Origin: a virus
Direction: 5' to 3' (one strand)
Length of the DNA stretch: 64,000 nt
IMG/VR virus record: IMGVR_UViG_3300027851_000016
Span: 27,153-91,152 of that record
Part shown: positions 1 to 64,000 of the stretch, piece by piece
Layout: every line of letters begins with the position of its first letter
Numbering within the stretch: position 1 is the stretch's first letter
The notes under the pieces: generated by a model
Seen by the model: the letters and a program-made list of their open reading frames with translations, nothing else
The model's database searches: none
What the model was told of the DNA's origin: nothing
Position numbers and translations under genes: made by a program

Positions 1-2
1 TC

Positions 3-530
3 GTGCACCTGTGCAACGTGTGGCCTGCGGTGCACAAGTACACGAAGGACCTGCTTGTATGCTCTGACGACACCGAGGAGATGCACAGGGTTCTGAATGA
101 CAAGTTGATGAAGGAGCACTCGTTTTGGGGGTTTGACTACGAGACGCTGCTCATGCACCGCATGGATGCTGTCGGGGACATGTCTGACTGGAATGCTGGA
201 CCGACGCGCACGGATGACGAGCTGCGCGAGGTGCTGGCTGGTGTGTATGCCGAAGTCGCAGGGAAACAGCTACGACCGATTCCGTTCTACGCAGTCGATG
301 CGCATACGCGAGAGGGAAAGCGTGTGTGGTTGACGCAGCGCAAGCAGATTCGACCGAATGCTCCGTGTACGGTGGCTGACCTGCGGTATGCGGCGAACTG
401 GGTGTCGATGCTCTGGCGCAGGGAGGCATGGAAGCAGTTCGGGACGATTCATGTTGCCTGGGAGGATGTCGTGTTGCCAGAAGACAGGTATTACAAGGCG
501 CTCTGGAAGGGAGTGTACCCGCATGAGTAG
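3..530 (+). CDS. 5'-truncated hypothetical protein, possibly a divergent thymidylate-synthase/hydroxymethylase-like C-terminus
   Basis: ORF open from the window edge and coupled to the next gene (ATGAGTAG). Loose resemblance of REGKRVWLTQR...FGTIHVAWEDVVL to TS-fold strands; function uncertain. Confidence 0.5.
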   Translation: MHLCNVWPAVHKYTKDLLVCSDDTEEMHRVLNDKLMKEHSFWGFDYETLLMHRMDAVGDMSDWNAGPTRTDDELREVLAGVYAEVAGKQLRPIPFYAVDAHTREGKRVWLTQRKQIRPNAPCTVADLRYAANWVSMLWRREAWKQFGTIHVAWEDVVLPEDRYYKALWKGVYPHE

Positions 531-1719
531 GGTTCTTGTCCTCGGTGGCGGGCTTGCTGGGATGACCGTGGCAAAGGCTCTTGCAGGCAGCCACGACGTG
601 CGGGTGCTTGAGCAGGAGGACCGACTGGGTGGCCTGCTGCGTACGTTCCGTGGCACCGTAGACGGGGTCGGTGAGTTCCGCTTCGACATCGGTGGGCATT
701 GGCTGCATCGGGACGGGTTCTCAGGTGTGGCCGACCTGTTCTCAGGACTGGTCGAGCACGAGCGCCATGCCTTCGTGTACGTGAACGGGAAGCATGGGCG
801 GTTCCCGATTCAGGCGTTCTACGATGACGTGTTTGATGGGGAGACAGCCGTAAGCATCTGTGAGGAGTTGGCAAACAGGACAGACGACCAGCCCAGGTCA
901 TACGCTGACATGCTGCAGAAGAGCTATGGGGAGACGCTGTTCGACAGGTTCTTCGAGCCGTACAACCGCAAGCTGTTCGGTGTGCCAGACCTGACACCCA
1001 TCAGCTTCGGTGAGTTGGAGTTGGTGCGGAACGTTAGAGTCGGAGACAAGGCGGGGTACAACAGCACGTTCCTGTATCCCGACGGGCAGGGCATCGAGTC
1101 GCTGATTGAGGACCTGAAGGATGACCGCGTCGAGTACATCCTTGATGAGATGGCAGTGCACGTCGATACGCAGGCGCACATCGTGACCTGTGCAGACGGT
1201 ACCCCGTACACGTATGACGTACTCGTATCGACAGTCCCGCTCGACATGCTCACTGCGATGGTAGGCGAGCCGCTATACCTGCTGGGGTCTCAGGGACTTG
1301 TGATGAACATGGGGGTCAAGAAGAACCCGAATCACGTCGGAAAGAACTGGGTGTACTACCCAGATGATGGTCTGCCGTTCTACCGTGTCGGTCTGTATAG
1401 CGAAGCCGACCCGACTGCTGCTCCTGAAGGGTACGTGGCAATGTACGTCGAGGTGTCCACACTGCGCCCGTGGACCAACGCAGAGGTAATGCTGGGCCTG
1501 CAGAAGGTCGGGATGATTGAGAGTCCGACCGATGTGGTGCTGCAGCAGGCCGCGTACCTGCCGACGAACTACTGCTTCGCTGACCCGCGTGTTCCAGGGG
1601 TCTTGCAAGCATTCCGTTTGGCTGGTGTGCACTCGATTGGACGGTATGGGAGCTGGCACTGGTCGTCCATGCACGAGGATGTGAAGCAGGCGCTCGAACT
1701 GGCGGAGAGGATTCGGTAA
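523..1719 (+). CDS. FAD-dependent oxidoreductase, UDP-galactopyranose mutase-like
   Basis: N-terminal GGGLAG Rossmann motif, EQEDRLGG, FDIGGHW, and C-terminal GRYGSWHWSSMHEDVKQAL typical of the UGM/Glf-like family. Start taken at ATG 523. Confidence 0.8.
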   Translation: MSRVLVLGGGLAGMTVAKALAGSHDVRVLEQEDRLGGLLRTFRGTVDGVGEFRFDIGGHWLHRDGFSGVADLFSGLVEHERHAFVYVNGKHGRFPIQAFYDDVFDGETAVSICEELANRTDDQPRSYADMLQKSYGETLFDRFFEPYNRKLFGVPDLTPISFGELELVRNVRVGDKAGYNSTFLYPDGQGIESLIEDLKDDRVEYILDEMAVHVDTQAHIVTCADGTPYTYDVLVSTVPLDMLTAMVGEPLYLLGSQGLVMNMGVKKNPNHVGKNWVYYPDDGLPFYRVGLYSEADPTAAPEGYVAMYVEVSTLRPWTNAEVMLGLQKVGMIESPTDVVLQQAAYLPTNYCFADPRVPGVLQAFRLAGVHSIGRYGSWHWSSMHEDVKQALELAERIR

Positions 1720-2138
1720 TGATGTACGTTCGGTATCTGTGGACGGTCCTCAAGCACAAGTGGTTCGTCTTCGTTGAGTGCGCCAAAGAGGGAATCGCGT
1801 GGCGTGGGTTGATTCATGACATGAGCAAGTTCCTGCCAAGTGAGTGCATTGCGTATGCAGAGTATTTCGAGGGTGACCCAGATGATAACGTGGCGTTCAA
1901 TGCTGCGTGGGCATTGCACGTGAGGCGGAACGACCATCACTGGCTCCATTGGCTTGTGGATGGTGAGGCGCAAGAGATGCCGTTTGAGGCTGTAGTCGAG
2001 ATGGTCTGTGACTGGGTTGGGGCGGCGCGGGCGTACAAGGGTGATGGAATTGTACCGTGGTACACCCAGAACGGTCCGAACATGGTGCTACATGCTAAGA
2101 CCCGTGAACTGGTTGAGGAACTTGTGAGTGTGCGATGA
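1719..2138 (+). CDS. HD-like hydrolase (DUF5662-like)
   Basis: HK...HDMSKF...HVRRNDHHW...EMVCDW motif pattern. Confidence 0.7.
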   Translation: MMYVRYLWTVLKHKWFVFVECAKEGIAWRGLIHDMSKFLPSECIAYAEYFEGDPDDNVAFNAAWALHVRRNDHHWLHWLVDGEAQEMPFEAVVEMVCDWVGAARAYKGDGIVPWYTQNGPNMVLHAKTRELVEELVSVR

Positions 2139-3592
2139 GACTCCTGTACCTGCCGCTGTACACGAACAAGAACCTGAATGGGGACAGCAGCTACAACGTC
2201 GCGTCGAAGTTCATCGCGAGTGCGGTCGAGCGTGGGTGGTTCGTACACTGGGTACTGCCCCAGGTGGGTGGTGGTAGCCGCTTCCACTATGAGGGGTCGA
2301 GGGCTGCGATTGAGAACCACCCGCAGGTCCTCGTGCATCGTGTGCCCTCCATCGAGGACCAGTACATGCAGACAGGCGTGGTGCCTGCAGACGTGTTGTT
2401 CAGGCTGTTCAGTCAGCACCAGGGCAGGTATCACATCGACGCTGTGCTCACGGAGAAGCCTGCGAGTGCGGCGTATGTGCGTAAGTTGCTCCAGCACCCG
2501 TTCACACGTCCTGCGAAGGGCAAGAACAGGTGGCTCGGTAAGACTCCTGCACTGCCCATGTTCGTTCGCGACCCGTTCACGAAGTCCCAGGAACTGCACA
2601 TCATCAGCGATGTCGAGGAGGTCGAGCAGTCTGTCGGGTACCTGACCAGCTACAGCATCTTCATGTGCCAGACGGACTTCGATATGGCCTCGAAGGTCGC
2701 GAAGCGGTACCTGAACTACGGGCAGGTCAAGAAGATGCAGGCTCGGTCGGTGGTGCTCCCGCCAGGTACGGCGACGGCAGAGTTGTTGCCCGTCAGGGAG
2801 GCGGCGGTCAAGCGGGACAGGTTCACTGTACTGATTGCCGAGCGTTTGAAGAACGGTGCGCTCATGGATTCGCTCGATGCAGTGGACTACATGTTCAAGC
2901 GTGGGTACCAGATGGATGTCGTAATCAGCTCGCAGTCGGAACTGAACCGCAAGACGCTCATGAACTACCCGACTGTCTTCGAGCACGCAGAACTGCACCC
3001 AGCGAACCCGAGAGACCAGTATCTGCCGCTGGCTGCGGCGTGCCACGCAACGATTACGATGCCCTCGACGCACAGCTACCCACAGGGTCTGATGGAGCGG
3101 CTGTACTTGGGACTCGTTGCGGTGCTGCCCGACTACCCATGGGTGCACACGTTGTTGCCCGACTATCCGTTCGTGGTGAAGCGGAACGTGAAGTCGATGG
3201 TGGCGATGCTCAAGTGGATTGAGGAGAACTACGAGGAGGCCAAGCAGAAGGTCGCCTGGGTGCCTGGGTACATCGAGGAGCACTACGATGCCCAGTTGCT
3301 GGCGGAGAAGACGATGCGGCATATCGAGGAGACGACGGCGCTGGTTCGCGCGAGTTCGGCACCATCGAGCGGGTTCTTGGAGTTGATTGACCAGTTCGAC
3401 TTCGATGAGGCAGACGAAGAGACGCTGTTTGAGTACATGAAAGCGCATTCGACCACGGGACTGTCGTTCAACAATGAGGGGAAGACTGCTGCGTTCGGCA
3501 GCTACAAGTCGCAGTTGTTCCAAGCGATGCGGCATCGTGGGTGGGAAGACACGTGCGAGGGTCCGTTCGTGACGATGAGGAGGAAGAGCTGA
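2135..3592 (+). CDS. GT-B fold glycosyltransferase 1
   Basis: 485 aa, two-Rossmann layout. MPSTHSYPQGLMERLYLGLVAVLP resembles the GT4 E-x7-E region; extra C-terminal domain. Confidence 0.7.
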   Translation: MRLLYLPLYTNKNLNGDSSYNVASKFIASAVERGWFVHWVLPQVGGGSRFHYEGSRAAIENHPQVLVHRVPSIEDQYMQTGVVPADVLFRLFSQHQGRYHIDAVLTEKPASAAYVRKLLQHPFTRPAKGKNRWLGKTPALPMFVRDPFTKSQELHIISDVEEVEQSVGYLTSYSIFMCQTDFDMASKVAKRYLNYGQVKKMQARSVVLPPGTATAELLPVREAAVKRDRFTVLIAERLKNGALMDSLDAVDYMFKRGYQMDVVISSQSELNRKTLMNYPTVFEHAELHPANPRDQYLPLAAACHATITMPSTHSYPQGLMERLYLGLVAVLPDYPWVHTLLPDYPFVVKRNVKSMVAMLKWIEENYEEAKQKVAWVPGYIEEHYDAQLLAEKTMRHIEETTALVRASSAPSSGFLELIDQFDFDEADEETLFEYMKAHSTTGLSFNNEGKTAAFGSYKSQLFQAMRHRGWEDTCEGPFVTMRRKS

Positions 3593-4254
3593 TGTCGTTG
3601 TACGACAAGGACAAGATAGTTGGATGCTTCGAGAGCGAGGAGCAGTGGCGTGATGAGGCCGACGAGATAATCGCCATGCAGATGAGCTACCGCTCACACG
3701 CTTTGATGATGGGCAAGGTTGTTGACACGTTCTTCGATGTGGTCGAGCGGAACCATGGTGCAGCGACGGTTCTCGATGTCGGCTGTGGCACGGCCATGTT
3801 CCTCGACTACGTTCGTGAACAGTACGGTCTGCACCGTGTGGAGCGGTACGTTGGGTACGAGTTGGTCACACGATTCGGGGAGAAGGCAGCGCAGAAGCTC
3901 GAAGACTATGGTGTCCGTGGAGCGATTGTGGGTGCCGACTTCTTCGACCTGGGGACCACCGCAGCACCAGCTGACCTGGTGATTGCCTCGCAGTGTCTGA
4001 ACACGGTGTTCAGCGATGACCCGCTGGCCTTCATCGCGATGGCAGTGGACCAGCTGTGGTCGATGACGCGGCACTCGCTCGTGTTCGACCTGAAGGATGT
4101 GGCTGCTCCGAGGATTCTCGACCCGCACCTGCGGACGTACTACGACCCTGTGTACGTGTACAAGGTGTGCCGTGACCACACGGTGAACGTCACAGTCAGC
4201 CAGACCACGAAGGCGAACTTCACGGTGGTCATGTCGCGGGAGGAGCTGTACTGA
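3592..4254 (+). CDS. Class I SAM-dependent methyltransferase
   Basis: VLDVGCGTA motif I, YVGYE, DLVIAS. TGATG overlap with the upstream stop. Confidence 0.85.
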   Translation: MSLYDKDKIVGCFESEEQWRDEADEIIAMQMSYRSHALMMGKVVDTFFDVVERNHGAATVLDVGCGTAMFLDYVREQYGLHRVERYVGYELVTRFGEKAAQKLEDYGVRGAIVGADFFDLGTTAAPADLVIASQCLNTVFSDDPLAFIAMAVDQLWSMTRHSLVFDLKDVAAPRILDPHLRTYYDPVYVYKVCRDHTVNVTVSQTTKANFTVVMSREELY

Positions 4255-5399
4255 TGATTCTGCTTCTCGGCAAGGGGGAGGGTCTGCAGGCTCTGACCGA
4301 TGTGTTTGCTGGTGAGGATGCGGTTGCACTCACTGATGCGGGCAGGACACCTGACGAACTGTGTGCGGATGTCCGAAGTGTCCTAGAAGTCCACGAGTTC
4401 GAGTTCGCCGTGGCTAATGGACTGTCTTGTGCGAAGGCCCTGGACGTACTCGATGGTGTGGGTGTGCCCACGGTCGGCGCGACGACACAGGATTGGCATA
4501 TCGAGATGGACAAGCCGTTCGGCAAGAAGTTGTGCGCCGAAGTCGGTGTAGGCACGAGCGAGTGGTGGACGGTGGACTTGGCTGACCTGGATGAAACGGA
4601 GTGGGAGTTTCCGTGCTACGTGAAGCATCGCAAGGCCATCGGCGGGACGACCTCGTTCAAGGTGCACTCGAAGAAGCAGATACGAAACCTGATTCGTGCG
4701 TATGGCTACGAGCGCGGGTTCATCGTGGAGCTGCCACTTGCAGGCATCGAGTTCAGCATGAATGCGCTGATTGGTGCTGAGAACTGGCAGGTGATTGGTT
4801 GCAACTACGACATGAAGGGGCCGACAGGCAAGGTGGTCGGGAATGCCTATGGTGCGGCTGGTGAGCATACAGCTTGGATTGAGGGGCAGCTTGCTCCGTT
4901 GTTCCAGGCGGTATGTGGGATGGGTTACCGAGGAGTGCTCGCCGTGACGGTGTTCATGACCGACGAGGGACTTCGCATGATTGAGCTGAATGTACGTGTT
5001 GGGACAGGGTCGGGGTACACGTACCTGAACAACGTCTCGAACATGGCGGACATGCTGCGAGCCTGTGCGCTCGGGCAGAGCATCCCTGCACCGCAGTTCA
5101 AGCATCTGTACGGGCTGTCGGTCACGGTGGACTCAGGCTTGAGGCGAGAAGCGTATGACCTTGAGGTCGGGCTTCTTGAGCCGCTGGGTGATGGTGTGGT
5201 GCTGGTCGAGAACAATGTGTACGACGGGATGAGCAACGGTGCCGCCCCGTACCTACTGGTCGGGTTCGGTGACTCGTCATTGCAGAGTGTTGGAGAGACC
5301 CTGATGGAGAACTTGAGGTGTTTGGATGTCCCACTGATGTCTAAGCCTGAACTAGACCTTGACCGTTTCGATAGACTGGCGGAGGTGCTGCCACGATGA
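4254..5399 (+). CDS. ATP-grasp ligase (PurD/GARS-like)
   Basis: EMDKPFGKKLCAEVGV, FPCYVK, IVELPLAGIEFS, IELNVRVG (ExNxR). Confidence 0.75.
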   Translation: MILLLGKGEGLQALTDVFAGEDAVALTDAGRTPDELCADVRSVLEVHEFEFAVANGLSCAKALDVLDGVGVPTVGATTQDWHIEMDKPFGKKLCAEVGVGTSEWWTVDLADLDETEWEFPCYVKHRKAIGGTTSFKVHSKKQIRNLIRAYGYERGFIVELPLAGIEFSMNALIGAENWQVIGCNYDMKGPTGKVVGNAYGAAGEHTAWIEGQLAPLFQAVCGMGYRGVLAVTVFMTDEGLRMIELNVRVGTGSGYTYLNNVSNMADMLRACALGQSIPAPQFKHLYGLSVTVDSGLRREAYDLEVGLLEPLGDGVVLVENNVYDGMSNGAAPYLLVGFGDSSLQSVGETLMENLRCLDVPLMSKPELDLDRFDRLAEVLPR

Positions 5400-6061
5400 A
5401 GATTGTCGTGCACCAGCCTGTGTTCCTGCCGTACCTTGGAGTGGTGGGCAAGATTGCACACGCGGACGGGCTTGTCCTGCTCGATGACGTGCAGTATGTC
5501 CGTCGTGGGTTCATGAATCGGAACCGCATCCTGACGAAGGATGGTGAGCACTGGCTGACCGTGCCCGTTCGAAAGGCTCCGCAGGATACGCAGGTCAAGG
5601 ACATCGAAATCAGCTACGAGACCGACTGGCAGCGGCAGATGAAGCGTACGCTGGAGATGGCGTATGGGAAGGCTCCGCACTTCGAGGCAACGATGGCGGC
5701 ATTGCAGCCCTTGTGGGTAGCGAAGCCCAATCACCTGATGGACCTGAATGTTCTGCTGCTTGAGCGAGTGTTGAAGTTCTTCGGGGTCAGTGTGCCTGTG
5801 TGGTGGAGCAGTGACTTCCCCCCTGTCGAGGACCCGACGCAGCGTTTGCTGGATAGGGTCGAGCGTGTTGGTGGCACTGTCTACGTGGCTGGTGCGAACG
5901 GGAAGGCGTACATGGAACTGACGGGGGACGAACGTGTGAAAGTACAGTTCGAGGAGTATGCTTGTCCCGAGTACGCGCAGTTCAACAGCACCGAGTTCGT
6001 ACCGTACCTCTCGGTGGTGGACTACATGATGAACGTCGGGGCGGTGCGGAAAGCACTGTAG
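5396..6061 (+). CDS. WbqC-like family protein (putative glycyl/aminoacyl transferase)
   Basis: HQPVFLPYLG, DDVQY, NRNRI, WLTVPV, YGKAPHF, LSVVD: the WbqC motif set. Confidence 0.9.
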   Translation: MKIVVHQPVFLPYLGVVGKIAHADGLVLLDDVQYVRRGFMNRNRILTKDGEHWLTVPVRKAPQDTQVKDIEISYETDWQRQMKRTLEMAYGKAPHFEATMAALQPLWVAKPNHLMDLNVLLLERVLKFFGVSVPVWWSSDFPPVEDPTQRLLDRVERVGGTVYVAGANGKAYMELTGDERVKVQFEEYACPEYAQFNSTEFVPYLSVVDYMMNVGAVRKAL

Positions 6062-6087
6062 GATTGAACAGGACAGAGGAGGCAAGG

Positions 6088-6804
6088 ATGCTCGGATTCA
6101 GTGACCAGTGCGTTCTCGTTATCAGCCCGCACCAGGATGACCTCGAAATCGGATGCGGTGGCATCGTTCAGAAGTTCCTCGCTGCTGGGAGCGACGTGCA
6201 TGTCGTGCACGGTACGCTCGTAGACCTCGCAGGCACGTATCGCAAGTATGACAAGGCGACTGATACGTACACGACGTACACGGGTGCCCAGCGGTTCGAG
6301 GAGACTCGCAGTGCGTTGGCGGTGCTTGGTGGTGCGAGTCCTGACGCGTGGCGCGGGATAGTGGTGCACGACCCGCTGTTCAGCAGTGACAAGCACCATC
6401 GAATCGACACGGTACCGCTGTCGGAGCGTATCGAGGTGCTGGAGTCGGTTATCAGTGCGGTGAAGCCTACCGTGCTCTTGTACGCAGCTGAGTCCTCGAA
6501 CCAAGACCACGAAGCGCTTGCGCGCACCGTTCGCAGTGTCATGCGCCCGCATTTCTACAGTGGCATGGTCATCGAGTACGAGATTGGTGACGAGGTGGCG
6601 TTCGTCCCGAACTTGTTCGTGCCCATGACCGACCAGGAGTTGCGCAGGAAGCTCGATGCGTTCGAGGCGTACGAGACCCAGCAGAGTGGGGACCTGCACG
6701 TCGTCAGCGAGTGCGGTATCCAGTACAAGGCACAGTACCGAGGGAAGCAGTGCTACCACCCGTATGCGGAAGCGTTCCGAGTGCTGAGGATGGTGGCGGG
6801 GTGA
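6088..6804 (+). CDS. PIG-L/LmbE family N-deacetylase
   Basis: SPHQDDLEIGCGG, NQDH, KLDAFEAYETQ, AEAF. AGAGGAGG SD upstream of ATG 6088. Confidence 0.85.
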   Translation: MLGFSDQCVLVISPHQDDLEIGCGGIVQKFLAAGSDVHVVHGTLVDLAGTYRKYDKATDTYTTYTGAQRFEETRSALAVLGGASPDAWRGIVVHDPLFSSDKHHRIDTVPLSERIEVLESVISAVKPTVLLYAAESSNQDHEALARTVRSVMRPHFYSGMVIEYEIGDEVAFVPNLFVPMTDQELRRKLDAFEAYETQQSGDLHVVSECGIQYKAQYRGKQCYHPYAEAFRVLRMVAG

Positions 6805-8267
6805 TGCGAGTCCTGCTACCAGTCGGTGCTGTACGCGAGGGGTTCTACGACGACGGTGTCATGCGCGTCGGGAACACGGGTATGCCAAGCATCTGGAAGG
6901 TGATTCGTGACTTCGGCAAGCTGAACAGCGACCGTGGCTGGTTCTACTATGGGGCTGTGATGTACAGCAACAAGAACGCTGTCGAAGTGCTGCCACTGAA
7001 GGACATCAACGGCTCGCTCGTGCTGATGCACACGACCGACCGTACCTGGATTGAGGTCGGCACGTTCTACCTGACCAAGATGCTGATTCAGAAGTTCTCG
7101 TACAACGGCACGTGTCCTGTTGACTGTGTGCTCATGGGTGGCACGGTGGACGCGGCAGCATACCGCTACTACATGGCATACCGACATGGGCTGCAGCAGC
7201 GTCCGTTGCTGTTCTACCGCACGCACAATGGCGTGACCGAGAGTCCGTCGAGCAAGGAGTTGTGGTTCTCAGCGGCGAAGGACAACGCACAGGTGGTGAA
7301 CAGCCTGGTGAACTTCGACCGTCTGTATCTGAGTGCTCCTCATCTGCTGGATGCGTACGTGAAGATAGCCAAGGGCTACCTGTCGTTCAGCGCGGTGAAG
7401 GACTTGATGGAACGGTTCGTGTACGCGCCGCAGGGGTCCCCTGCATTCGAGGGCGAACTGAACCTGGACAGGGGGAAGGTCGTCGGGTACTTCGGGCGGC
7501 TGAACGACACGCACAAGAATACCGACATGGTGTTCAGGGAGTTCGACAAGTTGTACAAGGCTGGTGCTGTGTCAGAGGTGCTGGTGACCAGTCCGATGGC
7601 CTCGGACAAGGACAAGCCGACGCTTGACCTGATTCCGTATGTGGACCTGAAGGTTCTTGGCATGGAGTACCTGAAGGAAGTCGAGCGTACGCGAGCGACG
7701 GTCGCGGCCTACGAGTCCATCGCCTGCCCCGTTGCGATGCTAGAGCAGATGGCCCATGGGGTCGTGCCTGTCGTACCGAAGGACAGGATGTGGTCTCGGT
7801 CGTTCTTTGGGCATGAGTTCCCCGAGTATCCGTTCATGTACAGCAGTAAGTCGGAGATTGGGCCGATGCTGCGGCTGCTCATGGACAACGACGAGATGTA
7901 CAAGATGTGGGCACAGAAGCTGTCGGACAGGGTACGTCAGCGGTACGAGTATCGAACGCTGAAGCGGTCCTTGTACGACGACATGCAGCAGCGGGTCGAT
8001 GTGTACCCGAAGCCCAAGTACATGGACTTCGACCTGGAAGCGTTCCGTACGTATAGGTTCGTGGCGGAGGCCGAAGAGTTGGCCGAGCGGCTGGGGGATG
8101 AGTTCACGTTCGACAGGTTCATGAAGGAGGCACAGCGTCTGCCCATGCGGGGTAGGGGTGGGGTGCCAGTGTTGAGCAACAAGGGTGTGCTCCGCCTGCT
8201 TGAGGCGATGGGGTACACCGACACGATGGATAGTGCAGACATTCGACTGAGGAGGACCCGTGCCTGA
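6804..8267 (+). CDS. GT-B fold glycosyltransferase 2
   Basis: VGYFGRLNDTHKN and YESIACPVAMLEQMAHGVVPVV; paralogous to 2135-3592 (PEYPF vs PDYPF). Confidence 0.75.
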   Translation: MRVLLPVGAVREGFYDDGVMRVGNTGMPSIWKVIRDFGKLNSDRGWFYYGAVMYSNKNAVEVLPLKDINGSLVLMHTTDRTWIEVGTFYLTKMLIQKFSYNGTCPVDCVLMGGTVDAAAYRYYMAYRHGLQQRPLLFYRTHNGVTESPSSKELWFSAAKDNAQVVNSLVNFDRLYLSAPHLLDAYVKIAKGYLSFSAVKDLMERFVYAPQGSPAFEGELNLDRGKVVGYFGRLNDTHKNTDMVFREFDKLYKAGAVSEVLVTSPMASDKDKPTLDLIPYVDLKVLGMEYLKEVERTRATVAAYESIACPVAMLEQMAHGVVPVVPKDRMWSRSFFGHEFPEYPFMYSSKSEIGPMLRLLMDNDEMYKMWAQKLSDRVRQRYEYRTLKRSLYDDMQQRVDVYPKPKYMDFDLEAFRTYRFVAEAEELAERLGDEFTFDRFMKEAQRLPMRGRGGVPVLSNKGVLRLLEAMGYTDTMDSADIRLRRTRA

Positions 8268-9078
8268 CGAGAAGCGTATCGAGATAACGTACATCAGTGT
8301 CGATGACCTGGTGCCGATGGAAGAGAACCCGAACTTCCAGTCGGATGCAGTGTTCAACAACCTGGTGGACAACATCAGCAAGATTGGGATGGTCGAACCC
8401 ATCATGGTCGCCCCGCTGCGGGACGAGGATGGCGCGATTATCGAGGGCAAGTACAAGATTGTCTCTGGTGAGCATCGGTACTTTGCCTGCAAGATGCTTG
8501 ACTATGAAGAGGTGCCGACCATCGTCCAGATGGACTTCGATGACGACGCGGCGCGGTTCCAGCTGGTCCGCATGAACATGCTCAAGGGCAAGCTCGACCC
8601 CGTGAAGTTCACGAAGCTGTACAACCAGATGGCAGAGAAGTACGGCGAGGAACTGACCAAGGAACTGATGGGTCTGGTCGAGGAGGCGGCGTTCAAGAAC
8701 CTGTACCTGCAGGTGAAGAAGGAACTGTCGCCAGAGATGCAGGAGAAGCTCGAAGAGTCGAAGGATGACATCAAGACGGTCGATGACCTGAGTCGCGTGC
8801 TGAACGAGATGTTCAGCAAGTATGGTGACACGCTGCATCAGCACTTCATGGTGTTCCAGTACGGCGGCAAGACCCACCTGTGGGTGCAGATGTCGAAGGA
8901 CTTGAAGAAGCGGATGATTGACCAGTACGTGGAGAAGCTGAAGGCGGGGAACTTCGACATGAACGAGTTCTTCGACAAGCTCATCCTGCAGTACGGAGAC
9001 GCGGTCATGGAGACCATGGAGCCGATTGCCGTAGACGAGGATGAGGGCATCTTCGTGGATTCCGAGGGCGTGCTCTGA
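8260..9078 (+). CDS. ParB/Srx N-terminal domain protein
   Basis: LVPMEENPN, NISKIGMVEPIMV, IVSGEHRYFA (GxxR). Confidence 0.9.
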   Translation: MPDEKRIEITYISVDDLVPMEENPNFQSDAVFNNLVDNISKIGMVEPIMVAPLRDEDGAIIEGKYKIVSGEHRYFACKMLDYEEVPTIVQMDFDDDAARFQLVRMNMLKGKLDPVKFTKLYNQMAEKYGEELTKELMGLVEEAAFKNLYLQVKKELSPEMQEKLEESKDDIKTVDDLSRVLNEMFSKYGDTLHQHFMVFQYGGKTHLWVQMSKDLKKRMIDQYVEKLKAGNFDMNEFFDKLILQYGDAVMETMEPIAVDEDEGIFVDSEGVL

Positions 9079-9599
9079 TGAAGTTGGTGCGCCCGTCTGT
9101 GGAGTACAAGGATAGCTACCTCGTAGGACTGCACGAGTTTCGTATCGACGGCATCTGTGTGGACTACGATGAGGCTGCGATTGCTGAGGACTTCGAAGGG
9201 TTCGTGCAACGACAGCTTGACGACTACGACGAGTCCAAGATTCCAGTCGGGCATGTCCCGTACCTGCGGCTGTGGGCCGTGCACGACGGAGAGTTCGTAG
9301 GGCACGTCACGATTCGATGCGGGATGAACGAGGACGTGTGGAAGAAGGGTAACGTCGGGTACGCTGTGGTGCCGTCGCGTCGGAGCCAAGGGTTCGGTAG
9401 GATGATGCTCGTTGAGGCGCTTGCACGGATAGAGCGGATGTGTGGAGAAGGACACTGGCACTGGATGGTGTTGGTGGTGTGCGGTGTGGCGAACACGTGG
9501 TCACGAAAGATAGCTGAGTCGTGTGGTGGTCGCTGGGTCGGGACGCATGAACCAGATGGAAGCAAGGTCGTGTACCTCATGCCGATAGGTGGGTGCTGA
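9078..9599 (+). CDS. GNAT family N-acetyltransferase
   Basis: GNVGYAVVPSRRSQGFG (motif A), NTWSRKIAESCGG. Confidence 0.85.
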   Translation: MKLVRPSVEYKDSYLVGLHEFRIDGICVDYDEAAIAEDFEGFVQRQLDDYDESKIPVGHVPYLRLWAVHDGEFVGHVTIRCGMNEDVWKKGNVGYAVVPSRRSQGFGRMMLVEALARIERMCGEGHWHWMVLVVCGVANTWSRKIAESCGGRWVGTHEPDGSKVVYLMPIGGC

Positions 9600-10081
9600 T
9601 GGATAAGCAGTACAGCGCGGAAGAGCACCAGCTGCTGGAGGCTGGACTCAAGTTCGTGCAGACGAGTGGTGTTCCCATGACGAAGGTGGCGTGGGGGCTG
9701 GCAAGCATCATCGGGAGACAGGACAACGCTGTGTACCATCGCATGCAGTCGATGGCCAGTGGCTCGTTCGACCCGACAGCTGAGCTGGACGAGGATGTGA
9801 CCGACGAGGATGAACGACTCGACCGCAGGGTCGGTGAGGTCGTTGCTGCAAGAGTGGCGAGTATCAAGTCGTATGGAGCGCTCTGCGTGGTGGAGGGTAC
9901 GACGCGGGCGCTGCTGCTACATGTCAGCGAGATAGCCGACGAGTACATAGACGACGTGAACGAGTACCTGGCTGTCGGGGATGTCGTCCAGGCGATTCTC
10001 GTAGTGAGCACGAAAGAGGACAGGCTCGCCTTGTCAACGAAGCGCATTGGGACTGTCAAGCGGAAGACCCCGAAGGCGTGA
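9599..10081 (+). CDS. Myb/HTH-like domain fused to an S1 RNA-binding domain
   Basis: C-terminal VGEVVAARVASIKSYGA...LHVSEIADEYIDDVNEYLAVGDVV...LALSTK is an S1 domain; N-terminal YSAEEHQLL...IIGRQDNAVYHR is Myb-like. Confidence 0.75.
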   Translation: MDKQYSAEEHQLLEAGLKFVQTSGVPMTKVAWGLASIIGRQDNAVYHRMQSMASGSFDPTAELDEDVTDEDERLDRRVGEVVAARVASIKSYGALCVVEGTTRALLLHVSEIADEYIDDVNEYLAVGDVVQAILVVSTKEDRLALSTKRIGTVKRKTPKA

Positions 10082-10380
10082 GCGGGTACGAAGAAGGCTT
10101 CGATGCCGCACAGACAGAAGATGTGACCTCGATTCGAGTGCAGGTAGGCCCATGGCTCGACATGGTGGCGACTGGTCCACGAGTGGCGGTGGCACTGGAG
10201 ACGTTCCTGAAGGTGCACGGAGGGAAGTTGCGGGAGGAGGGGGAAGTCAGCTTCCTGTACCTCTGCCGTGATTGGTTCAGGATGCGGGAGTTCGACGCGC
10301 ACATCGAACCGTGCAGCGACCTGAACAGGTTCCAGAAGATGTTCTTGAACCGACTGCTCAAGATAGACGGGAAGCCATAG
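10078..10380 (+). CDS. Hypothetical protein
   Basis: GTGA-coupled ORF ending the operon. Confidence 0.65.
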   Translation: MSGYEEGFDAAQTEDVTSIRVQVGPWLDMVATGPRVAVALETFLKVHGGKLREEGEVSFLYLCRDWFRMREFDAHIEPCSDLNRFQKMFLNRLLKIDGKP

Positions 10381-10512
10381 CTGTCACGACTTGTCAGCAG
10401 AATAGCTCGAAACGGACCCTCGTTCGCTCGAAAGGCGGCGGGGGTCTTGTCATGAGTGGTTGTGTTGTCAGTAGAGGGGGATGTAGAGTTGTCAGCAAGG
10501 TGTTAGTTGTCA
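10381..10512. repeat. Cluster of TTGTCA(G) direct repeats in a non-coding gap
   Basis: TTGTCA at 10391, 10447, 10465, 10489, 10507, plus CTGTCA at 10381. Confidence 0.75.
10415..10450 (+). terminator. GC-rich hairpin, probable terminator of the modification operon
   Basis: GACCCTCG...CGAA...CGGGGGTC followed by TTGT. Confidence 0.45.
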
Positions 10513-10636
10513 GTCGGAATCGAAGGCGGCGGCGGGCACCGAAAAAGCGGGGAAACGTATGGTGTATGCTCGGAAGATAGTAAGAGCAGGCAACGTACGC
10601 CGAACAGTACAAGACACGCAGGGAGTGACAGGACAG

Positions 10637-10848
10637 TGGCACAGGCAGAGGCATGCGGTCAGCGAGGTCCCGCTACAGACCCGCGCAGGGACGACAGTCC
10701 AGTCCTCGTCAGGGTGACGCCCTCGTTCTTGGAGACGGTGATTGCCCAGTCAAGTCCGCCAGGATTCGCACGGTTCGTCACGTGGCGTGAGCCTGATGCG
10801 AACGGTGTGTACACGCCGATGGTCACGCAGGTGAAGTGCGATGGCTGA
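10637..10848 (+). CDS. Small hypothetical protein
   Basis: GTG start after a purine-rich leader; overlaps the next start. Confidence 0.45.
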
Positions 10849-11482
10849 GAAGAAGGCCGCTCGTAGGCAACGCTCAGACGCGTTCTCCGACCTGAAGGCC
10901 ATGTACTGCTACGGTGACATGGACAAGAAGGTCAAGGCAGGTATTGCCGTCGAGGAGATTGCCCGCTGGCTACAGGAGGACTGTTTCCAGTTGCTGGGAA
11001 TCAAGAGGGACAGTCTGGTACGGAAGCTGTACAGGTACAAGGCCCAGCTGCCCGCTGCCGACCTGGTGAAGAACCCGCCCCTGTACCTGGAGAGGGCGAT
11101 TGAGAAGCTCAGGCGCGGAGTGAACGAGGTCGAGGAGCTAGAGAAGCTGTACCTGCTCCAGTTGAAGCGCATCAGCATGGATGCCGAGACCGAGGAACGC
11201 ATCACGAAACTGTTCAGCGGGACGAACGCTGAGATTCGGACGGCAGCAGACCTGCTCGCTAAGATGATGCAGATGAAGCAGGAACTCGGTATCGTCCAGA
11301 AGGTGCCTGACCGCATCGACCTCGGTGGTGGGGTCAACGTCGGTCACCTGGTAGACGAGGATACCGACGAGGGTACGAAGGCCAAGTTGGGACTACTGGC
11401 TGGCAAGTTGCTCGATGCGATGGGAAAGTCGGTAGCAGAGGCGGAGAAGACGCAGGACGAGGAGGATTCTGATGTTGGCTGA
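10841..11482 (+). CDS. Probable terminase small subunit
   Basis: N-terminal HTH-like helices, central coiled coil, C-terminal beta segment; lies upstream of TerL. Confidence 0.55.
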   Translation: MAEKKAARRQRSDAFSDLKAMYCYGDMDKKVKAGIAVEEIARWLQEDCFQLLGIKRDSLVRKLYRYKAQLPAADLVKNPPLYLERAIEKLRRGVNEVEELEKLYLLQLKRISMDAETEERITKLFSGTNAEIRTAADLLAKMMQMKQELGIVQKVPDRIDLGGGVNVGHLVDEDTDEGTKAKLGLLAGKLLDAMGKSVAEAEKTQDEEDSDVG

Positions 11483-11642
11483 GGTGTTCGTGCTGATTGC
11501 CGTCAGTGCCATCGCTAGTGCGCTGGTCCTGTTCCTGCCTCGGAAGGAAGACCGTGTGAAGAGCTTGTCGCTGCCCGAGAATCCGAGTACTGGGCAGAAT
11601 CCGTTCGATGTTGACCTGGGGTCTGGAGAGGAACAGTCATGA
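11472..11642 (+). CDS. Small membrane-anchored protein
   Basis: GGAGGA SD; N-terminal hydrophobic helix MLAEVFVLIAVSAIASALVLFL. Confidence 0.55.
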   Translation: MLAEVFVLIAVSAIASALVLFLPRKEDRVKSLSLPENPSTGQNPFDVDLGSGEEQS

Positions 11643-11902
11643 AGGTGCAGGTAGTGGTGAGTATGAGCGGCCAGTTCACGCTCGAAGTCGAGGGGGTGGA
11701 CAAGGTCACCGCTGATGACATCATCGCGAAGGCCACTGAGATGTGGGGAGTCTCGCCCGATGAGCTGTTCCAGCCGTTCGTCGTGGCGGCGAGCATGAGT
11801 AGTGGTGGGCATCGTCTGCTCGAAGGGACGGACAATGTCCTGGAGGGCCTTGGCGACGGCAGCATGCTCCGTGTGGCAATGCCCCTCCGAGCGAAGGACT
11901 GA
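11639..11902 (+). CDS. Ubiquitin-like (beta-grasp) protein
   Basis: FTLEVEGVD..ADDIIAKATEMWGVSPDE...LE...GSMLRVAMPLR follows the ubiquitin/YukD pattern. Confidence 0.55.
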   Translation: MKVQVVVSMSGQFTLEVEGVDKVTADDIIAKATEMWGVSPDELFQPFVVAASMSSGGHRLLEGTDNVLEGLGDGSMLRVAMPLRAKD

Positions 11903-11905
11903 CCG

Positions 11906-12229
11906 ATGCTGAGACCAAGTCTGGTGCGGGCCATCGGCGTGGAGATGCGGGCGGCTCAGGACAAGCATGGAGACCAGTACGTCGAGAACCTGACGATGCG
12001 TTCCTCGATTGACCTGCACCTCGTGCATTCGATGGTGTCTGCTGGTGCGATGGCGCGGTCGATGTGCGACGAGGGGTACCCGACTCAGCTGGCCGTCCTC
12101 ATGGAAGAGGTCGGTGAGGTGGTCGAGGCGGTGCTTGCTGGGAGCGACCCGACAGAGGAACTGATTCAGGTGGCGGCGATGGCAGCGGCCATGGCCCAGA
12201 AGCAGATGGGGGAGGTTGACGAGGGGTGA
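11906..12229 (+). CDS. MazG-like NTP pyrophosphohydrolase
   Basis: LMEEVGEVVEA...EELIQVAAMA (EExxE...EL). Confidence 0.7.
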   Translation: MLRPSLVRAIGVEMRAAQDKHGDQYVENLTMRSSIDLHLVHSMVSAGAMARSMCDEGYPTQLAVLMEEVGEVVEAVLAGSDPTEELIQVAAMAAAMAQKQMGEVDEG

Positions 12230-12537
12230 GTGAGTTGACCACTGACCCGAAGGACCCGAGACTCGGTCATGGGGTGGACACCGAACCAGTACCACAGAAT
12301 GAGGCGTACCTCGTCCTGTCGGAGGAGGAGCGTGCGCAGGGATTCGTCCGTCCTGTTCGCAGGGCATACGTGCACAAGACGTGCGGGTCCCTGACGATGA
12401 TGAGTCGGGCAATAGCTGAGACCTACGCTCGTGACCCGAAGTTCTACGGAGCGACGTACTGCTGCGCATGCCAGAAGCACCTGCCAGTCAGCGAGTTCGC
12501 CTGGGATGACGGTGTCGGAACGCCCGTCGGTTCCTGA
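12226..12537 (+). CDS. Small Zn-binding protein
   Basis: HxxC...YARDPKFYGATYCCAC. Confidence 0.7.
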   Translation: MSELTTDPKDPRLGHGVDTEPVPQNEAYLVLSEEERAQGFVRPVRRAYVHKTCGSLTMMSRAIAETYARDPKFYGATYCCACQKHLPVSEFAWDDGVGTPVGS

Positions 12538-12549
12538 AAAGGAGTGGCT

Positions 12550-12700
12550 GTGGCAAAGCATCGCAAGAAGGCCAACCGAACGGCACGGGCGGGCTGTCAC
12601 TACTGCAAGCCCTGGAAGTTGCGTTTGAGGGGCCGCACCTCGCCAGACTTCGAATCGTTCTCGGCGCACCGTAGGCGCGTGACTATAGGAGAGGACTAGA
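12550..12700 (+). CDS. Small basic CxxC protein
   Basis: AAGGAG SD, GTG start, MAKHRKK...GCHYCKPWK. Confidence 0.5.
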
Positions 12701-12701
12701 C

Positions 12702-12833
12702 ATGAGTCTCGTACCACCGTCGAAGTTCGACCAGGGCAGGTTCGCTCTTGCATACCTGACGATTGTCATGACGGTCGCAGGGGCGTGCGGAGTCACATGG
12801 TTGGTGGCCAAGCTGTTTGGCATGCTTCCGTGA
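12702..12833 (+). CDS. Small membrane protein
   Basis: GAGGA SD; hydrophobic stretch; stop overlaps the TerL GTG. Confidence 0.5.
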   Translation: MSLVPPSKFDQGRFALAYLTIVMTVAGACGVTWLVAKLFGMLP

Positions 12834-15799
12834 TAGACCTGAACGACCTCCGACTGAAGCCGATGCTCGATGAGTTGACGCGTGGGTTCACGCAGTCGGA
12901 CATCGAACTGCTGAAGGCCGTGCTCAAGCAGAATCCTGGCAGCGAGATAGAGGTGCTGCAGGACCTGATGGGGTACACGTATAGGCACACGCCCGTACCG
13001 ACCCGCCAGTTCATCGAGGACCCGTACTACCTGGGGCTGCAGGGTCAGGTGTTCCCGAAGCTGCTGGATGACATCGAGGAGTTGTTCGAGGGGGAGTATG
13101 TCGAGGCGGTACTCACTGGCGCGATTGGGTGGGGTAAGGCGTGCAGCCTTGACACGCGGGTACCGACACGTCATGGGTGGACGACCTTTGGTGAAGTCAC
13201 GGTCGGGGACGAACTGTTCGATGAGCAGGGTAGGCTCTGTAAGGTAACCAAGAAGACAGAAGTCATGTACGACAGGCCCTGCTTCGAAGTCACGTTCTCA
13301 GATGGGACGAAGCTGGTTGCAGATGCGGAGCATCAGTGGCTTGCATCCGAGTGGTCTGAGCGAGCTAATGCTGCGCGGAGTGGGGGAGAGCTGCATGAGC
13401 GTGTGGTCACGACTGCGGAGATGGCAGCCAGCCTGAAGCACGGTCGAATGAACAACTGGGCTGTGCGGGTTGCAGAGGCACTGGACCTGCCAAAGCAGGT
13501 GCTACCAGTAGACCCATACGTGCTCGGTGTGTGGCTCGGAGACGGGAACTCAGCAGACGGTGCGTTCACGTGTTTCGACCCAGAGATTGTCGAGGAGATT
13601 CGCAGGCGAGGCTACGAGGTTCGTGAGCAGCACGCTTCGCAAGGAAGGTACACGATAGTAGGGCTGAAGGTGCAGTTGCGGGAGCTGGGCGTGCTTGGGA
13701 ACAAGCATGTGCCTGCCCTGTACTTTAGAGGTAGCATCGACCAGCGCACGGACTTGCTCAAGGGTTTGATGGATACGGATGGTTCGATTGAGACTTGTGG
13801 TCGTGCAGAGTTCGTCGGTGTGAGCAAAGCACTCGTAGAGTCCGTACGCGAACTCGCTGCAAGCCTCGGGCACAAGCCTGTGTGGTCAGAAGGAACAGCA
13901 CGTGTTGATGGCAAGGATTGTGGAGCAAAGTACCGAGTCCGATTCACGCCAGACACGCCTGTGTTCTGTTTGACTAGGAAGTTGGAGCGGCAACGCGTGG
14001 CGGGGAAGCAGGGACTGCGGAACAAGCGCAGGTACGTGACTGCTGTGGTTCCAGTAGAGAGTGTTCCAGTCAGGTGCATCGAAGTGGATTCACCATCGCA
14101 CTTGTTCCTGGTAGGTGACTGCTTCGTCCCGACGCACAACAGCACGTTCGCTGAGATAGCCCAGTGCCGCATGCTCTACGAAATCAGCTGCCTGAGAGAC
14201 CCGCAGAGGGTGTACGGACTGATGCGTGGGTCGGTCATCGTCCTGCTGAACGTCGGTGTGACGCGGACCAACGCCGAGAAGATTGTCTTCCAGGGGGTCA
14301 AGAACAAGCTGCACGCTGCCCCGTACTTCGTGGAGAAGTTCCCGTACGGGCCGTGGATGAACGAACTGAGGTTCCCGAACAACATCTGGCTGTTCCCCGC
14401 AACGCCGAGCGACAGTGGTGTCATCGGGTACAACGTCTTCGGCGGGGTCATGGACGAAGTGAACTTCATGAGCATCGTGGAGAAGTCGAACTCGTCTCGG
14501 GGTGGGACGGGTCGGTTCGACCAGGCGGAGACCCTGCACAAGTCTCTGATTCGACGGATGAAGTCCCGATTCATGAAGAAGGGCAAGCTCCCTGGCATCC
14601 TGCTGCAGATTTCGTCTAGTCGGTACCCCGAGGACTTCACCGAGCGCCGCATCAAGGAGGCTGAGGATGACCCGACGGTCTTCGTGCGTCGGTACAGCCA
14701 GTGGGACACGTTCCCCGAGGACAGATGGACTGGGAAGCGGTTCTGGATAAGCCTCGGAGACGGCACGGAACAGCCACGGGTGATACACGGCCCCGAGGAG
14801 CTGAAGGCGGCGGAGGACAAGGGCCTGCCCCTGTTGGATGTGCCCGAGGAGTTCGAGCGTGACTTCGAGGCTGACATCGACGCTGCGATTCGAGACCTGG
14901 CTGGTCGGCCTACGCTCACGATTCGCCCGTACATCCGCTACCGACACAAGGTGGCGGAGGCGCTGGCGCGGGGCGAGACCGAGTTGGGTCTGGTGCACCC
15001 GTTCTCGAAGACGGAGTCCACGCTGAAGGATGGCGGCTCGTTCGTACTGGAGAAGCTCGCCATCCCGAGGCTCAAGCAGCAGATTGCGAGTGGCACACTG
15101 GGGGACGTGGAACTGGCAGCAGCCAAGGACGAGCTTGCGTTCCTGAAGAGCAAGCCCCGCTTCGTCCATGCTGACCTCTCGGTCACGGGGGACAGCACGG
15201 GTATCGCGATGGGTTACGTCCGTGGGTACCGTGAGGTGGTCAGACGGAACGAGGCGGGGGAGCAGTACACGACGCGTATGCCCATCGTCGTGATTGAGTT
15301 CATGCTCAGGGTGAACCCACCGCAGAACGGCGAGATTGAGTTCGCTGACGTGCGGTCGCTCGTACTGGAGCTGCGGAGCTACGGGTACCCGATTCGAAGC
15401 GTCACGTTCGACTCGTTCCAGTCCCGTGACTCGATGCAGGCGTTCAAGCGGGTAGGAATCGACTCGTCGCACCTGTCGGCGGACACGAACCTTGAGGTGT
15501 ATGCTGCGTACAAGGATGCGCTCTACGAGGACAGGTTCATCACGTACCAGTACGACAAGCTGTTCGAGGAGACCATCCGACTGGAGAAGAACGAGAAGAC
15601 GGGAAGGGTGGACCACCCTGCGAACGGTTCGAAGGACGTGGCAGATGCGGTCGCTTGCGTATGCTACGGCTGCGTCAAGGACGGCATCAGGTCCCCCGCT
15701 CCGCCTCCGTCGTACGGCGACATGTCCACGCCACGACAGTCGTCAGCGGTGCCCACGATGGGGGAAGTGGAACCGAGAGTTCCCGAGATAGTCACGTAG
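12830..15799 (+). CDS. terL: Terminase large subunit (intein-containing)
   Basis: Walker A TGAIGWGK|ST split by an intein, Walker B GVMDEV, nuclease motifs HADLS and DHPANGSKDVADA. Confidence 0.93.
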   Translation: MIDLNDLRLKPMLDELTRGFTQSDIELLKAVLKQNPGSEIEVLQDLMGYTYRHTPVPTRQFIEDPYYLGLQGQVFPKLLDDIEELFEGEYVEAVLTGAIGWGKACSLDTRVPTRHGWTTFGEVTVGDELFDEQGRLCKVTKKTEVMYDRPCFEVTFSDGTKLVADAEHQWLASEWSERANAARSGGELHERVVTTAEMAASLKHGRMNNWAVRVAEALDLPKQVLPVDPYVLGVWLGDGNSADGAFTCFDPEIVEEIRRRGYEVREQHASQGRYTIVGLKVQLRELGVLGNKHVPALYFRGSIDQRTDLLKGLMDTDGSIETCGRAEFVGVSKALVESVRELAASLGHKPVWSEGTARVDGKDCGAKYRVRFTPDTPVFCLTRKLERQRVAGKQGLRNKRRYVTAVVPVESVPVRCIEVDSPSHLFLVGDCFVPTHNSTFAEIAQCRMLYEISCLRDPQRVYGLMRGSVIVLLNVGVTRTNAEKIVFQGVKNKLHAAPYFVEKFPYGPWMNELRFPNNIWLFPATPSDSGVIGYNVFGGVMDEVNFMSIVEKSNSSRGGTGRFDQAETLHKSLIRRMKSRFMKKGKLPGILLQISSSRYPEDFTERRIKEAEDDPTVFVRRYSQWDTFPEDRWTGKRFWISLGDGTEQPRVIHGPEELKAAEDKGLPLLDVPEEFERDFEADIDAAIRDLAGRPTLTIRPYIRYRHKVAEALARGETELGLVHPFSKTESTLKDGGSFVLEKLAIPRLKQQIASGTLGDVELAAAKDELAFLKSKPRFVHADLSVTGDSTGIAMGYVRGYREVVRRNEAGEQYTTRMPIVVIEFMLRVNPPQNGEIEFADVRSLVLELRSYGYPIRSVTFDSFQSRDSMQAFKRVGIDSSHLSADTNLEVYAAYKDALYEDRFITYQYDKLFEETIRLEKNEKTGRVDHPANGSKDVADAVACVCYGCVKDGIRSPAPPPSYGDMSTPRQSSAVPTMGEVEPRVPEIVT
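13139..14140 (+). mobile_element. Class 3 intein (334 aa) with a LAGLIDADG homing endonuclease
   Basis: Starts A-C-S-L-D-T and ends VPTHN|S. WCT triplet (HQW, VRCIEV, PTHN); LGVWLGDG and LKGLMDTDG. Confidence 0.92.
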
Positions 15800-15832
15800 G
15801 TAGTAGACTGTGCGAGAAGGGAGGCGAGGTCC

Positions 15833-17536
15833 TTGGCTACGTTGCGCGAAGAGATAGTCCAGCGGCTCACCGACCTGTTCCGCAGGAGTCCAGCTGGAGA
15901 GCCTGTACCTGACACCGACTCGTCCATCGAGACGCGGAAGAGCGGGGAGAATGGCGCACAGCAGAGCACTGGTGCGTGGGACTGGTACAGTGATGAGGTG
16001 GCCCTTGAGGGTAAGCGCAAGGGCAAGTACGAAGAGTATGCCCGCATGGATACTGAGTCGGTGGAGATTGCCTCGGCGCTTGACATCTATGCTGACAACG
16101 CCACGAGTGGCGAGCGGGATGAGGATAGCATCATCGAAATCGTCTCCGACTCGGAGAAGGTCATCGAGGTGCTGGATGAGATGGTCGAACGGCTCGACCT
16201 CGACGCGGACCTGTGGAGCATCGCCCGTGAGATGGTCAAGTACGGGGACTGCTTCGAAGAGGTCGTCGCGTACCCCGATGGCGAGGTACACCGCCTGAAG
16301 CACCTGGACCCCGAGGGGATTCGGGTCAAGCAAGACCAGTGGGGACGGCCCGACCCTGAGTTCCCGTTCGTCCAGGCGGACTCGACGGGTGAAGAGAAGG
16401 CCAAGTTCAGGGAGTGGCAGATACTGCACTTCCGCATGATGAAGGACCGCGAGTCCAAGTACGGGGTGGATGGTTCGCTCCTGTACCCGATTCGCAAGGT
16501 GTTCAAGCAACTGGCCATGATTGAGGACAGCATGGTCATCGCCCGTCTGACCCGTGCCCAGCAGCGGTTCGGGTTCCGTATCGACGTGACGGGCATCGAA
16601 CCTGGCCAGCCGACCGTGGACTACCTGAACGAGGTCAAGGGGACGCTCAAGAAGAAGCGGACCATCGACCCTGTGACGGGCCAGATGGACATGAAGTACA
16701 ACCCGCTGTCAGTCGAGGAGGACATCTTCTTGCCTGTACGTGAGGGTGGCGGTTCGGATGTGAAGGTCCTGCAGGGTGCGTCGAACCTCGGTCAGTTGGC
16801 GGATGTCGAGTACTTCAGCAAGAAGCTCTTCGCTGGCCTGAAGGTCCCGAGAGCCTGGATGGGCTTCGAGGGTGACACGAAGGCACGGGCGGTCATCACC
16901 GAACTGGATGTGCAGTTCGCCAGGACGATTCGGCGTGTCCAGCAGAGCCTTGGGCGGGAGTTGCGGAAGCTCTTCGACCTTGTCTTGCTGTCGCGGGGAA
17001 TCGACCCTGCAGTGAATGAGTACTCGATTCGGCTCCCAGTCCTGTCCACGGTGGATGAACTGCGTGAGTGGCAACTGAAGCTCGTCAAGACGAACGTGGC
17101 GAAGGCGTACAAGAACGACCTCGCTGTCAGCACGGTCTGGGTGTACAAGAACCTGCTCGACATGACCGACGAGGACATCGAGGAGATGCTGGACGCGCTG
17201 GAGGACCCAGAGAGCCTGGACAACCGTCTGGCGAACGCACGGACTCCCGATGCGCTCAAGCCAGATGACCCAGCCAAGCCTGGTGCGAAGGCACCGAAGA
17301 CGGGAGCGACCGAGCCTGGTCCTGAAGGGGACACTGGCACGGCACCGCAGGGTGGGGTCAAGACCAGCACCATCGTCCAGCCCGAGCCTGATGGCGCGGC
17401 AGGGACTGCGGAGTCATTGTCACGGCGTGAGATTCGGATTCTGAGGAACAAGCTCAAGAGTGACCTGAGAGCACTCGATGAGTTGACAGAGTGGGCGTAT
17501 GAGGGCAGGACAGGTAAGGTACTGACGCATAGGTAG
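15833..17536 (+). CDS. Portal protein, T4 gp20-like
   Basis: EIASALDIYAD, LAMIEDSMVIARLTRA, EEDIFLPVREGG, DVEYFSKKLFAGLKVP. Confidence 0.92.
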   Translation: MATLREEIVQRLTDLFRRSPAGEPVPDTDSSIETRKSGENGAQQSTGAWDWYSDEVALEGKRKGKYEEYARMDTESVEIASALDIYADNATSGERDEDSIIEIVSDSEKVIEVLDEMVERLDLDADLWSIAREMVKYGDCFEEVVAYPDGEVHRLKHLDPEGIRVKQDQWGRPDPEFPFVQADSTGEEKAKFREWQILHFRMMKDRESKYGVDGSLLYPIRKVFKQLAMIEDSMVIARLTRAQQRFGFRIDVTGIEPGQPTVDYLNEVKGTLKKKRTIDPVTGQMDMKYNPLSVEEDIFLPVREGGGSDVKVLQGASNLGQLADVEYFSKKLFAGLKVPRAWMGFEGDTKARAVITELDVQFARTIRRVQQSLGRELRKLFDLVLLSRGIDPAVNEYSIRLPVLSTVDELREWQLKLVKTNVAKAYKNDLAVSTVWVYKNLLDMTDEDIEEMLDALEDPESLDNRLANARTPDALKPDDPAKPGAKAPKTGATEPGPEGDTGTAPQGGVKTSTIVQPEPDGAAGTAESLSRREIRILRNKLKSDLRALDELTEWAYEGRTGKVLTHR

Positions 17537-17563
17537 CAACTGGACGAAGTAAGGGAGGGCAAG

Positions 17564-18793
17564 ATGACTGCGCACATTGCAGGGCGGGACAGCACGGGGG
17601 TCTTCGGACCGTTCCTGCGCGAGAGGGTCACGAGTGGTTTCCCCGTAATCACGACTGACCACGCGCTGATTCACGAGGGGATTGCGTTCACGCAGGCTGG
17701 TGTCCTGACTGTGGCGAACGGCAAGGACGCATCGGTGAGGGTCACCGCTCCTGGTCGGACTGGTGTGAAGGCCAGTACGGTCGTGGACATGACCAACGCC
17801 AACGCTGACCTGACCTACGAAGCGGTTGAGGCGGGGCCAGAAGGAAACGACCTGACGGTTACGCATGTTGACCCAGGTGTGAGCGGGTCCCCGATTGCGG
17901 TGTCAGTTAGCGGGGAGGCCATCACGGTCTCGCTGGAGACGGCACCTGATGTGCCCGCGACCCTGGATGCGGCTGGCATGCTGTTCACGGCAGTGCCCGT
18001 CGGTGTGCTTGGCAACGCGGTGAGTGTCGTGCTCGCGGCTGCGGTACCGAACCAGGCGTTCTCGGTCGCGGTGGTTGGGCAGAAAGTCACGGTGAACCTC
18101 GCCACGAACGCCTCGACTGTCATCACGTCCACGAAGGAGGATGTCGCGGTAGGAATCGCTGCGACTCCCGCTGCGGCTGCTCTCGTTGTAGCCTCTGACG
18201 GCACTGGACTGCTGATGGCTCTGGCAGAGACTTCGCTCGCTGGTGGGTCTGATGGTGGAGCTATCGTCTCGACTGCCAATGACGTGAAGGCTGCGGTCGA
18301 AGTGGACTTGGTCTCGATGGGCATGGTCAGTGTCACGGTAGAGGGCACTGGTCTTGGTGTGGTAAATGCCAAGGCGGTCCAGTCGCTGAGTGGCGGCACG
18401 TCTCCAGTGTACGTGCACCTCAAGCCCATAGGTGTCCAGGCGACTGGTCAGGCAATCGTGACCCTGTACGAGGAGGCGACGGTCACTGGCACTGAGACCG
18501 CAGTCGAGCCTCGCAACAGGAACCGCTTCGTCGCGGGTGTGGAGGGCGACGACAGCAGCGTCCAGGTACGTACCTGCGTGGATGCCACGTTCGGTGCGAC
18601 AACGATTGACCTCGATTCGGTCATCGTCCCTGGTGGCGGGCAGGGTGCCACGAGAATCGGTGGCGCTGTGGACCAGGCTGAGGAGTGGGTGCTCGACCCT
18701 GGCAAGGACTACGTCATGAAGCTGGACAACACGGCGGGTGCTGAGAACAAGATTGCGTACTCGCTGCTCTGGTATGAAGAGGAAAGCGCGTAG
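17564..18793 (+). CDS. Virion structural protein with two nested beta-sandwich inserts
   Basis: Ala/Val/Gly/Thr-rich; internal duplication; position after portal. Confidence 0.7.
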   Translation: MTAHIAGRDSTGVFGPFLRERVTSGFPVITTDHALIHEGIAFTQAGVLTVANGKDASVRVTAPGRTGVKASTVVDMTNANADLTYEAVEAGPEGNDLTVTHVDPGVSGSPIAVSVSGEAITVSLETAPDVPATLDAAGMLFTAVPVGVLGNAVSVVLAAAVPNQAFSVAVVGQKVTVNLATNASTVITSTKEDVAVGIAATPAAAALVVASDGTGLLMALAETSLAGGSDGGAIVSTANDVKAAVEVDLVSMGMVSVTVEGTGLGVVNAKAVQSLSGGTSPVYVHLKPIGVQATGQAIVTLYEEATVTGTETAVEPRNRNRFVAGVEGDDSSVQVRTCVDATFGATTIDLDSVIVPGGGQGATRIGGAVDQAEEWVLDPGKDYVMKLDNTAGAENKIAYSLLWYEEESA

Positions 18794-18817
18794 GCTGAGT
18801 AGCGGAGAGGACCTGAC

Positions 18818-18982
18818 ATGGCGTTCGAAGTGAAGGCAAAGCCCAAGACCGTGGTGATGGCAAAGGTCATCCATGCAGATGGAAGCGTCACGGACTTGGG
18901 GGTCCTGAAGAAGAGGAATCCGCTCAGCCGCTTTGTGCACAAGGTGGCGATGGCTCTAAGGAGGAGCAATGCCAACGAGTGA
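18818..18982 (+). CDS. Small basic protein
   Basis: GAGGA SD; 54 aa. Confidence 0.5.
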   Translation: MAFEVKAKPKTVVMAKVIHADGSVTDLGVLKKRNPLSRFVHKVAMALRRSNANE

Positions 18983-19325
18983 TGCCTATACGTCAGCAGG
19001 CGAGGCCAAGGTCATCGACCTGATGGATACCGTCACGTGGTACGCAGGAGTAGGAATCGGGACGACCGCTGCAGCCAAGACCGACACCGCCCTCGGTAAC
19101 ACGACGGGATGCCCCGCACGGGTAGCGACCACAGACACGCAGCCGACCGAGGACAAGCTCCAGATGGTGGCGCTGTTCTCGTTCACGTCCGCTCTGGCAA
19201 TCACGGAGCTGGGCATCTTCGACACGGCCTCGAATGGTACGCTGCTCCAGCGGCACGTCTTCGACCCCATCAACACGGTCAACGGTGACAGCATCCAGTT
19301 CACGACTCTGCACGAACAGGCGTAG
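18969..19325 (+). CDS. Virion structural protein (fibre-anchor type)
   Basis: GVGIGTTAAAKTDTAL...ITELGIFDTASNGTLL pattern. Confidence 0.7.
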   Translation: MPTSDAYTSAGEAKVIDLMDTVTWYAGVGIGTTAAAKTDTALGNTTGCPARVATTDTQPTEDKLQMVALFSFTSALAITELGIFDTASNGTLLQRHVFDPINTVNGDSIQFTTLHEQA

Positions 19326-19331
19326 CCCACG

Positions 19332-20657
19332 ATGGGCGTGGCACCGAACAGCCCCGTAGCGGACTGGGTGGTCCAGCCGCGAGGAGACCACTACGGTACG
19401 TTCGTGAACCAGGTCGGTGGCGGGGATGCCACCGTCACACGAACGACCCCGAAGACCATCTACGACCCGACAGATGGTCTGATTCATGACGTTCCCGCTG
19501 GCTCGTTGGCGGTGAACCCGTGGAGTGCGTACCAGACGGGCGGCGTGGGCTACGCAGCAGTCATCGAGGAAGCACGCACCAACTACCTGACGAACAGCTA
19601 CGGGGCAGCGAACGCTAGCAACATGTGGACTGGCTGGGTGTGGTCTGGCGTGTCCCCAGTCACGCGGAGCATTGTTGCTGGTGTGTACGGGAGCACGGCG
19701 CAACGCATTGTGTACGACGGAGTTGCTGCTGCGTCTGCCGCGACACTCCAGTTCCAACAGACGACGGCTGCTGGCACGTTCGCAGCAGCTGAAACTGCGA
19801 TGGGTACGATGTGGCTGAAAGGTTCACGGGTAGGTTGTACCGCAGAACTGCATCTCATCGCATGGAACTCTGGAGGTTCGTACCTCGGCGGAGCACAGGT
19901 GGCTGTGGTGCCTACCGTTGGGTGGTCACGGTTCTCGCTGGCTTACGCAAGCCTGCCAGCGAACACCTCGCATGTATTGTTCATGCTGAAGCTCAGTGGT
20001 ATCGACACGGGCGACACGTATGACTTAGCCTTCGACGCTTGCCAGCTCGAAAAGAGCAGCGCACAATATCCAGGTGCTACTTCGTACATTCCGACGACGA
20101 CGGTTACAGCTACAAGAGACCTGGATAGAGTGCTAGTTCCGACCGCTGGGTGGTCGAATGGTACTGGTATGACCTTGCTGGTAGTCTCTGATGGGACTAG
20201 ACCAGGCACTTTCTATGGGAACCTGCTTGAACCGTCGTACAATACAGACAACCGTCTGCGGGTGTCACGTAGTGCTAGCGCGGTGTCTGCGGGTGCCCAG
20301 GTGGGCGGGGTGGGGTACATAGCCGCAATAGCGAAGGCTGGTGCCTGTGTAGCAGTAGGACGGTTCCAGGTGGGTGCCCCTGTCTCTGTCTTTGCGGATG
20401 GTGCGCGCGCCGACTCAGCAGCTTCACTTGCGTCTATGCCACCTATGGCGATATCAGCGTCTTTGGGCGGTGGCTCTATGTCGTTTGTTCCGCTTGGTGG
20501 TCCTGTAGCACGTGCTACCGTCTACGACACCGCGCTCACCGACGAGCAACTCGCAGCCGTTGACATGACCACCGACCTGTTGAACGGGAATGCGAGTATC
20601 GTGTACGAGAAGAGCGTTGGTGTGGTCTCGTCCGTCAAGTTCATGCCGAGAGGATAG
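19332..20657 (+). CDS. Virion fibre/adhesin with CBM-like and LamG-like domains, paralog A
   Basis: EEARTNYL, QLEK..ATSYIPTTT..TR, YDTALTDEQL. Confidence 0.75.
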   Translation: MGVAPNSPVADWVVQPRGDHYGTFVNQVGGGDATVTRTTPKTIYDPTDGLIHDVPAGSLAVNPWSAYQTGGVGYAAVIEEARTNYLTNSYGAANASNMWTGWVWSGVSPVTRSIVAGVYGSTAQRIVYDGVAAASAATLQFQQTTAAGTFAAAETAMGTMWLKGSRVGCTAELHLIAWNSGGSYLGGAQVAVVPTVGWSRFSLAYASLPANTSHVLFMLKLSGIDTGDTYDLAFDACQLEKSSAQYPGATSYIPTTTVTATRDLDRVLVPTAGWSNGTGMTLLVVSDGTRPGTFYGNLLEPSYNTDNRLRVSRSASAVSAGAQVGGVGYIAAIAKAGACVAVGRFQVGAPVSVFADGARADSAASLASMPPMAISASLGGGSMSFVPLGGPVARATVYDTALTDEQLAAVDMTTDLLNGNASIVYEKSVGVVSSVKFMPRG

Positions 20658-20660
20658 AAG

Positions 20661-20975
20661 ATGCGCAGATACGTGTTCCTTGCAGAGTTCGCCTCGCCGC
20701 AGGAGGGGCCTGACTGCACTCCGATTGCACCGTTCGACAAGGTCGAGGTCGTGCAAGGAGAGGGCAGTGTGTACCCGCCTGCGCCTGCGAACATGTGCCT
20801 GGTCTCGGTGGAGTGCCAGGAGCACACGATTCTGCAGGACCTCGTGGTGAACGATGACCCGATGTGGCCCACGCAGAGGGCACTGCTCCTCGCACCGCTA
20901 GAAGAGGCGATGGAAGCGGCACGAGTCCAGATGGCTGAGTTGTATCCGTTTGTGGGGGTGGAGGACTATGCCTAA
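20661..20975 (+). CDS. Hypothetical protein
   Basis: ORF with SD within the structural operon. Confidence 0.6.
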   Translation: MRRYVFLAEFASPQEGPDCTPIAPFDKVEVVQGEGSVYPPAPANMCLVSVECQEHTILQDLVVNDDPMWPTQRALLLAPLEEAMEAARVQMAELYPFVGVEDYA

Positions 20976-21120
20976 GAAGGTTCCTGATAGCCTGCCCAAG
21001 AAGGCCAAGAGCGATACCGACTCCGCGTACATCGACAAGGTGTTCAAGTCCTTGTACAAGGGCCAGAACCGTAGGAAGTTGAAGGCACCGAAGCCACCGA
21101 AGGCAGAGGACCGTGGGTAG
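20968..21120 (+). CDS. Small Lys/Pro-rich protein
   Basis: GGAGGA SD; 50 aa, strongly basic. Confidence 0.5.
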   Translation: MPKKVPDSLPKKAKSDTDSAYIDKVFKSLYKGQNRRKLKAPKPPKAEDRG

Positions 21121-22897
21121 CCCAGCACCATATGCTCCTGTAGCCGACTGGGTCGTCCGTCAGACGGGGGACCACTGTGGCGACTACGTAGACCTCGTCA
21201 CGGGGCAGACGTGCACGATTACGAGGACGACCCCGAAGACGATATACGACCCAGCAACGGGGCGGATTCACGATGTCCCCGCTGGGAAGCTGGCCGTGAA
21301 CCCGTGGTCTGCGTACAAGAGCGGTGGGATTGGCTACGCAGCGATTCCTGAAGAGGCCAGAACGAACTACCTGTTGCATAGCTGGTTCGATGTGGACAGC
21401 AACGGGGATGGGCGTGCTGACAGCTGGAGTGTCATGCACAACGCGGGGACTGGTACGTACGCACAGGCCCTGGTCGAGGGCGTGTACCGTAACGGGCAGT
21501 CGATTAGGTTGCTGACGGGGTCTGGGTACCAGATTGGATTGTCTCAGTCCAGTGCAGTAGGCACCTTCGCGGCGGGGGAGACAGCAACGTTCTCCGCGTA
21601 TATTGGTGGCACGATAGCGGGTGCGTCTGCGCTGCTCCAGTTGCGTGCGTTCAGCAGCACAGCTGTCCAGCTGGGTGTTGTGAACGGAAACACGCTCGCT
21701 GTGACTGCAACGCCAACGCTGTTCTCGCAGGCGTATGCAAGTCTGCCAGCAGGAACGTCCTATGTCCTGGTAGCTGTGGTGCTGACCAACTTCAACACTG
21801 GAGATGTTACTGATGTCGTCGTGTCGGCAGCCCAGCTGGAGAAGGGTGCGTTCTCGACTTCGTACATTCCGACGACGACTGCGGCTGTGGCTAGGGCTGC
21901 TGACAACGTAACGATACCGACTACGGGGTGGACCCCGTCCACGGGTACGATGATGGGTGTTGTTGGTGCGGGAGTCATGCCAACAGCGAACTACGTTCTG
22001 ATGTGGAGAAAAGACTCAAGCAACTTCGTCGGACTTCAGACTACGTATGCGTACGCTGGCGGTGGTACACGAATCGTGTATTACGGCGCTGGCAACGTAG
22101 CAGCATCTGGGTACAAGATTCTCGCAAACCCGTCACCGTGGGTGCTCGCAGGTAAGTGGACGGCAGGTTCACCCGCCTACGGGTACTTGAATGGCTCGGT
22201 GAGTACAGGCTCAGTGAACACGTATCTGTCGGATGTTGTGGGGGTGTCCGCACGTGTAGGCAGCTACGATGGTGGTGTGTACCACTTCCACGGGCCGATA
22301 GAACGACTCGTTGTCTATGACAAAGCGCTCTCTGATGCTCAGCTGGCAACGACTGCACTGACGACTGACCTCCTGAATGGAATCGAGTATCGACCGAGCG
22401 TACAGTTCCAGATGACCACGACCAGAAGCAAGGTGGCGGCTGCGGTCCCCTCGGTAACGAAGCATACCAGGCGGCTCGTGTCCCGTACGGGAACGGGAAC
22501 ACCGTCAGTCACGAAGCAGACGAGACGGACAGTCGGAGTCGTAACCGCAGCGCAGTTGTCTGTTGCCCGAAAGACCTTCCGTACTGTTAGGATTGCATCA
22601 GCAGCGGTCGTCGGTGTGGCTCAGCGGAGCATGACGCGGCTGCTGGGTATCGTTTCGAGTACGGTCGTGTCCAAGAATGCGCAAACGTCACGGGCACTCG
22701 GTGTGGTCGGGACTGGCACAGCAAGCAAGGGTGCCACGGTCGTGCACAGGACGCTTCAGGCGGTCGCGCACGGGTTGGCAAGCATGAGGTTCATCCTGCC
22801 GAACACGTACAGGTGGCTCGTCGGACTCGCTGTGGTCTCTGGCCTCAAGCGCACTGACGTGGATGAAAGCCGTAAGGAGGTCGATGTCGAGTGCTGA
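21113..22897 (+). CDS. Virion fibre/adhesin with CBM-like and LamG-like domains, paralog B
   Basis: N-terminus closely similar to 19332-20657; C-terminal basic repeats (PSVTKxTRR). Confidence 0.75.
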   Translation: MGSPAPYAPVADWVVRQTGDHCGDYVDLVTGQTCTITRTTPKTIYDPATGRIHDVPAGKLAVNPWSAYKSGGIGYAAIPEEARTNYLLHSWFDVDSNGDGRADSWSVMHNAGTGTYAQALVEGVYRNGQSIRLLTGSGYQIGLSQSSAVGTFAAGETATFSAYIGGTIAGASALLQLRAFSSTAVQLGVVNGNTLAVTATPTLFSQAYASLPAGTSYVLVAVVLTNFNTGDVTDVVVSAAQLEKGAFSTSYIPTTTAAVARAADNVTIPTTGWTPSTGTMMGVVGAGVMPTANYVLMWRKDSSNFVGLQTTYAYAGGGTRIVYYGAGNVAASGYKILANPSPWVLAGKWTAGSPAYGYLNGSVSTGSVNTYLSDVVGVSARVGSYDGGVYHFHGPIERLVVYDKALSDAQLATTALTTDLLNGIEYRPSVQFQMTTTRSKVAAAVPSVTKHTRRLVSRTGTGTPSVTKQTRRTVGVVTAAQLSVARKTFRTVRIASAAVVGVAQRSMTRLLGIVSSTVVSKNAQTSRALGVVGTGTASKGATVVHRTLQAVAHGLASMRFILPNTYRWLVGLAVVSGLKRTDVDESRKEVDVEC

Positions 22898-23223
22898 ACA
22901 GTGAGTTCTTCATAGGGCAGGGGGACACGAAGGACCCGATTCGTGTGACCGTGTACCACGAGTACACGAACACGCCCGTGAACCTGGCGGGATTGACTGT
23001 CACGTTCTCGATGGTCACCGACCTCGGTGCTGTCATCGTTGACGACCAGCCAGCTGTCATCGACGGTCTCACGTCGGATGGCAAGGTGTACTACGAGTGG
23101 CAGGATGGGGATACGGACATCGCGGGGGATTTCAGAGGACGGTTCAAGTTCACGGACCAGTTCGGCAAGGTGTTCTCGGCCCCGAACGAGGGCTACATCG
23201 CGGTGCACGTCACGAAGTTCTGA
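22891..23223 (+). CDS. BppU-like structural protein
   Basis: QGDT, PVNLAG, GKVYYEWQDGDTDIAG pattern. Confidence 0.65.
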   Translation: MLNSEFFIGQGDTKDPIRVTVYHEYTNTPVNLAGLTVTFSMVTDLGAVIVDDQPAVIDGLTSDGKVYYEWQDGDTDIAGDFRGRFKFTDQFGKVFSAPNEGYIAVHVTKF

Positions 23224-23234
23224 GAGGACAGCAC

Positions 23235-24446
23235 ATGTACATGAAGGTCGGAGCACACTGGTACGAGGTCCTGGTCGAGAAGACCGTGGATGACCTTGAC
23301 CCTGAGTACGTCAAGAAGGTGCTTGGACAGAAGCGGTTCGACCCGCTTGGTTCGAGGGTGAACCCGAAGAGCCGTGGCAGTCGTGCGCAGGTCTCCGCTG
23401 AGAAACAGGTCGTGGCTGCATACACGAAGGGGATGCGTCCGCTATCACCGAAGGCCGAGTACGACAAGGCCCGTGCAGCGTGGGTAGCGTACAAGAAAGG
23501 ATTGAACAGTCAGCTGCAGGACTTGGTTGTTGCGCTGCAGGGTGGTACCCTCACGGAGAAGGGGTTTCTGAGTAAAGCACAGGCGCTCCTTCGAGCGGGG
23601 TATGAGAGGGCGTATAGACTTGGAACCGACGCGGGTGGGATGGGGGCGTTCAAGCTCCCCGCAGAGGACCTGGCGTGGCTCGCGAGAGCAAGACGTGCAG
23701 AGTATCGGTTCCTTGACAAGTTCGCCCGTGACATCGTCCAGGGCAAAGGGTCGATGTCGTATCGAGACCGAGCATCCATGTACGTCGATTCGATGGACGG
23801 GATGTTCGACGCGGGCAGGATAGACGCGTACCCGTCGGAGGGGACCCTCATCTACTGGGAGTTGTCGGCGGCGGAGAGTTGCGGGGACTGCATCGACCTG
23901 GCGATAAACAGCCCGTACACGCCTGATGAGCTTCCGACGACCCCGAGGGCTGGCGGGACAGCGTGTCTGAGCCACTGCCAGTGCTCGCTTCGTGTGCGGT
24001 ACGTCCCACCGACGAAGATGGACCTCGAAATCAGAAGGGTCAGTCCAGACGCGGCGCGTAAGTTGGGACTCGCTTTCGTAACAGCAACTTCCCTCGCGTT
24101 GCTGCTGAAACCGAAGGATATGGCTCCGAGCAAAGGGGGTGACCCGAGTTCTGCTAGCGGACTGGACATGGATTACGATGGCGAAGAGTCTGTCGCCGTG
24201 CTCGACTGGAACAAGCTGGATGAGATGTTGTCAGCGTTGGCCAAGTTGAGGATGCTGGAGCGGTATGAACCGTCCGAGCATCGGCTCCACGAGGAGCTGC
24301 ATGAGAACGACAGGTTCGCTGAGGCAAGTAAGTCGCTGCCTACGTGGTTGGACCCGTTCAGTCGGGAGGTCTACGTGTGGCACGCCATCGGTACACGTGT
24401 GCTGGAGCATGTAGGCCAAGAGATGCCCGAGGAGGTGAAGATGTAG
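23235..24446 (+). CDS. MuF/gp7-like minor head protein with C-terminal extension
   Basis: YWELSAAESCGDC...PRAGGTACLSHCQC. Confidence 0.7.
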   Translation: MYMKVGAHWYEVLVEKTVDDLDPEYVKKVLGQKRFDPLGSRVNPKSRGSRAQVSAEKQVVAAYTKGMRPLSPKAEYDKARAAWVAYKKGLNSQLQDLVVALQGGTLTEKGFLSKAQALLRAGYERAYRLGTDAGGMGAFKLPAEDLAWLARARRAEYRFLDKFARDIVQGKGSMSYRDRASMYVDSMDGMFDAGRIDAYPSEGTLIYWELSAAESCGDCIDLAINSPYTPDELPTTPRAGGTACLSHCQCSLRVRYVPPTKMDLEIRRVSPDAARKLGLAFVTATSLALLLKPKDMAPSKGGDPSSASGLDMDYDGEESVAVLDWNKLDEMLSALAKLRMLERYEPSEHRLHEELHENDRFAEASKSLPTWLDPFSREVYVWHAIGTRVLEHVGQEMPEEVKM

Positions 24447-24449
24447 CCA

Positions 24450-25667
24450 ATGGGAACCAGTAAGAGTACAGCACTCATCGAACAGCCGCTGTTCGAGGCT
24501 CTGCAGCTTGTCGAAGCGTCCGAGGAGGACCTGTACAAGCTGTTGACCATCCGTGGTACCGCCAGCAAGGGCGGGCACGTGAACCAGAACGGCAGGCTGT
24601 ACCCGACCTCGGTGTTGGCCAAGGTCGTGGAGAAGGCACAGAGTGACATCGCCAAGGGCAAGCTCTTGGGTGAGCTGGACCACCCGCCCGACAAGGGGAC
24701 GCTCAGCAGAGCGGCGGTCAAGTTCACGGCCCTCTGGATGGAGGGTGACGACATGCTCTTCGAGGGGCATGTCCTGCCGACACCCGATGGGGAGCGTCTC
24801 GCGATGCTTCTTCGTGCAGGGGTCGGAGTCGGGATTTCCACGCGCGGCTACGGGTCGTTGCGGCCTGTGGACTATCCTGATGGTACAGTGTATGAAGTAC
24901 AGCCCGACTACGAGATGAAGGGCATCGACTGTGTACTTGAGCAGTCGAACGAGTTCGGTACCGTAGCGAGCTTCGAGCACATCGAAGGAGGTAGTGAGGA
25001 CATGGACCTGGACACCCTGAAGAAGGACCACCCCGAGCTTGTCGAAGCGCTCCGTAAGGAGATTGAGGACACGCTCAAGGAGTCCACGGAAGACCAGCAG
25101 AAGGAGTTCGAGCTGAAGGTCTCCCAGGCAATCGAGGAGAAGAAGGAAGAGTTCATGGCCGAGGCGAAGAGCCTTGTCATGGAGTCGGACGAGGTCAAGG
25201 GACCGAAGGCCATCATCGAGGCCATCATCGAGGCCCTGAAGCCCATGCTCCCCGAGGCCAAGTCGGTCGAGGAGCTTGACGCGGACCTGCGCAAGGAGAA
25301 CGAGGGCCTTGTGGCACAGGTCGAGTCGCTTCAGACCCAGAACCAGGCGCTCACCGAGGCTGCGGCAAAGGCTGAGGCTGAGGTAGAGCGTCAGGCCATC
25401 GCAGAAGCCGTCGCCGCCAAGGTGGACGAGCTTGTCGAGGGTCATCGCTTCGCGGACAAGCTCCGCACCCGCCTTGTTGACTGCACGTCGGTCGAGGCGG
25501 TCGAAGAGGCGTTCAAGCGCGAGGCAGAGTTCATCGCTTCGCTGGTCGAGGACACCAAGCCGCCTGCGGGCGAGGGCACGGTTCTCGATGAGGACGAGGA
25601 CGGACAGAACAAGGGCAAGGCACTGACCGAGGCCGAGCAGCGCCAGCGGGCGCTCGCAGGCATCTAG
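24450..25667 (+). CDS. Prohead protease (T4 gp21-like) fused to a coiled-coil scaffold
   Basis: NQNGRLYP, LGELDHP, GISTRGYGSL; acidic helical C-terminal half. Confidence 0.9.
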   Translation: MGTSKSTALIEQPLFEALQLVEASEEDLYKLLTIRGTASKGGHVNQNGRLYPTSVLAKVVEKAQSDIAKGKLLGELDHPPDKGTLSRAAVKFTALWMEGDDMLFEGHVLPTPDGERLAMLLRAGVGVGISTRGYGSLRPVDYPDGTVYEVQPDYEMKGIDCVLEQSNEFGTVASFEHIEGGSEDMDLDTLKKDHPELVEALRKEIEDTLKESTEDQQKEFELKVSQAIEEKKEEFMAEAKSLVMESDEVKGPKAIIEAIIEALKPMLPEAKSVEELDADLRKENEGLVAQVESLQTQNQALTEAAAKAEAEVERQAIAEAVAAKVDELVEGHRFADKLRTRLVDCTSVEAVEEAFKREAEFIASLVEDTKPPAGEGTVLDEDEDGQNKGKALTEAEQRQRALAGI

Positions 25668-25690
25668 TCCCTGAAGGAGGGAAGCAGCAA

Positions 25691-27034
25691 ATGGACCTCA
25701 GAGAGATGATGACCAAGCAGGAGCCGTCCTTCCTGGTCGAGGACAAGCAGCGGCGTGGCCGTTGGGCGAACCTGACCGAGGGTCTGGACGACTACAAGCG
25801 GCTTCAGCTGGAGACCATGTTCGAGAACGCTGCTCGTCAGGTCCTGTCGGAGGCATCCGATACGTCCGACGTGCAGGCGTTCACGACCTTCGGATTCCCG
25901 CTCATCCGCCGTGTGTTCCCGAACCTCATCGCCCAGGAGCTGGTCTCGGTTCAGCCAATGACCATGCCGACGGCGCTGGTGTTCTTCCTCGACTTCGTCT
26001 ATGGCACCACGATTCGTGGTACCTCGGCGGGGACGAGCATCGCGGACTCGATTCAGGCGGGCACGTACAACCCGTTCTACGCTGGCGGTCTCGTCCGTGG
26101 CGTGTACGTCGGTACTGGCGATGGCAACGATGTCACGTTCAACCTGCCGACTGGCACGTACCCCATCGCGGCGAACAGCCAGACCATCTATGTTGATGGT
26201 GTGGCCAAGGTCGAGACGACCGACTACAGCATCAACGACACGACTGGTGCCATCGACTTCACCGCTGGCGGCGCGCCTGCTGCTGGTGCGGTCATCACCG
26301 CCGACGCATCGCTCACGACTCCGACCGAGGGTGGGGACAACATCCCCGAGCTGGACTTCACCATGACCTCCGAGTCGGTCACCGCTGAGACCAAGAAGCT
26401 CAAGGCCAAGTGGACCCTGGAGTCGCAGCAGGACCTGCTCGCGTACCACGGTGTCAACGCCGAGACCGAGCTTCTCGCTGTGCTCGCTGACGAGATTCGT
26501 CGCGAGATTGACCGTCAGATTGTGAACGACCTGTTCACCATCGCGTCGGCTGGCAACGTGAACTGGTCGAAGACCATTCCCGCTGGCTACGACGGTTCGC
26601 AGCGCGAGTGGGACATGAGCATCTTCGAGGCGCTCATCGACGCGAACACGCTCATCTACAAGCGTCGGTTCCGCAACGCGACCTTCTGCGTGGCTGACCC
26701 TGACGTGTGTGCTCGCTTCGAGAAGCTCGATGGTTTCGTGGAAGTTCCGCGTGACTGGTCGGGCAATGCGGGCCAGGGCATCGAGAAGTTCGGTGTCATC
26801 AAGAACCGCTTCACGGTGTACAAGGACCCGATGGCCCCTGCGAACAAGATTCTCATGGGTCACAAGGGTGCGTCCATGTTCGAGACGGGCTATGTCTACG
26901 CCCCGTACGTCCCGCTGTACACGACTCCCGTGTTCATGGACCCGAACGACATGACCCCGCGCCGCTCGGTCATGAGCCGCTACGCACGCAAGCCGCTCAT
27001 CACCGACATGTACTCGACCATCACCCTGACCTAG
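25691..27034 (+). CDS. Major capsid protein, T4 gp23-like
   Basis: IRRVFPNLIAQELVSVQPM, KLKAKWTLESQQDL, EIDRQI, GYVYAPYVPL, MSRY. Confidence 0.95.
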   Translation: MDLREMMTKQEPSFLVEDKQRRGRWANLTEGLDDYKRLQLETMFENAARQVLSEASDTSDVQAFTTFGFPLIRRVFPNLIAQELVSVQPMTMPTALVFFLDFVYGTTIRGTSAGTSIADSIQAGTYNPFYAGGLVRGVYVGTGDGNDVTFNLPTGTYPIAANSQTIYVDGVAKVETTDYSINDTTGAIDFTAGGAPAAGAVITADASLTTPTEGGDNIPELDFTMTSESVTAETKKLKAKWTLESQQDLLAYHGVNAETELLAVLADEIRREIDRQIVNDLFTIASAGNVNWSKTIPAGYDGSQREWDMSIFEALIDANTLIYKRRFRNATFCVADPDVCARFEKLDGFVEVPRDWSGNAGQGIEKFGVIKNRFTVYKDPMAPANKILMGHKGASMFETGYVYAPYVPLYTTPVFMDPNDMTPRRSVMSRYARKPLITDMYSTITLT

Positions 27035-27132
27035 AGCCAGGGCAAGTAAGACCAGCACCCGTTTGTAGTAGTCGGGGGCGGATTGCAGCGTGAAGGGTGC
27101 CACGCCGAGTCCGCTCCAAGAGAGGAGTCCAG

Positions 27133-27567
27133 ATGGGACGGTTCTACCGTGATAAGGTCGTTGCTGCGGATGTAGAGTTGGGCGACCGTTCAGCAGGTAC
27201 GCGTGTACCAGCAACGAAGGTCGTTCGAGCGACCCTCGCAGAACTGAACGCTGGGAAGGTCATCGTTCCTGGTGTGGCTGGCAGGCAGATTGTCGTGACC
27301 GATGCCAAGATGCGTGCCATTGGTGGCGCGCTTGGTGCCGTCACGCTCATCCGCCTTGTCGAGTCCACGTCGAGCGGTGTCGTGCTCTCGAACACGCAGG
27401 CGACTGCTACGCAGGACACGTGGCTGAACGCGAACACTGCCAACGCGGTCTCGACCAAGATGGCTGTCGCGCTCACCGCTGGTGAGGGCGTGAAGCTGGA
27501 CAAGACGGGCAACGCGGGTACCGTCGCCACGCACATCGACGTGGTTGTGACGTACTACCTGGCGTAG
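27133..27567 (+). CDS. Probable capsid decoration protein
   Basis: Follows the capsid gene; beta-rich; GAGGAG SD. Confidence 0.6.
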   Translation: MGRFYRDKVVAADVELGDRSAGTRVPATKVVRATLAELNAGKVIVPGVAGRQIVVTDAKMRAIGGALGAVTLIRLVESTSSGVVLSNTQATATQDTWLNANTANAVSTKMAVALTAGEGVKLDKTGNAGTVATHIDVVVTYYLA

Positions 27568-27611
27568 TCATGAAGGCAGTGAACAGTACACAGACTGGGA
27601 GGTAGAGAAGC

Positions 27612-27776
27612 ATGGCTGGTGAAGTTCGGTACAAGAACAAGTCCGACGTACTGCAGGTGCTCTACGATGAGCGTGGCACGAAGCGCGAGGTCATCCCTGG
27701 TGGGACCATCAAGCTGACCAAGGCGCACGCCTCGCGGTTCAGGTTCCTGGTGCCTGTGGTGCAGGAGAAGTCCTAG
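27612..27776 (+). CDS. Small virion-associated protein
   Basis: GGAGG SD; 54 aa. Confidence 0.55.
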   Translation: MAGEVRYKNKSDVLQVLYDERGTKREVIPGGTIKLTKAHASRFRFLVPVVQEKS

Positions 27777-27797
27777 TCGGGACTGGAGGTGTGAACG

Positions 27798-28493
27798 ATG
27801 GCGGACCCCACTGAGGCTGATGTTCGAGCTACTCTGAGGAACAAGCTGGTGGTGCTGCTCGGCAGCAATGGGACTGGTGTGACGACCACGCTGCTGGACT
27901 CAGCCATCGACACAGCACTGGACGACATGTCACGCCTGAAGCCGAAGGTGTCCTACGTAGTCATGGACATGGTGGCTGGTCAGGCGGTGTACACGGTCCC
28001 CACTGGAACGTACAAGGTGCTCGACGTTGTGTTCCCTGACCTTGGTGGACTCGCGGAGTCGGAGCTGGCCTACATCCAGTCGTACTCGCCTGGTGCGACC
28101 GCCCCGATGAATCACTCGTTGGCCATCATCGAGGCGCAGATGTGGGAGCAGTTCCAGAACCTGTACGGATTCGACTGGGAGTACAACGCGGACGCTGGTA
28201 CTGTCACCGTCATGCCGACACCGACCACGTCTGGCAAGATGGCTCTGAAGGTATCTGTACTGCGCACCCTGCTAGACCTGCCCGTTAGCATGAGCAAGGC
28301 TGCTGAAAGTCTTGCTCTTGCTGCGGTGCTCTCCGACATGACTGCCTCAGTAGGCGGAGGTATAACGTCCGTGCCAATCGGCATCGGCAGTGTGTCGTTC
28401 GACCCGTCACGTCTTGTGGTACAAGCCGAGCGCCTGCGTAAGGAAGCGTATTCGAAGCTCGGGTTGGGTGGCGGGCAGGTGATAGTAGGATGA
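27798..28493 (+). CDS. Head-tail adaptor/neck protein
   Basis: Synteny; GGAGGTG SD. Confidence 0.6.
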   Translation: MADPTEADVRATLRNKLVVLLGSNGTGVTTTLLDSAIDTALDDMSRLKPKVSYVVMDMVAGQAVYTVPTGTYKVLDVVFPDLGGLAESELAYIQSYSPGATAPMNHSLAIIEAQMWEQFQNLYGFDWEYNADAGTVTVMPTPTTSGKMALKVSVLRTLLDLPVSMSKAAESLALAAVLSDMTASVGGGITSVPIGIGSVSFDPSRLVVQAERLRKEAYSKLGLGGGQVIVG

Positions 28494-28747
28494 GTGATGA
28501 AGGTATCTTCAGTGGTCCGCTTCCGAAGGGCATGCAACTACCCGTCCCCGAGGTGGATGTGTTCGACCAAGCCGCTGAATCGGTGCTGTCGAGTTCCGAT
28601 GTCAACTACGCGAAGTTGATTCGTGACGCACTTGGCTCCGTCACTGAGGTAGACCTGGTGGTCAGCGGTCTCGGCACGAGTGAGGCTCTTGGTGCGCACC
28701 CTGTTGTGCAGCTTGAAGTCATCGTCATGCCGAGGGCCGAATCGTGA
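28490..28747 (+). CDS. Hypothetical protein
   Basis: Coupled ORF. Confidence 0.55.
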   Translation: MSDEGIFSGPLPKGMQLPVPEVDVFDQAAESVLSSSDVNYAKLIRDALGSVTEVDLVVSGLGTSEALGAHPVVQLEVIVMPRAES

Positions 28748-29130
28748 GCATCAGTCAGAAGCAGAAGTATGCGGTAGACGTAGCCATCGCAGCCAATCCG
28801 ACGGTTGTCGAGATTGTGCGCACGGAGTACCGAGAGGCTGATGGTGCGCGTGCGAAGACGGTGACCAGCATCCCGCCGCAGACGTTCCTGCTGTTCCCAG
28901 CATCTGCTAGCTCCTCGCGTGTAGGTTCTGGCGACAATGCGTCTCCGAAGGGTGATGTGTCTGCCTGGGGAGCACTTGCACCGAGTACCGCGAACGTCAT
29001 GTGGGGTGCATTCGTCACAGATGTGCTCACGGCTGCTGGTCTTGGTTCATTCGAGGTCGTCAGTGGAAGACCGCTGATGGTCGGCACAGACATCAACGGG
29101 TATCAGCTCGTCCTGAAGAGGGTGGGCTGA
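28744..29130 (+). CDS. Head closure/stopper-like protein
   Basis: Synteny and size. Confidence 0.55.
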   Translation: MSISQKQKYAVDVAIAANPTVVEIVRTEYREADGARAKTVTSIPPQTFLLFPASASSSRVGSGDNASPKGDVSAWGALAPSTANVMWGAFVTDVLTAAGLGSFEVVSGRPLMVGTDINGYQLVLKRVG

Positions 29131-29477
29131 TGTCTGGTCTGCACGGGACACAGCAGGTACTGGCAGCGCTTGAGCGCTGGCACGTCGGGCGCGTCGCCAA
29201 GGCTTCGGCTGTGTGTAAGACAGTCATCGAGCCGATGATTGAGAAGAGGGCCAAGGCGAATGCACCTTGGACGGACAGGACGGGGGATGCGCGGCGGCTG
29301 TTGCACGCTGAGACCCTCGTATCCGCATCTGAAGTGGTCGTTCGTCTGCACCACGGTGTGTACTACGGCCTGTTCCTTGAGGTCAGTCACGCTGGTAGGT
29401 TCGCGATTCTCAAGCCGACCCTGGATGACAGTCGTTCGGACATCATGAATGCCCTGCGTGTCGGGCTGAGAAGCTAG
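29130..29477 (+). CDS. Tail completion protein (HK97 gp10-like)
   Basis: AKANAPWTDRTGDARR...HGVYYGLFLE...GRFAILKPT. Confidence 0.75.
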   Translation: MSGLHGTQQVLAALERWHVGRVAKASAVCKTVIEPMIEKRAKANAPWTDRTGDARRLLHAETLVSASEVVVRLHHGVYYGLFLEVSHAGRFAILKPTLDDSRSDIMNALRVGLRS

Positions 29478-29487
29478 GTGGTAGCCG

Positions 29488-29871
29488 ATGCGTTCTGCGA
29501 TTCGACAGCGTCTGCTGAACAGGCTGACCGAGGTTGGGACTCGTGTATACGAGCCACACATGGGTGGGCCGAGTGTCCAGAAGCCCTTCGCTATCGTCAA
29601 GATGGGCGGAGAGACCAAGAGTAGCAGCATGAAGTATGGCTACGACCTGCCCGTCGAGGTCTGGGTGTACACGGACATCACGAGCCATGGCGTAGGTGAT
29701 GCCCTCGTCAGCGAGGTCGTGAACGCGCTGGGTGGTATCGAGTTGACGAGCAGTCTGGGACAGAAGTTCACGCTGCGGTATGCTGGTAGCAGTGGTGACT
29801 TCGAAGACGAGGACTGGGAAGCGCTTACACGCAGAATCGACTTCACCACGGCACGAGTCAGGGAGGGTTAG
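29488..29871 (+). CDS. Tail terminator protein
   Basis: Synteny; KPFAIV and EVWVY pattern. Confidence 0.65.
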   Translation: MRSAIRQRLLNRLTEVGTRVYEPHMGGPSVQKPFAIVKMGGETKSSSMKYGYDLPVEVWVYTDITSHGVGDALVSEVVNALGGIELTSSLGQKFTLRYAGSSGDFEDEDWEALTRRIDFTTARVREG

Positions 29872-29874
29872 AGC

Positions 29875-30129
29875 ATGAAGGCTCAGAAGAATCGAATCGT
29901 GCGGTACGAGGGTGCTGAGTACCGCTTCAAGGCAGGAAAGACAGTACCTGACGACTTCCCGAAGGAAGTCATGGCTGTTGCAGCGCGTGAGGGTGTCATA
30001 GAGCCGAAGAAGCTGACTCGTGCACCCAAGCAGGGCAAGTCCGTGGAGGTCGATAAGACCCCTGCGGTGAAGGACAGCAAGACCTCGGACGAGTCCGTGT
30101 CCGATGAGACCTCTGGAGAGGAGGAGTAG
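29875..30129 (+). CDS. Hypothetical protein
   Basis: ORF with SD. Confidence 0.6.
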   Translation: MKAQKNRIVRYEGAEYRFKAGKTVPDDFPKEVMAVAAREGVIEPKKLTRAPKQGKSVEVDKTPAVKDSKTSDESVSDETSGEEE

Positions 30130-30131
30130 TC

Positions 30132-30953
30132 ATGGCAAGTCAGACCAAGAAGGGCTATCTGCGTGGATGCCGGGGTATCCTCATCACTGAGTTGAACGCA
30201 GATGGCAGCATGCCTGCGTCCCCGACCAAGCTGTGGGTGGACACGGCGCAAGAAGCGTCCATCGAGGCCGAAGTCGTTGAGGGCGAAACCAGTGACCTGC
30301 GCGGCGGGGACCACCTGCTCGTCCAGGTGACGGAGAACGATGTCACCGTGGGTGTGAACGTGGACTTCACCGACGCGAAGTTCGACGCGGCGTTGCTGGA
30401 GATGATTCTCGGTGGTTCCCTGGTGCTCGATGGCGCTGAAATCATCGGGTGGGAGGCTCCGCTGGTCGCTGACCAGACAGCTGCTATCCCGTTCCAGGCC
30501 GAACTGTATGTGCAGTCGTTCAACTCCGAGGGTGGTCGGGAAGCGTACCTGAAGTACAAGTTCCCGTACTGCGTCGGACGTATGAACGGTATCGAGCACA
30601 GCGACCAGGACTGGGGGACACCTGAGTTCTCGCTGAAGGCGCGTGAGAATCCGTCCACTGGTGCGGCTTCGTACCGCCGTGAGTTCGTCACGGGTCTGCC
30701 GCCGAGCATCACGCTGGTCAAGGCTGGTGGTACGTTCACGCTGGCAACGTCGCCCACGGGTATCGTTTCCGCTGGCTCGACTGTCACCGTGCTCATCGAC
30801 AACCTGGAGAATGGCGGAGCGTTCACGTCCATCGCAGTCGAGGACGCTGCTGGTACGCCAGTCTCGACCACTACAGTCACGCTTGGCGAAGAGTACACGT
30901 TCGTCATGCCCGCGACCGATGCGACCGTCACGGTCACCATCACCGTCACGTAG
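30132..30953 (+). CDS. Major tail (tube) protein with C-terminal Ig-like domain
   Basis: Synteny before chaperones and tape measure; C-terminal YTFVMPATDATVTVT. Confidence 0.75.
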   Translation: MASQTKKGYLRGCRGILITELNADGSMPASPTKLWVDTAQEASIEAEVVEGETSDLRGGDHLLVQVTENDVTVGVNVDFTDAKFDAALLEMILGGSLVLDGAEIIGWEAPLVADQTAAIPFQAELYVQSFNSEGGREAYLKYKFPYCVGRMNGIEHSDQDWGTPEFSLKARENPSTGAASYRREFVTGLPPSITLVKAGGTFTLATSPTGIVSAGSTVTVLIDNLENGGAFTSIAVEDAAGTPVSTTTVTLGEEYTFVMPATDATVTVTITVT

Positions 30954-30998
30954 CACCAGGCTGGTTCCGTTCGCTGATAGGACATGTGAGGAGTTGCT

Positions 30999-31316
30999 AT
31001 GGCTCAGCTGATTCACTGCGACAACTGTGGAGTGACCTTCAGTCTGGAGGGTGTGCGGCTGGTCGAGGAACGCCTCGTTGCAAATAGGACAGGGACGTAC
31101 TTTGCCTGCCCCGTGTGTGGCCACAAGTACCCAGTCGGGAGTGTCACCGACAAGGGTGCCGAGTTGCGGACAAAGCTGCAGGAGACGCGCAGCAGGTTCG
31201 GCAAGGCCCGCCCAGGGGCAGGCAAGGTAGCCCTGCAGAAACAGTTCGACCGACTGCTGGTCGAGTACCAGCGCGAGGTCACAGGACCGTACACAGAAGG
31301 AGAGGTACTGCAATGA
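30999..31316 (+). CDS. Zn-ribbon protein
   Basis: CDNC...YFACPVCGHKY. Confidence 0.65.
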   Translation: MAQLIHCDNCGVTFSLEGVRLVEERLVANRTGTYFACPVCGHKYPVGSVTDKGAELRTKLQETRSRFGKARPGAGKVALQKQFDRLLVEYQREVTGPYTEGEVLQ

Positions 31317-31825
31317 GTGACGAGCACACGCTGACACCTGTCGGCGGTTACCAGCCTGCTGGCGACCCGCTGCCAGTCAATCCCCCGCAGGGCAAGAAGA
31401 TGCCCGCTGAGGTAATCAGCGTCGCAGAGCTTCAGGAGAGGGCTGCGGGTACGCCCATCGAGATTCCCGACTGGTTGCCACACAAGACCATCTGGGTGCG
31501 TGTGCGACCCATCGACATGACCCCGCACATGCTCAAGCTGAATGCCCTGCCCAACACGCTGAAGGCAGCGGCAACTGAGGTGTTCCATGGCGAGGCCAGT
31601 GATTCGAAGACCGCTGCGAAGAGGGCACTGGAGGAGACTGGCAGTGACAACATCGAGCTGATGCTTCCGATTCTTGATGGCATCGCTGCGGATGTACTGG
31701 TGCAGCCCTCGTACACGGAGATTCAGGCGCTGCTCCCACTCACCCTGAACCAGAAGATGGCCCTGTTCAAGTTTGCAATGGGGGGACTCGACAGCCTTGA
31801 GTCCTTTCGTTCGGGACTCGGATAG
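31313..31825 (+). CDS. Tail assembly chaperone (G-like)
   Basis: Two genes upstream of the tape measure; ends LESFR. Confidence 0.75.
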   Translation: MSDEHTLTPVGGYQPAGDPLPVNPPQGKKMPAEVISVAELQERAAGTPIEIPDWLPHKTIWVRVRPIDMTPHMLKLNALPNTLKAAATEVFHGEASDSKTAAKRALEETGSDNIELMLPILDGIAADVLVQPSYTEIQALLPLTLNQKMALFKFAMGGLDSLESFRSGLG

Positions 31826-32006
31826 GATGACCGAACTGGTCGGGATTGCCCGCCTGTTCAATGTAAGACCTAGCTCGCTGATACACGGTCTGTCCTCGTG
31901 GGAAGCGTACTGCTTCGACACGGCAGCAGCCGTTTATGTGATAGAACTGGACAAGGGTAGCAAGCCGATAAGGAGCGCGGAAGACGCAAGCACCTGGCTA
32001 CTCTAG
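31806..32006 (+). CDS. Tail assembly chaperone T-like segment, +1 frame
   Basis: Overlapping +1 ORF (RPSSL...EAYCFD) directly before the tape measure. Confidence 0.65.
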   Translation, partial: FVRDSDRMTELVGIARLFNVRPSSLIHGLSSWEAYCFDTAAAVYVIELDKGSKPIRSAEDASTWLL

Positions 32007-32021
32007 GAGAGGAGGCACGGC

Positions 32022-34955
32022 ATGCCGACTGCAGCAGGCTCTCTCGGTACGCTGTACGCCGAGCTTCGTCTCATGCTCGATAAGTTCAATGCTGATGTCG
32101 CTGAGGCCCGACTCAAGATGCAGGGCTTCAGCGACGATGCTGTAAGTGACATCGGGCGCATCAGTCAGGTCGGTGGGTCGCTTCAGAAGGTCGGCACGGC
32201 AATGACACTCGGCCTGACGGTACCCATCGTCGCCATCGGTACGGCTGCGGTGAAGACGGGTATGGAGTTCGACGCGGCCATGTCCCTCGTCCGTGCGGTG
32301 TCCGACGTGACTGGTGCGGAGTTCCAGCAACTGCGTGACCTGGCTATCGAGATGGGCAAGGAGACGAAGTTCTCGGCCCTCGAAGCTGCAGAGGCTATGG
32401 GTGAGCTGGGCAAGCTGGGCTTCACCGCGTCAGAACAGATGTCTGCGCTCCCTGCCACCCTTGCTCTTGCTGCTGCGGGGTCCACAGAACTGAGTGTGGC
32501 TGCTGAGATAGTGGCCAAGACCATGAACGCCTTCGGTGAGTCGGCTGACCAGACGACACGGTACGCCGATGTGTTCGCCAAGGCTGCGGCCATCGGTGCT
32601 CTTGATGTGACCACGATGGGTGAGGCACTGTCCTACGCGGCCCCAGCTGCGGCTGCGATGGGGTACACGCTCGAAGACACGACTGCCATCCTTGCTGTGT
32701 TTGCTGACGCGGGGCAGGACAGCACACGTGCGGGTACCCTGATGGAAGCGATGATGCGTGACCTGAAGGCATCCGCCATCGAAGCTGGTGGCACACTTGA
32801 TGTGTTGAGTGCTTCAGGAGAGCTAGTCAAGGTGGCCATGTACGATGCGGCTGGTGAGACAAGGCCGTTCGTGGACATTCTGGCTGACCTTGAAGTGGCT
32901 ACTGCGGGCATGTCGGACGCGCAGCGGGACGCGGCACTGTCTCAGATTGCGAACACGAAGAGTCTCCGTGGTTTGAACATCCTGCTTGGGAAGGGGTCCG
33001 AGTACCTGGCGAACTACACGGATGCCATCTATGACAGCGAGGGTGCTGGCGATGCCATGGCGAAGACCATGATGGACAACCTCGCTGGTGCGGTGGAGGA
33101 GTTCAAGGGGTCTGTAGAGACTGCCGCCATCGTACTGTCCGACCAACTGACTCCGTTCATCCGTGAAGCAACAGAGTGGTTGAAGAAGTTCTTCGACTGG
33201 TTCATCGAACTGGACGATGGGACGAAGAAGGCCATCGTGGGAGTCTTGCTGTTCATTGCTGCTCTCGGTCCGCTGCTTGTCATTGTCGGTACGTTCCTGA
33301 AGTCGGTCGCGCCAGTCATCACGCTTGTGAATGGTGTGGGTACGGCCCTGGCAGCGATAGGGCCGACAATCGGCGCTGTCGTGGCTGCGTTCCAGGCTGG
33401 TGGACTCGGCGCGGGTCTCGCTTCGATAAGTGCGGCCCTCGGCCCAATCGGGTGGGTGGTCCTGGCGCTGGCGGCTCTTGCAGCTGTGGCTGTGGTCGTC
33501 TGGAAGAACTGGGACAAGGTGAAGGCCGCGTTTGAGGTCGTTGCACAGTGGATGGCACCAGTCATCGCCATGTTCAAGAAGACGGTTGAGACCATGGGTA
33601 CACAGATGGGACCCGTAGTCGAACAACTGAAGAGTGCGTGGGATGCCCTGAAGGACGCGGTCGAGCCGCTCATGCCTGTATTCGAGTTCCTGGGCAAGTT
33701 CATAGGCGGTGTGCTGGTAGTCGCACTCGGCATCCTCATCGGCGTAGTGAATGGCGTGCTGAGTGCGCTGGCACCGCTCGCCAAGGTATTCGCTGGTCTG
33801 GTAGAGGTGATTGCCAATGTCGTGAAGGGCGTGGTTGGACTCGTCAAGGGACTGCTCACTGGCGACTGGAGTATGGTCGCTGAGGCGTGGGAGGGCATCA
33901 AGACTGGCATCGTCAACATCTTCAGTGGTCTGTGGGAGACTGTGAAGGCATTGCTCGGTGGGTTCTGGACGGGCATCGTGACGTTCTTCAAGTCGTTGGT
34001 CCCCGAACTGACGAACTCGATTGGACTGTTCTTCACGGTGACTGTGCCGCAGTGGTTTGCTGACATGTGGACTAAGGTGACTACGTGGGTGAGCACGGGT
34101 ATAGCGAACGTCGTGCTGTTCTTCAGCGAGCTGCCTGCAAAGGTTGGGGTGTTTCTGCTTGACCTGTTCACCGTCCAGATTCCGTACCTGATTGGGTATG
34201 GCATAGGCTGGATGATTCGGACCATCGCTGATGGTATTGTCGCGGTCGTCACATTCTTCATGGAACTGCCCGCGAAGGTTGCGACATGGCTCACAGTCGC
34301 AATCACGAACATCACGACCTGGGCGAAGAATGCACACGATACGCTAGTGACCTGGGTGGGCAATGCCATTGACGCAGTGGTGACGTTCTTCATGAACCTG
34401 CCTGGTCGTGTATGGACCTGGCTGCAGGCAACGATAAGCAAGATTGCTGCTTGGGTGTCCCAGCTTCCTGGGAAGGCACAGGAGGCGGGCACCAGTCTTG
34501 TCGATGGGTTCGTTAACTTCGTGGAGACGCTCCCAGGCAAGATGGTCGGCATCGGCACTGCGGTTGCAAACAAGATAGCTGAGTGGGGAACCGCCTTGTT
34601 CAATAAGGCGAAGTCAGTAGCGTCGAGCATCTGGGAGGGGTTCAAGGACGGGCTTGGTATCCACTCGCCGTCGTATATCGAAGAGGCGATGGACCGCATA
34701 CTCTCGGAGTCTGCGGGGATGCTCGGTGATATGAAGGGCATCTTTGGGCAGATGGGCGACCTGAGCGTACAGCCGAACATCGGACTTGCTAGCGCAGCAT
34801 TCGGTCCTGGTGGTTCAAGCAGTGGGGTGTCCAGCAGTTCAGTGGTGGGTGATACGTTCCACATCGTACTCGATGCGTCGAAGATGCCGAGTGCGGACTT
34901 CGAGGGCCTGTTGGCGAGCCTGCAGATGGCAAAGCAGATGGTTGGGAGTACGTAA
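32022..34955 (+). CDS. Tape measure protein (TP901 family)
   Basis: FDAAMSLVRAV, TKFSALEAAEAM, AGTLM; W/F helical repeats; GIHSPS. Confidence 0.93.
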   Translation: MPTAAGSLGTLYAELRLMLDKFNADVAEARLKMQGFSDDAVSDIGRISQVGGSLQKVGTAMTLGLTVPIVAIGTAAVKTGMEFDAAMSLVRAVSDVTGAEFQQLRDLAIEMGKETKFSALEAAEAMGELGKLGFTASEQMSALPATLALAAAGSTELSVAAEIVAKTMNAFGESADQTTRYADVFAKAAAIGALDVTTMGEALSYAAPAAAAMGYTLEDTTAILAVFADAGQDSTRAGTLMEAMMRDLKASAIEAGGTLDVLSASGELVKVAMYDAAGETRPFVDILADLEVATAGMSDAQRDAALSQIANTKSLRGLNILLGKGSEYLANYTDAIYDSEGAGDAMAKTMMDNLAGAVEEFKGSVETAAIVLSDQLTPFIREATEWLKKFFDWFIELDDGTKKAIVGVLLFIAALGPLLVIVGTFLKSVAPVITLVNGVGTALAAIGPTIGAVVAAFQAGGLGAGLASISAALGPIGWVVLALAALAAVAVVVWKNWDKVKAAFEVVAQWMAPVIAMFKKTVETMGTQMGPVVEQLKSAWDALKDAVEPLMPVFEFLGKFIGGVLVVALGILIGVVNGVLSALAPLAKVFAGLVEVIANVVKGVVGLVKGLLTGDWSMVAEAWEGIKTGIVNIFSGLWETVKALLGGFWTGIVTFFKSLVPELTNSIGLFFTVTVPQWFADMWTKVTTWVSTGIANVVLFFSELPAKVGVFLLDLFTVQIPYLIGYGIGWMIRTIADGIVAVVTFFMELPAKVATWLTVAITNITTWAKNAHDTLVTWVGNAIDAVVTFFMNLPGRVWTWLQATISKIAAWVSQLPGKAQEAGTSLVDGFVNFVETLPGKMVGIGTAVANKIAEWGTALFNKAKSVASSIWEGFKDGLGIHSPSYIEEAMDRILSESAGMLGDMKGIFGQMGDLSVQPNIGLASAAFGPGGSSSGVSSSSVVGDTFHIVLDASKMPSADFEGLLASLQMAKQMVGST

Positions 34956-37141
34956 TGGCTACCTGGGGCGCATGGTCACCGAACTCGACCACGACCAAGC
35001 GGATGCGTTTGGGCATGGACTTCTGGTACACGGGGGACCCCGCTGCTGGCTATGTGACAGTCCACAAGATTCTGTATGCGGAGTGCTACTACCGCATCAG
35101 TGACACGTCGAACAGTTCAAGCATCAGCGGGACGGCGGGGTCACACTCTGGGTCGCTGTCGTACGTGTTTCCTGCCGACTACACGACGATTACCGTTTGG
35201 GCCGAGCACACTGAGAATGTAGCGGTAGCCTACGGTAGCACGACGTACGTCTCGGCTGCTGCGTCCGTGAGTGGTATCGACTACATCGGCTCGTCGTACA
35301 CCGTTAGCGTGTCCGTCGGCTTGACGCTCCCTGCACGTCCGTACTCAGCGCCCACTGCCCCGACTATCGGGACGAACACGCGTAACAGTGACGTGTCGAA
35401 CACGATTGGGTGGACGAACAACGCGACGACAGCAGCCCCGTACACGAACCTGTATGTCGAGCGAAGCACCGATGGCGGGTCATACTCACAGGTAGCCTCG
35501 CTTGCTGGGAGTGCGACCTCGTACAACGACACGACGACGACGAGCAACCACTCGTACAAGTACCGTGTGCGGGCATCGAACTCGGCTGGGTACAGTTCGT
35601 ACTCGTCCGAATCTGGGGTCACGTACAACACGCCTGCCGCCCCGACGAACTGTGTTGCGACCAAGACAGGGGATACGCAGGTGTCCGTGACCTGCACGGA
35701 CAACTCGAACACGGAGACTGGGTTCACGTGGGAGCACACGACGAACGGCGGGGCCTCGTGGAGCAGCACTGGCACGACAGGTGCAGGTGTCACCACGATA
35801 GTCCACGACCCCGCACCGAGCGGGACTGTCGCGTACCGCGTCAAGGCCACCCGTAGTACGCTTGTGTCTGCATGGTCGGCCACGTCGAACAGTGTGACCA
35901 CGACACAGGCACCTGCTGCACCGACCGTCGCAGCATGGAGTGCGTATTCGCACACGGGAACGACGAAGCGGGTCAGCTGGACGCACAACTCGCTCGATGG
36001 CTCCAGCCAGACGGCAGCGACCATCGTGTACACGCGGGACGGCGTGGAGACGACGTATGCCCTGAGCGGCTCGCAGGCGTACTACGACATCCCGATTACT
36101 GGCTACGCTGCTGCCAAGGTGATAACCGCGAAGGTGCGTACGAAGGGCCTGCATGCTGATTATGGTCCGTACTCAGCCGTGCAGTCCACGACACTGGCTG
36201 ACGAGCCGCAAGCGACGATTACGACTCCAGCAGTCGATGCTACTGTCGTGACCGACGTGCCGCTGGTGGTGGCATGGACGTACACAGATGCGTTGCCACA
36301 GTCGTCGTTCGCACTGGCTCTGTACCGTGACGGTCTGCTCGTCCACACGTGGACGGGGACCTCTGGTACTGCGCAGTCGATACCTGTGCAATACCTGACA
36401 AATGACTCGTCGTTCAGTGTCAGTCTGATGGTCAGGAATGCTGCTGGATTCGAGGCGACCGTGGTGCGGACGTTCTCGACCGACTACGTTGCACCGACCG
36501 TACCTGAAGTGTATGCGACGTGGGATGTGGATATGCTTGCAGCGCAGGTAGTCGGGTACGAGGGTGAGCTGGGTGCACTCCCGATGACAGACCACCTCGC
36601 GCTATGGCGGCTGGACACAGCAGATGATGGCACCGTCGAGACAGAGGTGCTCGCGGACCCGTATACGAATGCGAGCACGTTCATCGACTACGTACCTCGA
36701 TTGAACCAATCGGTGACGTACCGCTGCGTTGCTTTTGCGGCGAACGGTGCGTACTCGTATGCAGACGTTGCGGTGACGACTACGGCGAATGGGTACTTCG
36801 CAGTGAACTTCGGTGATGGGGATGGAGACCTGCTGCGGTTGAAGTGGAACCCGAAGCGTACGCTCAAGGCATCGGATGATTCAGAGGTGATGACGTTCGC
36901 TGGTCGTGAACTGCCTGTCGTCTACGCGGGCGAGCATACAGCGCACGAAGTGTCCTTTGCTGTGGCGACGACTGCTGTTTCGGACATCGTCAAGTTCAGG
37001 CAGTTGAAGGCATGGCGACGTGCGACGGTCTGGCGCGACATCCATGGACAGCGTATGAATGTGAAGTGGACCTCGCTGCAGGAGGGTGATGACCACACAG
37101 CAGTGCGGACCCTTGGCTTTGAAGGTACTGTGGTTGAGTAA
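34955..37141 (+). CDS. Minor tail protein with fibronectin type III repeats
   Basis: YKYRVRASNSAGYSSYS, PAAPTN, AYRVKA. Confidence 0.8.
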   Translation: MATWGAWSPNSTTTKRMRLGMDFWYTGDPAAGYVTVHKILYAECYYRISDTSNSSSISGTAGSHSGSLSYVFPADYTTITVWAEHTENVAVAYGSTTYVSAAASVSGIDYIGSSYTVSVSVGLTLPARPYSAPTAPTIGTNTRNSDVSNTIGWTNNATTAAPYTNLYVERSTDGGSYSQVASLAGSATSYNDTTTTSNHSYKYRVRASNSAGYSSYSSESGVTYNTPAAPTNCVATKTGDTQVSVTCTDNSNTETGFTWEHTTNGGASWSSTGTTGAGVTTIVHDPAPSGTVAYRVKATRSTLVSAWSATSNSVTTTQAPAAPTVAAWSAYSHTGTTKRVSWTHNSLDGSSQTAATIVYTRDGVETTYALSGSQAYYDIPITGYAAAKVITAKVRTKGLHADYGPYSAVQSTTLADEPQATITTPAVDATVVTDVPLVVAWTYTDALPQSSFALALYRDGLLVHTWTGTSGTAQSIPVQYLTNDSSFSVSLMVRNAAGFEATVVRTFSTDYVAPTVPEVYATWDVDMLAAQVVGYEGELGALPMTDHLALWRLDTADDGTVETEVLADPYTNASTFIDYVPRLNQSVTYRCVAFAANGAYSYADVAVTTTANGYFAVNFGDGDGDLLRLKWNPKRTLKASDDSEVMTFAGRELPVVYAGEHTAHEVSFAVATTAVSDIVKFRQLKAWRRATVWRDIHGQRMNVKWTSLQEGDDHTAVRTLGFEGTVVE

Positions 37142-37159
37142 CAGTCTGAAGGAGGAGAA

Positions 37160-37543
37160 ATGAGTCTTGGTGACTGGGCAGAGAATGCACTGCTCGACTG
37201 GTTGCTCGGTGGTTCGTCACCGTCACGGCCCTCTGCAAGGTACGTGTCTCTGCACACGGCTGACCCTGGGGATAACGGGGCGAACGAACTGACTGGAACT
37301 GGGTACGCGCGGCCTGCTGTCACGTTCGGCGCAGCATCAAGTGGTGTTGCCTCGAACTCTGCTACTGCGACGTTCTCGAACTCGGGCGGAACAGCATGGG
37401 CCGAGGCCACGCACTTCGGTATATGGACCTTGGCGAGTGGTGGGAGCTTCCTTGGCAGTGGTTCGCTGTCGGTGGCACGTGCGATTGCCGCTGGGACGAG
37501 CGCGACATTCGCTGCGGGAGACCTGGACGCTACACTGAGCTGA
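37160..37543 (+). CDS. Tail-associated structural protein
   Basis: ENALLDW, YVSLHTADPG, GYARPAV, THFGIW. Confidence 0.75.
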   Translation: MSLGDWAENALLDWLLGGSSPSRPSARYVSLHTADPGDNGANELTGTGYARPAVTFGAASSGVASNSATATFSNSGGTAWAEATHFGIWTLASGGSFLGSGSLSVARAIAAGTSATFAAGDLDATLS

Positions 37544-37554
37544 TGAGGTGAACG

Positions 37555-37959
37555 ATGGCCGTTGCATGGTATGGCGTGAAGGTATGGCTGCTCACGTCTC
37601 CTGACGGGACGGAGCGGGTCATAGCCACTCGTCCTACGCACTCGTGGGTATGGGAGATGTGGACACTGGATAAACGCGATGGGACCACTGCGCAGGTCCC
37701 ACAGCGCCTCCGTCCTAAGTACGGTGCGCACCAGATAACGGCTGCGTACGACAAGGAGTACATTGAGGGTGACGATAGCAGCATACCGACCGTTGCGTTG
37801 CTGCGGGTCGTGCATCCTGACGGTACAGAACCACCGCTTGAGTCGGAGGACTACACCGTATTGCTGAACACGCAAGCGAAGTGGAACACTGCGATGACGC
37901 AGTACCCGACCCTGAAGTACCGTTTCGCTGACCAGCCGTACTACCCAGCAGGAGGGTAG
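37555..37959 (+). CDS. Hypothetical protein
   Basis: GAGGTG SD; ORF in the tail module. Confidence 0.65.
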   Translation: MAVAWYGVKVWLLTSPDGTERVIATRPTHSWVWEMWTLDKRDGTTAQVPQRLRPKYGAHQITAAYDKEYIEGDDSSIPTVALLRVVHPDGTEPPLESEDYTVLLNTQAKWNTAMTQYPTLKYRFADQPYYPAGG

Positions 37960-37965
37960 CCAACG

Positions 37966-39684
37966 ATGGCAACGACCTCGGTAGTCGTAGCATGTTCTGG
38001 TGCATCCATCTGGATTGAGCAGATGGATGGCGAGGACGTATTCGATGTTTACAAGGGGTCTGGCTCAACGTGGACGCTGGTAGGCAGTAACGTAGCTGGT
38101 TTGACCGTTACCTTCGATACTGCAGGTACGAAAACGACGTACTGGACGTGCCCACCGACCTCGCTTGTCAGCACCGACGCGGTCAAAGTCACGATGAAAA
38201 CCATCCAAGAGAGTGTAGTGAAAGGGACGTACTCGCAGCAGACGGCAGCACTGAACGGAACGTCGCTTAGTAATGCGCAGTGGTCGTTCGTACGCACGCT
38301 GAGCAATGATGGTAGTCAGGCTGACTACACGTCGAATGCTACGGTGTCGAACATCACGTACGCTACGTCCACATCGGTGTCGCTGGCTGGTTCGATGGAC
38401 GGGGTTGGAAGTTTCAGTGGGTCCCTGGTTCCGAACGTAGCACTTGCTGGAGCCGTGGCTGGGTCTGGTAGCTTCGCAGGCTCATTGCTCCCGAACTCGG
38501 TGCTCGTTGGGTCGATGGATGGGAGCGGAGAGTTCAGCGGGTCACTGACACCATTGGTGTTCCTGAGCGGAACGCTTGCTGGCTACTTCGGCATGCGCGC
38601 AATCTTCGAAGAGGACAAGGTAGTCGAGGTAACGGCGATAGACTGGACGATTCCACGCCAGGGTGTGTACCGCTACTACCGTGTGGACTACACGACCCGT
38701 CTGGAGATTGAGGAACTGACGACGATTCTGGCGGGTGGCAGCATCACACGGAACATGTACACGGACCTGAAGGAGGCGGGGAAACTGCCTGCAATCGGGC
38801 CGTTGTCGCTTGGTGACGACCTGGTGCGCATCTACTACGTGGTTGAGGATGACAACGGCAACACCGAGGCCGTTGCATTGGCTACGATGCACGCGGTGGC
38901 TGAGAGCGTGGCATTGAATGCCGCCACGGAATCGTGCGAACTGACCTTGTATTCGGCACTACTGACCCTACAGCAGGACACGATTGAGACCTCGTTGACG
39001 ATTCCAGCTGGCACGGTCGCGGTGTCGGAAGCGGCTTCGCTATGCGCTGCTCTTGGACTGCCTGTCGTTGCAAGTCCGTCAGTGAAGACTCTTGGCTCTG
39101 ATGTGTCGTTCGACGCGGGCACCACGTATCTGAAGATAGTGAACCACTTGCTCGGGTACGCAGGCTTTTGGTCGGTCCTTGTCGATGGATGGGGCCGTGT
39201 GGTCATGTCTCCGTACCAGTCACCAGATGAGCGTGCGGTGTCCTGGGAGTTTGTAGCTGGGGAGAACTGCATCTTCCTGCCGTCTGTTGAGCTTGCATCG
39301 GACTCGTTCAAGGTGCCGAACAAGTGCGTGTTGGTATGCTCCAACGCCGATACGACCTTGGCTGGGTCCTACACGAACGATGACCCTGCGTCCCCGTTCT
39401 CGACGGTGTCACGGGGACGTACGATAACGATGACAGAGACCGTCAACGATGCCGAGGATGTGGATGACCTGAATGGGCGTGCGCGTGCACGGTTGCAGAG
39501 TGCTACAGCTGCGACGGAGACTGTGAAGGTCCAGCACGCCTACGCACCAGTGACGACGAGCGATGTGGTGCGGCTGCGTTGGGACGGTCGGAATGTTGAC
39601 CTTGAAGGTGCGATTCAAGCACAGGAGATTGCGCTGGTGCCATCTGCATTGGTGACCACCGAGGCGAAACGCATCTGGAGGTAG
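37966..39684 (+). CDS. Minor tail/hub protein
   Basis: Four LxGxxxGxGxFxGSL repeats; C-terminal hub-like domain (NDDPASPFSTVSRGR). Confidence 0.7.
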   Translation: MATTSVVVACSGASIWIEQMDGEDVFDVYKGSGSTWTLVGSNVAGLTVTFDTAGTKTTYWTCPPTSLVSTDAVKVTMKTIQESVVKGTYSQQTAALNGTSLSNAQWSFVRTLSNDGSQADYTSNATVSNITYATSTSVSLAGSMDGVGSFSGSLVPNVALAGAVAGSGSFAGSLLPNSVLVGSMDGSGEFSGSLTPLVFLSGTLAGYFGMRAIFEEDKVVEVTAIDWTIPRQGVYRYYRVDYTTRLEIEELTTILAGGSITRNMYTDLKEAGKLPAIGPLSLGDDLVRIYYVVEDDNGNTEAVALATMHAVAESVALNAATESCELTLYSALLTLQQDTIETSLTIPAGTVAVSEAASLCAALGLPVVASPSVKTLGSDVSFDAGTTYLKIVNHLLGYAGFWSVLVDGWGRVVMSPYQSPDERAVSWEFVAGENCIFLPSVELASDSFKVPNKCVLVCSNADTTLAGSYTNDDPASPFSTVSRGRTITMTETVNDAEDVDDLNGRARARLQSATAATETVKVQHAYAPVTTSDVVRLRWDGRNVDLEGAIQAQEIALVPSALVTTEAKRIWR

Positions 39685-40343
39685 TGGTGAACGTCAACGA
39701 CATCCTCAAGAGCGCAATCATGAAGAGTGAGGCACCACCTCGTGACTCGTGGAGTTTCGGCACTGTTGAAGTGCCCAGTCCAGCACGTACTGACGGGCTT
39801 GTAGAGGTCGTACTTGATGGGGACACGGACCCGACAGCGATGGCTTCAACAGTGCCGTGTTCTGATGGTGACAGGGTGCTGGTGCTGCTTCTCGGAGGGA
39901 CGCGTGTGGTCACGGGGGTAATAGGTGCCACGTGCCCTTACGCTGTCGGTGACTACTTCATGACTGAGGGTACGACCCCACCTGGCACACGCTGGCCAGG
40001 GACGACGTGGGTTGAACTCGCTGGTCGTGTCCTGGTAGGTCGTGACACCACGCAGACTGAGTTCGACACTGTGGGCGAGCAGGGTGGCTCGAAGGATGCT
40101 GTACTTCTGGCACACACGCACGTGCAGCAACTGAATAGTGGAGACAATGGTACGGGCAGTCACGTGCAGATGCTCAGTGAACCGAATGATGGTACCAGTA
40201 GGACAGGCTCAGCCGTAGTAGATGTGAACTATGCCACAAGTACGCGTACCCCCGTGAACACGCAGTCTGCAGGCGTTGCAGACACGAACAACCAGAACCT
40301 GCCGCCGTACCGCGTATGCTACGTTTGGAGAAGGACAGCGTAA
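39684..40343 (+). CDS. Tail tip/baseplate protein
   Basis: YAVGDYF...PGTTW...GRVLVG...NLPPYRVCYVWRRTA. Confidence 0.75.
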   Translation: MVNVNDILKSAIMKSEAPPRDSWSFGTVEVPSPARTDGLVEVVLDGDTDPTAMASTVPCSDGDRVLVLLLGGTRVVTGVIGATCPYAVGDYFMTEGTTPPGTRWPGTTWVELAGRVLVGRDTTQTEFDTVGEQGGSKDAVLLAHTHVQQLNSGDNGTGSHVQMLSEPNDGTSRTGSAVVDVNYATSTRTPVNTQSAGVADTNNQNLPPYRVCYVWRRTA

Positions 40344-40597
40344 TGGACCCAGCGAAGACAGCACAGGCATTGGCGAGTGGCGGCGCATACACTGCATGGT
40401 TCGTCGTTGTAGTGCTCGCTGGGGTTGTTGCCTACCTGTTCAAGGAAGTGAAAGCCTTGAACAAGGAGTTGGTTCAGGCGTACAAAGAAGAGGACGATGA
40501 GATACTGAAGGGCTTGGCAAGTGTCAGTGCGACTCTGATGGAGCACACGAACGTGCTTGCCAAGATAGTCGGGGTACTTGAGGGGTGGAGACGATGA
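40343..40597 (+). CDS. Membrane protein (holin-like)
   Basis: One TM helix plus coiled coil. Confidence 0.6.
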   Translation: MDPAKTAQALASGGAYTAWFVVVVLAGVVAYLFKEVKALNKELVQAYKEEDDEILKGLASVSATLMEHTNVLAKIVGVLEGWRR

Positions 40598-40848
40598 GTG
40601 TTGTCGAGTCTGCTAACTGGAGTGCCATTGTGTTGGTGCTCGTCCAGTATGCGCTCGTCACAGCAGTTGGGCTAACGGTAGCAAGGGTACTTGTGCACTT
40701 CGTTCTAGGTGCCATCAAAAGACCAGACAAGCCAGTGAAGAAGGACTATGCCGCGTGCGCTGCTGAGTCGTTGCGTATGGCGACGGAGTTGCGCATGGAT
40801 GCAACCGCTGTGTTCGACCAGCTGGCGGGGAAGGGACGAAGGGTATGA
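40594..40848 (+). CDS. Membrane protein
   Basis: Long hydrophobic N-terminus. Confidence 0.55.
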   Translation: MSVVESANWSAIVLVLVQYALVTAVGLTVARVLVHFVLGAIKRPDKPVKKDYAACAAESLRMATELRMDATAVFDQLAGKGRRV

Positions 40849-41225
40849 GTATCGAGTTGATTACTCGAATGTACACGGTAGGGCTGGTGATAAAGGCGTT
40901 GCTCTTGTCTGGTCTGGCGCTCCGCTGTGTGTGGGCCGTGTACAAGAACCATCTGGAGCGCAAGGTACGTATTGTTGTATGGGGGACGCTGGCTATCGCT
41001 GCAACGTCCTCGCTTGAGAGTTGGGTGCGTGCGCTTGGCCGTGTCGAGCAGTGGATGTGTGGCATCGAGCCGACGCAGATGAACCCAGAGTTGGCGCTTG
41101 CCGCACTCATGCTGACGAATGCCGGATTGCTTGCCTGGATTGTGACCATGGAGGTGACGACCCACCTGGGTATAGTGAACCCGAAGTTCCACAGACGCGA
41201 GGATGACCCGAAGAGAGGAGTGTAG
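40845..41225 (+). CDS. Multi-TM membrane protein
   Basis: Three hydrophobic segments. Confidence 0.6.
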   Translation: MSIELITRMYTVGLVIKALLLSGLALRCVWAVYKNHLERKVRIVVWGTLAIAATSSLESWVRALGRVEQWMCGIEPTQMNPELALAALMLTNAGLLAWIVTMEVTTHLGIVNPKFHRREDDPKRGV

Positions 41226-41227
41226 AC

Positions 41228-41359
41228 ATGCCTGGTAGGAAGAAGGATGTGCCTGAGCAGACTGACAACACGCCACGGCCAGAAGATGGGCCGCAGGATG
41301 ATGTCTCTCAGGACCCGAACTGGGTGAATCCTGATGCTGTGAAGGAGGATGATGCGTGA
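41228..41359 (+). CDS. Small acidic protein
   Basis: GAGGAG SD; 43 aa; coupled to the endolysin. Confidence 0.45.
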   Translation: MPGRKKDVPEQTDNTPRPEDGPQDDVSQDPNWVNPDAVKEDDA

Positions 41360-42417
41360 TGGGTGCTCCTACGAAGGCCCAGTTGCTCGCGCACACCGCC
41401 AAGCACATCGGAATCGCTGAGAACCCGCTCGGCAGCAACAAGACCGAGTTCGGGGTGCAGTGCGGCATGAACGGGGTGGCCTGGTGTGCCATCTTCCAGT
41501 CCTGTATGGCACTCGACCTTGGTGCTGTCACGGCACTGATGGGTGCGAAGCGGGCGTACACGCCGACCATGGGCAAGTGGTTCTACGACCGTGGTCAGTG
41601 GTTTGAGACCCCACGGGCTGGGGACTACGTGTTCTTCGCCTGGGGAACTGGCACAGGCCGCTGGAAGGGCATCCAGCACGTTGGCATCGTGGAGTCGGTC
41701 AACGCTGATGGCACGTTCTACACGATTGAGGGCAACGTGGACAGCAGGGTCAAGCGTATCAAGCGCTCGATGACCTACGTCGCTGGCTTCGGTCGCCCTG
41801 CGTACGCAGATGTGCCTGCACCGCTTCCGACCCCCGATACGACCCCGCTGCTCAAGAATGGCGATTCTGGACCTGCTGTGAAGCGGATGCAGGAGAGGCT
41901 CCTCGTGCACGGGTTCAAGCTCCCGCAGTTCGGTGCGGATGGCGACTTCGGTGACGAGACTGAGAAGGCTGTCATCGCCTTCCAGACGGCGCGCAAGCTC
42001 GAAGTCGATGGCATCTGTGGTGACCAGACCTGGGGCGCGCTGAACGCGGCTCCGCCCGTGGTTGCACCGCCTGCTCCTGCTCCTGCTCCCGTGGCCAATG
42101 CACGGGTCAGGGAGTTCCAGTACTGGTCTCGCAAGGCGGGTATGCGGGACTACACAGGGGCGCTGCTTGAGGTGGACGGTGTCTACGGTGAGCGTACCGC
42201 CTCTGTCACCAGGAAGCCTGCGGTGCTGGTTCGTGGCGCACGTGGGAACATGGTCGCGTTCATGCAGCGTTGCGTCGGTGCCAAGGACGACGGGTACTAT
42301 GGCCTGAAGCCGTACCGCGAGACGTACGACAAGGTCATTGCGTTCCAGAAGGCCCACAAGCTGGCGGCAGATGGTGTCGTTGGCGAGAACACCTGGAAGC
42401 GCCTGCTTCTCGGGTAG
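41356..42417 (+). CDS. Endolysin: CHAP domain plus peptidoglycan-binding domains
   Basis: WCAIF, HVGIV, TIEGN; repeated DG..G..T....FQ....L..DG..G..TW. Confidence 0.92.
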   Translation: MMGAPTKAQLLAHTAKHIGIAENPLGSNKTEFGVQCGMNGVAWCAIFQSCMALDLGAVTALMGAKRAYTPTMGKWFYDRGQWFETPRAGDYVFFAWGTGTGRWKGIQHVGIVESVNADGTFYTIEGNVDSRVKRIKRSMTYVAGFGRPAYADVPAPLPTPDTTPLLKNGDSGPAVKRMQERLLVHGFKLPQFGADGDFGDETEKAVIAFQTARKLEVDGICGDQTWGALNAAPPVVAPPAPAPAPVANARVREFQYWSRKAGMRDYTGALLEVDGVYGERTASVTRKPAVLVRGARGNMVAFMQRCVGAKDDGYYGLKPYRETYDKVIAFQKAHKLAADGVVGENTWKRLLLG

Positions 42418-42429
42418 GAAGGGGAGGTC

Positions 42430-42771
42430 ATGGACTGGTTGAAGGCGCTATGGGATATGGTGGTCCAGAACTGGGAGTGGATTCTGGCTGTTGCCGTCCC
42501 GTTCGTGGTTGCCACTATCTCGAAGTCGAACTGGTCTTCGACAGCGAAGGGATGGTCAGCCATCGTCGGCTCACTTGCCATTGGTGTCGTAGCAGCATTC
42601 GTCCAGGGGATTCCGCTGGAACCTGCATCCCTGACGATGTTCCTCGCCGCTGTCGTAGGCGTAACACAGGTTGCATACCGCATTTTCCGTTCGTTCGGAA
42701 TCACGAGCGCATGGTTGGACAAGCTACTCGGCTGGAGAGACGTGACTGCTCCGCAGATTCTGAATGAATAG
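42430..42771 (+). CDS. Holin
   Basis: Three TM helices directly after the endolysin. Confidence 0.7.
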   Translation: MDWLKALWDMVVQNWEWILAVAVPFVVATISKSNWSSTAKGWSAIVGSLAIGVVAAFVQGIPLEPASLTMFLAAVVGVTQVAYRIFRSFGITSAWLDKLLGWRDVTAPQILNE

Positions 42772-42800
42772 GTCGCCAAAGCCTGTGTCGGCTTGAGGAC

Positions 42801-42830
42801 GGAAAGCCCCTGCTTCGGTGGGGGCTTTCT
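42801..42830 (+). terminator. Intrinsic terminator of the late operon
   Basis: GAAAGCCCCTGC-TTCG-GTGGGGGCTTTCT. Confidence 0.85.
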
Positions 42831-42849
42831 GCTGTCCAGAAATATCTTG

Positions 42850-42926
42850 CTCATCAGTAAGATTTCTTTGCTACATTGCTTGACACAGAACTCGTTATAT
42901 GTCACGATGATAGTAGAGAACTACCC
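42850..42926 (+). repeat. 77-bp promoter cassette duplicated at 52910-52986
   Basis: Two mismatches between the copies. Confidence 0.9.
42880..42908 (+). promoter_or_regulatory. Conserved early promoter P1
   Basis: TTGACA-N17-CACGAT with TGn extension. Confidence 0.85.
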
Positions 42927-43108
42927 AGACGCGGATTTGAGATGGGAAAGGGTGGTAGAGATGGGGAACATGGAGCGGACACTGAAGGAGCTTCTCGCCT
43001 TCGGATTCTGGTTCGTGTATGACAAGCACGTACTGCACCGTCCCTACACGTACGCGCGGTTCTACCGCGAGGCCCTGCAGGGTTAGACGAGAAGGAGATG
43101 TGGATTCG

Positions 43109-43381
43109 ATGAGCATGTCAGCAGAGCAGGTCAAGAAGGCACAGCGGCTGGTTGCGGACGGCAAGGTGCACAAGCTAGGAGAGCTTGAGTACCAGGTAGA
43201 TGGTCGTGGCGACACGTACATCGTCAAGCTGCACGACCACGGTCGGGCGAAGTCCTGCACGTGCCCCGCAGGCAGCCACTGGCGCAAGTCCAGCCTGCAC
43301 CAGACGGGTAAGCACGTCTGCTACCACATCGGCGCGGTCATGATGGCACGGAAGTCAGAGATGGGGGTGTGTGCACGATGA
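43109..43381 (+). CDS. SWIM zinc-finger protein
   Basis: CTCP...CYHIGAV. Confidence 0.75.
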   Translation: MSMSAEQVKKAQRLVADGKVHKLGELEYQVDGRGDTYIVKLHDHGRAKSCTCPAGSHWRKSSLHQTGKHVCYHIGAVMMARKSEMGVCAR

Positions 43382-43635
43382 GCAACATGAGCTACTGCAG
43401 GTTCGAGAACACCCGAGGTGACATGAGCGACTGCATCGAAGCGCTGGCTACGCGGGAGGCGGACCTGTCGCTCGATGAGTACCGTGCAGCACGTGGGATG
43501 CTCTCAGAGGTTATCGACTTCTTCGTTGATGAAGGCATCGTGGACGAGGCGGACGTGAACTTGCTTCGCCTTGGCAACTTGCTTGATGAGTGCCGCGAGC
43601 AGGAGTTCGGGACAGACGACGAGATGGAGGACTGA
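43378..43635 (+). CDS. Hypothetical phage protein
   Basis: Coupled ORF starting MSNMSYCRFENT. Confidence 0.7.
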   Translation: MSNMSYCRFENTRGDMSDCIEALATREADLSLDEYRAARGMLSEVIDFFVDEGIVDEADVNLLRLGNLLDECREQEFGTDDEMED

Positions 43636-43636
43636 G

Positions 43637-44074
43637 ATGGGCAAGAGAGTGTGCGTAGGGCGCGTGGCTGTGGACGCGGGGCTTATGTGGGTAGGGGACC
43701 CGTGCTACGTGATTGGCAAGGTCGGTGACTCTGACGAAGAGCGGTCGAAGGTCGAGTCATGGAATCAGGCGTGGTACGGCAAGGATGGTTCGTTCTGCGA
43801 CACGCTGGAGAGGATGGATGCAGAGCGGGCTGAGGATGACCCCGCCAGGAACACCGTGTACCCGTTCGAACCAGGCCAGAAGGTTGCCACTGGCATCGCA
43901 GTGAGCAGTGGTTGGGGTGACGGCGTGTACCCCGTCTATGTCGAGTACGAAGGTAGGCGGGTCAAGTCGGTCACCGTCGAGTTCATGGAAGACGACGAGG
44001 ACGAGGACTGTGATTGGCAAGAGGACGACGAAGAGTACGATGAGTCTGCCGAGTATGAGACTGGGGCGGAATAG
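43637..44074 (+). CDS. DUF4241-like protein
   Basis: VDAGLMWVGDPCY and SGWGDGVYPV. Confidence 0.6.
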   Translation: MGKRVCVGRVAVDAGLMWVGDPCYVIGKVGDSDEERSKVESWNQAWYGKDGSFCDTLERMDAERAEDDPARNTVYPFEPGQKVATGIAVSSGWGDGVYPVYVEYEGRRVKSVTVEFMEDDEDEDCDWQEDDEEYDESAEYETGAE

Positions 44075-44076
44075 TC

Positions 44077-44385
44077 ATGGATGGCTTCGAGTTCATGTAC
44101 GACGAAGAGGGAATCGGTCGCCTGGAGCACGGCAAGGAGACACTGCTCCAGGAGTTCAAGGCCGAAGGTGATGGAGCAGCCTGTGTGGTCTACGTTGTAG
44201 CAACACCCGCTCGGTTCTACACGGTGGTCGTGCCCGCGCACACCGACTGCTTCGGGGTGCAGCATCCGACCTATGAGTTGGGGACTGGGTCAGGTGACGA
44301 GATGCGTGAACTGGCGCTCTCGATTGCCAAGAGCGTTGCAGAGGGCATGCTGGTCGTGCGCGTGCGGAACGAGGAGGTGTACTGA
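44077..44385 (+). CDS. Hypothetical protein
   Basis: Tightly packed ORF. Confidence 0.6.
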   Translation: MDGFEFMYDEEGIGRLEHGKETLLQEFKAEGDGAACVVYVVATPARFYTVVVPAHTDCFGVQHPTYELGTGSGDEMRELALSIAKSVAEGMLVVRVRNEEVY

Positions 44386-44386
44386 G

Positions 44387-44671
44387 ATGGCGGAGATGGC
44401 CGATACGAAGCGCTGGGCGAAGTGTGAGTGTGGTCTGCACATGGAGCCGTTCAGTGCCTGCCGTGCACTGGAGATAGGCAACGACAAGGAGATGCGCGAC
44501 CGCATCCCGTACGACGGGTCCATCGGAGAGAAGTGTCCCGACTGCAATGCTCGTGCGGGTAAGATGCACCACCTCGGCTGTGACCAGTCTCGGTGTCCGT
44601 TCTGTGGTGGGCAGGAGTCGTTCTGTGACTGTGACCTTGACCAGATTGCTGTGCTGGAGAGGGTGGAGTAA
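44387..44671 (+). CDS. Cys-rich Zn-binding protein
   Basis: CPDC..HHLGCD..CPFCGGQ..CDC. Confidence 0.7.
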   Translation: MAEMADTKRWAKCECGLHMEPFSACRALEIGNDKEMRDRIPYDGSIGEKCPDCNARAGKMHHLGCDQSRCPFCGGQESFCDCDLDQIAVLERVE

Positions 44672-44947
44672 GTGGCTACGACGAAGACTATCGTCACAGA
44701 CGACGGGCAGGTCCTCACCGAGGCGACTAGGTTGCCGAATGGGGACTGGCAGGTCGTGGATGCTGACAGTGTCTACGACGCCGAGTACATCGTTGTCGTG
44801 ATTCTCGATGGTGACCCGCTCTGGGAGCGGGCTAACCGTATCGTCGCTCGCATGGTCGAGTCGGGCGGTATGTGGGTCGAGAAGCCGTTCACAGAGTTGG
44901 AGTTGGCGTACATGGTCTACGAGGAACTCGGAGGTTGTGAGCGATGA
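44672..44947 (+). CDS. Hypothetical protein
   Basis: Tightly packed ORF. Confidence 0.55.
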   Translation: MATTKTIVTDDGQVLTEATRLPNGDWQVVDADSVYDAEYIVVVILDGDPLWERANRIVARMVESGGMWVEKPFTELELAYMVYEELGGCER

Positions 44948-45065
44948 GGGATAGAGCAGAGGTGGGTGTCACGATTGCTGGACTCGTAATAGCTGCTACG
45001 TTCCCGCTCTGGGTCCGCTGGTTCTGTCAGTTGACAGTAGTGCTCGCGGACTGGATAGGGGTCGT

Positions 45066-45341
45066 GTGATGGCTATTGACCTGAGTTCGAACAAGACGAT
45101 GTATGACGACATCCGTGGACACGTCGGGCACGCGTTGGAGTGTGTCGCGTATGGGCGACGGGATGACCCCGAGAACGTCGCAATCGAGTGCATGGACTGT
45201 GGGGTCGTCCTGGTGGATGCCGACAGGGGGGATAAGAGCACGAACTGCAACGAAGTTGGTTGTGTGTACAGCACAGGCAGCAAAGACGGGTGCACGCTTG
45301 GGAGTAAGACGTACCCGCATACGTGCAGTGAGTTGGACTGA
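45066..45341 (+). CDS. Zn-binding hypothetical protein
   Basis: HVGH..ECVAYG...NVAIECMDC. Confidence 0.65.
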   Translation: MMAIDLSSNKTMYDDIRGHVGHALECVAYGRRDDPENVAIECMDCGVVLVDADRGDKSTNCNEVGCVYSTGSKDGCTLGSKTYPHTCSELD

Positions 45342-45597
45342 GAGGTGGTTGGGGTGGCCGAAACGTATGTCGGCGTGGCAATCGAGGCCCGTGGTCGGAT
45401 TGTCGAGGTTGTCACCACGACCGAAGAGCACTTCAGCAAGACCGTATGGTTCATGTTGAGCCGCTGGGATGGCGCGGAGAACTTGAAAGCACGACGGTGT
45501 GTCGTGGTTGTCGAAGAGGAGGTCGGTTGTCCATGACCTGGTTCGAGCGGGTTCTGTGGGTCCTATTTGAGTCGATGATGAAGGGTGTGAGAAAGGT

Positions 45598-45792
45598 ATG
45601 AAGAAGCAGATGCGGGTGACGGTGAACGACACGAAGCACGATGGTCTGTACATCGTGTGCGTGGTGCTCGATGGTCACGAGTTCGGGAAGCGTACGACGA
45701 GCCTAGACCAGGCGATGTCCACCGCGAAGGACGCGGCCAGGATGCTCGGCCTGCATGAGTACGCGCTCATGGGCAAGAGTGTGACTGTATAG
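45598..45792 (+). CDS. Hypothetical protein
   Basis: ORF with SD. Confidence 0.55.
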   Translation: MKKQMRVTVNDTKHDGLYIVCVVLDGHEFGKRTTSLDQAMSTAKDAARMLGLHEYALMGKSVTV

Positions 45793-45805
45793 CACTGTGC
45801 CGTAC

Positions 45806-45834
45806 TTGACATAGACAACGTTATACGTCACGAT
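45806..45834 (+). promoter_or_regulatory. Conserved early promoter P2
   Basis: TTGACA-TAGACAACGTTATACGT-CACGAT. Confidence 0.8.
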
Positions 45835-45887
45835 GATAGTAAGGTACTTTCCAGACGCGAATGAGATGGGAAGAGGTGGGAACGTAG

Positions 45888-47540
45888 ATGCGAACTGTTG
45901 AAGTCAGGTCGAACATCGCAGGCGACATCATGAAGATTCGAAAGGGTGTCGTGTACAAGGATACGGCGACCGTTGTGGATGAGTTGCTGCAGAACTGTCA
46001 GCGTGCGGGTGCTACGTCGGTTGACGTGCGTATCATCGGTGACTCGATGACGGTCACAGACGATGGAGTCGGATGCCCCGACCCGCAGTCGTTGTTCGAG
46101 AAGAACACGTCCGCATGGGGGAACGAGGACGAGGCGTTCGGGGAGGGGTTCTTCAGTGTGTTCCTGTTGGCTGACAGGCTGGCTGTCCGCAGCTGCGATT
46201 GGTCGTTGACCATCGACGTGCTGGAGATGATTCGGACGCAGGACATGCGTGTCGAAGTCACTGAAGGGCTGGAACACGTGCAGGGGATGGTCGTCCAGGT
46301 CTCAGGCAAGAAGGTCGAGGACGATGTGTGGGAACTCCGTGAGGAGGTAGAACTGCTTGCGCGCACGATGCAGTTCGACACCGTTCTGAACGGCACGGAA
46401 GTAGAGCAGGTTGACCTGTTCCATCCGAATGAGCCTGGTGAGTTCCGCGTGGACACCAAGTTGTTGGAGGGTTGCATCGTACCGACCAAGGGGTACGGAA
46501 GTTACGTCCAGTGGTTCTACGAAGGCCGTCCCGTGCGCTCCGACTATGTGCAGGGCATCAGCGGCAACGTGGCCATCAAGAAGGGCTGCGCGACCCTGAA
46601 AGCACCTGACCGTAAGGAGTTCATCTACGACGCGAAGAAGACGGCACTTGCGGAGTCGCTGAAAGACGCGACACGCGGGGTGTTCCAGCAGTTCATCAAG
46701 ACAGCCACGGACGAGGAACTCGATGCCATGGCGGATGCAATCGACGCGTACCTGAAGGTCACGGACTACGCGGACCTGCTGAGTGTGTCGAAGTCCTTGT
46801 TCGAACGGGCGGAGGGGAGCGCCAAGGATGCAGGTGTGAAGTTTGATGCTGCGCTGCTTGGGCTGCTTGCGGGCATCGGGAAGATGGGCTTGGGAGACCG
46901 TGCTGAACGACCGAAGGGTCTGCTTGGTGAACTGGTCAGTAAGGTCAGGAAGCTCGCCTACGTGCCATCGAGGGACATCGAGAAGTATGAGAAGGCTGTG
47001 CGCAGGGCGGAGTACCTGGGATTCACGGTTGTGTACGCGCCGAACCAGCTGTATGTGAAGTCCATGCAGCACTTCGGGGTGCCGCTCGTCACGGCGCTTG
47101 AAGACCGTGTCGTAGCGCAGTACATCGCGGAGAAGGACGAGCCACGTAGCCAGAAGGAGCAGAGGTTCTTGTTCCTGATGCGTCGGGTCGAAGAGCACTT
47201 CGACATGCCAGCAGGCACGATTCGCTTGGCGAACTTGCGGCAGGAGGAGACCGACCAGGAGACTGGTGAGGTGCTGAAGCGAGACGACACGATTCTTGGG
47301 ATGACCGACTACCAGTTGAAGCGTGTGTACATCGACCGCAAGCAGGTCAAGTTCCCTGAGTATCGTGCGCAGGACCCCGAGTATCCGACAGTCACGGCAC
47401 ATGACTATCGCGTGCTGCTGCGCGTCTGGGGGACGCTGGTGCATGAGTTGGCGCACCTGCTGTACATGACGCGGGACAACACGATGGACCATGAGCAGGC
47501 GCAGCTTCGAATCGCCAACGAGTTGGATGGGTTGTTCTAG
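45888..47540 (+). CDS. GHKL ATPase with C-terminal HEXXH metallopeptidase-like motif
   Basis: ELLQN, DDGVG, GEGFFS; TLVHELAH. Confidence 0.8.
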   Translation: MRTVEVRSNIAGDIMKIRKGVVYKDTATVVDELLQNCQRAGATSVDVRIIGDSMTVTDDGVGCPDPQSLFEKNTSAWGNEDEAFGEGFFSVFLLADRLAVRSCDWSLTIDVLEMIRTQDMRVEVTEGLEHVQGMVVQVSGKKVEDDVWELREEVELLARTMQFDTVLNGTEVEQVDLFHPNEPGEFRVDTKLLEGCIVPTKGYGSYVQWFYEGRPVRSDYVQGISGNVAIKKGCATLKAPDRKEFIYDAKKTALAESLKDATRGVFQQFIKTATDEELDAMADAIDAYLKVTDYADLLSVSKSLFERAEGSAKDAGVKFDAALLGLLAGIGKMGLGDRAERPKGLLGELVSKVRKLAYVPSRDIEKYEKAVRRAEYLGFTVVYAPNQLYVKSMQHFGVPLVTALEDRVVAQYIAEKDEPRSQKEQRFLFLMRRVEEHFDMPAGTIRLANLRQEETDQETGEVLKRDDTILGMTDYQLKRVYIDRKQVKFPEYRAQDPEYPTVTAHDYRVLLRVWGTLVHELAHLLYMTRDNTMDHEQAQLRIANELDGLF

Positions 47541-47715
47541 CCATGGCGTTCACGAATGCACAGCGGCAGGCGCACCAGCTTTGCTCGGTGTGCACGCGCT
47601 GCAATAGGTGCCGTTTCGTACCCCGCTCCTCGACGGCATGTGATGCGTTCATCCAGCGGAAGAGAGACCAGAGGGAGCATGGGTCAAAGGTGAGTTACGA
47701 CAGATGGGAGGCACG

Positions 47716-47982
47716 ATGAACGAGTACCCTGAGCACGAGAAGCTGGAAAAGGTGCAAGAGAAGAGTCAGGCCATCGGAGAGTTCCTCGAATGGCTGAACG
47801 ACGAGAAGGGCCTCAGTCTTGCGGTGTGGGGTGAGGATGAGGTCATAGGTGAATGCCTGTACCCCGCGCACCCCAGTGTGCAGGACTTGCTTGCCGAGTT
47901 CTTCGGCATCGACCTGCAGGTACTGGAAGACGAGAAGCAAGCGATGCTTGTAGAGCTGAGGAGGACTGATGAGCAGAGGTAA
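47716..47982 (+). CDS. Hypothetical phage protein
   Basis: YPEHEKL...IGEFLEWL; GGAGG SD. Confidence 0.7.
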   Translation: MNEYPEHEKLEKVQEKSQAIGEFLEWLNDEKGLSLAVWGEDEVIGECLYPAHPSVQDLLAEFFGIDLQVLEDEKQAMLVELRRTDEQR

Positions 47983-48280
47983 CCCGTTCGAGAATGCTGC
48001 ACGTGGCAGGGACGCGTCAGGCATCAACGAGGATGAGTTGGAGCCTATCAAGTTCGAGGAGGCACCGAGACCACTGGCGGATGCACTGCATGCTGTCACC
48101 GTTGCAGCGAATGGCGTGGCGCGTGCGTTCGGTATCCCCGAGAAGAGGCCGACCGAGGACCGATACGGTATGAACCCGTGCTTCCTGATGGGCAAGTGGG
48201 CGCGTGCGCTGTGGATGATGTCTGCCGTCGCGTTCCGCGAGGGCTGGGTCTACGGGAAGAAGTGGTGGGAGGATGAGTGA
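47969..48280 (+). CDS. Hypothetical protein
   Basis: Overlapping ORF with SD. Confidence 0.55.
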   Translation: MSRGNPFENAARGRDASGINEDELEPIKFEEAPRPLADALHAVTVAANGVARAFGIPEKRPTEDRYGMNPCFLMGKWARALWMMSAVAFREGWVYGKKWWEDE

Positions 48281-48644
48281 CCGCATAGACGAGTTGTTAC
48301 GTGGAGGTGAACCGATGAGTATCCGAGACATCATCGAGAAGTGGCATCTCATCTCCACGAACTACGCGCGGCACGGCTACACTGCTGCGGTTCATGGTCG
48401 CGACTTCGAGGAGATGCGTGACGACTTCGCTTCTGCGCTCGAAGAACTCTCCCTCATGGAAGCCGTGTGTGAGGCGGCAGCGGACGTAGCGGACGAAGTG
48501 ACGAATGGCGTCCCGCTGGACGACAACGTAATCGAGTTCATGGATGAGGATAGCGACTATCTGTTCATCGAGAAGTCGCTTATACGGAAGCTCGACGACG
48601 CGCTTGATAGCCGCGCCGCCTACCGAAAGGAGCGTGGACTGTGA
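48273..48644 (+). CDS. Hypothetical protein
   Basis: ORF with SD; atypical codon use. Confidence 0.6.
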   Translation: MSDRIDELLRGGEPMSIRDIIEKWHLISTNYARHGYTAAVHGRDFEEMRDDFASALEELSLMEAVCEAAADVADEVTNGVPLDDNVIEFMDEDSDYLFIEKSLIRKLDDALDSRAAYRKERGL

Positions 48645-48794
48645 GTCACTGCATCTACTGCCTCGAAGATGATGACCGGCTTGACTCTGATGGCGTGTGC
48701 CCAGAGTGCCGGGAGGAGTTCGGTAACCGTGATGCTCTATACGAGCAGGAGCTAGCCGACAGCCTTGAGTTCGATGTTGACGAGGAGGCCGACC

Positions 48795-49172
48795 ATGAGT
48801 GAGACACCCTGCCCGTTCTGCGGTCAGATTCACGGCGATGACATGTCGGAGTGCGCTGACGGATTCACATCACGCCACAACGACGAGGGTATTGGCCTCA
48901 CCGCCAATATCGAACGCCTGGAAGCCGACCTCAGTACCGTCAAGGACGCTTACGATGACAAGCACCGTGCCTATGCGCTGCTGCGGGAAGCGTACCAGCA
49001 ACTCCTTGCCGAGCGTGACGCGCTACTTGACGCGCTTAGGTGGTGCGGCGGGTCTGCCGACTTTGGGCACGGAGGACAGGCACGCGAGGGATGGCAGCGC
49101 AAGGTTGCGCCGCTTTTCGCCGAGAGGGTGAGGAACGCGCCGCTTCTCGCCGAGAGGGTGATACGACGATGA
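48795..49172 (+). CDS. Hypothetical coiled-coil protein
   Basis: GAGGAGG SD; N-terminal CPFC. Confidence 0.6.
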   Translation: MSETPCPFCGQIHGDDMSECADGFTSRHNDEGIGLTANIERLEADLSTVKDAYDDKHRAYALLREAYQQLLAERDALLDALRWCGGSADFGHGGQAREGWQRKVAPLFAERVRNAPLLAERVIRR

Positions 49173-49295
49173 GTGACCGTGAGCTTCTGCACGACAGGAA
49201 CGAGGCACTGCCCCGCATGGTTGATGATGGACTTGAGCAGTCGTCCACGCTTGCTGCTGGAAGAAAGTAGGGTACTGTATCGTGCATTTTGGACC

Positions 49296-49325
49296 TTGTC
49301 TTCTGCGCCGCCAATCCAGTACAAT
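49296..49325 (+). promoter_or_regulatory. Promoter of the replication operon
   Basis: TTGTCT-N18-TACAAT in an intergenic gap. Confidence 0.55.
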
Positions 49326-49361
49326 GATAGAAGAACACCACACTGTACATGGGAGGGCGCG

Positions 49362-49595
49362 ATGTCAGAACAGGACAAGAAGGCGAACGCACGAGGACCT
49401 GTCGTTTCGGTGTACATGTCGGAGGCTGAGCGGGAGGCACTTGATATGCTCGCCCAGCTGGAGAACCGAAGTAGTTCGAACCTGATTCGCGTCGAACTCG
49501 TCAGGGTGCTCAAGAATCGAGGGCTTCTGGTAGAGAAGTTCGGGGAGCACGGTGAGATAGAGCAAGTAGTGGTCAGAGACGCGGTGGTAGCGTGA
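49362..49595 (+). CDS. Ribbon-helix-helix (CopG-like) regulator
   Basis: VVSVYMSEAEREALDMLAQLENRSSSNLIR. Confidence 0.8.
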   Translation: MSEQDKKANARGPVVSVYMSEAEREALDMLAQLENRSSSNLIRVELVRVLKNRGLLVEKFGEHGEIEQVVVRDAVVA

Positions 49596-49936
49596 TGCAG
49601 GGTGCCTGCCTGGATAGGCTTGGCCCACCCGTACTGATACCGAGGGACTGGTTGCAGGACCTTGGTGTTGACAGTGCGGTACTGCTAGCGATGCTACGAG
49701 AGCTACTGCACTCGGAACGCGTGCGTGGAGTAAGTGAGCGCGTGGATAGCAATGGCTTCGTGCGGCTCACAGTGGCTGAGATTCAGAGCAGGATGCCTTG
49801 GTGGAGTGTTGCAACGGTGCGGCGAAGGCTCACCAAGTTGGTCGAGTTGGGGTACCTGGTGGCGGTCGAGTCGGAGGATAGTGACCCGCGTGACCGAGCC
49901 TTGTGGTATGCGCTGGGTGGTGAAGCGCATGAATGA
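49592..49936 (+). CDS. Winged-HTH protein
   Basis: WSVATVRRRLTKLVELGYL...WY. Confidence 0.75.
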   Translation: MMQGACLDRLGPPVLIPRDWLQDLGVDSAVLLAMLRELLHSERVRGVSERVDSNGFVRLTVAEIQSRMPWWSVATVRRRLTKLVELGYLVAVESEDSDPRDRALWYALGGEAHE

Positions 49937-50951
49937 TGAGGGAGATGTCCTGTTGCTGGATGAGCCGATGCTGATGGTGCAGTCGAGACTTGCGGTGGCA
50001 CTCGGCTTGAATCAGGCACTGTTCCTGCAGCAGGTTCAGTACTGGTTGCACACGAACAAGAAGCATGGGCGCAACCTGCGGGATGGTAGGTACTGGACGT
50101 TCAACTCGTTTGAGGCGTGGCAGGAGGAGAGCTTTCCGTTTTGGAGTGTGAGTACGCTCAAACGGATTGTCGGTACCCTCGAAAAGGCTGGTGTGTTGCT
50201 GACCACCGACAAGTACAACAAGCACGGGTACGACAACACGAAGTGGTACAGCATCGACCGTGAACGTCTCGCAGAGGTAGTTGCAAGTGGAGTACTGTCT
50301 GAGAGTGTGCAGAATGAGCAAGCCACAGTCCAAGTTGACACGGTGGAGTGTGCAGTCAATCTGAGCACCCCACCGTGTCAATCTGACACGTCTATCGTGT
50401 CAACTTGGCACGACAATCGTGTCAATCTGACACGAACAAGACCAGAGACTAACGCAGAGATTACGGCAGAGACTAGAGATGTCGCGCACCCCGCGACCTC
50501 ACCGCGCGTAGGGGCTTTGGAGCGACCTACGAAACGGAGCACCAATCCTCCTGCGGTGTCGGTGGAAGAGGCGGTCGCTGCGGCCACTGAGCGGTCCATA
50601 GCAGCGCGAGAACGGCGTGGCAGTACCAAGAGGCGTAAGGAGCCTCAGAAGAACGCGAACACGGCACTGGCGCGGTTCAGTGAGTTGTTCACGGAGACGT
50701 TCGGCGGCGTGGCACCTATTGAACTGGCGAAAGACCGTGCACTGATGAAGAAGCTGGTCGAGCACCACGGGTACGAGACTGTGGTCTCGTGGGTGGAGTG
50801 GATGTTCAGGAACTGGGCTGTGATGCGTCGTGAGTGCAAGCTGACAGGTGTACCGACCATCGGTATGTTCTTCGGGTTCCGAGGGTACCTGCAGGAGCAT
50901 GCTGGGGTCGTTGAGGTCGGTGCAGACAGTGCCAGTCCGTGGGGTGTCTGA
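49929..50951 (+). CDS. Replication initiator (HTH, lambda O-like organisation)
   Basis: LGLNQALFLQQVQYW, FPFWSVSTLKRI, KWYSID; internal iterons; followed by loader and helicase. Confidence 0.85.
   Translation: MNDEGDVLLLDEPMLMVQSRLAVALGLNQALFLQQVQYWLHTNKKHGRNLRDGRYWTFNSFEAWQEESFPFWSVSTLKRIVGTLEKAGVLLTTDKYNKHGYDNTKWYSIDRERLAEVVASGVLSESVQNEQATVQVDTVECAVNLSTPPCQSDTSIVSTWHDNRVNLTRTRPETNAEITAETRDVAHPATSPRVGALERPTKRSTNPPAVSVEEAVAAATERSIAARERRGSTKRRKEPQKNANTALARFSELFTETFGGVAPIELAKDRALMKKLVEHHGYETVVSWVEWMFRNWAVMRRECKLTGVPTIGMFFGFRGYLQEHAGVVEVGADSASPWGV
50326..50434. repeat. Palindromic iterons, probable replication origin
   Basis: CGTGTCA-N3-TG(A/G)CACG at 50374, 50396, 50418 (22-bp period); degenerate copies at 50352 and 50326. 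Confidence 0.85.
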
Positions 50952-51574
50952 TGGAGGGAGGTGCGGAAGTGTTGACGAAGCGCAAGTTGACGTTCGGTGA
51001 TGTGCGGCGGGCGAACCTGCCAGAGTTGTTCTGGGATGCGTCCCTGGATGCTGTACCTGACCTGGCGTACAAGCCGAAGGTGGAGCGGTACCTGGAGACG
51101 CTGCCGCACATGCTGTCGCAGGGTGTCGGTCTGTACCTGTGGTCAAGTGAGAACAGCACGGGTAAGACGAGCCTTGCCGCACTCATCGTCAAGGAGGCAC
51201 TCCGTTACGGGCACACGGTGTTCTTCGAGGAGTCTGGTCGCCTGAAGACTCGCCTGATGAACAAGGAAGAGTTCGAGGAGGGGCAGTCCGTATGGAACCG
51301 AGCGGATACTGTTGACCTGCTTGTGCTCGATGACATCGGCAAGGAGTACCGCACGTCGAGCGGGTATGTAGAGAACCTGGTCGAGACGATGCTGCGCGGG
51401 CGAGTGCAGCGCAAGCAGACGACGGTCATGACGGGCAACGTGCACCCGAGGGACCTGAAGAAGTTGTACTCGTCCGACTTTGCCGCGCTGCTCAAGGAGA
51501 GCATGATTCCGATTGAGGTCACAGGCCACGACTTCCGTGAGGCGCGTGCGCGGGAACTGCAGGCACTGCTATGA
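50951..51574 (+). CDS. DnaC/IstB-like AAA+ helicase loader
   Basis: NSTGKT, DLLVLDDIGKE, TVMTGN. Confidence 0.88.
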   Translation: MEGGAEVLTKRKLTFGDVRRANLPELFWDASLDAVPDLAYKPKVERYLETLPHMLSQGVGLYLWSSENSTGKTSLAALIVKEALRYGHTVFFEESGRLKTRLMNKEEFEEGQSVWNRADTVDLLVLDDIGKEYRTSSGYVENLVETMLRGRVQRKQTTVMTGNVHPRDLKKLYSSDFAALLKESMIPIEVTGHDFREARARELQALL

Positions 51575-51588
51575 GAGAGGAGGTCTAG

Positions 51589-52842
51589 GTGCACGCTGAG
51601 AAAGCGGTGCTTTCGCGCATACTGCTCAGTGGTGAGTGGCATAGCGTGATGGACAGACGTGTTTCTGCTGGGTTGTTCCAAGATGAGGAATGCAGGCAGT
51701 GCTTTCAGTTCGTGTCCGATTTCTACGGGCAGTACTCGAAGGTGCCGTCGCTTGAACTCGTAGAAGAGCAGTTCCCTGGCATGCGGTTCCAGCTGGCAAA
51801 GGAGCCAGTCGAGTTCTACGTGGACAAGTTGTCTGAGAACTACGTGCGGTTGAATGGGTCGAAGCTGCTCATGGCAAGCGCGGAGGTAATCACGCGCGAC
51901 CCATTTGCTGGGCTGGAGAAGTTGCAAAGCGGGGTGGCACAGCTTGCCCTGGATGCAAGGCCGACGCGTGACGTGTCGGTAGGTGCTAGCACTGGAAGCC
52001 GCAAGGAGCGGTACCTGCGCTTGAAGGATGCGAAGGGCATGGACGGTCATTCGACCCCATGGCAGGTGCTGAACGAGGCTACGATGGGTCTGCACCCTGG
52101 GGATTTCGTGGCAATCGTCTCTCGACCTGCCGTCGGTAAGACGTTCATGCTCACCGTGTTTGCTGAGTTTGCTGCGCGGACGGGGCTGCGTGTGCTGTTC
52201 ATATCGAACGAGATGTCAGACACGCAGATAATGCAGCGTTTCGATGCAGTGCACTTCCAGTTGCCATACAAGGAGCTGCGTGCTGGGCTGCTACCCGACG
52301 CACTGGAGGAACGCTACTTCGAGGGTCTTGATTCGATGTCGGTCGATATGGTCGTGACGGAAGATGTGCAGACCATCTCGGCAGTGTCGGCCAAGATTGA
52401 CCAGTACAACCCTGACCTGCTCCTGGTGGACGGCATGTATCTGATGCGTGACGAGGTTCGTGGCTCAGACCAGTATGCGACCGTATCGAATGTGAGTCGG
52501 GCACTGAAGCGGCTTGGTAAGCAGAAGCGGATACCAGTTGTTGCTACGACACAGTTCAACCGCCTGACGGACGAGTTGCGCATGGATAAGGTGACGCTGG
52601 CGAACCTGGGTTTCAGTGATAGCATCGGCCAGGATGCCGACGTTGTGCTTGGCCTGTTCCGAACGCAGGATATGCGTGCGAACAACGAGATGCGGGTCAG
52701 GATGCTCAAGATTCGGGAAGGAGAGCCGAAGGACTTCACGCTGAACTGGGACCTGCATCGTATGAACTTCGAAGAACTCGATGCGTCGGATGACGACCGC
52801 CTGCTGGACGCGGATGACACGGAGGCCCGTATCGTCTACTGA
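51589..52842 (+). CDS. dnaB: DnaB-like replicative helicase
   Basis: SRPAVGKT, SNEM, VDGMYL, QFNR, SDSIGQDAD. Confidence 0.93.
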   Translation: MHAEKAVLSRILLSGEWHSVMDRRVSAGLFQDEECRQCFQFVSDFYGQYSKVPSLELVEEQFPGMRFQLAKEPVEFYVDKLSENYVRLNGSKLLMASAEVITRDPFAGLEKLQSGVAQLALDARPTRDVSVGASTGSRKERYLRLKDAKGMDGHSTPWQVLNEATMGLHPGDFVAIVSRPAVGKTFMLTVFAEFAARTGLRVLFISNEMSDTQIMQRFDAVHFQLPYKELRAGLLPDALEERYFEGLDSMSVDMVVTEDVQTISAVSAKIDQYNPDLLLVDGMYLMRDEVRGSDQYATVSNVSRALKRLGKQKRIPVVATTQFNRLTDELRMDKVTLANLGFSDSIGQDADVVLGLFRTQDMRANNEMRVRMLKIREGEPKDFTLNWDLHRMNFEELDASDDDRLLDADDTEARIVY

Positions 52843-52865
52843 TGCTCGGTCGTATGGATTGATTC

Positions 52866-52894
52866 AGGGTGGGCCACTGGCCCGCCTTTGTTGT
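52866..52894 (+). terminator. Intrinsic terminator
   Basis: AGGGTGGGCC-ACT-GGCCCGCCTTTGTTGT. Confidence 0.75.
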
Positions 52895-52939
52895 ATCTGC
52901 AGGATGTTACTCATCAGTAAGATTTCTTTGCTCCATCGC

Positions 52940-52968
52940 TTGACACAGAACTCGTTATATGTCACGAT
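52940..52968 (+). promoter_or_regulatory. Conserved early promoter P3
   Basis: Identical core to P1. Confidence 0.85.
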
Positions 52969-53015
52969 GATAGTAGAGAACTACCCTGTCCACGATGGGA
53001 TGGAGATGAGAAACG

Positions 53016-53471
53016 ATGGGGACCAAGAAGGACACAGTCGAGATTCGATGCGAGACCTGCGGCGGTTCGGGCCACTGCACCGCGTGTGGTGGTTCGGGGT
53101 GCCCGACCTGCAGCGACAGTGGTGACTGCTCCTGGTGTGGTGGCAGTGGGGTATACGAGATGGAGGTCAAGGAAGAGGTCCGTGTGTGGACCAAGACCGA
53201 GGTCAAGGGCCTGCTGGTTCGCAACGATGAGGCAGTACGCAAGGGCATCGTCGCGATATACCGACTGCAGACGGAGGAAGAGAAGGTAGCAGGTGAGACC
53301 CGCGTGGACAACGGTGTTGGGTTCAACGGCGTGGATGCACCGTTCTTGTCGTCGCTGGCACGCCAGGTACTGCAGGGTCGGAACCTGTCGGAGAAGCAGT
53401 TGGCTGCTGGTCGCAAGGCTCTGCTCAAGTACGCTGGTCAGCTTACCCGCATAGCGAACGGGAAGGTGTGA
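53016..53471 (+). CDS. Protein with DnaJ-type CxxCxGxG Zn finger
   Basis: Four CxxCxxSG repeats followed by an NGVGFN-containing domain. Confidence 0.75.
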   Translation: MGTKKDTVEIRCETCGGSGHCTACGGSGCPTCSDSGDCSWCGGSGVYEMEVKEEVRVWTKTEVKGLLVRNDEAVRKGIVAIYRLQTEEEKVAGETRVDNGVGFNGVDAPFLSSLARQVLQGRNLSEKQLAAGRKALLKYAGQLTRIANGKV

Positions 53472-53752
53472 TTGCCATGGCTGACTGCACACGATGCAAG
53501 TCCACGACGTGTAGGACCAGGGCTGCGGGTGTTGACCTGGTGTCGGTACCTGACTGTGATTCGTTCGTTGGCGGTGCTGTTGATTTGCTTGAGGCCGCTA
53601 CAGACCGTGCGGCACGTGCGTACACCGAGTACAGGATGTCCGTACTTGAGGGTGCACGGCGTGAGGCTGCGGCACTGGACATCGTACTGATGGAGTTGGG
53701 GAACCTGATGGAGGCTGCGCGGGATGCGGTCACGGAGGCACGTCATGGCTGA
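53468..53752 (+). CDS. Hypothetical protein
   Basis: Coupled ORF. Confidence 0.55.
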   Translation: MIAMADCTRCKSTTCRTRAAGVDLVSVPDCDSFVGGAVDLLEAATDRAARAYTEYRMSVLEGARREAAALDIVLMELGNLMEAARDAVTEARHG

Positions 53753-53969
53753 CGCAACGACCGAGAAGATAGTCGAGTTCTTCGACCACGATGTGTGCGC
53801 CAAGTGCGGTGGGGAGTGTTGCAAGCATTGCTCTTGCCTTGCGCACCCAGATGACTTCGGAAGCACGCCTGAGCAGGTCATGGAGAACCTGGAGGCAGGG
53901 ATGGCCCAGAAGGACTACGCAATCCGTGTGGGTGTCTCAGACGAGAAGGAGATGGGTGACGATGCGTAA
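53745..53969 (+). CDS. Cys-cluster protein
   Basis: CAKCGGECC. Confidence 0.55.
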   Translation: MADATTEKIVEFFDHDVCAKCGGECCKHCSCLAHPDDFGSTPEQVMENLEAGMAQKDYAIRVGVSDEKEMGDDA

Positions 53970-54246
53970 GGTACGCGGGTTCATGGTGCAGGAGTATGCA
54001 ATCCCCGAGAGCAGGGACTGGAAGCGTGTGCCGAAAGACACGGACAGGCTTCCTGTAGTGGACACGGATGGTGTCTCGCTGGGGCAGTTCCTGCTCACGG
54101 ACGGGGATGACGTCGTGTACGTCGTTGACCGTTTCGAGACCGACGATGGGTTCACGGTAGCGCTGGTTGCCGACAGGTACAAGAACCTGGCGTTCTGGTC
54201 CTCGAATGCCACGTTCTTCGCCCTCGATGAAGGACAGGAGGGGTGA
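53962..54246 (+). CDS. Hypothetical protein
   Basis: Coupled ORF. Confidence 0.55.
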   Translation: MRKVRGFMVQEYAIPESRDWKRVPKDTDRLPVVDTDGVSLGQFLLTDGDDVVYVVDRFETDDGFTVALVADRYKNLAFWSSNATFFALDEGQEG

Positions 54247-54608
54247 TGGTGGGACGGCCCTGGAAGTACAAGTTGAAGGAGGGTTCGGCGCTTCGGAAGG
54301 CCATAGACGCGGCGGATGGCCTTGGGTTCGAGGGTAGTGCGCGTGTTCTCGACCAGCTGGAGGTGTGCTGCCGTGAGGCTATGGCACTGACCGAGCATGA
54401 GGAAGATGCGCACGAGTGCTACGGCGCGTACACGAAGTTCGAGGACCTGCTCGGTATGCTGGATGGCGAGGCCGAGGTGGTACGTACCAAGCCAGAGGTT
54501 GTCATGACCGAGTGGGAGTACGTCGGTGGGGTCACGGAGTTGGTCGATGGCAGACTAGCAGAGTTCTATGACCTCGCAGACGAGTTCAGAATGTGGGTGA
54601 CGTGGTGA
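54243..54608 (+). CDS. Hypothetical protein
   Basis: Coupled ORF. Confidence 0.65.
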   Translation: MMVGRPWKYKLKEGSALRKAIDAADGLGFEGSARVLDQLEVCCREAMALTEHEEDAHECYGAYTKFEDLLGMLDGEAEVVRTKPEVVMTEWEYVGGVTELVDGRLAEFYDLADEFRMWVTW

Positions 54609-54814
54609 TGGCTGCGAAGAAGGTGTTCAAAGCATCGACCGCGAAGGCGAAGAAGAACTACACGTGTGACGGATGTGTGCGCGCGGGTCACCAGCAGAAG
54701 TGCCCGAAGGAGCGACTGAAGGACCTGCGGTTCAAGTTGTCAGATGAGCGTGAGTGCTGGTCTGATGACCCGAGGGAGGCACAGTGATTTGCCTATGCGG
54801 GAGCGGGTGAAGCA

Positions 54815-55849
54815 GTGAATCGAGAGAGCATCACGTACGTCCTGCAGCGCATGGGTGTCGAGCATGCCCAGATGTCTGGCGAGTGGATTCGGTGTGCGTG
54901 CCCGTTGGCACCGTGGACACATGCTGGTGGCACTGACAAGAACCCATCGTTCGGGGTCAAGGAGGCACGTGGTATCAGTGGCGTGAACTGCTTCTCATGC
55001 GGGTTCAAGGGCGGGATGCTGCAACTCGTGCGGCGGTTCGCTCCGCTAGCGGTCGATGCAGGGCTATGGTCGCCAGAGGATGTGCAAGAGGTGACCGACT
55101 ACGTGCTGCTTGCGGAGTCTGATGACCAGGTGGTCGAGCATAAGGAAGTGCTCGCTGACGTGGTGGTCGGTGAGGACCTTCGGAAGTGCCTGAATGTCTG
55201 GCACCCGTACTTCGCGAGCAGGGGCATCACCGAAGCGATGGCCGAGCAGTGGAGCCTTGGCTATGTGGAAGACCATGTGGACCCGAGGACAGAGAGCCAC
55301 ATGCACAAGCGGGCACTGTTCCCCGTGTTCGAGCGAGATGGGAAGCGGTTAGAGCTGCGCGGCATAGTTGGGCGTACGACATTGCAGGCAGCAGAGATGG
55401 AGGTTCGTGGGGAACCGAAGTACAAGAATGCTCCACCGAAGTTCAGGAAGTCACAGTACCTGTACGGGCTGTGGCACCAGGAGCATCAGCGTCGGCTAGT
55501 CGTAGTCGAGGGGCCGATGGACTGCATCACGTTGAATGCACGGCTCGCTGCGGTTGGTCTGGACGACGAGTTCCTGGTGGTTTCGATACTCGGTGCGTCT
55601 GCGAGTGACCACCAGGTCGAGCTGTTGAAGGAGCATGCCGAGGAGGTCGTCTGCCTTCTGGACAACGACCCCAGCGGGAAGCTCGGCGTGAAGGGACTGA
55701 TAGATGCGCTGGAGGCGCATGTGCTCGTGTCGGTAGTGACGTATCCCGATGGCGTGAAGGACCCAGATGAGGCAGGAGATGCTGCTCTCGATATGTTAGC
55801 AATGCGCGTGTCGATTCTGGAGTACCGCCTGGGTAAGCTGCTTGGGTAG
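54815..55849 (+). CDS. DNA primase (Zn finger plus TOPRIM)
   Basis: CP...H...CFSC, PKYKN, VVEGPMD, LDNDPSG, KDPDE. Confidence 0.9.
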   Translation: MNRESITYVLQRMGVEHAQMSGEWIRCACPLAPWTHAGGTDKNPSFGVKEARGISGVNCFSCGFKGGMLQLVRRFAPLAVDAGLWSPEDVQEVTDYVLLAESDDQVVEHKEVLADVVVGEDLRKCLNVWHPYFASRGITEAMAEQWSLGYVEDHVDPRTESHMHKRALFPVFERDGKRLELRGIVGRTTLQAAEMEVRGEPKYKNAPPKFRKSQYLYGLWHQEHQRRLVVVEGPMDCITLNARLAAVGLDDEFLVVSILGASASDHQVELLKEHAEEVVCLLDNDPSGKLGVKGLIDALEAHVLVSVVTYPDGVKDPDEAGDAALDMLAMRVSILEYRLGKLLG

Positions 55850-55853
55850 GTAC

Positions 55854-55882
55854 TTGACACAGACCTTGTTATATGCCACGAT
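55854..55882 (+). promoter_or_regulatory. Conserved early promoter P4
   Basis: TTGACA-CAGACCTTGTTATATGC-CACGAT. Confidence 0.82.
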
Positions 55883-55932
55883 AGTAGTAGGAAACTACAT
55901 GCACGCTGTATCGGACAGGACATGAGAGGTGG

Positions 55933-56904
55933 GTGATGGTAGTGGCACGGAGGGTGTACGGAAGCATCAGTGAGTGCATCACGGCGTACGTCAATCGGTC
56001 GTCGGAGTACGGGCGTGCGGGGAACGTGTACTTCGATGGGGATGTGATTTACAGCTACGGGTCGCACTTCCCGATGGCGGTGCGGCTCCCGAACGGGTTG
56101 TATGTCTGCAACGGGGACAAGTACAGCGTGACAACGTCCTCGCACCAGTCGCAGTTGTTTGGTGCGATTCCGAACAGGGAGCGGGTTGAGATTCCGTTCA
56201 GTGCGCTGGCGAATCTGGACGTGAACGGTCGGGGTGCTCTGCGTGTCGTGCGGGAACTGAAGCTGCTCGACTGGCAGAACGACCAGTGGATTGACACTGG
56301 ACGAGTCAGCGAGAAGACAGGGCAGACCATCTATGAGCACGTTCTCGGCGCAGTGCTGTTCACGTACAAGGGGCAGTACTGGCTGTCAGGGCTGGACGAG
56401 TCTGGTACGAATGGTCGGTTGTTCTTCCTGACCAGGTTGAGTCCAGCCCAGATGAAGAAGTACGGAAAGCCCAAGACGGTCGCTGCGGCATACGAACTGA
56501 TGAAGCCCGACGAGGTCAAGCAGGCGGAGGCCGCAGGTCTTGAAGTGCTTCGTCAGGGTGAGTGGTTCTTCGTACCTGCAGAGTTCTCGTTCACGTTGGA
56601 CGTGAAGAGAGCCGAGAAGGACTACGTGTTGAAGCATCGTCAGCGTGACCGTGAAGCACGGCACCACGTCACCGAAGGCATGCGCATACCGAGTGTTGGA
56701 CATGTCGTGCGTGGAGTTGTGCGGCATGGCAACACGCATCGAGGGCAGGACTGGCGCGGGAACCCGTACACGTGGCGCGACCGTCCTGAGCATCGGCAGT
56801 TGAAGCTGTACGAGACTGGGACGAAGCCGAAGGACCGCCCATGGTTCCTGGCGTATGAATCGCCCCAGGTTGTCAGCTTCAGTGCGATTGGGGCGGTGGA
56901 CTGA
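55933..56904 (+). CDS. Hypothetical phage protein
   Basis: IYSYGSHFP and RQGEWFFVP motifs; first gene after P4. Confidence 0.75.
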   Translation: MMVVARRVYGSISECITAYVNRSSEYGRAGNVYFDGDVIYSYGSHFPMAVRLPNGLYVCNGDKYSVTTSSHQSQLFGAIPNRERVEIPFSALANLDVNGRGALRVVRELKLLDWQNDQWIDTGRVSEKTGQTIYEHVLGAVLFTYKGQYWLSGLDESGTNGRLFFLTRLSPAQMKKYGKPKTVAAAYELMKPDEVKQAEAAGLEVLRQGEWFFVPAEFSFTLDVKRAEKDYVLKHRQRDREARHHVTEGMRIPSVGHVVRGVVRHGNTHRGQDWRGNPYTWRDRPEHRQLKLYETGTKPKDRPWFLAYESPQVVSFSAIGAVD

Positions 56905-57404
56905 TGAGCAAGTTGGTGTTCGCATCAGAGGCAGAGGCAATCGAGAGGTTGCGCGGGGCAGACCACGCATACGTCAGCAAGCAGTTCGCTGTTGCTGTAG
57001 CCAGGGGGCTTGGCATCAAGAGTGAGCCTCAAGTAAAGGTAGAGGTCGATACTCGTTGGATGTTCAAGGGGTTGACCCTGAACAAGCCAGATGGGTACCT
57101 CGACTTGCACGAGTTCCGCAAGTGGATGAAGGAGAACTGGGACTGGGTCAAGCCCCCGTACAAGCGTGTGGCAATGACTTGGCTCGTTGATGAGTTGTGG
57201 ATGGCATTCACGAAGCCGAGAAGCAAGGGCGGGGAGGGTCTCCGTGGGGTTCCGTACGCAGAGGGAATCGAAGCGAACGTCCTGGCTGCGTGGGCGTGCA
57301 GGGAACTCGGAGTGAGCTACGCCCCGATGCTCGGTGTAGGGTCGGAGCTACGTGAGTGCTGCCGAGCATTGGCTGAGCACTTCGGTATCGAGGTGCAAGT
57401 ATGA
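56904..57404 (+). CDS. Hypothetical protein
   Basis: Coupled ORF. Confidence 0.65.
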   Translation: MSKLVFASEAEAIERLRGADHAYVSKQFAVAVARGLGIKSEPQVKVEVDTRWMFKGLTLNKPDGYLDLHEFRKWMKENWDWVKPPYKRVAMTWLVDELWMAFTKPRSKGGEGLRGVPYAEGIEANVLAAWACRELGVSYAPMLGVGSELRECCRALAEHFGIEVQV

Positions 57405-57465
57405 GGTTGCTCACGTTCATGACGTGCTTGGCCGCTGAGGTAAGGAAGCGCGATAGGGAGGTGAA

Positions 57466-58167
57466 GTGATGGAAGAGCCACGGTTCTGGGTGGACACGCC
57501 TGTGACCGACACTGACCAGCTGGGTATCGAGGGCTGGGTAGCGGTCATTGATGAGGAACGTGGAGGGGCGATTGCATACTTCGGGCGTGAGGAAGATGCG
57601 GAAGAGTATGTCGCGCATCGCATGCTCAAAGAAGGGCCGTACAAGAGCATGCACACGATTGGTGGGGTGATTCAGGCTCTGCTGCGGTACGACCTGAACA
57701 CGCCATGCACGCAAATCATGTGGTTGCCCGACGATGTTCGGACGCTTGCCAACGTGACCGATGAGGAAGCGGAAGCAGTGTTGTATGGCATGGAGGCTGG
57801 TAAGGACTGTGGGCTTGGGCAAAGCTGGGACACGCTCCAGGTGTACCTGGACGAGGTCCTTGACCAGCGGTGCGGGCAGGTACTGTTCATGGATGGCGTG
57901 CCTGTTGCCCGCTGCGTACAACCCGCTGGTGTGGAGCATGACCACTTGAATCTGACGGCCACGGAAGCGGTAGTAGCTGGGCTTGCTGTGCCTGTTGGTG
58001 GACCTGACGACGAAGGGTACCACTGTCCCGAGTGTTACGCGGGAGACGCGAAGTTGTCCCAGTCGATGGATGACCCGCAGGTGGACGGTACGTATCCGTG
58101 GTACTGCCTGGAGTGCGGCTGGCGCGGGCGTGAGGCCAGCCTGATTGAAGTGGATGGTACTTCATGA
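57466..58167 (+). CDS. Hypothetical protein with C-terminal Zn ribbon
   Basis: GGAGGTG SD; CPEC...CLECGW. Confidence 0.65.
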   Translation: MMEEPRFWVDTPVTDTDQLGIEGWVAVIDEERGGAIAYFGREEDAEEYVAHRMLKEGPYKSMHTIGGVIQALLRYDLNTPCTQIMWLPDDVRTLANVTDEEAEAVLYGMEAGKDCGLGQSWDTLQVYLDEVLDQRCGQVLFMDGVPVARCVQPAGVEHDHLNLTATEAVVAGLAVPVGGPDDEGYHCPECYAGDAKLSQSMDDPQVDGTYPWYCLECGWRGREASLIEVDGTS

Positions 58168-58469
58168 TGGAGGGGCGACTGGAGGTCCTCGACACGATGT
58201 TCCTCTGCGCTGATGGGCGGTTCAAGTCGGTGGACGACATGGACCCCGAGGAGGGTGGTGAGTTCCTGACGCTGGTCGGGACACCGCTCTCGTACGTAGG
58301 TTGGGTGTATGGGAATACGAGTAGCCACAACGTGAAGGCAGTGCGGCTGGCTCCGTTGATGGAGGCATTCGTACGACGCGTGCGTGCTGAGGCACGTGGT
58401 GCTGCCAACGACGCGTTGGTTGCACATGCAGACGAGTTGCTGCGGCAGCTGGACAAGAGGGAGTGGTGA
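58164..58469 (+). CDS. Hypothetical protein
   Basis: Coupled ORF. Confidence 0.6.
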   Translation: MMEGRLEVLDTMFLCADGRFKSVDDMDPEEGGEFLTLVGTPLSYVGWVYGNTSSHNVKAVRLAPLMEAFVRRVRAEARGAANDALVAHADELLRQLDKREW

Positions 58470-58966
58470 GCATGAAGAGGACGGATGCGGAACTGACCGT
58501 ACGTCTTGCAGGCAGCACGTTCAAGGGTGCGTTTGAGTACAACGGTGCTACGCATCTGCTCTTCGACGCGGGTGGCGTAGACCGAGTGGTGCGCGTCGAT
58601 GGTGGGGCACAGTGTCTTGGCATTGCTGAGTCAGCAGACGTGCTTGCGCGTAGGTTGAGTGCTGTCGAGAGTTCGATGGTCGAGGCCATGACGTTGCAGT
58701 CGGTTCGGCGGGACCCAAGGGTGCCCGTTGTTGCAGAGCAGCCCAAGAAGGCGGCGAAGGTCGCGGACGACATGCGAAGGGCATCGGAGGTCGATGACCT
58801 GCTCTCAAGTCGTCGTCGGGTGTCAAAGACGCTCGGCACTGAGGAGGTAGAGACAGGTGAGTTCATGCCTGGGTACGTGTCTGACATTTCCCGTACGGAC
58901 AGTGAGCGGCAGCGCACCGAGGTGCGGGACACGCGATTGCTGAGTGAGGTCAGCGACATTCGGTAA
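58463..58966 (+). CDS. Hypothetical protein
   Basis: Coupled ORF. Confidence 0.6.
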   Translation: MVSMKRTDAELTVRLAGSTFKGAFEYNGATHLLFDAGGVDRVVRVDGGAQCLGIAESADVLARRLSAVESSMVEAMTLQSVRRDPRVPVVAEQPKKAAKVADDMRRASEVDDLLSSRRRVSKTLGTEEVETGEFMPGYVSDISRTDSERQRTEVRDTRLLSEVSDIR

Positions 58967-58968
58967 GG

Positions 58969-59346
58969 ATGGTAAGGATGGTGATGATGATGCTGATGTG
59001 GACGATGCGGGACGGGACTGAGATAGCGATTGCGGATATGACTGATGCCCACATCCGCAACGCCATCGCGATGTTGGAGCGTAATGCCGAGCACATGTGG
59101 GCGGCAGAGCTTGCTGACGCTGCAGGGTTCGTGGGCATGTGCAACGGCGATGGTGCGGTCATGGCGGCTGAGCAGGCGTTTGACAACGTAGCCCGTATGA
59201 CCCCGCAGCAGTTCTTGGAGGAGGAGACCGCGTATTGTGACCTGCTGGACGAACTCGATAGGCGTGATGACGCAGGCACGCTGTTCGAGCCGAAGGTGAC
59301 GAGAAGTCTGGTCGATGTGTGGATGCGGTCTAGGAGCATCGAATGA
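58969..59346 (+). CDS. Hypothetical protein
   Basis: WTMRDG...IADMTDAHIRNAIAML; start uncertain. Confidence 0.6.
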   Translation: MVRMVMMMLMWTMRDGTEIAIADMTDAHIRNAIAMLERNAEHMWAAELADAAGFVGMCNGDGAVMAAEQAFDNVARMTPQQFLEEETAYCDLLDELDRRDDAGTLFEPKVTRSLVDVWMRSRSIE

Positions 59347-59537
59347 GTGGTCAGCCATTGTTTGGGCATGTGCCAGCAGCATTGCAAAGCAAGTGCCCGT
59401 GCAGGGAGTGTGCGCCGCCGAAGCGTAAGCCTGGGTGCCACGATGATTGCGCGGAGTACCAGGAGTGGCACGTGCTGTGTGGGAAGGCTCGTGAGGCGCG
59501 TGCGTATGTGTGGCAGGATAGCAAACGTAGGTGGTAA
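59343..59537 (+). CDS. Small Cys-rich protein
   Basis: CPCREC...GCHDDCAEYQEW. Confidence 0.6.
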   Translation: MSGQPLFGHVPAALQSKCPCRECAPPKRKPGCHDDCAEYQEWHVLCGKAREARAYVWQDSKRRW

Positions 59538-59555
59538 TCATCTTCAGATTACCGC

Positions 59556-59584
59556 TTGACACAGACTACGTTATATGCCACGAT
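59556..59584 (+). promoter_or_regulatory. Conserved early promoter P5
   Basis: TTGACA-CAGACTACGTTATATGC-CACGAT. Confidence 0.82.
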
Positions 59585-59633
59585 AGTAGTAGAGAACCAT
59601 CCCGCACACGGTGGGATGGTAGACGTGAAGGAG

Positions 59634-59888
59634 ATGGGGAAAGTGGCCGAGTACAACGGGACAGTGAGGATAGCGGGGACGGAGTACAGGATTCGGCAGG
59701 CTACAACGCCAGCTGAACTTGAGGCTAACGACCTGCCCGAGGCGGCAGAGTGGATGCGTTCGATGGGCTGGCTCGAAGACCTCGTACTCGAAAGCCCGCA
59801 CGGGCATGTGGTCCACGCTGCGCTCATCGCCAAGGGTGCGTATGAGTTCTTCGACCCAGACCAGTTCCACCTGATGGACGCACAGTAG
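59634..59888 (+). CDS. Hypothetical protein
   Basis: First ORF after P5. Confidence 0.6.
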   Translation: MGKVAEYNGTVRIAGTEYRIRQATTPAELEANDLPEAAEWMRSMGWLEDLVLESPHGHVVHAALIAKGAYEFFDPDQFHLMDAQ

Positions 59889-59898
59889 GCTATGATGA

Positions 59899-60075
59899 GC
59901 ATGAGCACGGTGCTCAGTTCGGTGAACGAGTCAGCGCTAAAGCAGGGGCTGGTCGGGTACGCCCGACATGCCGTGGAGCGTACCCCCATCTCCGCTCCGC
60001 ACGGCGACAGCAATCGCGCTACGGGTAGTCCTGCGCCCAATGGCTCGTTCATCGACCTGAGCACCGTGTTCTTGT
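59899..60075 (+). ncRNA. Unclassified structured RNA (~170 nt)
   Basis: About 30-bp terminal stem with G-U pairs enclosing a multi-way junction with a UACG-loop hairpin. Confidence 0.7.
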
Positions 60076-60094
60076 TGTGGAGGGAGATGGGGAC

Positions 60095-60895
60095 GTGCAA
60101 CTGAATGCAGTAGAGCAGAGTGGGGTTCGGCTGTCCTTGCACACGGACGACTCGCCCGAGAGTCCTCGCGAGTGGTCCAACCTGGGCACGATGGTGTGCA
60201 GCCACAGGCGGTACGACCTGGGAGACGAGCAGGCGAACACGGAGGATTACGTCGGCTGGGACTCGTGGCTGGCTGGTGAGGTGCTCGACAAGCACGAGGC
60301 TGGGTCGGTCGTGTTCCTGCCGCTGTACCTGTACGACCACAGTGGCATCACGATGAACACGACGGGGTTCAGTTGTCCGTGGGATTCGGGGCAAGTCGGC
60401 TGGATATGGGCGACCAAGAAGACGTTCCGTGAGGAGACGGGGTACACCGAAGCGGAGCTGTTCAGTAAGGATTCGCACCGCAGGCCCGAGGTTGGGGAGC
60501 ACGTCAAGGTCAAGGACTTCGAAGGAGAGGGCTGGGCGAAGGTCACGCTGGTGACCAAGGAGAACTACGTCGTGGACTTCGACTACTGCAAGACGCCCAC
60601 GGCGAGGGACCCGCAGCGGCAGTGGGCGGTGCCCTTTGCCAACGTAGTGGAGGTCATGGCGAATCGCGCCGAAGAGATGCTCCGAAACGAGGTCAAGAGC
60701 TACGACGACTACCTGCGTGGGAACGTGTACGGGTATGTGCTGGAGCGGAAGGTCGAGTGTTCCTGCTGCGGGAACGTCACGTGGGAGCACATCGACTCCT
60801 GTTGGGGGTTCTACGGTGACGACGCAGTCGAGCAGATGAAGGAGAGTGTTGGGGAGTACGAAGAGTTGTTCGATGAGTTGAAGACGCGTAACTGA
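60095..60895 (+). CDS. Hypothetical phage protein
   Basis: SPREWSNLG, PLYLYDHSG, WDSGQVG, SCWGFYG. Confidence 0.75.
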   Translation: MQLNAVEQSGVRLSLHTDDSPESPREWSNLGTMVCSHRRYDLGDEQANTEDYVGWDSWLAGEVLDKHEAGSVVFLPLYLYDHSGITMNTTGFSCPWDSGQVGWIWATKKTFREETGYTEAELFSKDSHRRPEVGEHVKVKDFEGEGWAKVTLVTKENYVVDFDYCKTPTARDPQRQWAVPFANVVEVMANRAEEMLRNEVKSYDDYLRGNVYGYVLERKVECSCCGNVTWEHIDSCWGFYGDDAVEQMKESVGEYEELFDELKTRN

Positions 60896-60927
60896 CGAGA
60901 GAAAGGACAGGACATGGGAGGTGAGAC

Positions 60928-61539
60928 ATGGGCTTTGAAGAGGTAGTGTGCGGACTCATGCTGGGCGATGGTTCCCTGGAGAGGCGCGGGAACGCTCGAC
61001 TGAAAGTGCTTCGAAAGCAGGAGCATGCAGAGTACAACGTGTGGTTGAAAGCATTGCTGATAGATGACTTCGACTTCGGGCCAGACCAAGAAAGCCATAC
61101 GCAGGATGCACGTACGGACAAGGAGTACCACGGGTCCCGCATCAAGACACATGCAGATGAGCGCCTGACCGTGCTGCACACGTTGTGGTACGCGGACAAG
61201 AAGGTAGTGCCTGTTGCTTTTGTGGAGCAGTACTTCACGGCGTTGTCCCTGGCTATCTGGTACTTGGATGATGGCACGCTGACGAGGACGGGGAAGCAGG
61301 GTTACTACCGTACAGTTCTTGCAACGAACTGCTTCAGTCATGAAGAGGTCGCGTATCTGAGTGAGTTGCTTGCGCGGAGGTTTGGAATCAAAGCGCATGT
61401 AACACCGTGGCAAGGAAGATACGTACTGCGCATGTTTCAAGAAGAGAGCACGAAGTTATTAGACGTGGTCGGCTCTGTGTTGCCTGCACAAGGACTTGAG
61501 TGCATGCAGTACAAGCTGCAGATGATGGGAAGGTTGTGA
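60928..61539 (+). CDS. Free-standing LAGLIDADG homing endonuclease
   Basis: GLMLGDGSL, LSLAIWYLDDG, TNCFS; MQYK terminus. Confidence 0.88.
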   Translation: MGFEEVVCGLMLGDGSLERRGNARLKVLRKQEHAEYNVWLKALLIDDFDFGPDQESHTQDARTDKEYHGSRIKTHADERLTVLHTLWYADKKVVPVAFVEQYFTALSLAIWYLDDGTLTRTGKQGYYRTVLATNCFSHEEVAYLSELLARRFGIKAHVTPWQGRYVLRMFQEESTKLLDVVGSVLPAQGLECMQYKLQMMGRL

Positions 61540-62243
61540 TTGTCATAGGACTCGACTGGCACAGTGTCACGTACGGTACTGACGGGTTTGGGCGGAGGCC
61601 TTGTGAGTTGGTCGGCGCTCCGAAGGTGGGGCAGCGCGAGACGTTCCGCTCTGATATGCAAGATGTGCTCAACTTCCGCAAGGAAGACAGCGCGGAGCGG
61701 CATGAGACCTGGAGGCCGTTCGCGTTCCCAGGTGAGGACGTGGCCAAGCAGACCGACAAGTACTACGAGTACTGGAAGGACATGACTCTCGACAAGCTGA
61801 TGCTCGAAGAGCAGGACAAGTTCGATTGCGAGAACTGTCCGCTGATGCTTGCGCTGCAAGGGGCGGATTCGACTGATTCATTCTTCTTGGGTGCCACGGT
61901 GTCGTCGTGTGACTTCCGTGGGAAGCGCATCAGCGCGGATGACGCGCTCTCGGAGGACGTGCGCGAGTCGGCGTACCTGGAACGGAATCTGGATGAGATG
62001 CTGGCCTACGCAGACACGCTTGAGGATGAGATTGAAGTCCAGCGTGAGTTGGGCAACCTGCTGAAGGTTCCGTATGCGCAGTACAAGGGAGAGTGGAAGT
62101 CTGAGACGTTCCACTGGGCACCGCTCATGACAGAGGAAGAGTGGGACGCATCCTTGCACTGGCGCGAGCAGAGTCTTCGTGAAGCGATTCACTGGCTCCG
62201 CACGTGCGCTGGTATGGGTGTTTCGATGGTGACGAGCTACTGA
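61536..62243 (+). CDS. Hypothetical protein
   Basis: GTGA-coupled; GLDW start, DFRGK. Confidence 0.65.
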   Translation: MIVIGLDWHSVTYGTDGFGRRPCELVGAPKVGQRETFRSDMQDVLNFRKEDSAERHETWRPFAFPGEDVAKQTDKYYEYWKDMTLDKLMLEEQDKFDCENCPLMLALQGADSTDSFFLGATVSSCDFRGKRISADDALSEDVRESAYLERNLDEMLAYADTLEDEIEVQRELGNLLKVPYAQYKGEWKSETFHWAPLMTEEEWDASLHWREQSLREAIHWLRTCAGMGVSMVTSY

Positions 62244-62596
62244 TGGCTACGCAGCGGTTTGTAGAACGCCCACCCGAGTACGAAGCGGTTCAGTACATCG
62301 TGGTCCGAGGGAAGCCCAAGAACCTGGAAGAGATTCTGGAGTTCCTCGGTCCTGAGTGGCAGGTCGAGCGGGTCAATGGTGGTGGCACAGCGGACTTCCG
62401 TAGGTACCGCAACGGTAAGCCAGTGGACAAGTTCAAGTATGCGCGAGCAACGCTGCGGCTCTGGAACAAGTGCTGGGTGGTACGCCAGTCCAATGTGAAC
62501 CGCCACTATGTAAGCATGAAGGACGACAAGAGCATGCACGCGGAGTTCATGCCTGTTGGCTACGTGCATCGTCATGGAGAAGAGGACAGGGCATGA
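62243..62596 (+). CDS. Hypothetical protein
   Basis: Coupled ORF. Confidence 0.6.
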   Translation: MATQRFVERPPEYEAVQYIVVRGKPKNLEEILEFLGPEWQVERVNGGGTADFRRYRNGKPVDKFKYARATLRLWNKCWVVRQSNVNRHYVSMKDDKSMHAEFMPVGYVHRHGEEDRA

Positions 62597-62934
62597 GAAG
62601 GTACTTCGAGGTAGATGGGATGCCCGATGAGGTCAAGGTCAGCACTGGTTACGACATCGGCGGACCGAACTACCTGAGCGGCAGCACTAGCCGCCGTGGG
62701 TACTACGCATACGTTCAGCCCGTGAAGCGTGGCAAGACTTCCGACGGCAGGTTCACGTCGGAGCAGGTCACGTTGTTCGTGGGGTTCAAGGAGTTGCTGA
62801 TAGAGGTGAAGCGGCAGTCGCAGAAGCAGGCATCGCACGCAGAGATTCTTGCTGAGATGAATGCACGGCGCTGGGCGAACATGCTGGCAGCTGAGCGGGG
62901 CTGGACACTGACAGGGAGGTTCGAAGACGCCTAA
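62593..62934 (+). CDS. Hypothetical protein
   Basis: YDIGG.N...RRGYY. Confidence 0.65.
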   Translation: MRRYFEVDGMPDEVKVSTGYDIGGPNYLSGSTSRRGYYAYVQPVKRGKTSDGRFTSEQVTLFVGFKELLIEVKRQSQKQASHAEILAEMNARRWANMLAAERGWTLTGRFEDA

Positions 62935-62961
62935 CTGGTGTGGGAACAACGGAGGACTAGG

Positions 62962-63168
62962 ATGCGACTGCACAAGACGACGCTGGTCATTTGGACGGAC
63001 TTTGACCCATCTGACCTGAGCCTCGAAGAGCTTGGCAGGGAAGCCGACCAGGGCGCGGGGTACTGCTCGCATGCAACGGCTGAGTGGGTCGATGGGCTGG
63101 CGAAGGACGAGCATGTCACAGATGGCTTGCTGGAGTTCTTCCAGGTACGTGATGAGGAGCGTGGATGA
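62962..63168 (+). CDS. Hypothetical protein
   Basis: GGAGG SD. Confidence 0.55.
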   Translation: MRLHKTTLVIWTDFDPSDLSLEELGREADQGAGYCSHATAEWVDGLAKDEHVTDGLLEFFQVRDEERG

Positions 63169-63367
63169 TGGCGAAGTGGCATGTAGGGTTACGGCTCGAA
63201 ACAGAAGTGTCTGCGAGCAGCAAGGACGAGGCGATTCAGCTTGCTGTGGACTTGGAAGACAGGGTCCAGAAGGTGCTGAAGCGTGCTGGAGTCAAGGGTG
63301 TGGAAGTGTGCGTCGGAACGGTAGAGAAGTGAGGGATGCTGTTTCCGACCGACGAGAAGGAGTAGTG

Positions 63368-63787
63368 ATGTGCGAGTCATGTGAGAGCACAGGATTCGAC
63401 GGTAACCCCGCGAGGGCTGCGAGTACCCTGCTCGACAAGATAGCGGATTCGATGGGCACGATGGTCAACGGCGGGGTTCGGAATGACTTCCCCGACACGT
63501 GGGAGGTGCTGTCCGCAGCGGTGGCCGAACTCGACCTGTTGTGTATGGAGCACCTTGAGGGCGACGTGGGTGAGGCGGTCGAAGGGCTTGCTGAGAATGA
63601 CCTGTTCACCTGCGAGAACTGCCACAAGACCATGGACATCGAAGACAGCGTGCGGCAGGGAGATGGGCGGCTGGTCTGTGCGTACTGTGATGAGCACAGG
63701 TTGTTCCCTGTCGGTGGCGAGAGTCACGATTTGATGGGTAAGGTTACTGCCGAGACGCGATTGCTGCGGGAGGCCACCGATGAGTGA
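63368..63787 (+). CDS. Zn-finger hypothetical protein
   Basis: AAGGAG SD; CENC...CAYC. Confidence 0.55.
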   Translation: MCESCESTGFDGNPARAASTLLDKIADSMGTMVNGGVRNDFPDTWEVLSAAVAELDLLCMEHLEGDVGEAVEGLAENDLFTCENCHKTMDIEDSVRQGDGRLVCAYCDEHRLFPVGGESHDLMGKVTAETRLLREATDE

Positions 63788-64000
63788 AGCGACTACTCCA
63801 GCTAATACGACTGACCAGATAGCGGCTACTACCGAAAGGAGCGTGGACTGTGAGCACCCTAACCGACCTGCGTGCGGCGTTGGATGCTTGGCTCGAAGCG
63901 GAGGACGCCTATCTGACGTATGACCGTGCCGACATCGTTGAGCTGGCCCGTCGCCTCGATAGCAAGATGAGTGCGAGGTCAGTACTCGTGTCGCGTCTCC

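Follow-up and report, generated by a model that had tools for sequence, protein, structure and literature searches.

A phage sugar-tailoring cluster as an elaborate version of a widespread glycosyltransferase-ParB module ahead of packaging genes

A complete 91-kb phage genome, from which the 64,000-nucleotide stretch analysed here (the window) derives, carries a run of sugar-modifying genes ahead of its terminase, raising the question of what glycan these genes assemble and on which molecule it is placed. A preliminary description had located ten such genes at 523-9599; all are present at those positions on the plus strand, and their enzyme assignments hold in the light of Pfam, profile and fold matches. 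The tailoring cluster comprises eleven genes, these ten and one just upstream, and is listed below in window coordinates together with downstream packaging genes. Start codons were refined, and the starts given for the PIG-L and GT2 genes are the refined ones.

1-530, plus strand: MgsA_C-like helical protein, C-terminal part (379 aa in full; gene at genome positions 26543-27682)
523-1719, plus strand: UGM-like flavoenzyme (full-length match to T. cruzi UDP-galactopyranose mutase 4dsg)
1719-2138, plus strand: DUF5662 protein (Pfam E 5.4e-35; H..HD..HH..D pattern)
2135-3592, plus strand: GT1, GT-B/GT4-like glycosyltransferase (phrog_30253; no Pfam match)
3592-4254, plus strand: SAM-dependent methyltransferase (Pfam Methyltransf_25/11/12)
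4254-5399, plus strand: ATP-grasp carboxylate-amine ligase, PurD/Ddl-like, weak match (purD TIGR00877, 6.5e-8)
5396-6061, plus strand: WbqC-family protein (Pfam PF08889, E 3.5e-59)
6088-6804, plus strand: PIG-L/LmbE-type de-N-acetylase (Pfam E 4.2e-15; BshB1 2.6e-9)
6804-8267, plus strand: GT2, paralogue of GT1 by sequence match, equal to it in length and sharing its type of C-terminal domain
8260-9078, plus strand: ParB/Noc/KorB-like protein (Pfam ParB_N; phrog_26387, 3.8e-67)
9078-9599, plus strand: GNAT-type acetyltransferase, weak match (Acetyltransf_3/1/7, E 2e-5 to 3e-4)
10841-11482, plus strand: conserved 213-aa protein between ParB and TerL (homologues at the same place in JP1, G001 and 10 IMG/VR loci)
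12785-15799, plus strand: TerL, large terminase, 1004 aa (35% identical to the terminase of RcTiptonus across 932 aa)

Most cluster genes are joined by stop/start overlaps of 1-8 nt, in line with the translational coupling proposed earlier, but the same packing runs on beyond both cluster edges, so that coupling is not special to the ten-gene run. The MgsA_C-like gene, which starts 609 nt before the window and ends at position 530, probably opens the cluster: the closest relative (G003) has an MgsA_C-like analogue (362 aa) within its corresponding cluster. Pfam and PDB searches with its 379-aa product returned no match, and its assignment derives from atlas features and structure; the neighbour scan detected MgsA_C in two further loci in which the glycosyltransferase (GT) and ParB genes are paired. 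The reported location upstream of the terminase was confirmed, with TerL beginning 3 kb downstream of the cluster, past seven small ORFs. The 213-aa protein is a probable small terminase, a T4-like portal gene comes after TerL, and the late/structural region opens with the cluster.

The AF2 model of GT1 (pLDDT 83) presents a GT-B/GT4-like fold, and Foldseek returned BshA, PglA, LmbT, MshA and PimA as its nearest structures, the first four with E-values of 1e-11 to 1e-12. GT2 shares 26% identity with GT1 over 207 aa (E 4e-9). Their family comprises no fewer than 590 clusters when grouped at 50% identity, and D102, E321 and P345 are invariant in its alignment. Its members all carry an additional, conserved domain at the C-terminus (roughly residues 405-485 in GT1), with a G[YW]xDTCxGP motif and a helix-strand-helix-helix-strand-strand topology. 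Several members end in K/R-rich tails. A winged-helix reading of the C-terminal domain found no sequence support.

The remaining enzymes provide candidate activities for sugar synthesis and tailoring. The UGM-like flavoenzyme is a predicted NDP-sugar pyranose/furanose mutase: its residues 3-386 align to residues 11-438 of 4dsg (E 1.6e-24), its N-terminus corresponds to an FAD-binding Rossmann domain (Pfam NAD_binding_8/Amino_oxidase), and the HMMER alignment to 4dsg reveals conservation of the GGH loop and the PYNxK, PFYR and GR[FY]GxW motifs, which in UGM have roles in flavin and substrate binding. This gene is absent from the closest relative. The ATP-grasp protein matches VanA and PurD in the PDB at about 5e-4, and in the closest relative the gene ahead of WbqC encodes a full PurD-like protein with GARS_N/A/C. 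WbqC proteins occur in O-antigen loci; the match here is full-length (200.7 bits vs a Pfam gathering cut-off of 21.3), searches returned no PDB relative, and the predicted role is acyl or aminoacyl transfer onto a sugar amine. The PIG-L protein scores under the equivalog cut-offs for both the Pfam and the BshB1 NCBIfam models. WbqC adjoins the same GT family in six IMG/VR loci and in the closest relative, where PIG-L is also found, and a scan of 149 neighbour ORFs from 38 non-redundant GT-ParB loci detected PIG-L in 8 of these ORFs. This recurrence of PIG-L, WbqC and PurD-type ligase beside the same GT supports the previously proposed logic of HexNAc transfer, de-N-acetylation, aminoacylation and capping. 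The methyltransferase has an ortholog in the cluster of the closest relative (46% identical), and no homolog of the GNAT was identified in the 80 related loci. The DUF5662 protein, for which no PDB relative was found by sequence, is possibly an HD-type phosphohydrolase; members of its family are frequent in phages, and Actinomycetota have them as fusions with 2-thiouracil desulfurase.

A conserved GT-ParB pair recurs in many unrelated phages, and sugar cassettes change around it. The two genes are adjacent in all 11 isolate phages with this GT (Rhodobacter RcF, Agrobacterium JP1 and Arthrobacter KellEzio-like phages), whose hosts span the Proteobacteria and Actinobacteria. Among the 80 best IMG/VR loci for the ParB subfamily, 46 also have them side by side, with both gene orders represented. 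Phage G002 and the genome studied here have essentially only the GT and ParB genes in common, and GT-linked ParBs fall on either side of the root of the ParB tree (a midpoint root, used for drawing only). The surrounding genes vary, and include 4,6-dehydratases/epimerases, DegT, a WbpB-like oxidoreductase, PIG-L, WbqC and the PurD-like ligase; a YAcAr/DprA-like SLOG protein is encoded by 7 of the 149 ORFs scanned in the 38 non-redundant loci, and by RcF and JP1. The closest relative retains PIG-L, the methyltransferase, the PurD-like ligase, WbqC, two GTs and ParB, with the remaining genes swapped. Some of the GT-ParB adjacency may stem from a preferred site of insertion. The preliminary description knew of no characterised phage with the full enzyme set; the cluster is not unique to this phage and represents one elaborate form of a phage-specific module, widespread among phages, that joins a GT4-like and a ParB/Noc-like protein ahead of packaging genes.

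Sequence and model indicate that the ParB N-terminus is a ParB/Noc/KorB-type nucleotide-binding fold, making the protein a predicted true member of the family. Profile searches against the PDB matched Noc at 4e-18 and SerK only at 1e-6, and Foldseek searches with the AF2 model (pLDDT 84.6) identified Noc, ParB and KorB. The ParB-CTPase fold is followed by a helical middle region, which Foldseek aligns to Noc/KorB over about 200 columns at low TM, and by a C-terminal beta-hairpin plus helices. The GxxR motif, GERR in ParB proteins, reads GEHR here, with G, H and R invariant in the subfamily. Members of this subfamily are almost absent from 185,579 bacterial genomes. The GT is missing from 34 of the 80 best IMG/VR loci, suggesting that ParB also acts independently of the GT, perhaps in packaging.

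The cluster is predicted to build and tailor an amino-sugar/furanose glycan, and the candidate target is most likely the phage's own DNA. This target is favoured by the adjacency of the GT to a true ParB/Noc/KorB-like partner, by the recurrence of DNA-metabolism-type neighbours (YAcAr/DprA-like SLOG and MgsA_C-like), and by the conserved C-terminal GT domain, with K/R-rich tails in several members. It is also favoured by the near absence of the ParB subfamily from bacteria and by the cluster proteins themselves, all predicted to be soluble, with no flippase, polymerase or polyprenyl-phosphate transferase among the cluster genes. The lack of membrane proteins, flippase, polymerase and initiating phosphoglycosyl transferase likewise weighs against a glycan destined for the host envelope (O-antigen, capsule or teichoic-acid-like), or a mycothiol/bacillithiol-like glycoside, that would mediate superinfection exclusion or redox/metabolic takeover with ParB as an unrelated neighbour. 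Such a role would fit the cassette genes, which are of O-antigen and low-molecular-weight-thiol types (4,6-dehydratase, DegT, WbpB-like oxidoreductase, PIG-L, WbqC, UGM), the presence of BshA and MshA among the closest folds of GT1, and the inclusion of murG in a bacterial GT4-WbqC-LmbE operon (PMC10404621). Yet an MshC- or BshC-type cysteine ligase is missing, these are large, apparently lytic siphoviruses, in which seroconversion is unusual, and the strict linkage of the GT to a ParB subfamily virtually absent from bacterial genomes would go unexplained; we consider this role improbable.

Precedents for a DNA target are available. ParB homologs activate phage DNA-modifying 5mYOX (thymine dioxygenase) enzymes on dsDNA, in pathways whose commonest neighbours are GT, ParB and terminase (PMC13229309), supporting the link between ParB and DNA modification drawn in the preliminary description, and fusions of ParB folds with DNA methyltransferases are frequent in phages (PMC12704722). 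In Rhizobium phage RL38J1 and in DLP3, a phage UGM and BshA/LmbT-like GTs belong to the established DNA-glycosylation machinery, providing a precedent for a phage-encoded UGM in such a cluster (PMC13326640). The reading that we prefer, tentatively and with somewhat less than even confidence, is that ParB assists a post-replicative and probably sparse glycosylation of the phage's DNA, the sugar being an aminoacylated amino-sugar. By analogy, ParB would bind phage DNA and give the GT access to dsDNA or hold it there, and GT1 or GT2 would move an N-acetyl-hexosamine from a host nucleotide sugar. PIG-L would then strip the N-acetyl group off the attached sugar, the ATP-grasp (PurD-type) ligase and WbqC would load glycine or another small acid onto the freed amine, and the GNAT and the methyltransferase would cap the aminoacylated sugar, with the other GT adding a furanose produced by the UGM-like mutase. 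The modification might serve packaging, phage-DNA marking or evasion of defence other than type II restriction.

A DNA target is disfavoured by the lack of any detected enzyme making an acceptor hydroxyl on a base. Also against it stand the 34 ParB loci without the GT, the possible insertion preference, the unsupported winged-helix reading and the restriction-site avoidance described below. The hydroxymethylase, TET/JBP or kinase that the preliminary description had suggested seeking upstream was found nowhere in the complete 91-kb genome. Profile searches of this genome identified no ThyA (PF00303), ThyX (PF02511), 2OG-FeII_Oxy_2 or 2OG-FeII_Oxy_3. TET/JBP (PF12851) was absent at E<=1 from this genome and four relatives, a search that very divergent forms could escape; both ThyA (PF00303) and TET/JBP were absent from RcTiptonus, JP1, G001 and G002. 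In the 257 neighbour ORFs, where 67 and 39 Pfam families were found, TET/JBP did not rank among the top 25 by frequency. The ORFs scanned in this genome contain no cytosine-5 methyltransferase, and the scanned ORFs likewise yielded no gene for a dNMP kinase, a dNTPase, a ThyA-like protein or a deaminase.

These last absences speak against a pre-replicative route, in which the sugar would be placed on a dNMP/dNTP, or an unrecognised enzyme would alter the base first, with the HD-like DUF5662 protein or SLOG processing nucleotides and a family-A polymerase incorporating the product. The phage does encode its own PolA, DUF5662 combines an HD-like pattern with fusion elsewhere to a nucleobase-modifying enzyme, and SLOG/DprA-like proteins, which are nucleotide-binding, are present in GT-ParB loci; but neither DUF5662 nor SLOG is universal in the module, and global base replacement conflicts with the observed restriction-site avoidance, leaving this route very improbable. 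GATC sites number 0 in 84 kb of this genome and 0 in the closest relative (vs 136 expected), GTAC occurs once in RcTiptonus (vs 222 expected), and 25 and 14 six-base palindromes are wholly missing from RcTiptonus and JP1, respectively. Such strong avoidance across the lineage argues against global protective DNA modification, and the modification would probably be sparse or site-directed rather than global.

Restriction-site avoidance also fits protein glycosylation, for which a base-activating enzyme is unnecessary. The tailored glycan would then be carried by capsid/tail proteins or by a DNA-bound/packaging protein such as ParB, which would adjoin the GT as substrate or scaffold, or merely head the late/packaging operon. 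Protein O-glycosyltransferases and transferases acting on small molecules both occur among GT4 enzymes, a point against a DNA target, and the Foldseek matches of GT1 are generic GT4. Virion glycosylation by phage GTs is accepted in actinophages, as in glycosylated mycobacteriophage virions, and the start of the late/structural region would be a fitting location. Protein glycosylation, however, does not explain why the GT lies beside ParB/Noc in phages with unrelated structural genes, such as G002, nor why DprA-like/SLOG and MgsA_C-like genes recur, and we deem it unlikely, albeit a serious contender.

Within the preferred DNA target, a ParB-loaded GT could modify phage DNA without any hydroxymethyl or hydroxy handle, in a site-directed manner, for instance near a parS-/pac-like site by the terminase genes, with a glycan made of a de-N-acetylated, glycyl/acyl-capped amino-sugar plus a furanose. 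This would entail either an activating enzyme so far unrecognised or new acceptor chemistry, whether on a canonical base, on the backbone or at a DNA end. To our knowledge, GT4-type enzymes have no known acceptor on canonical DNA, and this version appears rather doubtful; if true, it would constitute a third DNA-glycosylation route besides the ThyA-dependent and 5mYOX-dependent ones.

Among known systems, the cluster resembles mycothiol and bacillithiol synthesis (MshA-D; BshA-C) in combining a GT4 retaining HexNAc transferase fold with an LmbE/PIG-L deacetylase and, as inferred here, ATP-dependent amide ligation to the freed amine followed by a GNAT. The mycothiol analogy drawn earlier thus stands for this shared logic but not for pathway membership: the ligase would be ATP-grasp plus WbqC instead of the Cys-tRNA-synthetase-like MshC or BshC, no MshC (CysRS-like)/BshC ligase or tRNA-synthetase-like protein was found in the ORFs scanned, where ATP-grasp is the only ligase, and the phage cluster adds a mutase, a second GT, a methyltransferase and ParB. 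The GT4, WbqC and LmbE/PIG-L trio is shared with bacterial ProRSx/tRNA-ProX operons, where its companions are an aminoacyl-tRNA synthetase, a tRNA and murG (PMC10404621); in phage versions the companions are ParB, terminase and sometimes a PurD-like ligase.

Glycosylated 5-hydroxycytosine pathways (RB69, DLP3, Rhizobium phage RL38J1) also feature a phage UGM and several BshA/LmbT/mannosyltransferase-like GT-B enzymes, and place furanose sugars on DNA, as is predicted here; in them, a ThyA homolog makes 5-hydroxy-dCMP before replication and all cytosines are replaced, while no ThyA/ThyX is present here, and ParB is unmentioned in the paper describing them (PMC13326640). The 5mYOX-ParB-GT hypermodification clusters share with this locus a GT, a ParB-CTPase-fold partner and a terminase neighbourhood (PMC13229309; bioRxiv 10.1101/2023.12.21.572611), as well as glycan diversity and accessory epimerases, O-methyltransferases, GNAT and amino-acid transferases (PMC13229309). 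Unlike them, it has neither 5mYOX nor cytosine-5 methyltransferase in the ORFs scanned (this genome and four relatives), and neither is among the most frequent neighbour Pfam families in the 80 related loci; ParB here is tied to the GT itself, which has its own extra C-terminal domain, and not to a dioxygenase. ParB-DNA methyltransferase fusions, in a survey that leaves glycosyltransferases unmentioned, are similarly phage-enriched and couple a ParB N-terminal domain to a DNA-modifying enzyme, (PMC12704722); in the module described here ParB is encoded as a protein of its own, partnered by a glycosyltransferase.

The window corresponds to bases 27153-91152 of a single IMG/VR virus record of 91,152 bp, rated complete by CheckV, and all genes are on the plus strand. 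Searches against Pfam, PHROG, NCBIfam and PDB sequences bore out the ten genes that the preliminary description had assigned to the cluster at window positions 523-9599:

523-1719, plus strand, UGM-like flavoenzyme, aligning end to end with the Trypanosoma cruzi UDP-galactopyranose mutase 4dsg (E 1.6e-24)
1719-2138, plus strand, DUF5662 protein with an H..HD..HH..D pattern
2135-3592, plus strand, glycosyltransferase GT1, without Pfam match (AF2 model pLDDT 83, pTM 0.84)
6804-8267, plus strand, glycosyltransferase GT2, a GT1 paralogue of equal length with an identical type of extra C-terminal domain
remaining genes of the run, plus strand: methyltransferase, ATP-grasp ligase, WbqC (E 3.5e-59), PIG-L, ParB and GNAT (weak)

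The UGM-like protein retains the GGH loop and the PYNxK, PFYR and GR[FY]GxW motifs, and the GT1 model presents a GT-B fold whose nearest neighbors are the GT4 enzymes BshA, PglA, LmbT, MshA and PimA. The DUF5662 family is common in phages and is found fused with a 2-thiouracil desulfurase in Actinomycetota; searches by sequence returned no PDB relatives for either DUF5662 or WbqC. Similarity between DUF5662 and the 'DprA-like' gene of the Rhodobacter phage RcTiptonus was absent, ruling out their equivalence. Neighboring cluster genes overlap by 1-8 nt, as do the flanking genes, and a 379-aa MgsA_C-like gene ending at window position 530 belongs to the same unit. The possibility that this protein is a hidden dioxygenase was rejected, since no PDB sequence matches it and the Atlas clusters and structure rows nearest to it lead to an MgsA_C-like domain. 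Seven small ORFs follow the cluster, and then TerL and a T4-like portal. Directly 3' of the GNAT gene lies an S1-domain protein (window 9599-10081), 46% conserved at the equivalent position of the closest relative, contig G003. Promoter and terminator scans of window positions 1-13000 yielded counts not above those of shuffled sequence.

The large terminase (window 12785-15799) is 1004 aa long, and its counterparts in the Agrobacterium phage JP1 and in G003 align only to residues ~61-136 and 456-960, which suggests a putative inserted segment, either an intein or an extra domain, of ~300 aa in its N-terminal half. Elsewhere in the genome, a ResIII/DEAD helicase (locus L004:13-1716, genome 13013-14716) contains a LAGLIDADG_3 segment that is likely an intein. 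The genome further encodes a stand-alone LAGLIDADG_2 endonuclease together with several HNH_3 genes, with window positions 60928-61539 given for these.

At the core of the cluster is the pairing of its glycosyltransferases with ParB (8260-9078). A NCBIfam match had raised the possibility that this protein is a SerK-like small-molecule kinase, but this was set aside because the subfamily profile favors Noc (4e-18) over SerK (1e-6) in PDB searches. Foldseek searches with the AF2 model (pLDDT 84.6) matched CTP-bound ParB, Noc and KorB and, as judged from profile and model, the protein is a genuine member of the ParB/Noc/KorB type. Prediction of a GT1-ParB complex, using a separate alignment for each protein and no controls, scored 0.00, a result that gives no verdict and weighs neither way.

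Searches with GT1 against isolate phages (tblastn) returned 11 records, comprising Rhodobacter RcF phages, Agrobacterium JP1 and Arthrobacter KellEzio-like phages. In all three records inspected (RcTiptonus, JP1 and KellEzio), which represent all three isolate groups carrying the glycosyltransferase, one or two small genes separate it from a ParB-like gene. Whole-genome comparison identified GT1 and ParB as the sole proteins common to all four comparison genomes, and they are virtually the only genes in common with the unrelated contig G002; megablast of the cluster against phage records returned no match. An IMG/VR search with a ParB alignment yielded 235 relatives. Of the best 80 of these loci, 46 contain a member of the GT1 family, nearly always immediately upstream of ParB (another arrangement occurs twice), 33 have TerL no more than 6 kb downstream, 6 have WbqC and 6-8 have PIG-L. 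Members linked to a glycosyltransferase fall on either side of the midpoint root (used for drawing only) of the ParB tree, which requires at least 8-10 gains or losses and implies an old partnership, repeatedly kept. A profile of the transferase family identified at least 590 clusters (50% identity; E<=1e-30) in 1.84 billion representatives, nearly all of them 450-510 aa long and matching the whole profile, including the C-terminal domain. A profile of this domain returned no credible winged-helix match among PDB sequences, and several family members present K/R-rich tails. Across 185,579 species genomes of bacteria and archaea the ParB subfamily is almost missing, its only matches being three weak ones in MAGs.

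The glycosyltransferase is absent from 34 of the best 80 ParB loci, at least three of which are contigs cut just upstream of ParB. A check of the loci without the transferase for a TET/JBP-like (5mYOX) dioxygenase in its place revealed instead, in 14 of them (L031:4850-5791, L038:4737-5717, L039:4736-5656 and 11 more; alignment A4), a conserved, apparently helical, non-dioxygenase protein of ~310 aa encoded immediately upstream of ParB, with a WGYxTFxDYAExELG motif and no Pfam family, which is a possible alternative partner for ParB. It follows that ParB has a function independent of the transferase. At one other locus, the glycosyltransferase and ParB are separated by a 462-aa protein (L086:3280-4668) whose N-terminus weakly resembles QueC (PP-loop ATPase).

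The genes surrounding the pair were surveyed with a Pfam scan of 149 adjoining ORFs from 38 non-redundant loci, with tallies covering the 25 commonest families and ORFs called on one strand by a simple greedy rule, on which these counts rest. The scan detected NDP-sugar epimerases or 4,6-dehydratases (12-13 of 149), DegT aminotransferases (8), PIG-L (8), YAcAr/DprA-like SLOG proteins (7), WbqC (6), winged-helix proteins (6), extra glycosyltransferases (4), and UDP-glucose dehydrogenase, ThyX, radical SAM and MgsA_C (2 each). Individual loci carry RmlC/RmlD-like genes, a methyltransferase with DegT and a dehydratase, or a WbpB-like oxidoreductase with DegT. In minimal modules, consisting of the transferase and ParB, the SLOG gene often lies directly upstream of the transferase (L001:8182-8571 in RcTiptonus; L002:983-1399 in JP1). 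The closest relative, G003 (71 kb, terminal repeats, 45.6% GC, core proteins 50-72% identical), encodes in the equivalent slot PIG-L, an MgsA_C-like protein, a methyltransferase (46%), a full PurD-like ligase, WbqC, a glycosyltransferase, an NDP-sugar epimerase, a second glycosyltransferase and ParB (59%), and lacks UGM, DUF5662 and GNAT. The deacetylase, PurD-type ligase, WbqC and methyltransferase hence form a conserved sub-unit, in which the ligase-WbqC adjacency is retained, and the mutase and GNAT are lineage-specific additions. A single-sequence scan of IMG/VR with WbqC produced no match. Bacterial GT4-WbqC-LmbE sets are accompanied by murG and a dedicated prolyl-tRNA synthetase/tRNA (PMC10404621), a context that fits a predicted aminoacyl or acyl transfer role for WbqC. 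The array of sugar genes around the pair would also suit a host-envelope or small-molecule product of the cluster, an explanation we consider improbable; no membrane segments were detected in any cluster protein.

Phage ParB homologues activate thymine dioxygenases on double-stranded DNA, and the commonest neighbors of such dioxygenases are a glycosyltransferase, ParB and terminase (PMC13229309). DNA methyltransferases are often fused to phage ParB folds (PMC12704722), and Gal/Glc and arabinofuranose glycans on DNA are built by phage UGM and BshA/LmbT-like transferases (PMC13326640). Together with the identity of ParB, the recurrence of DprA-like and MgsA_C-like genes, the conserved C-terminal domain of the transferases and the K/R-rich tails of several of them, this work makes ParB-assisted glycosylation of phage DNA, with the glycan then tailored on the polymer, the best-supported reading, held with somewhat less than even confidence. 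Under this proposal, a glycosyltransferase assisted by ParB would glycosylate phage DNA, PIG-L would remove the N-acetyl group from the polymer-bound sugar, the PurD-type ligase and WbqC would acylate the resulting amine, the GNAT and methyltransferase would add a cap, and the second glycosyltransferase would attach a furanose supplied by the mutase.

This restraint reflects the 34 ParB loci without a transferase, the lack of an acceptor-making enzyme and an extreme avoidance of restriction sites. The acceptor-making enzyme that the preliminary description had proposed to look for upstream of the window did not materialize: the complete genome lacks ThyA, ThyX, TET/JBP and two general 2OG-oxygenase families, neither ThyA nor TET/JBP occurs in RcTiptonus, JP1, G001 or G002, and TET/JBP does not figure in the 25 commonest Pfam families of 257 neighbor ORFs. 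A pre-replicative route modifying nucleotides appears very improbable. The lineage is extreme in its avoidance of restriction sites. Of the 43 GATC sites in the genome, 42 fall within the first ~6,965 bp of the contig, and the other 84 kb have none; CCGG occurs 60 times against 344 expected (54 and 6 in the same two parts) and AATT once against 39. G003 has no GATC (136 expected), RcTiptonus (L001, L007-L010) has one GTAC against 222 expected and lacks 25 six-base palindromes each expected 8-55 times, and JP1 (L002, L011-L015) lacks 14. The first ~6,966 bp, upstream of the window, present 63.8% GC against 59.0% elsewhere, which marks them as a compositional island, a recently acquired segment or an assembly chimera. 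Such avoidance would be needless in a globally shielded genome, and therefore any DNA modification is probably sparse or site-directed, unless DNA is not the target. In that case the transferases could glycosylate protein, an alternative that we deem unlikely.

Should DNA be the target, these clusters would form a large, as yet unexplored type of DNA glycosylation in phages, with at least 590 transferase clusters across phages of Proteobacteria and Actinobacteria, in which glycosylation proceeds without either known way of making the acceptor and ParB partners a transferase, not a dioxygenase. Aminoacylated amino-sugars and furanoses would join known DNA chemistry, and WbqC would gain a testable role. 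Were the glycan instead placed on protein, or a host glycan the target, the result would still be a conserved but unexplained pairing of GT and ParB that heads the packaging operon. The minimal module is present in three cultured phages, Rhodobacter RcTiptonus, Agrobacterium JP1 and Arthrobacter KellEzio, and the question of the target is therefore directly testable in three phage-host systems that involve no pathogen.

Full-text searches of the literature on ParB, glycosyltransferases and DNA modification revealed no description of a GT-ParB module without a dioxygenase, and a survey of ParB folds does not mention glycosyltransferases (PMC12704722). The likeness to mycothiol synthesis proposed initially holds for the chemical logic, beyond which the cluster has nothing in common with mycothiol or bacillithiol synthesis. 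In its workings the cluster resembles the 5mYOX-ParB-GT pathways, yet it lacks the dioxygenase that defines them. Compared with the RL38J1 pathway, it is missing the ThyA homologue, but both combine a mutase with several GT-B enzymes.

Follow-up and report, generated by a model that had tools for sequence, protein, structure and literature searches.

Genomic setting and the P5 transcription unit

The window analyzed here is a 64,000-nt stretch of DNA comprising bases 27153-91152 of a 91,152-nt IMG/VR phage record, which is rated complete by CheckV. It has a G+C content of 59% with a strong skew of G over C, and all of its genes lie on the + strand. Since the DnaB-like helicase of this phage is at most 28% identical to those of cultured phages, its relatives were considered distant. 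The element described below is located in the replication/early region, 3′ of the genes for a DnaD-like initiator, the DnaB-like helicase, and a primase, and ~4 kb from the end of the contig. A second contig (83,680 nt) carrying the 70-aa ORF that overlaps the element was found to represent the same phage, as the neighboring protein is identical except for the reading of its start codon, and it therefore adds no polymorphism data. The locus contains the following features.

59556-59584, + strand: promoter P5, with −35 TTGACA (59556-61), a 17-nt spacer ending in TGn, and −10 CACGAT (59579-84)
59616-59888, + strand: first P5 cistron, called by the gene caller as 90 aa from ATG 59616
59627-59640, + strand: ribosome-binding site of the first P5 cistron, GAAGGAGAUGGGGA, complementary to the apical loop
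59892-60104, + strand: overlapping 70-aa ORF (called as 69 aa, P0121), with no homologues
59898-59933, + strand: 5′ arm of closing stem P1, containing the palindrome GAGCAC-G-GUGCUC (59903-15)
59934-60040, + strand: branched core, four hairpins in the minimum-energy fold
59981-59993, + strand: 12-nt apical loop UACCCCCAUCUC plus the closing C, containing CCCCAUCUCC (59984-93)
60041-60076, + strand: 3′ arm of closing stem P1, containing GAGCAC-C-GUGUUC (60059-71)
60067-60078, + strand: U-rich tail UGUUCUUGUUGU at the 3′ foot of the stem
60080-60093, + strand: GAGGGAGAUGGGGA, which serves the next cistron as its ribosome-binding site, repeats 59627-40 directly (13/14), and is likewise complementary to the loop
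60095-60895, + strand: downstream cistron, 266 aa, a member of phrog_6186, widespread in phages

The transcription start of P5 is predicted to lie near 59591. Its promoter belongs to a set of eight genome copies of the motif TTGACA-N-AGA-N4-GTTATA-N-G-N-CACGAT, all on the + strand, which are located at 42880, 45806, 52940, 55854, and 59556 of the window and at G000:C1:11854, 14722, and 18087 of the record. Two related phages have conserved the family, with 6 copies in G002 and 5 in G003; in these, the −10 is TAAGAT, TATAAT, or TAAAAT, lies 17 nt from TTGACA, and is preceded by TG, and these forms identify the family as sigma-70-type promoters with an extended −10. In this phage, the −10 (CACGAT) is unusually poor, although the −35 is perfect and the TG extension is present. 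The 88-nt promoter-leader module of P5 is 86% identical to that at G000:C1:11852-11937. Canonical intrinsic terminators were found directly 5′ of promoter P1 (42802-42836) and of promoter P3 (52866-52896). In addition, short hairpins adjoin the −35 of P5 (59533-59553, GGUAAUC-N7-GAUUACC) and that of P4 (55826-55850); these could act as operators or terminate the preceding unit.

The first P5 cistron has no homologues that we could find, and a Shine-Dalgarno sequence supports GTG 59643 as its start (81 aa). The strong stem of the element begins 15 nt past the first base of the stop codon of this cistron, and the Shine-Dalgarno sequence of the next cistron starts 4 nt beyond the stem. The promoter scan yielded no promoter-like site of the element's own, indicating that it is transcribed from P5, ~300 nt past the start.

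A long stem closes a branched core in an unusually stable fold

A sequence-only reading of this DNA had proposed a structured RNA in which 30 bp, three of them G-U pairs, are formed by 59903-17 with 60057-71 and by 59919-33 with 60041-55. The computed fold reproduced these coordinates and pairs, and all three G-U pairs were located in closing stem P1 (G59905-U60069, G59922-U60052, and U59931-G60043). Four additional pairs between 59898-901 and 60073-76 lengthen the stem, which thereby comprises ~34 bp, in segments of 4, 15, and 15 pairs interrupted by two 1×1 mismatches, one of them a U-C mismatch at 59918/60056. The earlier argument that G-U pairs without A-C mismatches reveal selection on the + strand RNA proved weak, since three of three transitions have a probability of 0.125 and the strand itself favors G and T.

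Inside closing stem P1, the branched core has an 8/6-nt internal loop and a 5-bp stem (59942-46/60030-34), which leads to a multiloop with four hairpins. The first (59952-67) is GUCGGG-UACG-CCCGAC with a UACG tetraloop, and in the second (59973-60000), GUGGAGCG and CGCUCCGC form 8 bp around the 12-nt loop; both had been recognized from the letters and are present in the minimum-energy fold. In place of the single short third arm described earlier, the fold has two small hairpins, at 60004-17 and 60018-29. The proposed pseudoknot between GGGUA (60023-27) and the loop is possible by complementarity to UACCC (59981-85), but a 5-nt match of this kind is not significant.

The minimum free energy of the + strand, computed with RNAfold, was −105.1 kcal/mol, compared with −70.4 ± 4.5 kcal/mol in 200 dinucleotide shuffles, none of which was as stable (z = −7.65). 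The minus strand folds less stably (−92.5 kcal/mol; z = −5.8). When the element was folded within 671 nt of transcript context, 30/30 arm pairs persisted with a mean probability of 0.995, and the duplex energy of closing stem P1 was −59 kcal/mol. The arms (59900-33/60041-74) form the top inverted repeat of the 64-kb window, the longest within 250 nt. The element was also among the two strongest sites in a sliding fold of the 91-kb genome, and it lies 5.1 SD below the G+C regression of 1,185 windows from related phages. These results indicated that the element is a real and unusually stable RNA fold of ~180 bases, far beyond chance.

The most strongly folded stretch of the genome lies outside the window (G000:C1:5780-6030). 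It has a G+C content of 72% and contains GGGUAGGACA in four copies, with several G+C-rich hairpins after them, and it may be a packaging or regulatory site.

The element matches no known RNA family and appears specific to this phage

The structure, which is large and strand biased, had been described as unlike known RNA families, and the searches bore this out. Rfam 15, whose families include tRNA, tmRNA, SRP, 6S, phi29 pRNA, small ribozymes, introns, and riboswitches, gave no match in the whole window at the gathering threshold, and at E ≤ 10 its sole match to the element was the plant microRNA precursor MIR1437, with 24 bits against a threshold of 168; this identity was dropped as a generic long-hairpin match. 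No tRNA or tmRNA was detected by ARAGORN. A retron msr-msd RNA was ruled out because the genome encodes no reverse transcriptase, there being no RVT_1 match in the 91-kb genome while the controls were positive. We also rejected a MITE-like element, as the sequence is single copy in the phage and no direct repeat abuts the arms.

A group I intron associated with a LAGLIDADG gene was considered and discarded, since that gene is free-standing and lies 850 nt downstream, with no intron match. The gene itself, a LAGLIDADG homing endonuclease gene (60928-61539; PF03161, E = 1e-31), follows the 266-aa gene and precedes the next conserved one; at this place, the syntenic locus L006 has just a 220-nt gap.

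Near and distant DNA searches of 50,697 phage records retrieved nothing for the element. A covariance model built from its single sequence found no match in 81 loci with homologues of the downstream gene or in 54 whole related viral records (4, then 50), and it found no homologue of the element in loci fetched by exact patterns; its matches in a Pseudomonas contig were unrelated REP-like palindromes lacking the core. The exact pattern of the loop hairpin had no match in viral contigs and 14 matches in metagenomes, which agree in the pattern alone. An arm 20-mer had six unrelated chance matches, none beyond chance, in 185,579 species genomes.

The downstream 266-aa gene has thousands of homologues, none of which exceeds 59% identity, and there is thus no close relative of this phage among 5.8 billion proteins. 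Eighty loci were fetched around these homologues. The most syntenic of them, L006, keeps the 125-aa, the Cys-rich 64-aa, the 266-aa, and the following genes, and between the Cys-rich and the 266-aa genes it contains just a 50-aa ORF and no structure (z = +0.3). Thus, the block consisting of P5, the first cistron, and the element is specific to this phage.

A folding scan 5′ of the homologous gene in the 80 loci revealed a structured leader in a distant relative (L020; z = −6.3), which was examined as a counterpart and rejected, being a terminator plus local hairpins unrelated to the element. In that relative (L020:2330-2495), the terminator and the strongly folded leader precede the homologue of the 266-aa gene, and CCAUCAC pairs with GUGAUGG beside the Shine-Dalgarno sequence, between self-complementary GGGCC/GGCCC blocks. 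This leader may mask the ribosome-binding site of a gene of the same family in an unrelated way.

An overlapping ORF carries a coding signal in the arms

The gap that the element had been noted to fill is also covered exactly by the 70-aa ORF, whose ATG (59892) is 4 nt past the upstream stop and whose stop (60102-04) overlaps the start of the next gene. This raises the reading that the region is a gene for a small protein (69 to 70 aa) without homologues, translated by coupling to the upstream stop, with the hairpin being a secondary feature (for example, one adjusting the translation rate or the stability of the mRNA) or what remains of an inverted duplication in coding DNA. The ORF was predicted by the gene caller (P0121), and its codon score of 0.17 falls into the in-frame range of real genes, far over off-frame windows, and exceeds that of base-pair-preserving shuffles (p about 4e-5 to 3e-4). 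Its GC3 is 0.79 to 0.81, compared with 0.51 to 0.56 at codon positions 1 and 2 (shuffle p about 0.001 to 0.002). The neighboring first cistron likewise lacks homologues, so their absence is normal in this region.

Several observations argue against a protein gene, however. An open frame over such a structure is expected by chance with p = 0.19 for this frame and 0.47 for any frame. The coding signal is confined to the two complementary arms (scores of 0.37 and 0.68), which are complementary in a register that pairs third with third codon positions, while the 35-codon core scores −0.03 and has, by hand count, a GC of 0.72/0.61/0.72 at the three positions, with no period-3 pattern. None of the three candidate ATGs, all of which lie at the foot of the −59 kcal/mol stem, has a Shine-Dalgarno sequence (−3.0 to −3.4 kcal/mol, whereas 97% of genes have −4 kcal/mol or lower).

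The ORF is not conserved as a protein, its sole match among 1.84 billion representatives being itself. Peptide searches of viral contigs and metagenome contigs yielded no relative, and the ORF matched no family in Pfam, PHROG, or NCBIfam. The predicted fold was not confident (AF2 pLDDT of 62 and pTM of 0.27; ESM Atlas pLDDT of 0.46), and the composition is Ser rich with few charged residues. Given this evidence on both sides, we regard a small protein gene as somewhat unlikely to be the explanation of the region; such a role is compatible with an RNA function of the element, and the two are not exclusive.

The stem resembles an RNase III substrate and ends in a U-rich tail

The coding strand of the 91-kb genome contains no TTTTT and only eight clusters in which 7 or more of 10 nt are T, among them the tail UGUUCUUGUUGU. 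The chance of such a cluster falling within 10 nt of the end of the stem is ~1e-3. The tail has UUGUUGU in common with the canonical terminator at 52866-52896 by promoter P3, and it follows directly upon a G+C-rich stem (ending at 60071-76), an arrangement typical of intrinsic terminators. At the same time, the element is not a compact terminator hairpin, as 107 nt and four hairpins separate the arms, and it was not called in a scan with a terminator consensus pattern. G and C residues interrupt the U-tract, some of which is paired to the 5′ side.

An idealized RNase III substrate has 22 bp (PMC3867540), and closing stem P1 exceeds this double-stranded length of about two helical turns. No RNase III gene was found in the phage genome, and the enzyme acting on the stem would be that of the host. 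Both arms carry GAGCACNGUG(C/U)UC, that is, GAGCAC-N-GUG(C/U)UC, and 13 bp of the duplex are therefore dyad symmetric. Such symmetry would suit a homodimeric enzyme, and it would equally suit a dimeric DNA-binding protein.

The latter possibility leads to a reading at the DNA level, in which the arms are two palindromic operators (GAGCACNGTGCTC) 156 bp apart for a dimeric regulator, the element is a cruciform or recombination site, or it is a duplication or insertion scar without function. Each arm indeed contains the 13-bp palindrome, at 59903 with no mismatch and at 60059 with one, and the good folding of the minus strand would be expected of a DNA element. Furthermore, 14-nt direct repeats (13/14; GA(A/G)GGAGATGGGGA) at 59627-40 and 60080-93 bracket a 453-bp block containing the first cistron and the element, and the whole block is missing from the closest syntenic phage, L006. 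Judged from these flanking ribosome-binding-site repeats and the 86% identical leader module, the block seems to have arisen by insertion or duplication into a leader that was already there. Nevertheless, it has no terminal inverted repeats, and the element is single copy in the genome, with no occurrence beyond chance in the species genomes searched. The inverted repeat runs ~20 nt past the palindrome, which two operators would not explain, and the palindrome is not enriched in the window (7 matches versus 6.25 expected). The core hairpins, including the UACG tetraloop, are meaningful in RNA alone. An action at the DNA level, or no action at all, is therefore in our judgment quite improbable.

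We also considered the element as a replication origin and rejected this in favor of a site in the initiator gene. Within the DnaD-like initiator gene (49734-50951), a cluster of CGTGTCAA(T/C) iterons with nested inverted repeats was found at 50330-50440, and it is probably the replication origin, in the style of lambda O.

The apical loop is complementary to ribosome-binding sites of the phage

The apical loop contains CCCCAUCUCC, which occurs once in the genome and is the exact complement (10/10) of GGAGAUGGGG. The latter occurs four times in the genome, each time at a ribosome-binding site 8 to 11 nt before a start codon (genome 11927 and 14820; window 59630 and 60083), and the two sites in the window are the ribosome-binding sites of the cistrons flanking the element. 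A shorter form, the 8-mer GAGAUGGG(G), lies 57 to 98 nt 3′ of six of the eight promoter copies.

The loop is predicted to be unpaired with a probability of ~0.95, also in the 671-nt context, and its duplexes with the two flanking ribosome-binding sites are predicted at −22 and −25 kcal/mol, with an opening cost of 1 to 2 kcal/mol. It thus offers an accessible C-rich motif complementary to the Shine-Dalgarno sequence of the same transcript, as is characteristic of an anti-Shine-Dalgarno element. Among shuffles of the loop with the same composition, 1.3% gave a 10-nt match and 0.7% hit at least six leaders. On the other hand, a 10-bp duplex is sterically unable to form in full within a 12-nt loop. 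As the loop is C rich and the + strand of the genome G rich, comparable duplex energies are also obtained at several unrelated sites. In the related phages that use this promoter family, the leaders carry an ordinary AGGAGG and the element is missing. With leaders that are duplicated modules and with such energies at further G-rich sites, we consider the complementarity suggestive and not compelling.

These observations bear on whether the element could be the precursor of a trans-acting small RNA. Ribosomal RNAs are excised from long stems that close structured cores, and the element has the same architecture. RNase III would release a core of ~110 to 150 nt, whose loop would pair with GGAGAUGGGG of the promoter-leader modules; translation of the early operons would thus be shut off as the P5 transcripts build up. 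RNase III-dependent biogenesis of a small RNA has a precedent (PMC8687705). The unpaired state of the loop and the recurrence of the 8-mer behind six of the promoters fit this scheme, as does the match of the 8-mer complement in the loop to six leaders or ribosome-binding sites (p = 0.007). Yet the leaders are duplicated modules, such that the shared motif counts as one event and not six, and both the motif and the element are missing from the related phages with this promoter family. A trans-acting small RNA thus appears improbable to us.

Discussion

The data presented here revealed a highly stable RNA structure between two cistrons of an early transcription unit. The view from the letters alone, that a structured RNA lies at this site, was right with respect to the fold, but a free-standing RNA gene is unsupported, since the element lacks a promoter of its own and lies inside the P5 unit. 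Most likely, it is a structured domain of the P5 early mRNA rather than an independent RNA gene. Its placement, its U-rich tail, and its double-stranded stem suggest a role in cis, and the reading that we tentatively favor is that of a cis-acting domain of the P5 mRNA combining a leaky terminator, an RNase III-type stem, and an anti-ribosome-binding-site loop.

In this model, transcription from P5 would cross the first small cistron to its stop at 59888, and the transcript would then form the four-hairpin core closed by the ~34-bp stem. The stem and the U-rich tail would act as a leaky terminator and as a protector of the 3′ end for the first cistron. In read-through RNA, the stem would be a target of the host RNase III, the cleavage of which would part the two cistrons; we infer this from its length of more than two helical turns and from the dyad symmetry of 13 of its base pairs. 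The exposed C-rich loop could pair with GGAGAUGGGG of its own cistron (59630) and of the next (60083) and thereby dampen their translation.

Several known systems share parts of this arrangement. The RNase III signals of phage T7 are simple irregular hairpins of ~50 to 60 nt. The T7 sites R0.3-R1.3 (e.g., R1.1), those of Bacillus phage SP82, and that of the lambda N leader are similar to the element in being intercistronic in an early operon. By analogy, the stem here likewise exceeds the ~22-bp ideal (PMC3867540), a ribosome-binding site lies directly 3′, and the use of that site may depend on cleavage. The element differs from the T7 signals in that a near-perfect stem of ~34 bp closes a 107-nt core with four hairpins and in being a predicted substrate, and it shows no sequence or covariance-model similarity to anything.

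For the loop, the closest parallel is the icaR mRNA of Staphylococcus aureus, in which a UCCCC motif in the 3′-UTR pairs with the mRNA's own Shine-Dalgarno region and creates an RNase III substrate (PMC3868564). That pairing is proposed to block initiation and to feed RNase III (PMC3868564), and both RNAs have in their 3′ part a C-rich motif complementary to their own Shine-Dalgarno region. In contrast to icaR, a chromosomal gene, the motif here resides in a phage, in the 12-nt hairpin loop of a large closed domain, and its 10-nt match includes the spacer after GGAG and extends to the next cistron and to other leaders of the phage.

The intrinsic terminators of this phage at 52866-52896 and 42802-42836 resemble the element in that a U-rich tract with UUGUUGU comes directly after a G+C-rich stem and in that they lie right after a stop codon. 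Unlike them, the element is branched, with 107 nt between its arms versus loops of 3 to 8 nt, and no promoter lies 3′ of it, while the canonical terminators are found just 5′ of promoters P1 and P3. As in the processing stems of rRNA operons (16S/23S precursors), a long helix of distant flanks closes a structured RNA; this analogy is limited by the difference in scale, by the lack of conservation of the element, and by the release of a product being hypothetical here. If the loop acted in trans, the element would parallel RegB and RegA of phage T4 (reviewed in PMC3014915) as a phage factor aimed at a sequence common to early ribosome-binding sites. This would be a purely functional analogy, since the T4 factors are proteins, a GGAG-cutting endoribonuclease and a repressor (PMC3014915), and the factor here would be an RNA loop.

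Beyond the model systems, hardly any regulatory RNA structures of phages are known, and gene callers routinely cover such structures with ORFs that lack homologues. As a single case without comparative support, the element is a candidate for experiments and not a demonstrated new class of RNA. Were it to act in trans as a small RNA, it would be an RNA switch that shuts off translation from the early operons of the phage, an RNA counterpart of T4 RegB/RegA. If the favored reading of a cis-acting P5 mRNA domain is true, one compact module would unite three classical devices of post-transcriptional control, namely an attenuating terminator, an RNase III stem, and an anti-Shine-Dalgarno loop. In a phage with a single promoter-leader cassette common to its early operons, it would provide a testable model for the dosage or shut-off of early genes.

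Follow-up and report, generated by a model that had tools for sequence, protein, structure and literature searches.

Pairing of an anti-Shine-Dalgarno sequence with the Shine-Dalgarno (SD) sequence of the same transcript sequesters ribosome sites in riboswitch expression platforms, in RNA thermometers and, over a long range, in the RNA phage MS2, and RsaE/RoxS are small RNAs of Gram-positive bacteria that present C-rich loops. The 6C (B11) RNAs of Actinobacteria are further C-rich-loop sRNAs of Gram-positive bacteria (PMC6486639). The passage on c4 in PMC8198154 places this antisense RNA of phages P1 and P7 in the immI operon, c4-icd-ant (Citron & Schuster 1990, as cited there). In T4, a subset of the early genes shares the ribosome-site word GGAG and is switched off through that word after the early period (PMC3014915).

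The locus described here lies in a window of 64,000 nt, bases 27153-91152 of a 91,152-bp IMG/VR virus record (positions are those of the window; those prefixed L107 lie outside it). CheckV estimates the record to be 100% complete, and a near-identical second contig of 83.7 kb is known. Our own gene calls number about 132, almost all on the + strand, which is G-rich (G 34% vs C 25%). PHROG matches divide the genome into a late block and an early/replication block (Table 1), the latter encoding DnaD-, DnaC-, and DnaB-like proteins, primases, DNA polymerase, helicases, recombinase, and exonuclease. A search for the host via the endolysin was uninformative. Between two genes of one early operon stands a structured element with a loop that is complementary to the ribosome sites of both. 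We suggest that it is plausibly an anti-SD regulator, acting in cis first and possibly in trans.

Some features elsewhere in the genome deserve separate mention. A free-standing LAGLIDADG homing endonuclease gene (60928-61539; Pfam PF03161, E 1e-31) adjoins the 3' end of the 266-aa gene that follows the element and overlaps the start of the next ORF. An 805-aa early protein encoded outside the window (L107:12299-14716) is an unusual fusion of a terminase-like/DnaC-like ATPase region with a helicase domain (PHROG 16, 19299, and 50) and is distinct from the true large terminase (12797-15799). Two uncalled gaps, 44386-44671 and 48803-49172, each contain a single frame whose codon score is positive (+0.32 and +0.18 per codon) and probably hold small uncalled genes. 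A 225-nt intergenic region of 69% GC outside the window, directly 3' of the primase gene (L107:5794-6020), ranks second in the genome for structure (z -4.8); with four direct copies of GGGTAGGACA(G) and G/C-rich hairpins behind them, it resembles an iteron array and is a candidate replication origin. The 76-nt gap 5' of the DNA polymerase gene holds a perfect 17-bp GC-rich hairpin without a U tract (L107:9845-9885, z -4.2), which could be a terminator or a processing site.

Table 1. Features of the window and of the early block, with predicted structures of the element
Feature	Position	Strand	Details
Late block	~10.8-42.4 kb		large terminase to endolysin; PHROG matches
Early/replication block	42.8-64 kb, continuing into genome 1-26 kb		PHROG matches
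Promoter family, copies in window	42903, 45829, 52963, 55877, 59579 (P5)
Promoter family, copies upstream of window	L107:11878, 14746, 18111
Promoter P5	59556-59591	+	TTGACA, 14 nt, TGC, CACGAT
Two GAGAUGGG copies, P1 leader	42939-42966	+	31 nt and 12 nt before ATG 42970; second ends 3 nt short
GAGAUGGGGGUG	43358-43369	+	begins 20 nt before ATG 43378, 9 nt between; complements whole 12-nt loop (one G-U pair)
GAGAUGGG	43634-43641	+	AUG of motif is start codon 43637; different register
GAGAUGGG, P2 leader	45863-45870	+	25 nt before ATG 45888
GGAGAUGGG	53948-53956	+	5 nt before ATG 53962; 94-aa gene, codon score 0.51
Further GAGATGGG copies	32349, 55335, 63660		ORF-internal
Upstream target GGAGAUGGGG, AAA, GTG 59643 (81-aa gene)	59630-59645	+	largely unpaired in predicted leader fold
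ORF, 70 codons	59892-60104	+	spans element; in frame with TAG of upstream gene
Structured element, 179 nt	59898-60076	+	34-bp closing stem enclosing four small hairpins
Closing stem, 34 bp	59898-59933 with 60041-60076	+	fold and inverted repeat
Hairpin H2	59973-60000	+	8-bp stem GUGGAGCG/CGCUCCGC; 12-nt loop UACCCCCAUCUC (59981-59992)
Anti-SD 10-mer CCCCATCTCC (RNA: CCCCAUCUCC)	59984-59993	+	exact complement of GGAGATGGGG
Downstream ribosome site GUGGAGGGAGAUGGGG and start GTG 60095 (266-aa gene)	60077-60097	+

An extended Shine-Dalgarno word of the early genes

The early block carries eight copies of a conserved promoter family, and all copies of the family lie in this block. They read TTGACA, 14 nt, TGn, and CACGAT (an extended -10), followed by GATAGTA, which is conserved at the likely transcript start; a pattern search of IMG/VR for the family gave no matches. 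The first gene behind P5 encodes 81 residues (GTG 59643 to TAG 59888) and is separated by 206 nt, in an operon that is otherwise tightly packed, from the 266-aa gene that starts at GTG 60095 (PHROG 6186, no function assigned). The original prediction held that CCCCATCTCC in this gap is perfectly complementary to GGAGATGGGG next to both genes, and both its coordinates (59984-59993 against 60083-60092 and 59630-59639) and the complementarity are correct. It had placed the motif at the ribosome site of the downstream gene and at the start of the upstream one; at both genes the motif is the ribosome site (SD region plus spacer), but its ATG is not the start codon, since the likely starts are the two GTG codons, which follow 12-13 nt after its first base.

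On the coding strand GGAGATGGGG occurs four times genome-wide, each time 12-14 nt before a start codon, and its sole reverse-strand copy in the 91-kb genome is the loop of hairpin H2 of the element. The shorter GAGATGGG is present 12 times in the window against 3.3 expected (none of 100 shuffles reaches 12), and 10 of its 15 + strand copies in the genome stand at most 35 nt upstream of a called start (binomial p 3e-10), such 35-nt upstream windows making up 5.2% of the genome. The six GAGATGGG sites to which the original prediction had pointed (42939, 42958, 43358, 43634, 45863, and 53949) are all where it put them. The one at 43358 is the best loop partner of all start regions, engaging all 12 loop bases at -23.5 kcal/mol; the one at 53949 begins 13 nt before its ATG; and the register of the one at 43634 is probably coincidental. 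Four more copies of GAGATGGG lie outside the window, two of them as the full GGAGATGGGG 12-14 nt before starts, and both of these stand behind further copies of the promoter family. Four of the motif sites belong to the first genes behind conserved promoters. The commonest 10-mers of the start regions are GAGATGGGGA and GAAGGAGATG.

The suspected enrichment in early over late start regions is borne out: GAGATGGG precedes 8 of 79 early or replication genes and none of the 52 late or modification genes (Fisher p 0.02), whereas the canonical GGAGG is equally frequent in both classes (42% vs 44%). We regard this class-specific extended SD word of the early genes as a solid result, one that asks for a reader, be it RNA or protein. 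The observation from which the work began, the antisense match between the loop and this word, is itself confirmed and statistically non-random.

The structured element and its predicted pairing with the next ribosome site

The element is the most structured segment of the 91-kb phage genome. Its minimum free energy is -105 to -107 kcal/mol (z -5.3), and its gap has the strongest z among 37 intergenic gaps. In exact register, the 183-nt element stands far outside the genome background, at -105 kcal/mol against a genome mean of -65 (sd 7.4); among 2,022 sampled 183-nt genome windows the most stable has -106.3 kcal/mol at 70% GC and the best coding window -88. The closing stem also shows up as an inverted repeat (34 nt, 85% identity), and the element as a whole is built of inverted repeats throughout. 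Hairpins H1 (with a UACG tetraloop), H2, H3, and H4 lie within the stem. The - strand folds 14 kcal/mol worse than the + strand. Where the closing stem departs from Watson-Crick pairing, at five pairs, each is a G-U on the + strand, which points to a structure of the coding strand at the RNA level. A DNA-level site or cruciform was rejected as the main reading, as every wobble pair favours the + strand RNA; a retron ncRNA was rejected because no reverse transcriptase lies nearby, and a CsrA-type sponge because the loops have no GGA.

The element fits no Rfam family. The whole window gave no match to any of 4227 Rfam models at the gathering score; a cmscan of 59500-60300 with E up to 10 gave only a chance match to a plant miRNA precursor (E 0.095) and two weaker ones, and a tRNA/tmRNA scan gave none. 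Searches of GenBank phages by megablast and blastn yielded no homologue of the element, and a covariance model of its core run against five records (its own and the four nearest virus records) found only itself. The protein encoded downstream has thousands of relatives, the best at no more than 59% identity, and following it by synteny through IMG/VR and the JGI metagenomes turned up no relative with a structured element upstream. The upstream protein has a 72%-identical relative of 80 aa that is absent from IMG/VR. Judged by its capsid protein (71% identity), the closest relative has a GC content of 42%, and the motif does not stand out there.

Hairpin H2 presents its loop with a predicted unpaired probability of about 0.95 (range 0.75-0.98). 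The original prediction had put the whole 10-mer in the loop; this holds for 59984-59992, while C59993 forms the first pair of the stem. The match to the downstream ribosome site extends well past the loop: between 59984-60000 and 60077-60092, 16 bp form around a single bulge, and for 59981-60001 RNAduplex reaches 17 bp, likewise with a single bulge, at -33.7 kcal/mol. Of 12,980 21-nt windows sampled across the genome, none attains this value against the same site, the best having -27.1 kcal/mol. The other sites share only the 10-12-nt word; the longer match is confined to the adjacent downstream one. The anti-SD is thus complementary to the SD of the next gene, as would be expected of a cis switch. 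In addition, the 5' arm of H2, GUGGAGCG, equals the downstream GUGGAGGG at seven of eight positions; with it, the three parts of a classic translational switch (SD look-alike, anti-SD, and SD) lie in one transcript.

The idea that the element hides the ribosome site in cis finds support in this complementarity and in the 3' half, which when taken alone folds into a hairpin that closes the site (-51.9 kcal/mol, z -2.9; 2 of 200 shuffles do as well), but it does not agree with the best fold of 59885-60130 (-113.2 kcal/mol), in which the closing stem is formed and most of the site is free. When the helix of anti-SD and SD is imposed on the same segment, the energy is -100.2 kcal/mol, 13 above the best fold, so that a trigger would be needed. 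With the closing stem intact, the loop would lie some 95 Å from the site, with a linker of 8 nt; we infer from this geometry that pairing in cis would need refolding and would not be a simple pseudoknot.

Our model treats the element as a structured stretch between two cistrons of the early P5 transcript, in which the loop and 3' arm of H2 (59981-60000) would serve as the anti-SD and the ribosome site of the next gene (60077-60092) as its primary partner. In fold A, the predicted ground state, the 34-bp stem would be closed, the loop displayed, and the downstream site open, with H2 holding half of the anti-SD against the SD look-alike GUGGAGCG. In fold B, the anti-SD would form its helix with the site over 17 bp and close it. 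As folds A and B would be mutually exclusive, the element would set or gate translation of the downstream gene. Occupation or removal of the 5' arm, for which ribosomes and processing are conjectural agents, would favour fold B. Since the displayed loop of 10-12 nt matches the extended SD of four to six other early starts, it could also pair in trans, as a secondary activity. What the analysis establishes is the sequences, the predicted folds with both alternative structures, and the statistics; we infer beyond them that the two segments may pair in the cell, that pairing would be repressive, and that some trigger would set it in motion.

We place the probability of such a cis-acting anti-SD element gating the downstream gene, with possible secondary pairing in trans, at about 0.35. 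Several points weigh against it. The site is open in the predicted ground state, and leaving that state would take a trigger. Long GC-rich sequences often have alternative folds within ~12% of the best, and a local inverted duplication would give equal complementarity without any function. An ORF whose codon usage resembles that of genes runs across the element, and the searches for a homologue of the element found none.

Alternative explanations

We rank gating in cis first, a non-regulatory inverted duplication second, a regulon acting in trans third, and coding or read-through last. The explanations overlap, as a functional anti-SD could have arisen by inverted duplication and could sit in a translated ORF.

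The closest competitor supposes no regulatory pairing at all. The element would be a quasi-palindrome that arose by local inverted duplication or template switching and serves some other end, for example RNase III processing, stabilisation or insulation of the mRNA, or weak termination; H2 would be an inverted copy of the neighbouring ribosome site, and its other matches would follow from the common SD word. The inverted repeats of which the element is made throughout are as this account would have them, and so is the gradation of the matches, 16 of 17 positions at the nearest ribosome site and the 10-12-nt word alone elsewhere. AAGGAGAUGG is complementary at nine of ten positions to what we take to be the usual 3' tail of bacterial 16S rRNA, so its recurrence partly reflects a plain strong ribosome site and can be explained with no RNA partner. 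Repeated ribosome-site cassettes also exist elsewhere in the genome. A second one, GGAGCGTGGA(CT), is found at three unrelated genes (48616-48640, 63143-63167, and L107:7426-7450), where the start codon behind it is GTG at two and ATG at the third (63168), and repeated extended ribosome-site words therefore appear to be a general habit of this genome. The class-specific SDs of T4 can be read by proteins such as RegB, and by the same RegB/RegA logic the reader here could equally be a protein (PMC3014915). Against the duplication account, the anti-SD falls exactly in the largest accessible loop, and the strand-specific G-U pairs together with the very low free energy suggest selection on RNA. 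On a rough judgement, two stable alternative folds also seem unlikely for a neutral event. We hold the duplication account to be a possible, though tentative, second choice.

A regulon acting in trans appears unlikely. Here the element would be released as a stable RNA whose ends are protected by the 34-bp stem and whose loop pairs with GGAGAUGGGG(G) at early ribosome sites, shutting off several early mRNAs as the RNA builds up and translation falls. H2 does offer an accessible seed that is complementary to several mRNA start regions: five of them pair with the real loop at -20 kcal/mol or better, whereas composition-matched shuffled loops (n = 1000) average 0.42 and reach five once. All strong sites span about -20 to -1 relative to the start codon and are predicted to be moderately accessible, and the motif is confined to early genes, four of its sites lying at first genes behind conserved promoters. 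A U-rich run after the GC-rich part of the stem also counts in favour, and C-rich-loop sRNAs that bind many mRNAs with no chaperone are known (6C, PMC6486639). On the other side, a consensus scan found neither a promoter of the element's own nor a canonical terminator, the extended match is to the adjacent site only, and a possible coding ORF spans the element. One RNA gene would moreover face about eight equally strong promoters, a stoichiometry that would need unusual RNA stability. The energies also call for care. At a threshold of -14 kcal/mol any C-rich loop performs equally well; duplex energies computed for the whole hairpin fail to tell targets apart in a genome so rich in GC; and 9.4% of random 179-nt genome windows carry a 10-mer antisense to a word that is present at least four times. 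The two other multi-copy antisense 10-mers of the element were set aside as background, as they lie in stems and match ordinary coding DNA. The further suggestion that the loop recruits ribosomes received no support.

In its most developed form, trans pairing would let a lytic phage time the shut-off of its early genes through one very stable RNA, encoded within and flanked by its own targets, whose apical loop is a class-specific anti-SD that out-competes the 30S subunit only on mRNAs with GGAGAUGGGG. We consider this timing scheme improbable, more so than trans regulation in general.

The last explanation is that the stretch is chiefly a gene for a 70-aa protein, or a C-terminal extension made by read-through of the in-frame UAG of the upstream gene, in which case the loop would be the codons Thr-Pro-Ile-Ser and the strong structure would begin 9 nt after the stop. 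The ORF (59892-60104) fills the intergenic gap exactly and in the frame of the upstream gene; its ATG lies 3 nt past the upstream stop, its own stop 7 nt past GTG 60095, and the source pipeline called it as a gene. Its codon log-odds of +0.31 per codon are reached by none of 3000 shuffles and lie at about the 10th percentile of small genes; the interior alone scores +0.21 (P 0.02). However, its GC3 periodicity derives for the most part from the paired arms, in which the third codon positions face one another, and is lacking in the interior. No SD precedes the ATG; the only match among 5.8 billion proteins and 1.8 billion representatives is the ORF itself; and the Atlas model of the product (pLDDT 0.46) has no confident fold. 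The 72%-identical relative of the upstream protein ends at 80 aa, and no coding window of the genome is nearly as structured as the element. As to the layout, 59886-59894 combines an in-frame TAG with stable structure 9 nt on, and in this it is like elements that stimulate recoding or read-through. The analysis yielded no evidence that the upstream TAG is read through, and a conserved read-through fusion has no support, though gene callers would stop at the TAG anyway. Coding and non-coding roles are not mutually exclusive, but as the chief function of this stretch we judge coding the least probable of the four.

Comparison with known regulators

Were the pairing functional, a private ribosome-binding word would mark a subset of the early genes and one RNA loop would control it, a simple, portable means of timing gene expression that would add a self-targeting regulatory RNA in an uncultured, high-GC phage lineage. 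Were it not, the locus would serve as a warning that C-rich loops in GC-rich genomes easily look antisense to ribosome sites and that structured 'RNAs' may overlap real ORFs.

For gating in cis, the reading that we prefer, the nearest parallel is with the anti-SD/SD switches, which likewise combine an SD look-alike, an anti-SD, and an SD in one transcript; two exclusive folds are also predicted here, with 13 kcal/mol between them. The element differs from them in having no evident ligand pocket or temperature-labile helix, in that its open state is the predicted ground state, and in the unusual length of its closing stem. With c4 of P1 and P7 it has no homology of sequence or structure, the Rfam C4 model being unmatched at E up to 10, and it is twice as long and closed by the 34-bp stem; related sites also flank c4. 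In the account of PMC8198154, c4 is like the element a phage RNA that lies in the same operon as its target and upstream of it, and its loops complement the region around the ribosome site of the gene that follows. P1 uses c4 for lysogenic immunity, whereas no lysogeny module was seen here in the parts of the phage examined.

The 6C and RsaE-type sRNAs share with the element an accessible C-rich hairpin loop directed at G-rich ribosome-site regions of several mRNAs. The element is nevertheless no member of the 6C family, as it has no Rfam match; it has a single specific loop in place of repeated C-boxes, and it is encoded by a phage and aimed at that phage's own genes. With T4 RegB/RegA it has in common that a particular ribosome-site word belongs to a subset of the early genes, but the T4 readers are proteins, a nuclease and a repressor, while the candidate reader here is an RNA loop. 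If the loop does time early genes in trans, it would be an RNA-based equivalent of T4 RegA/RegB.
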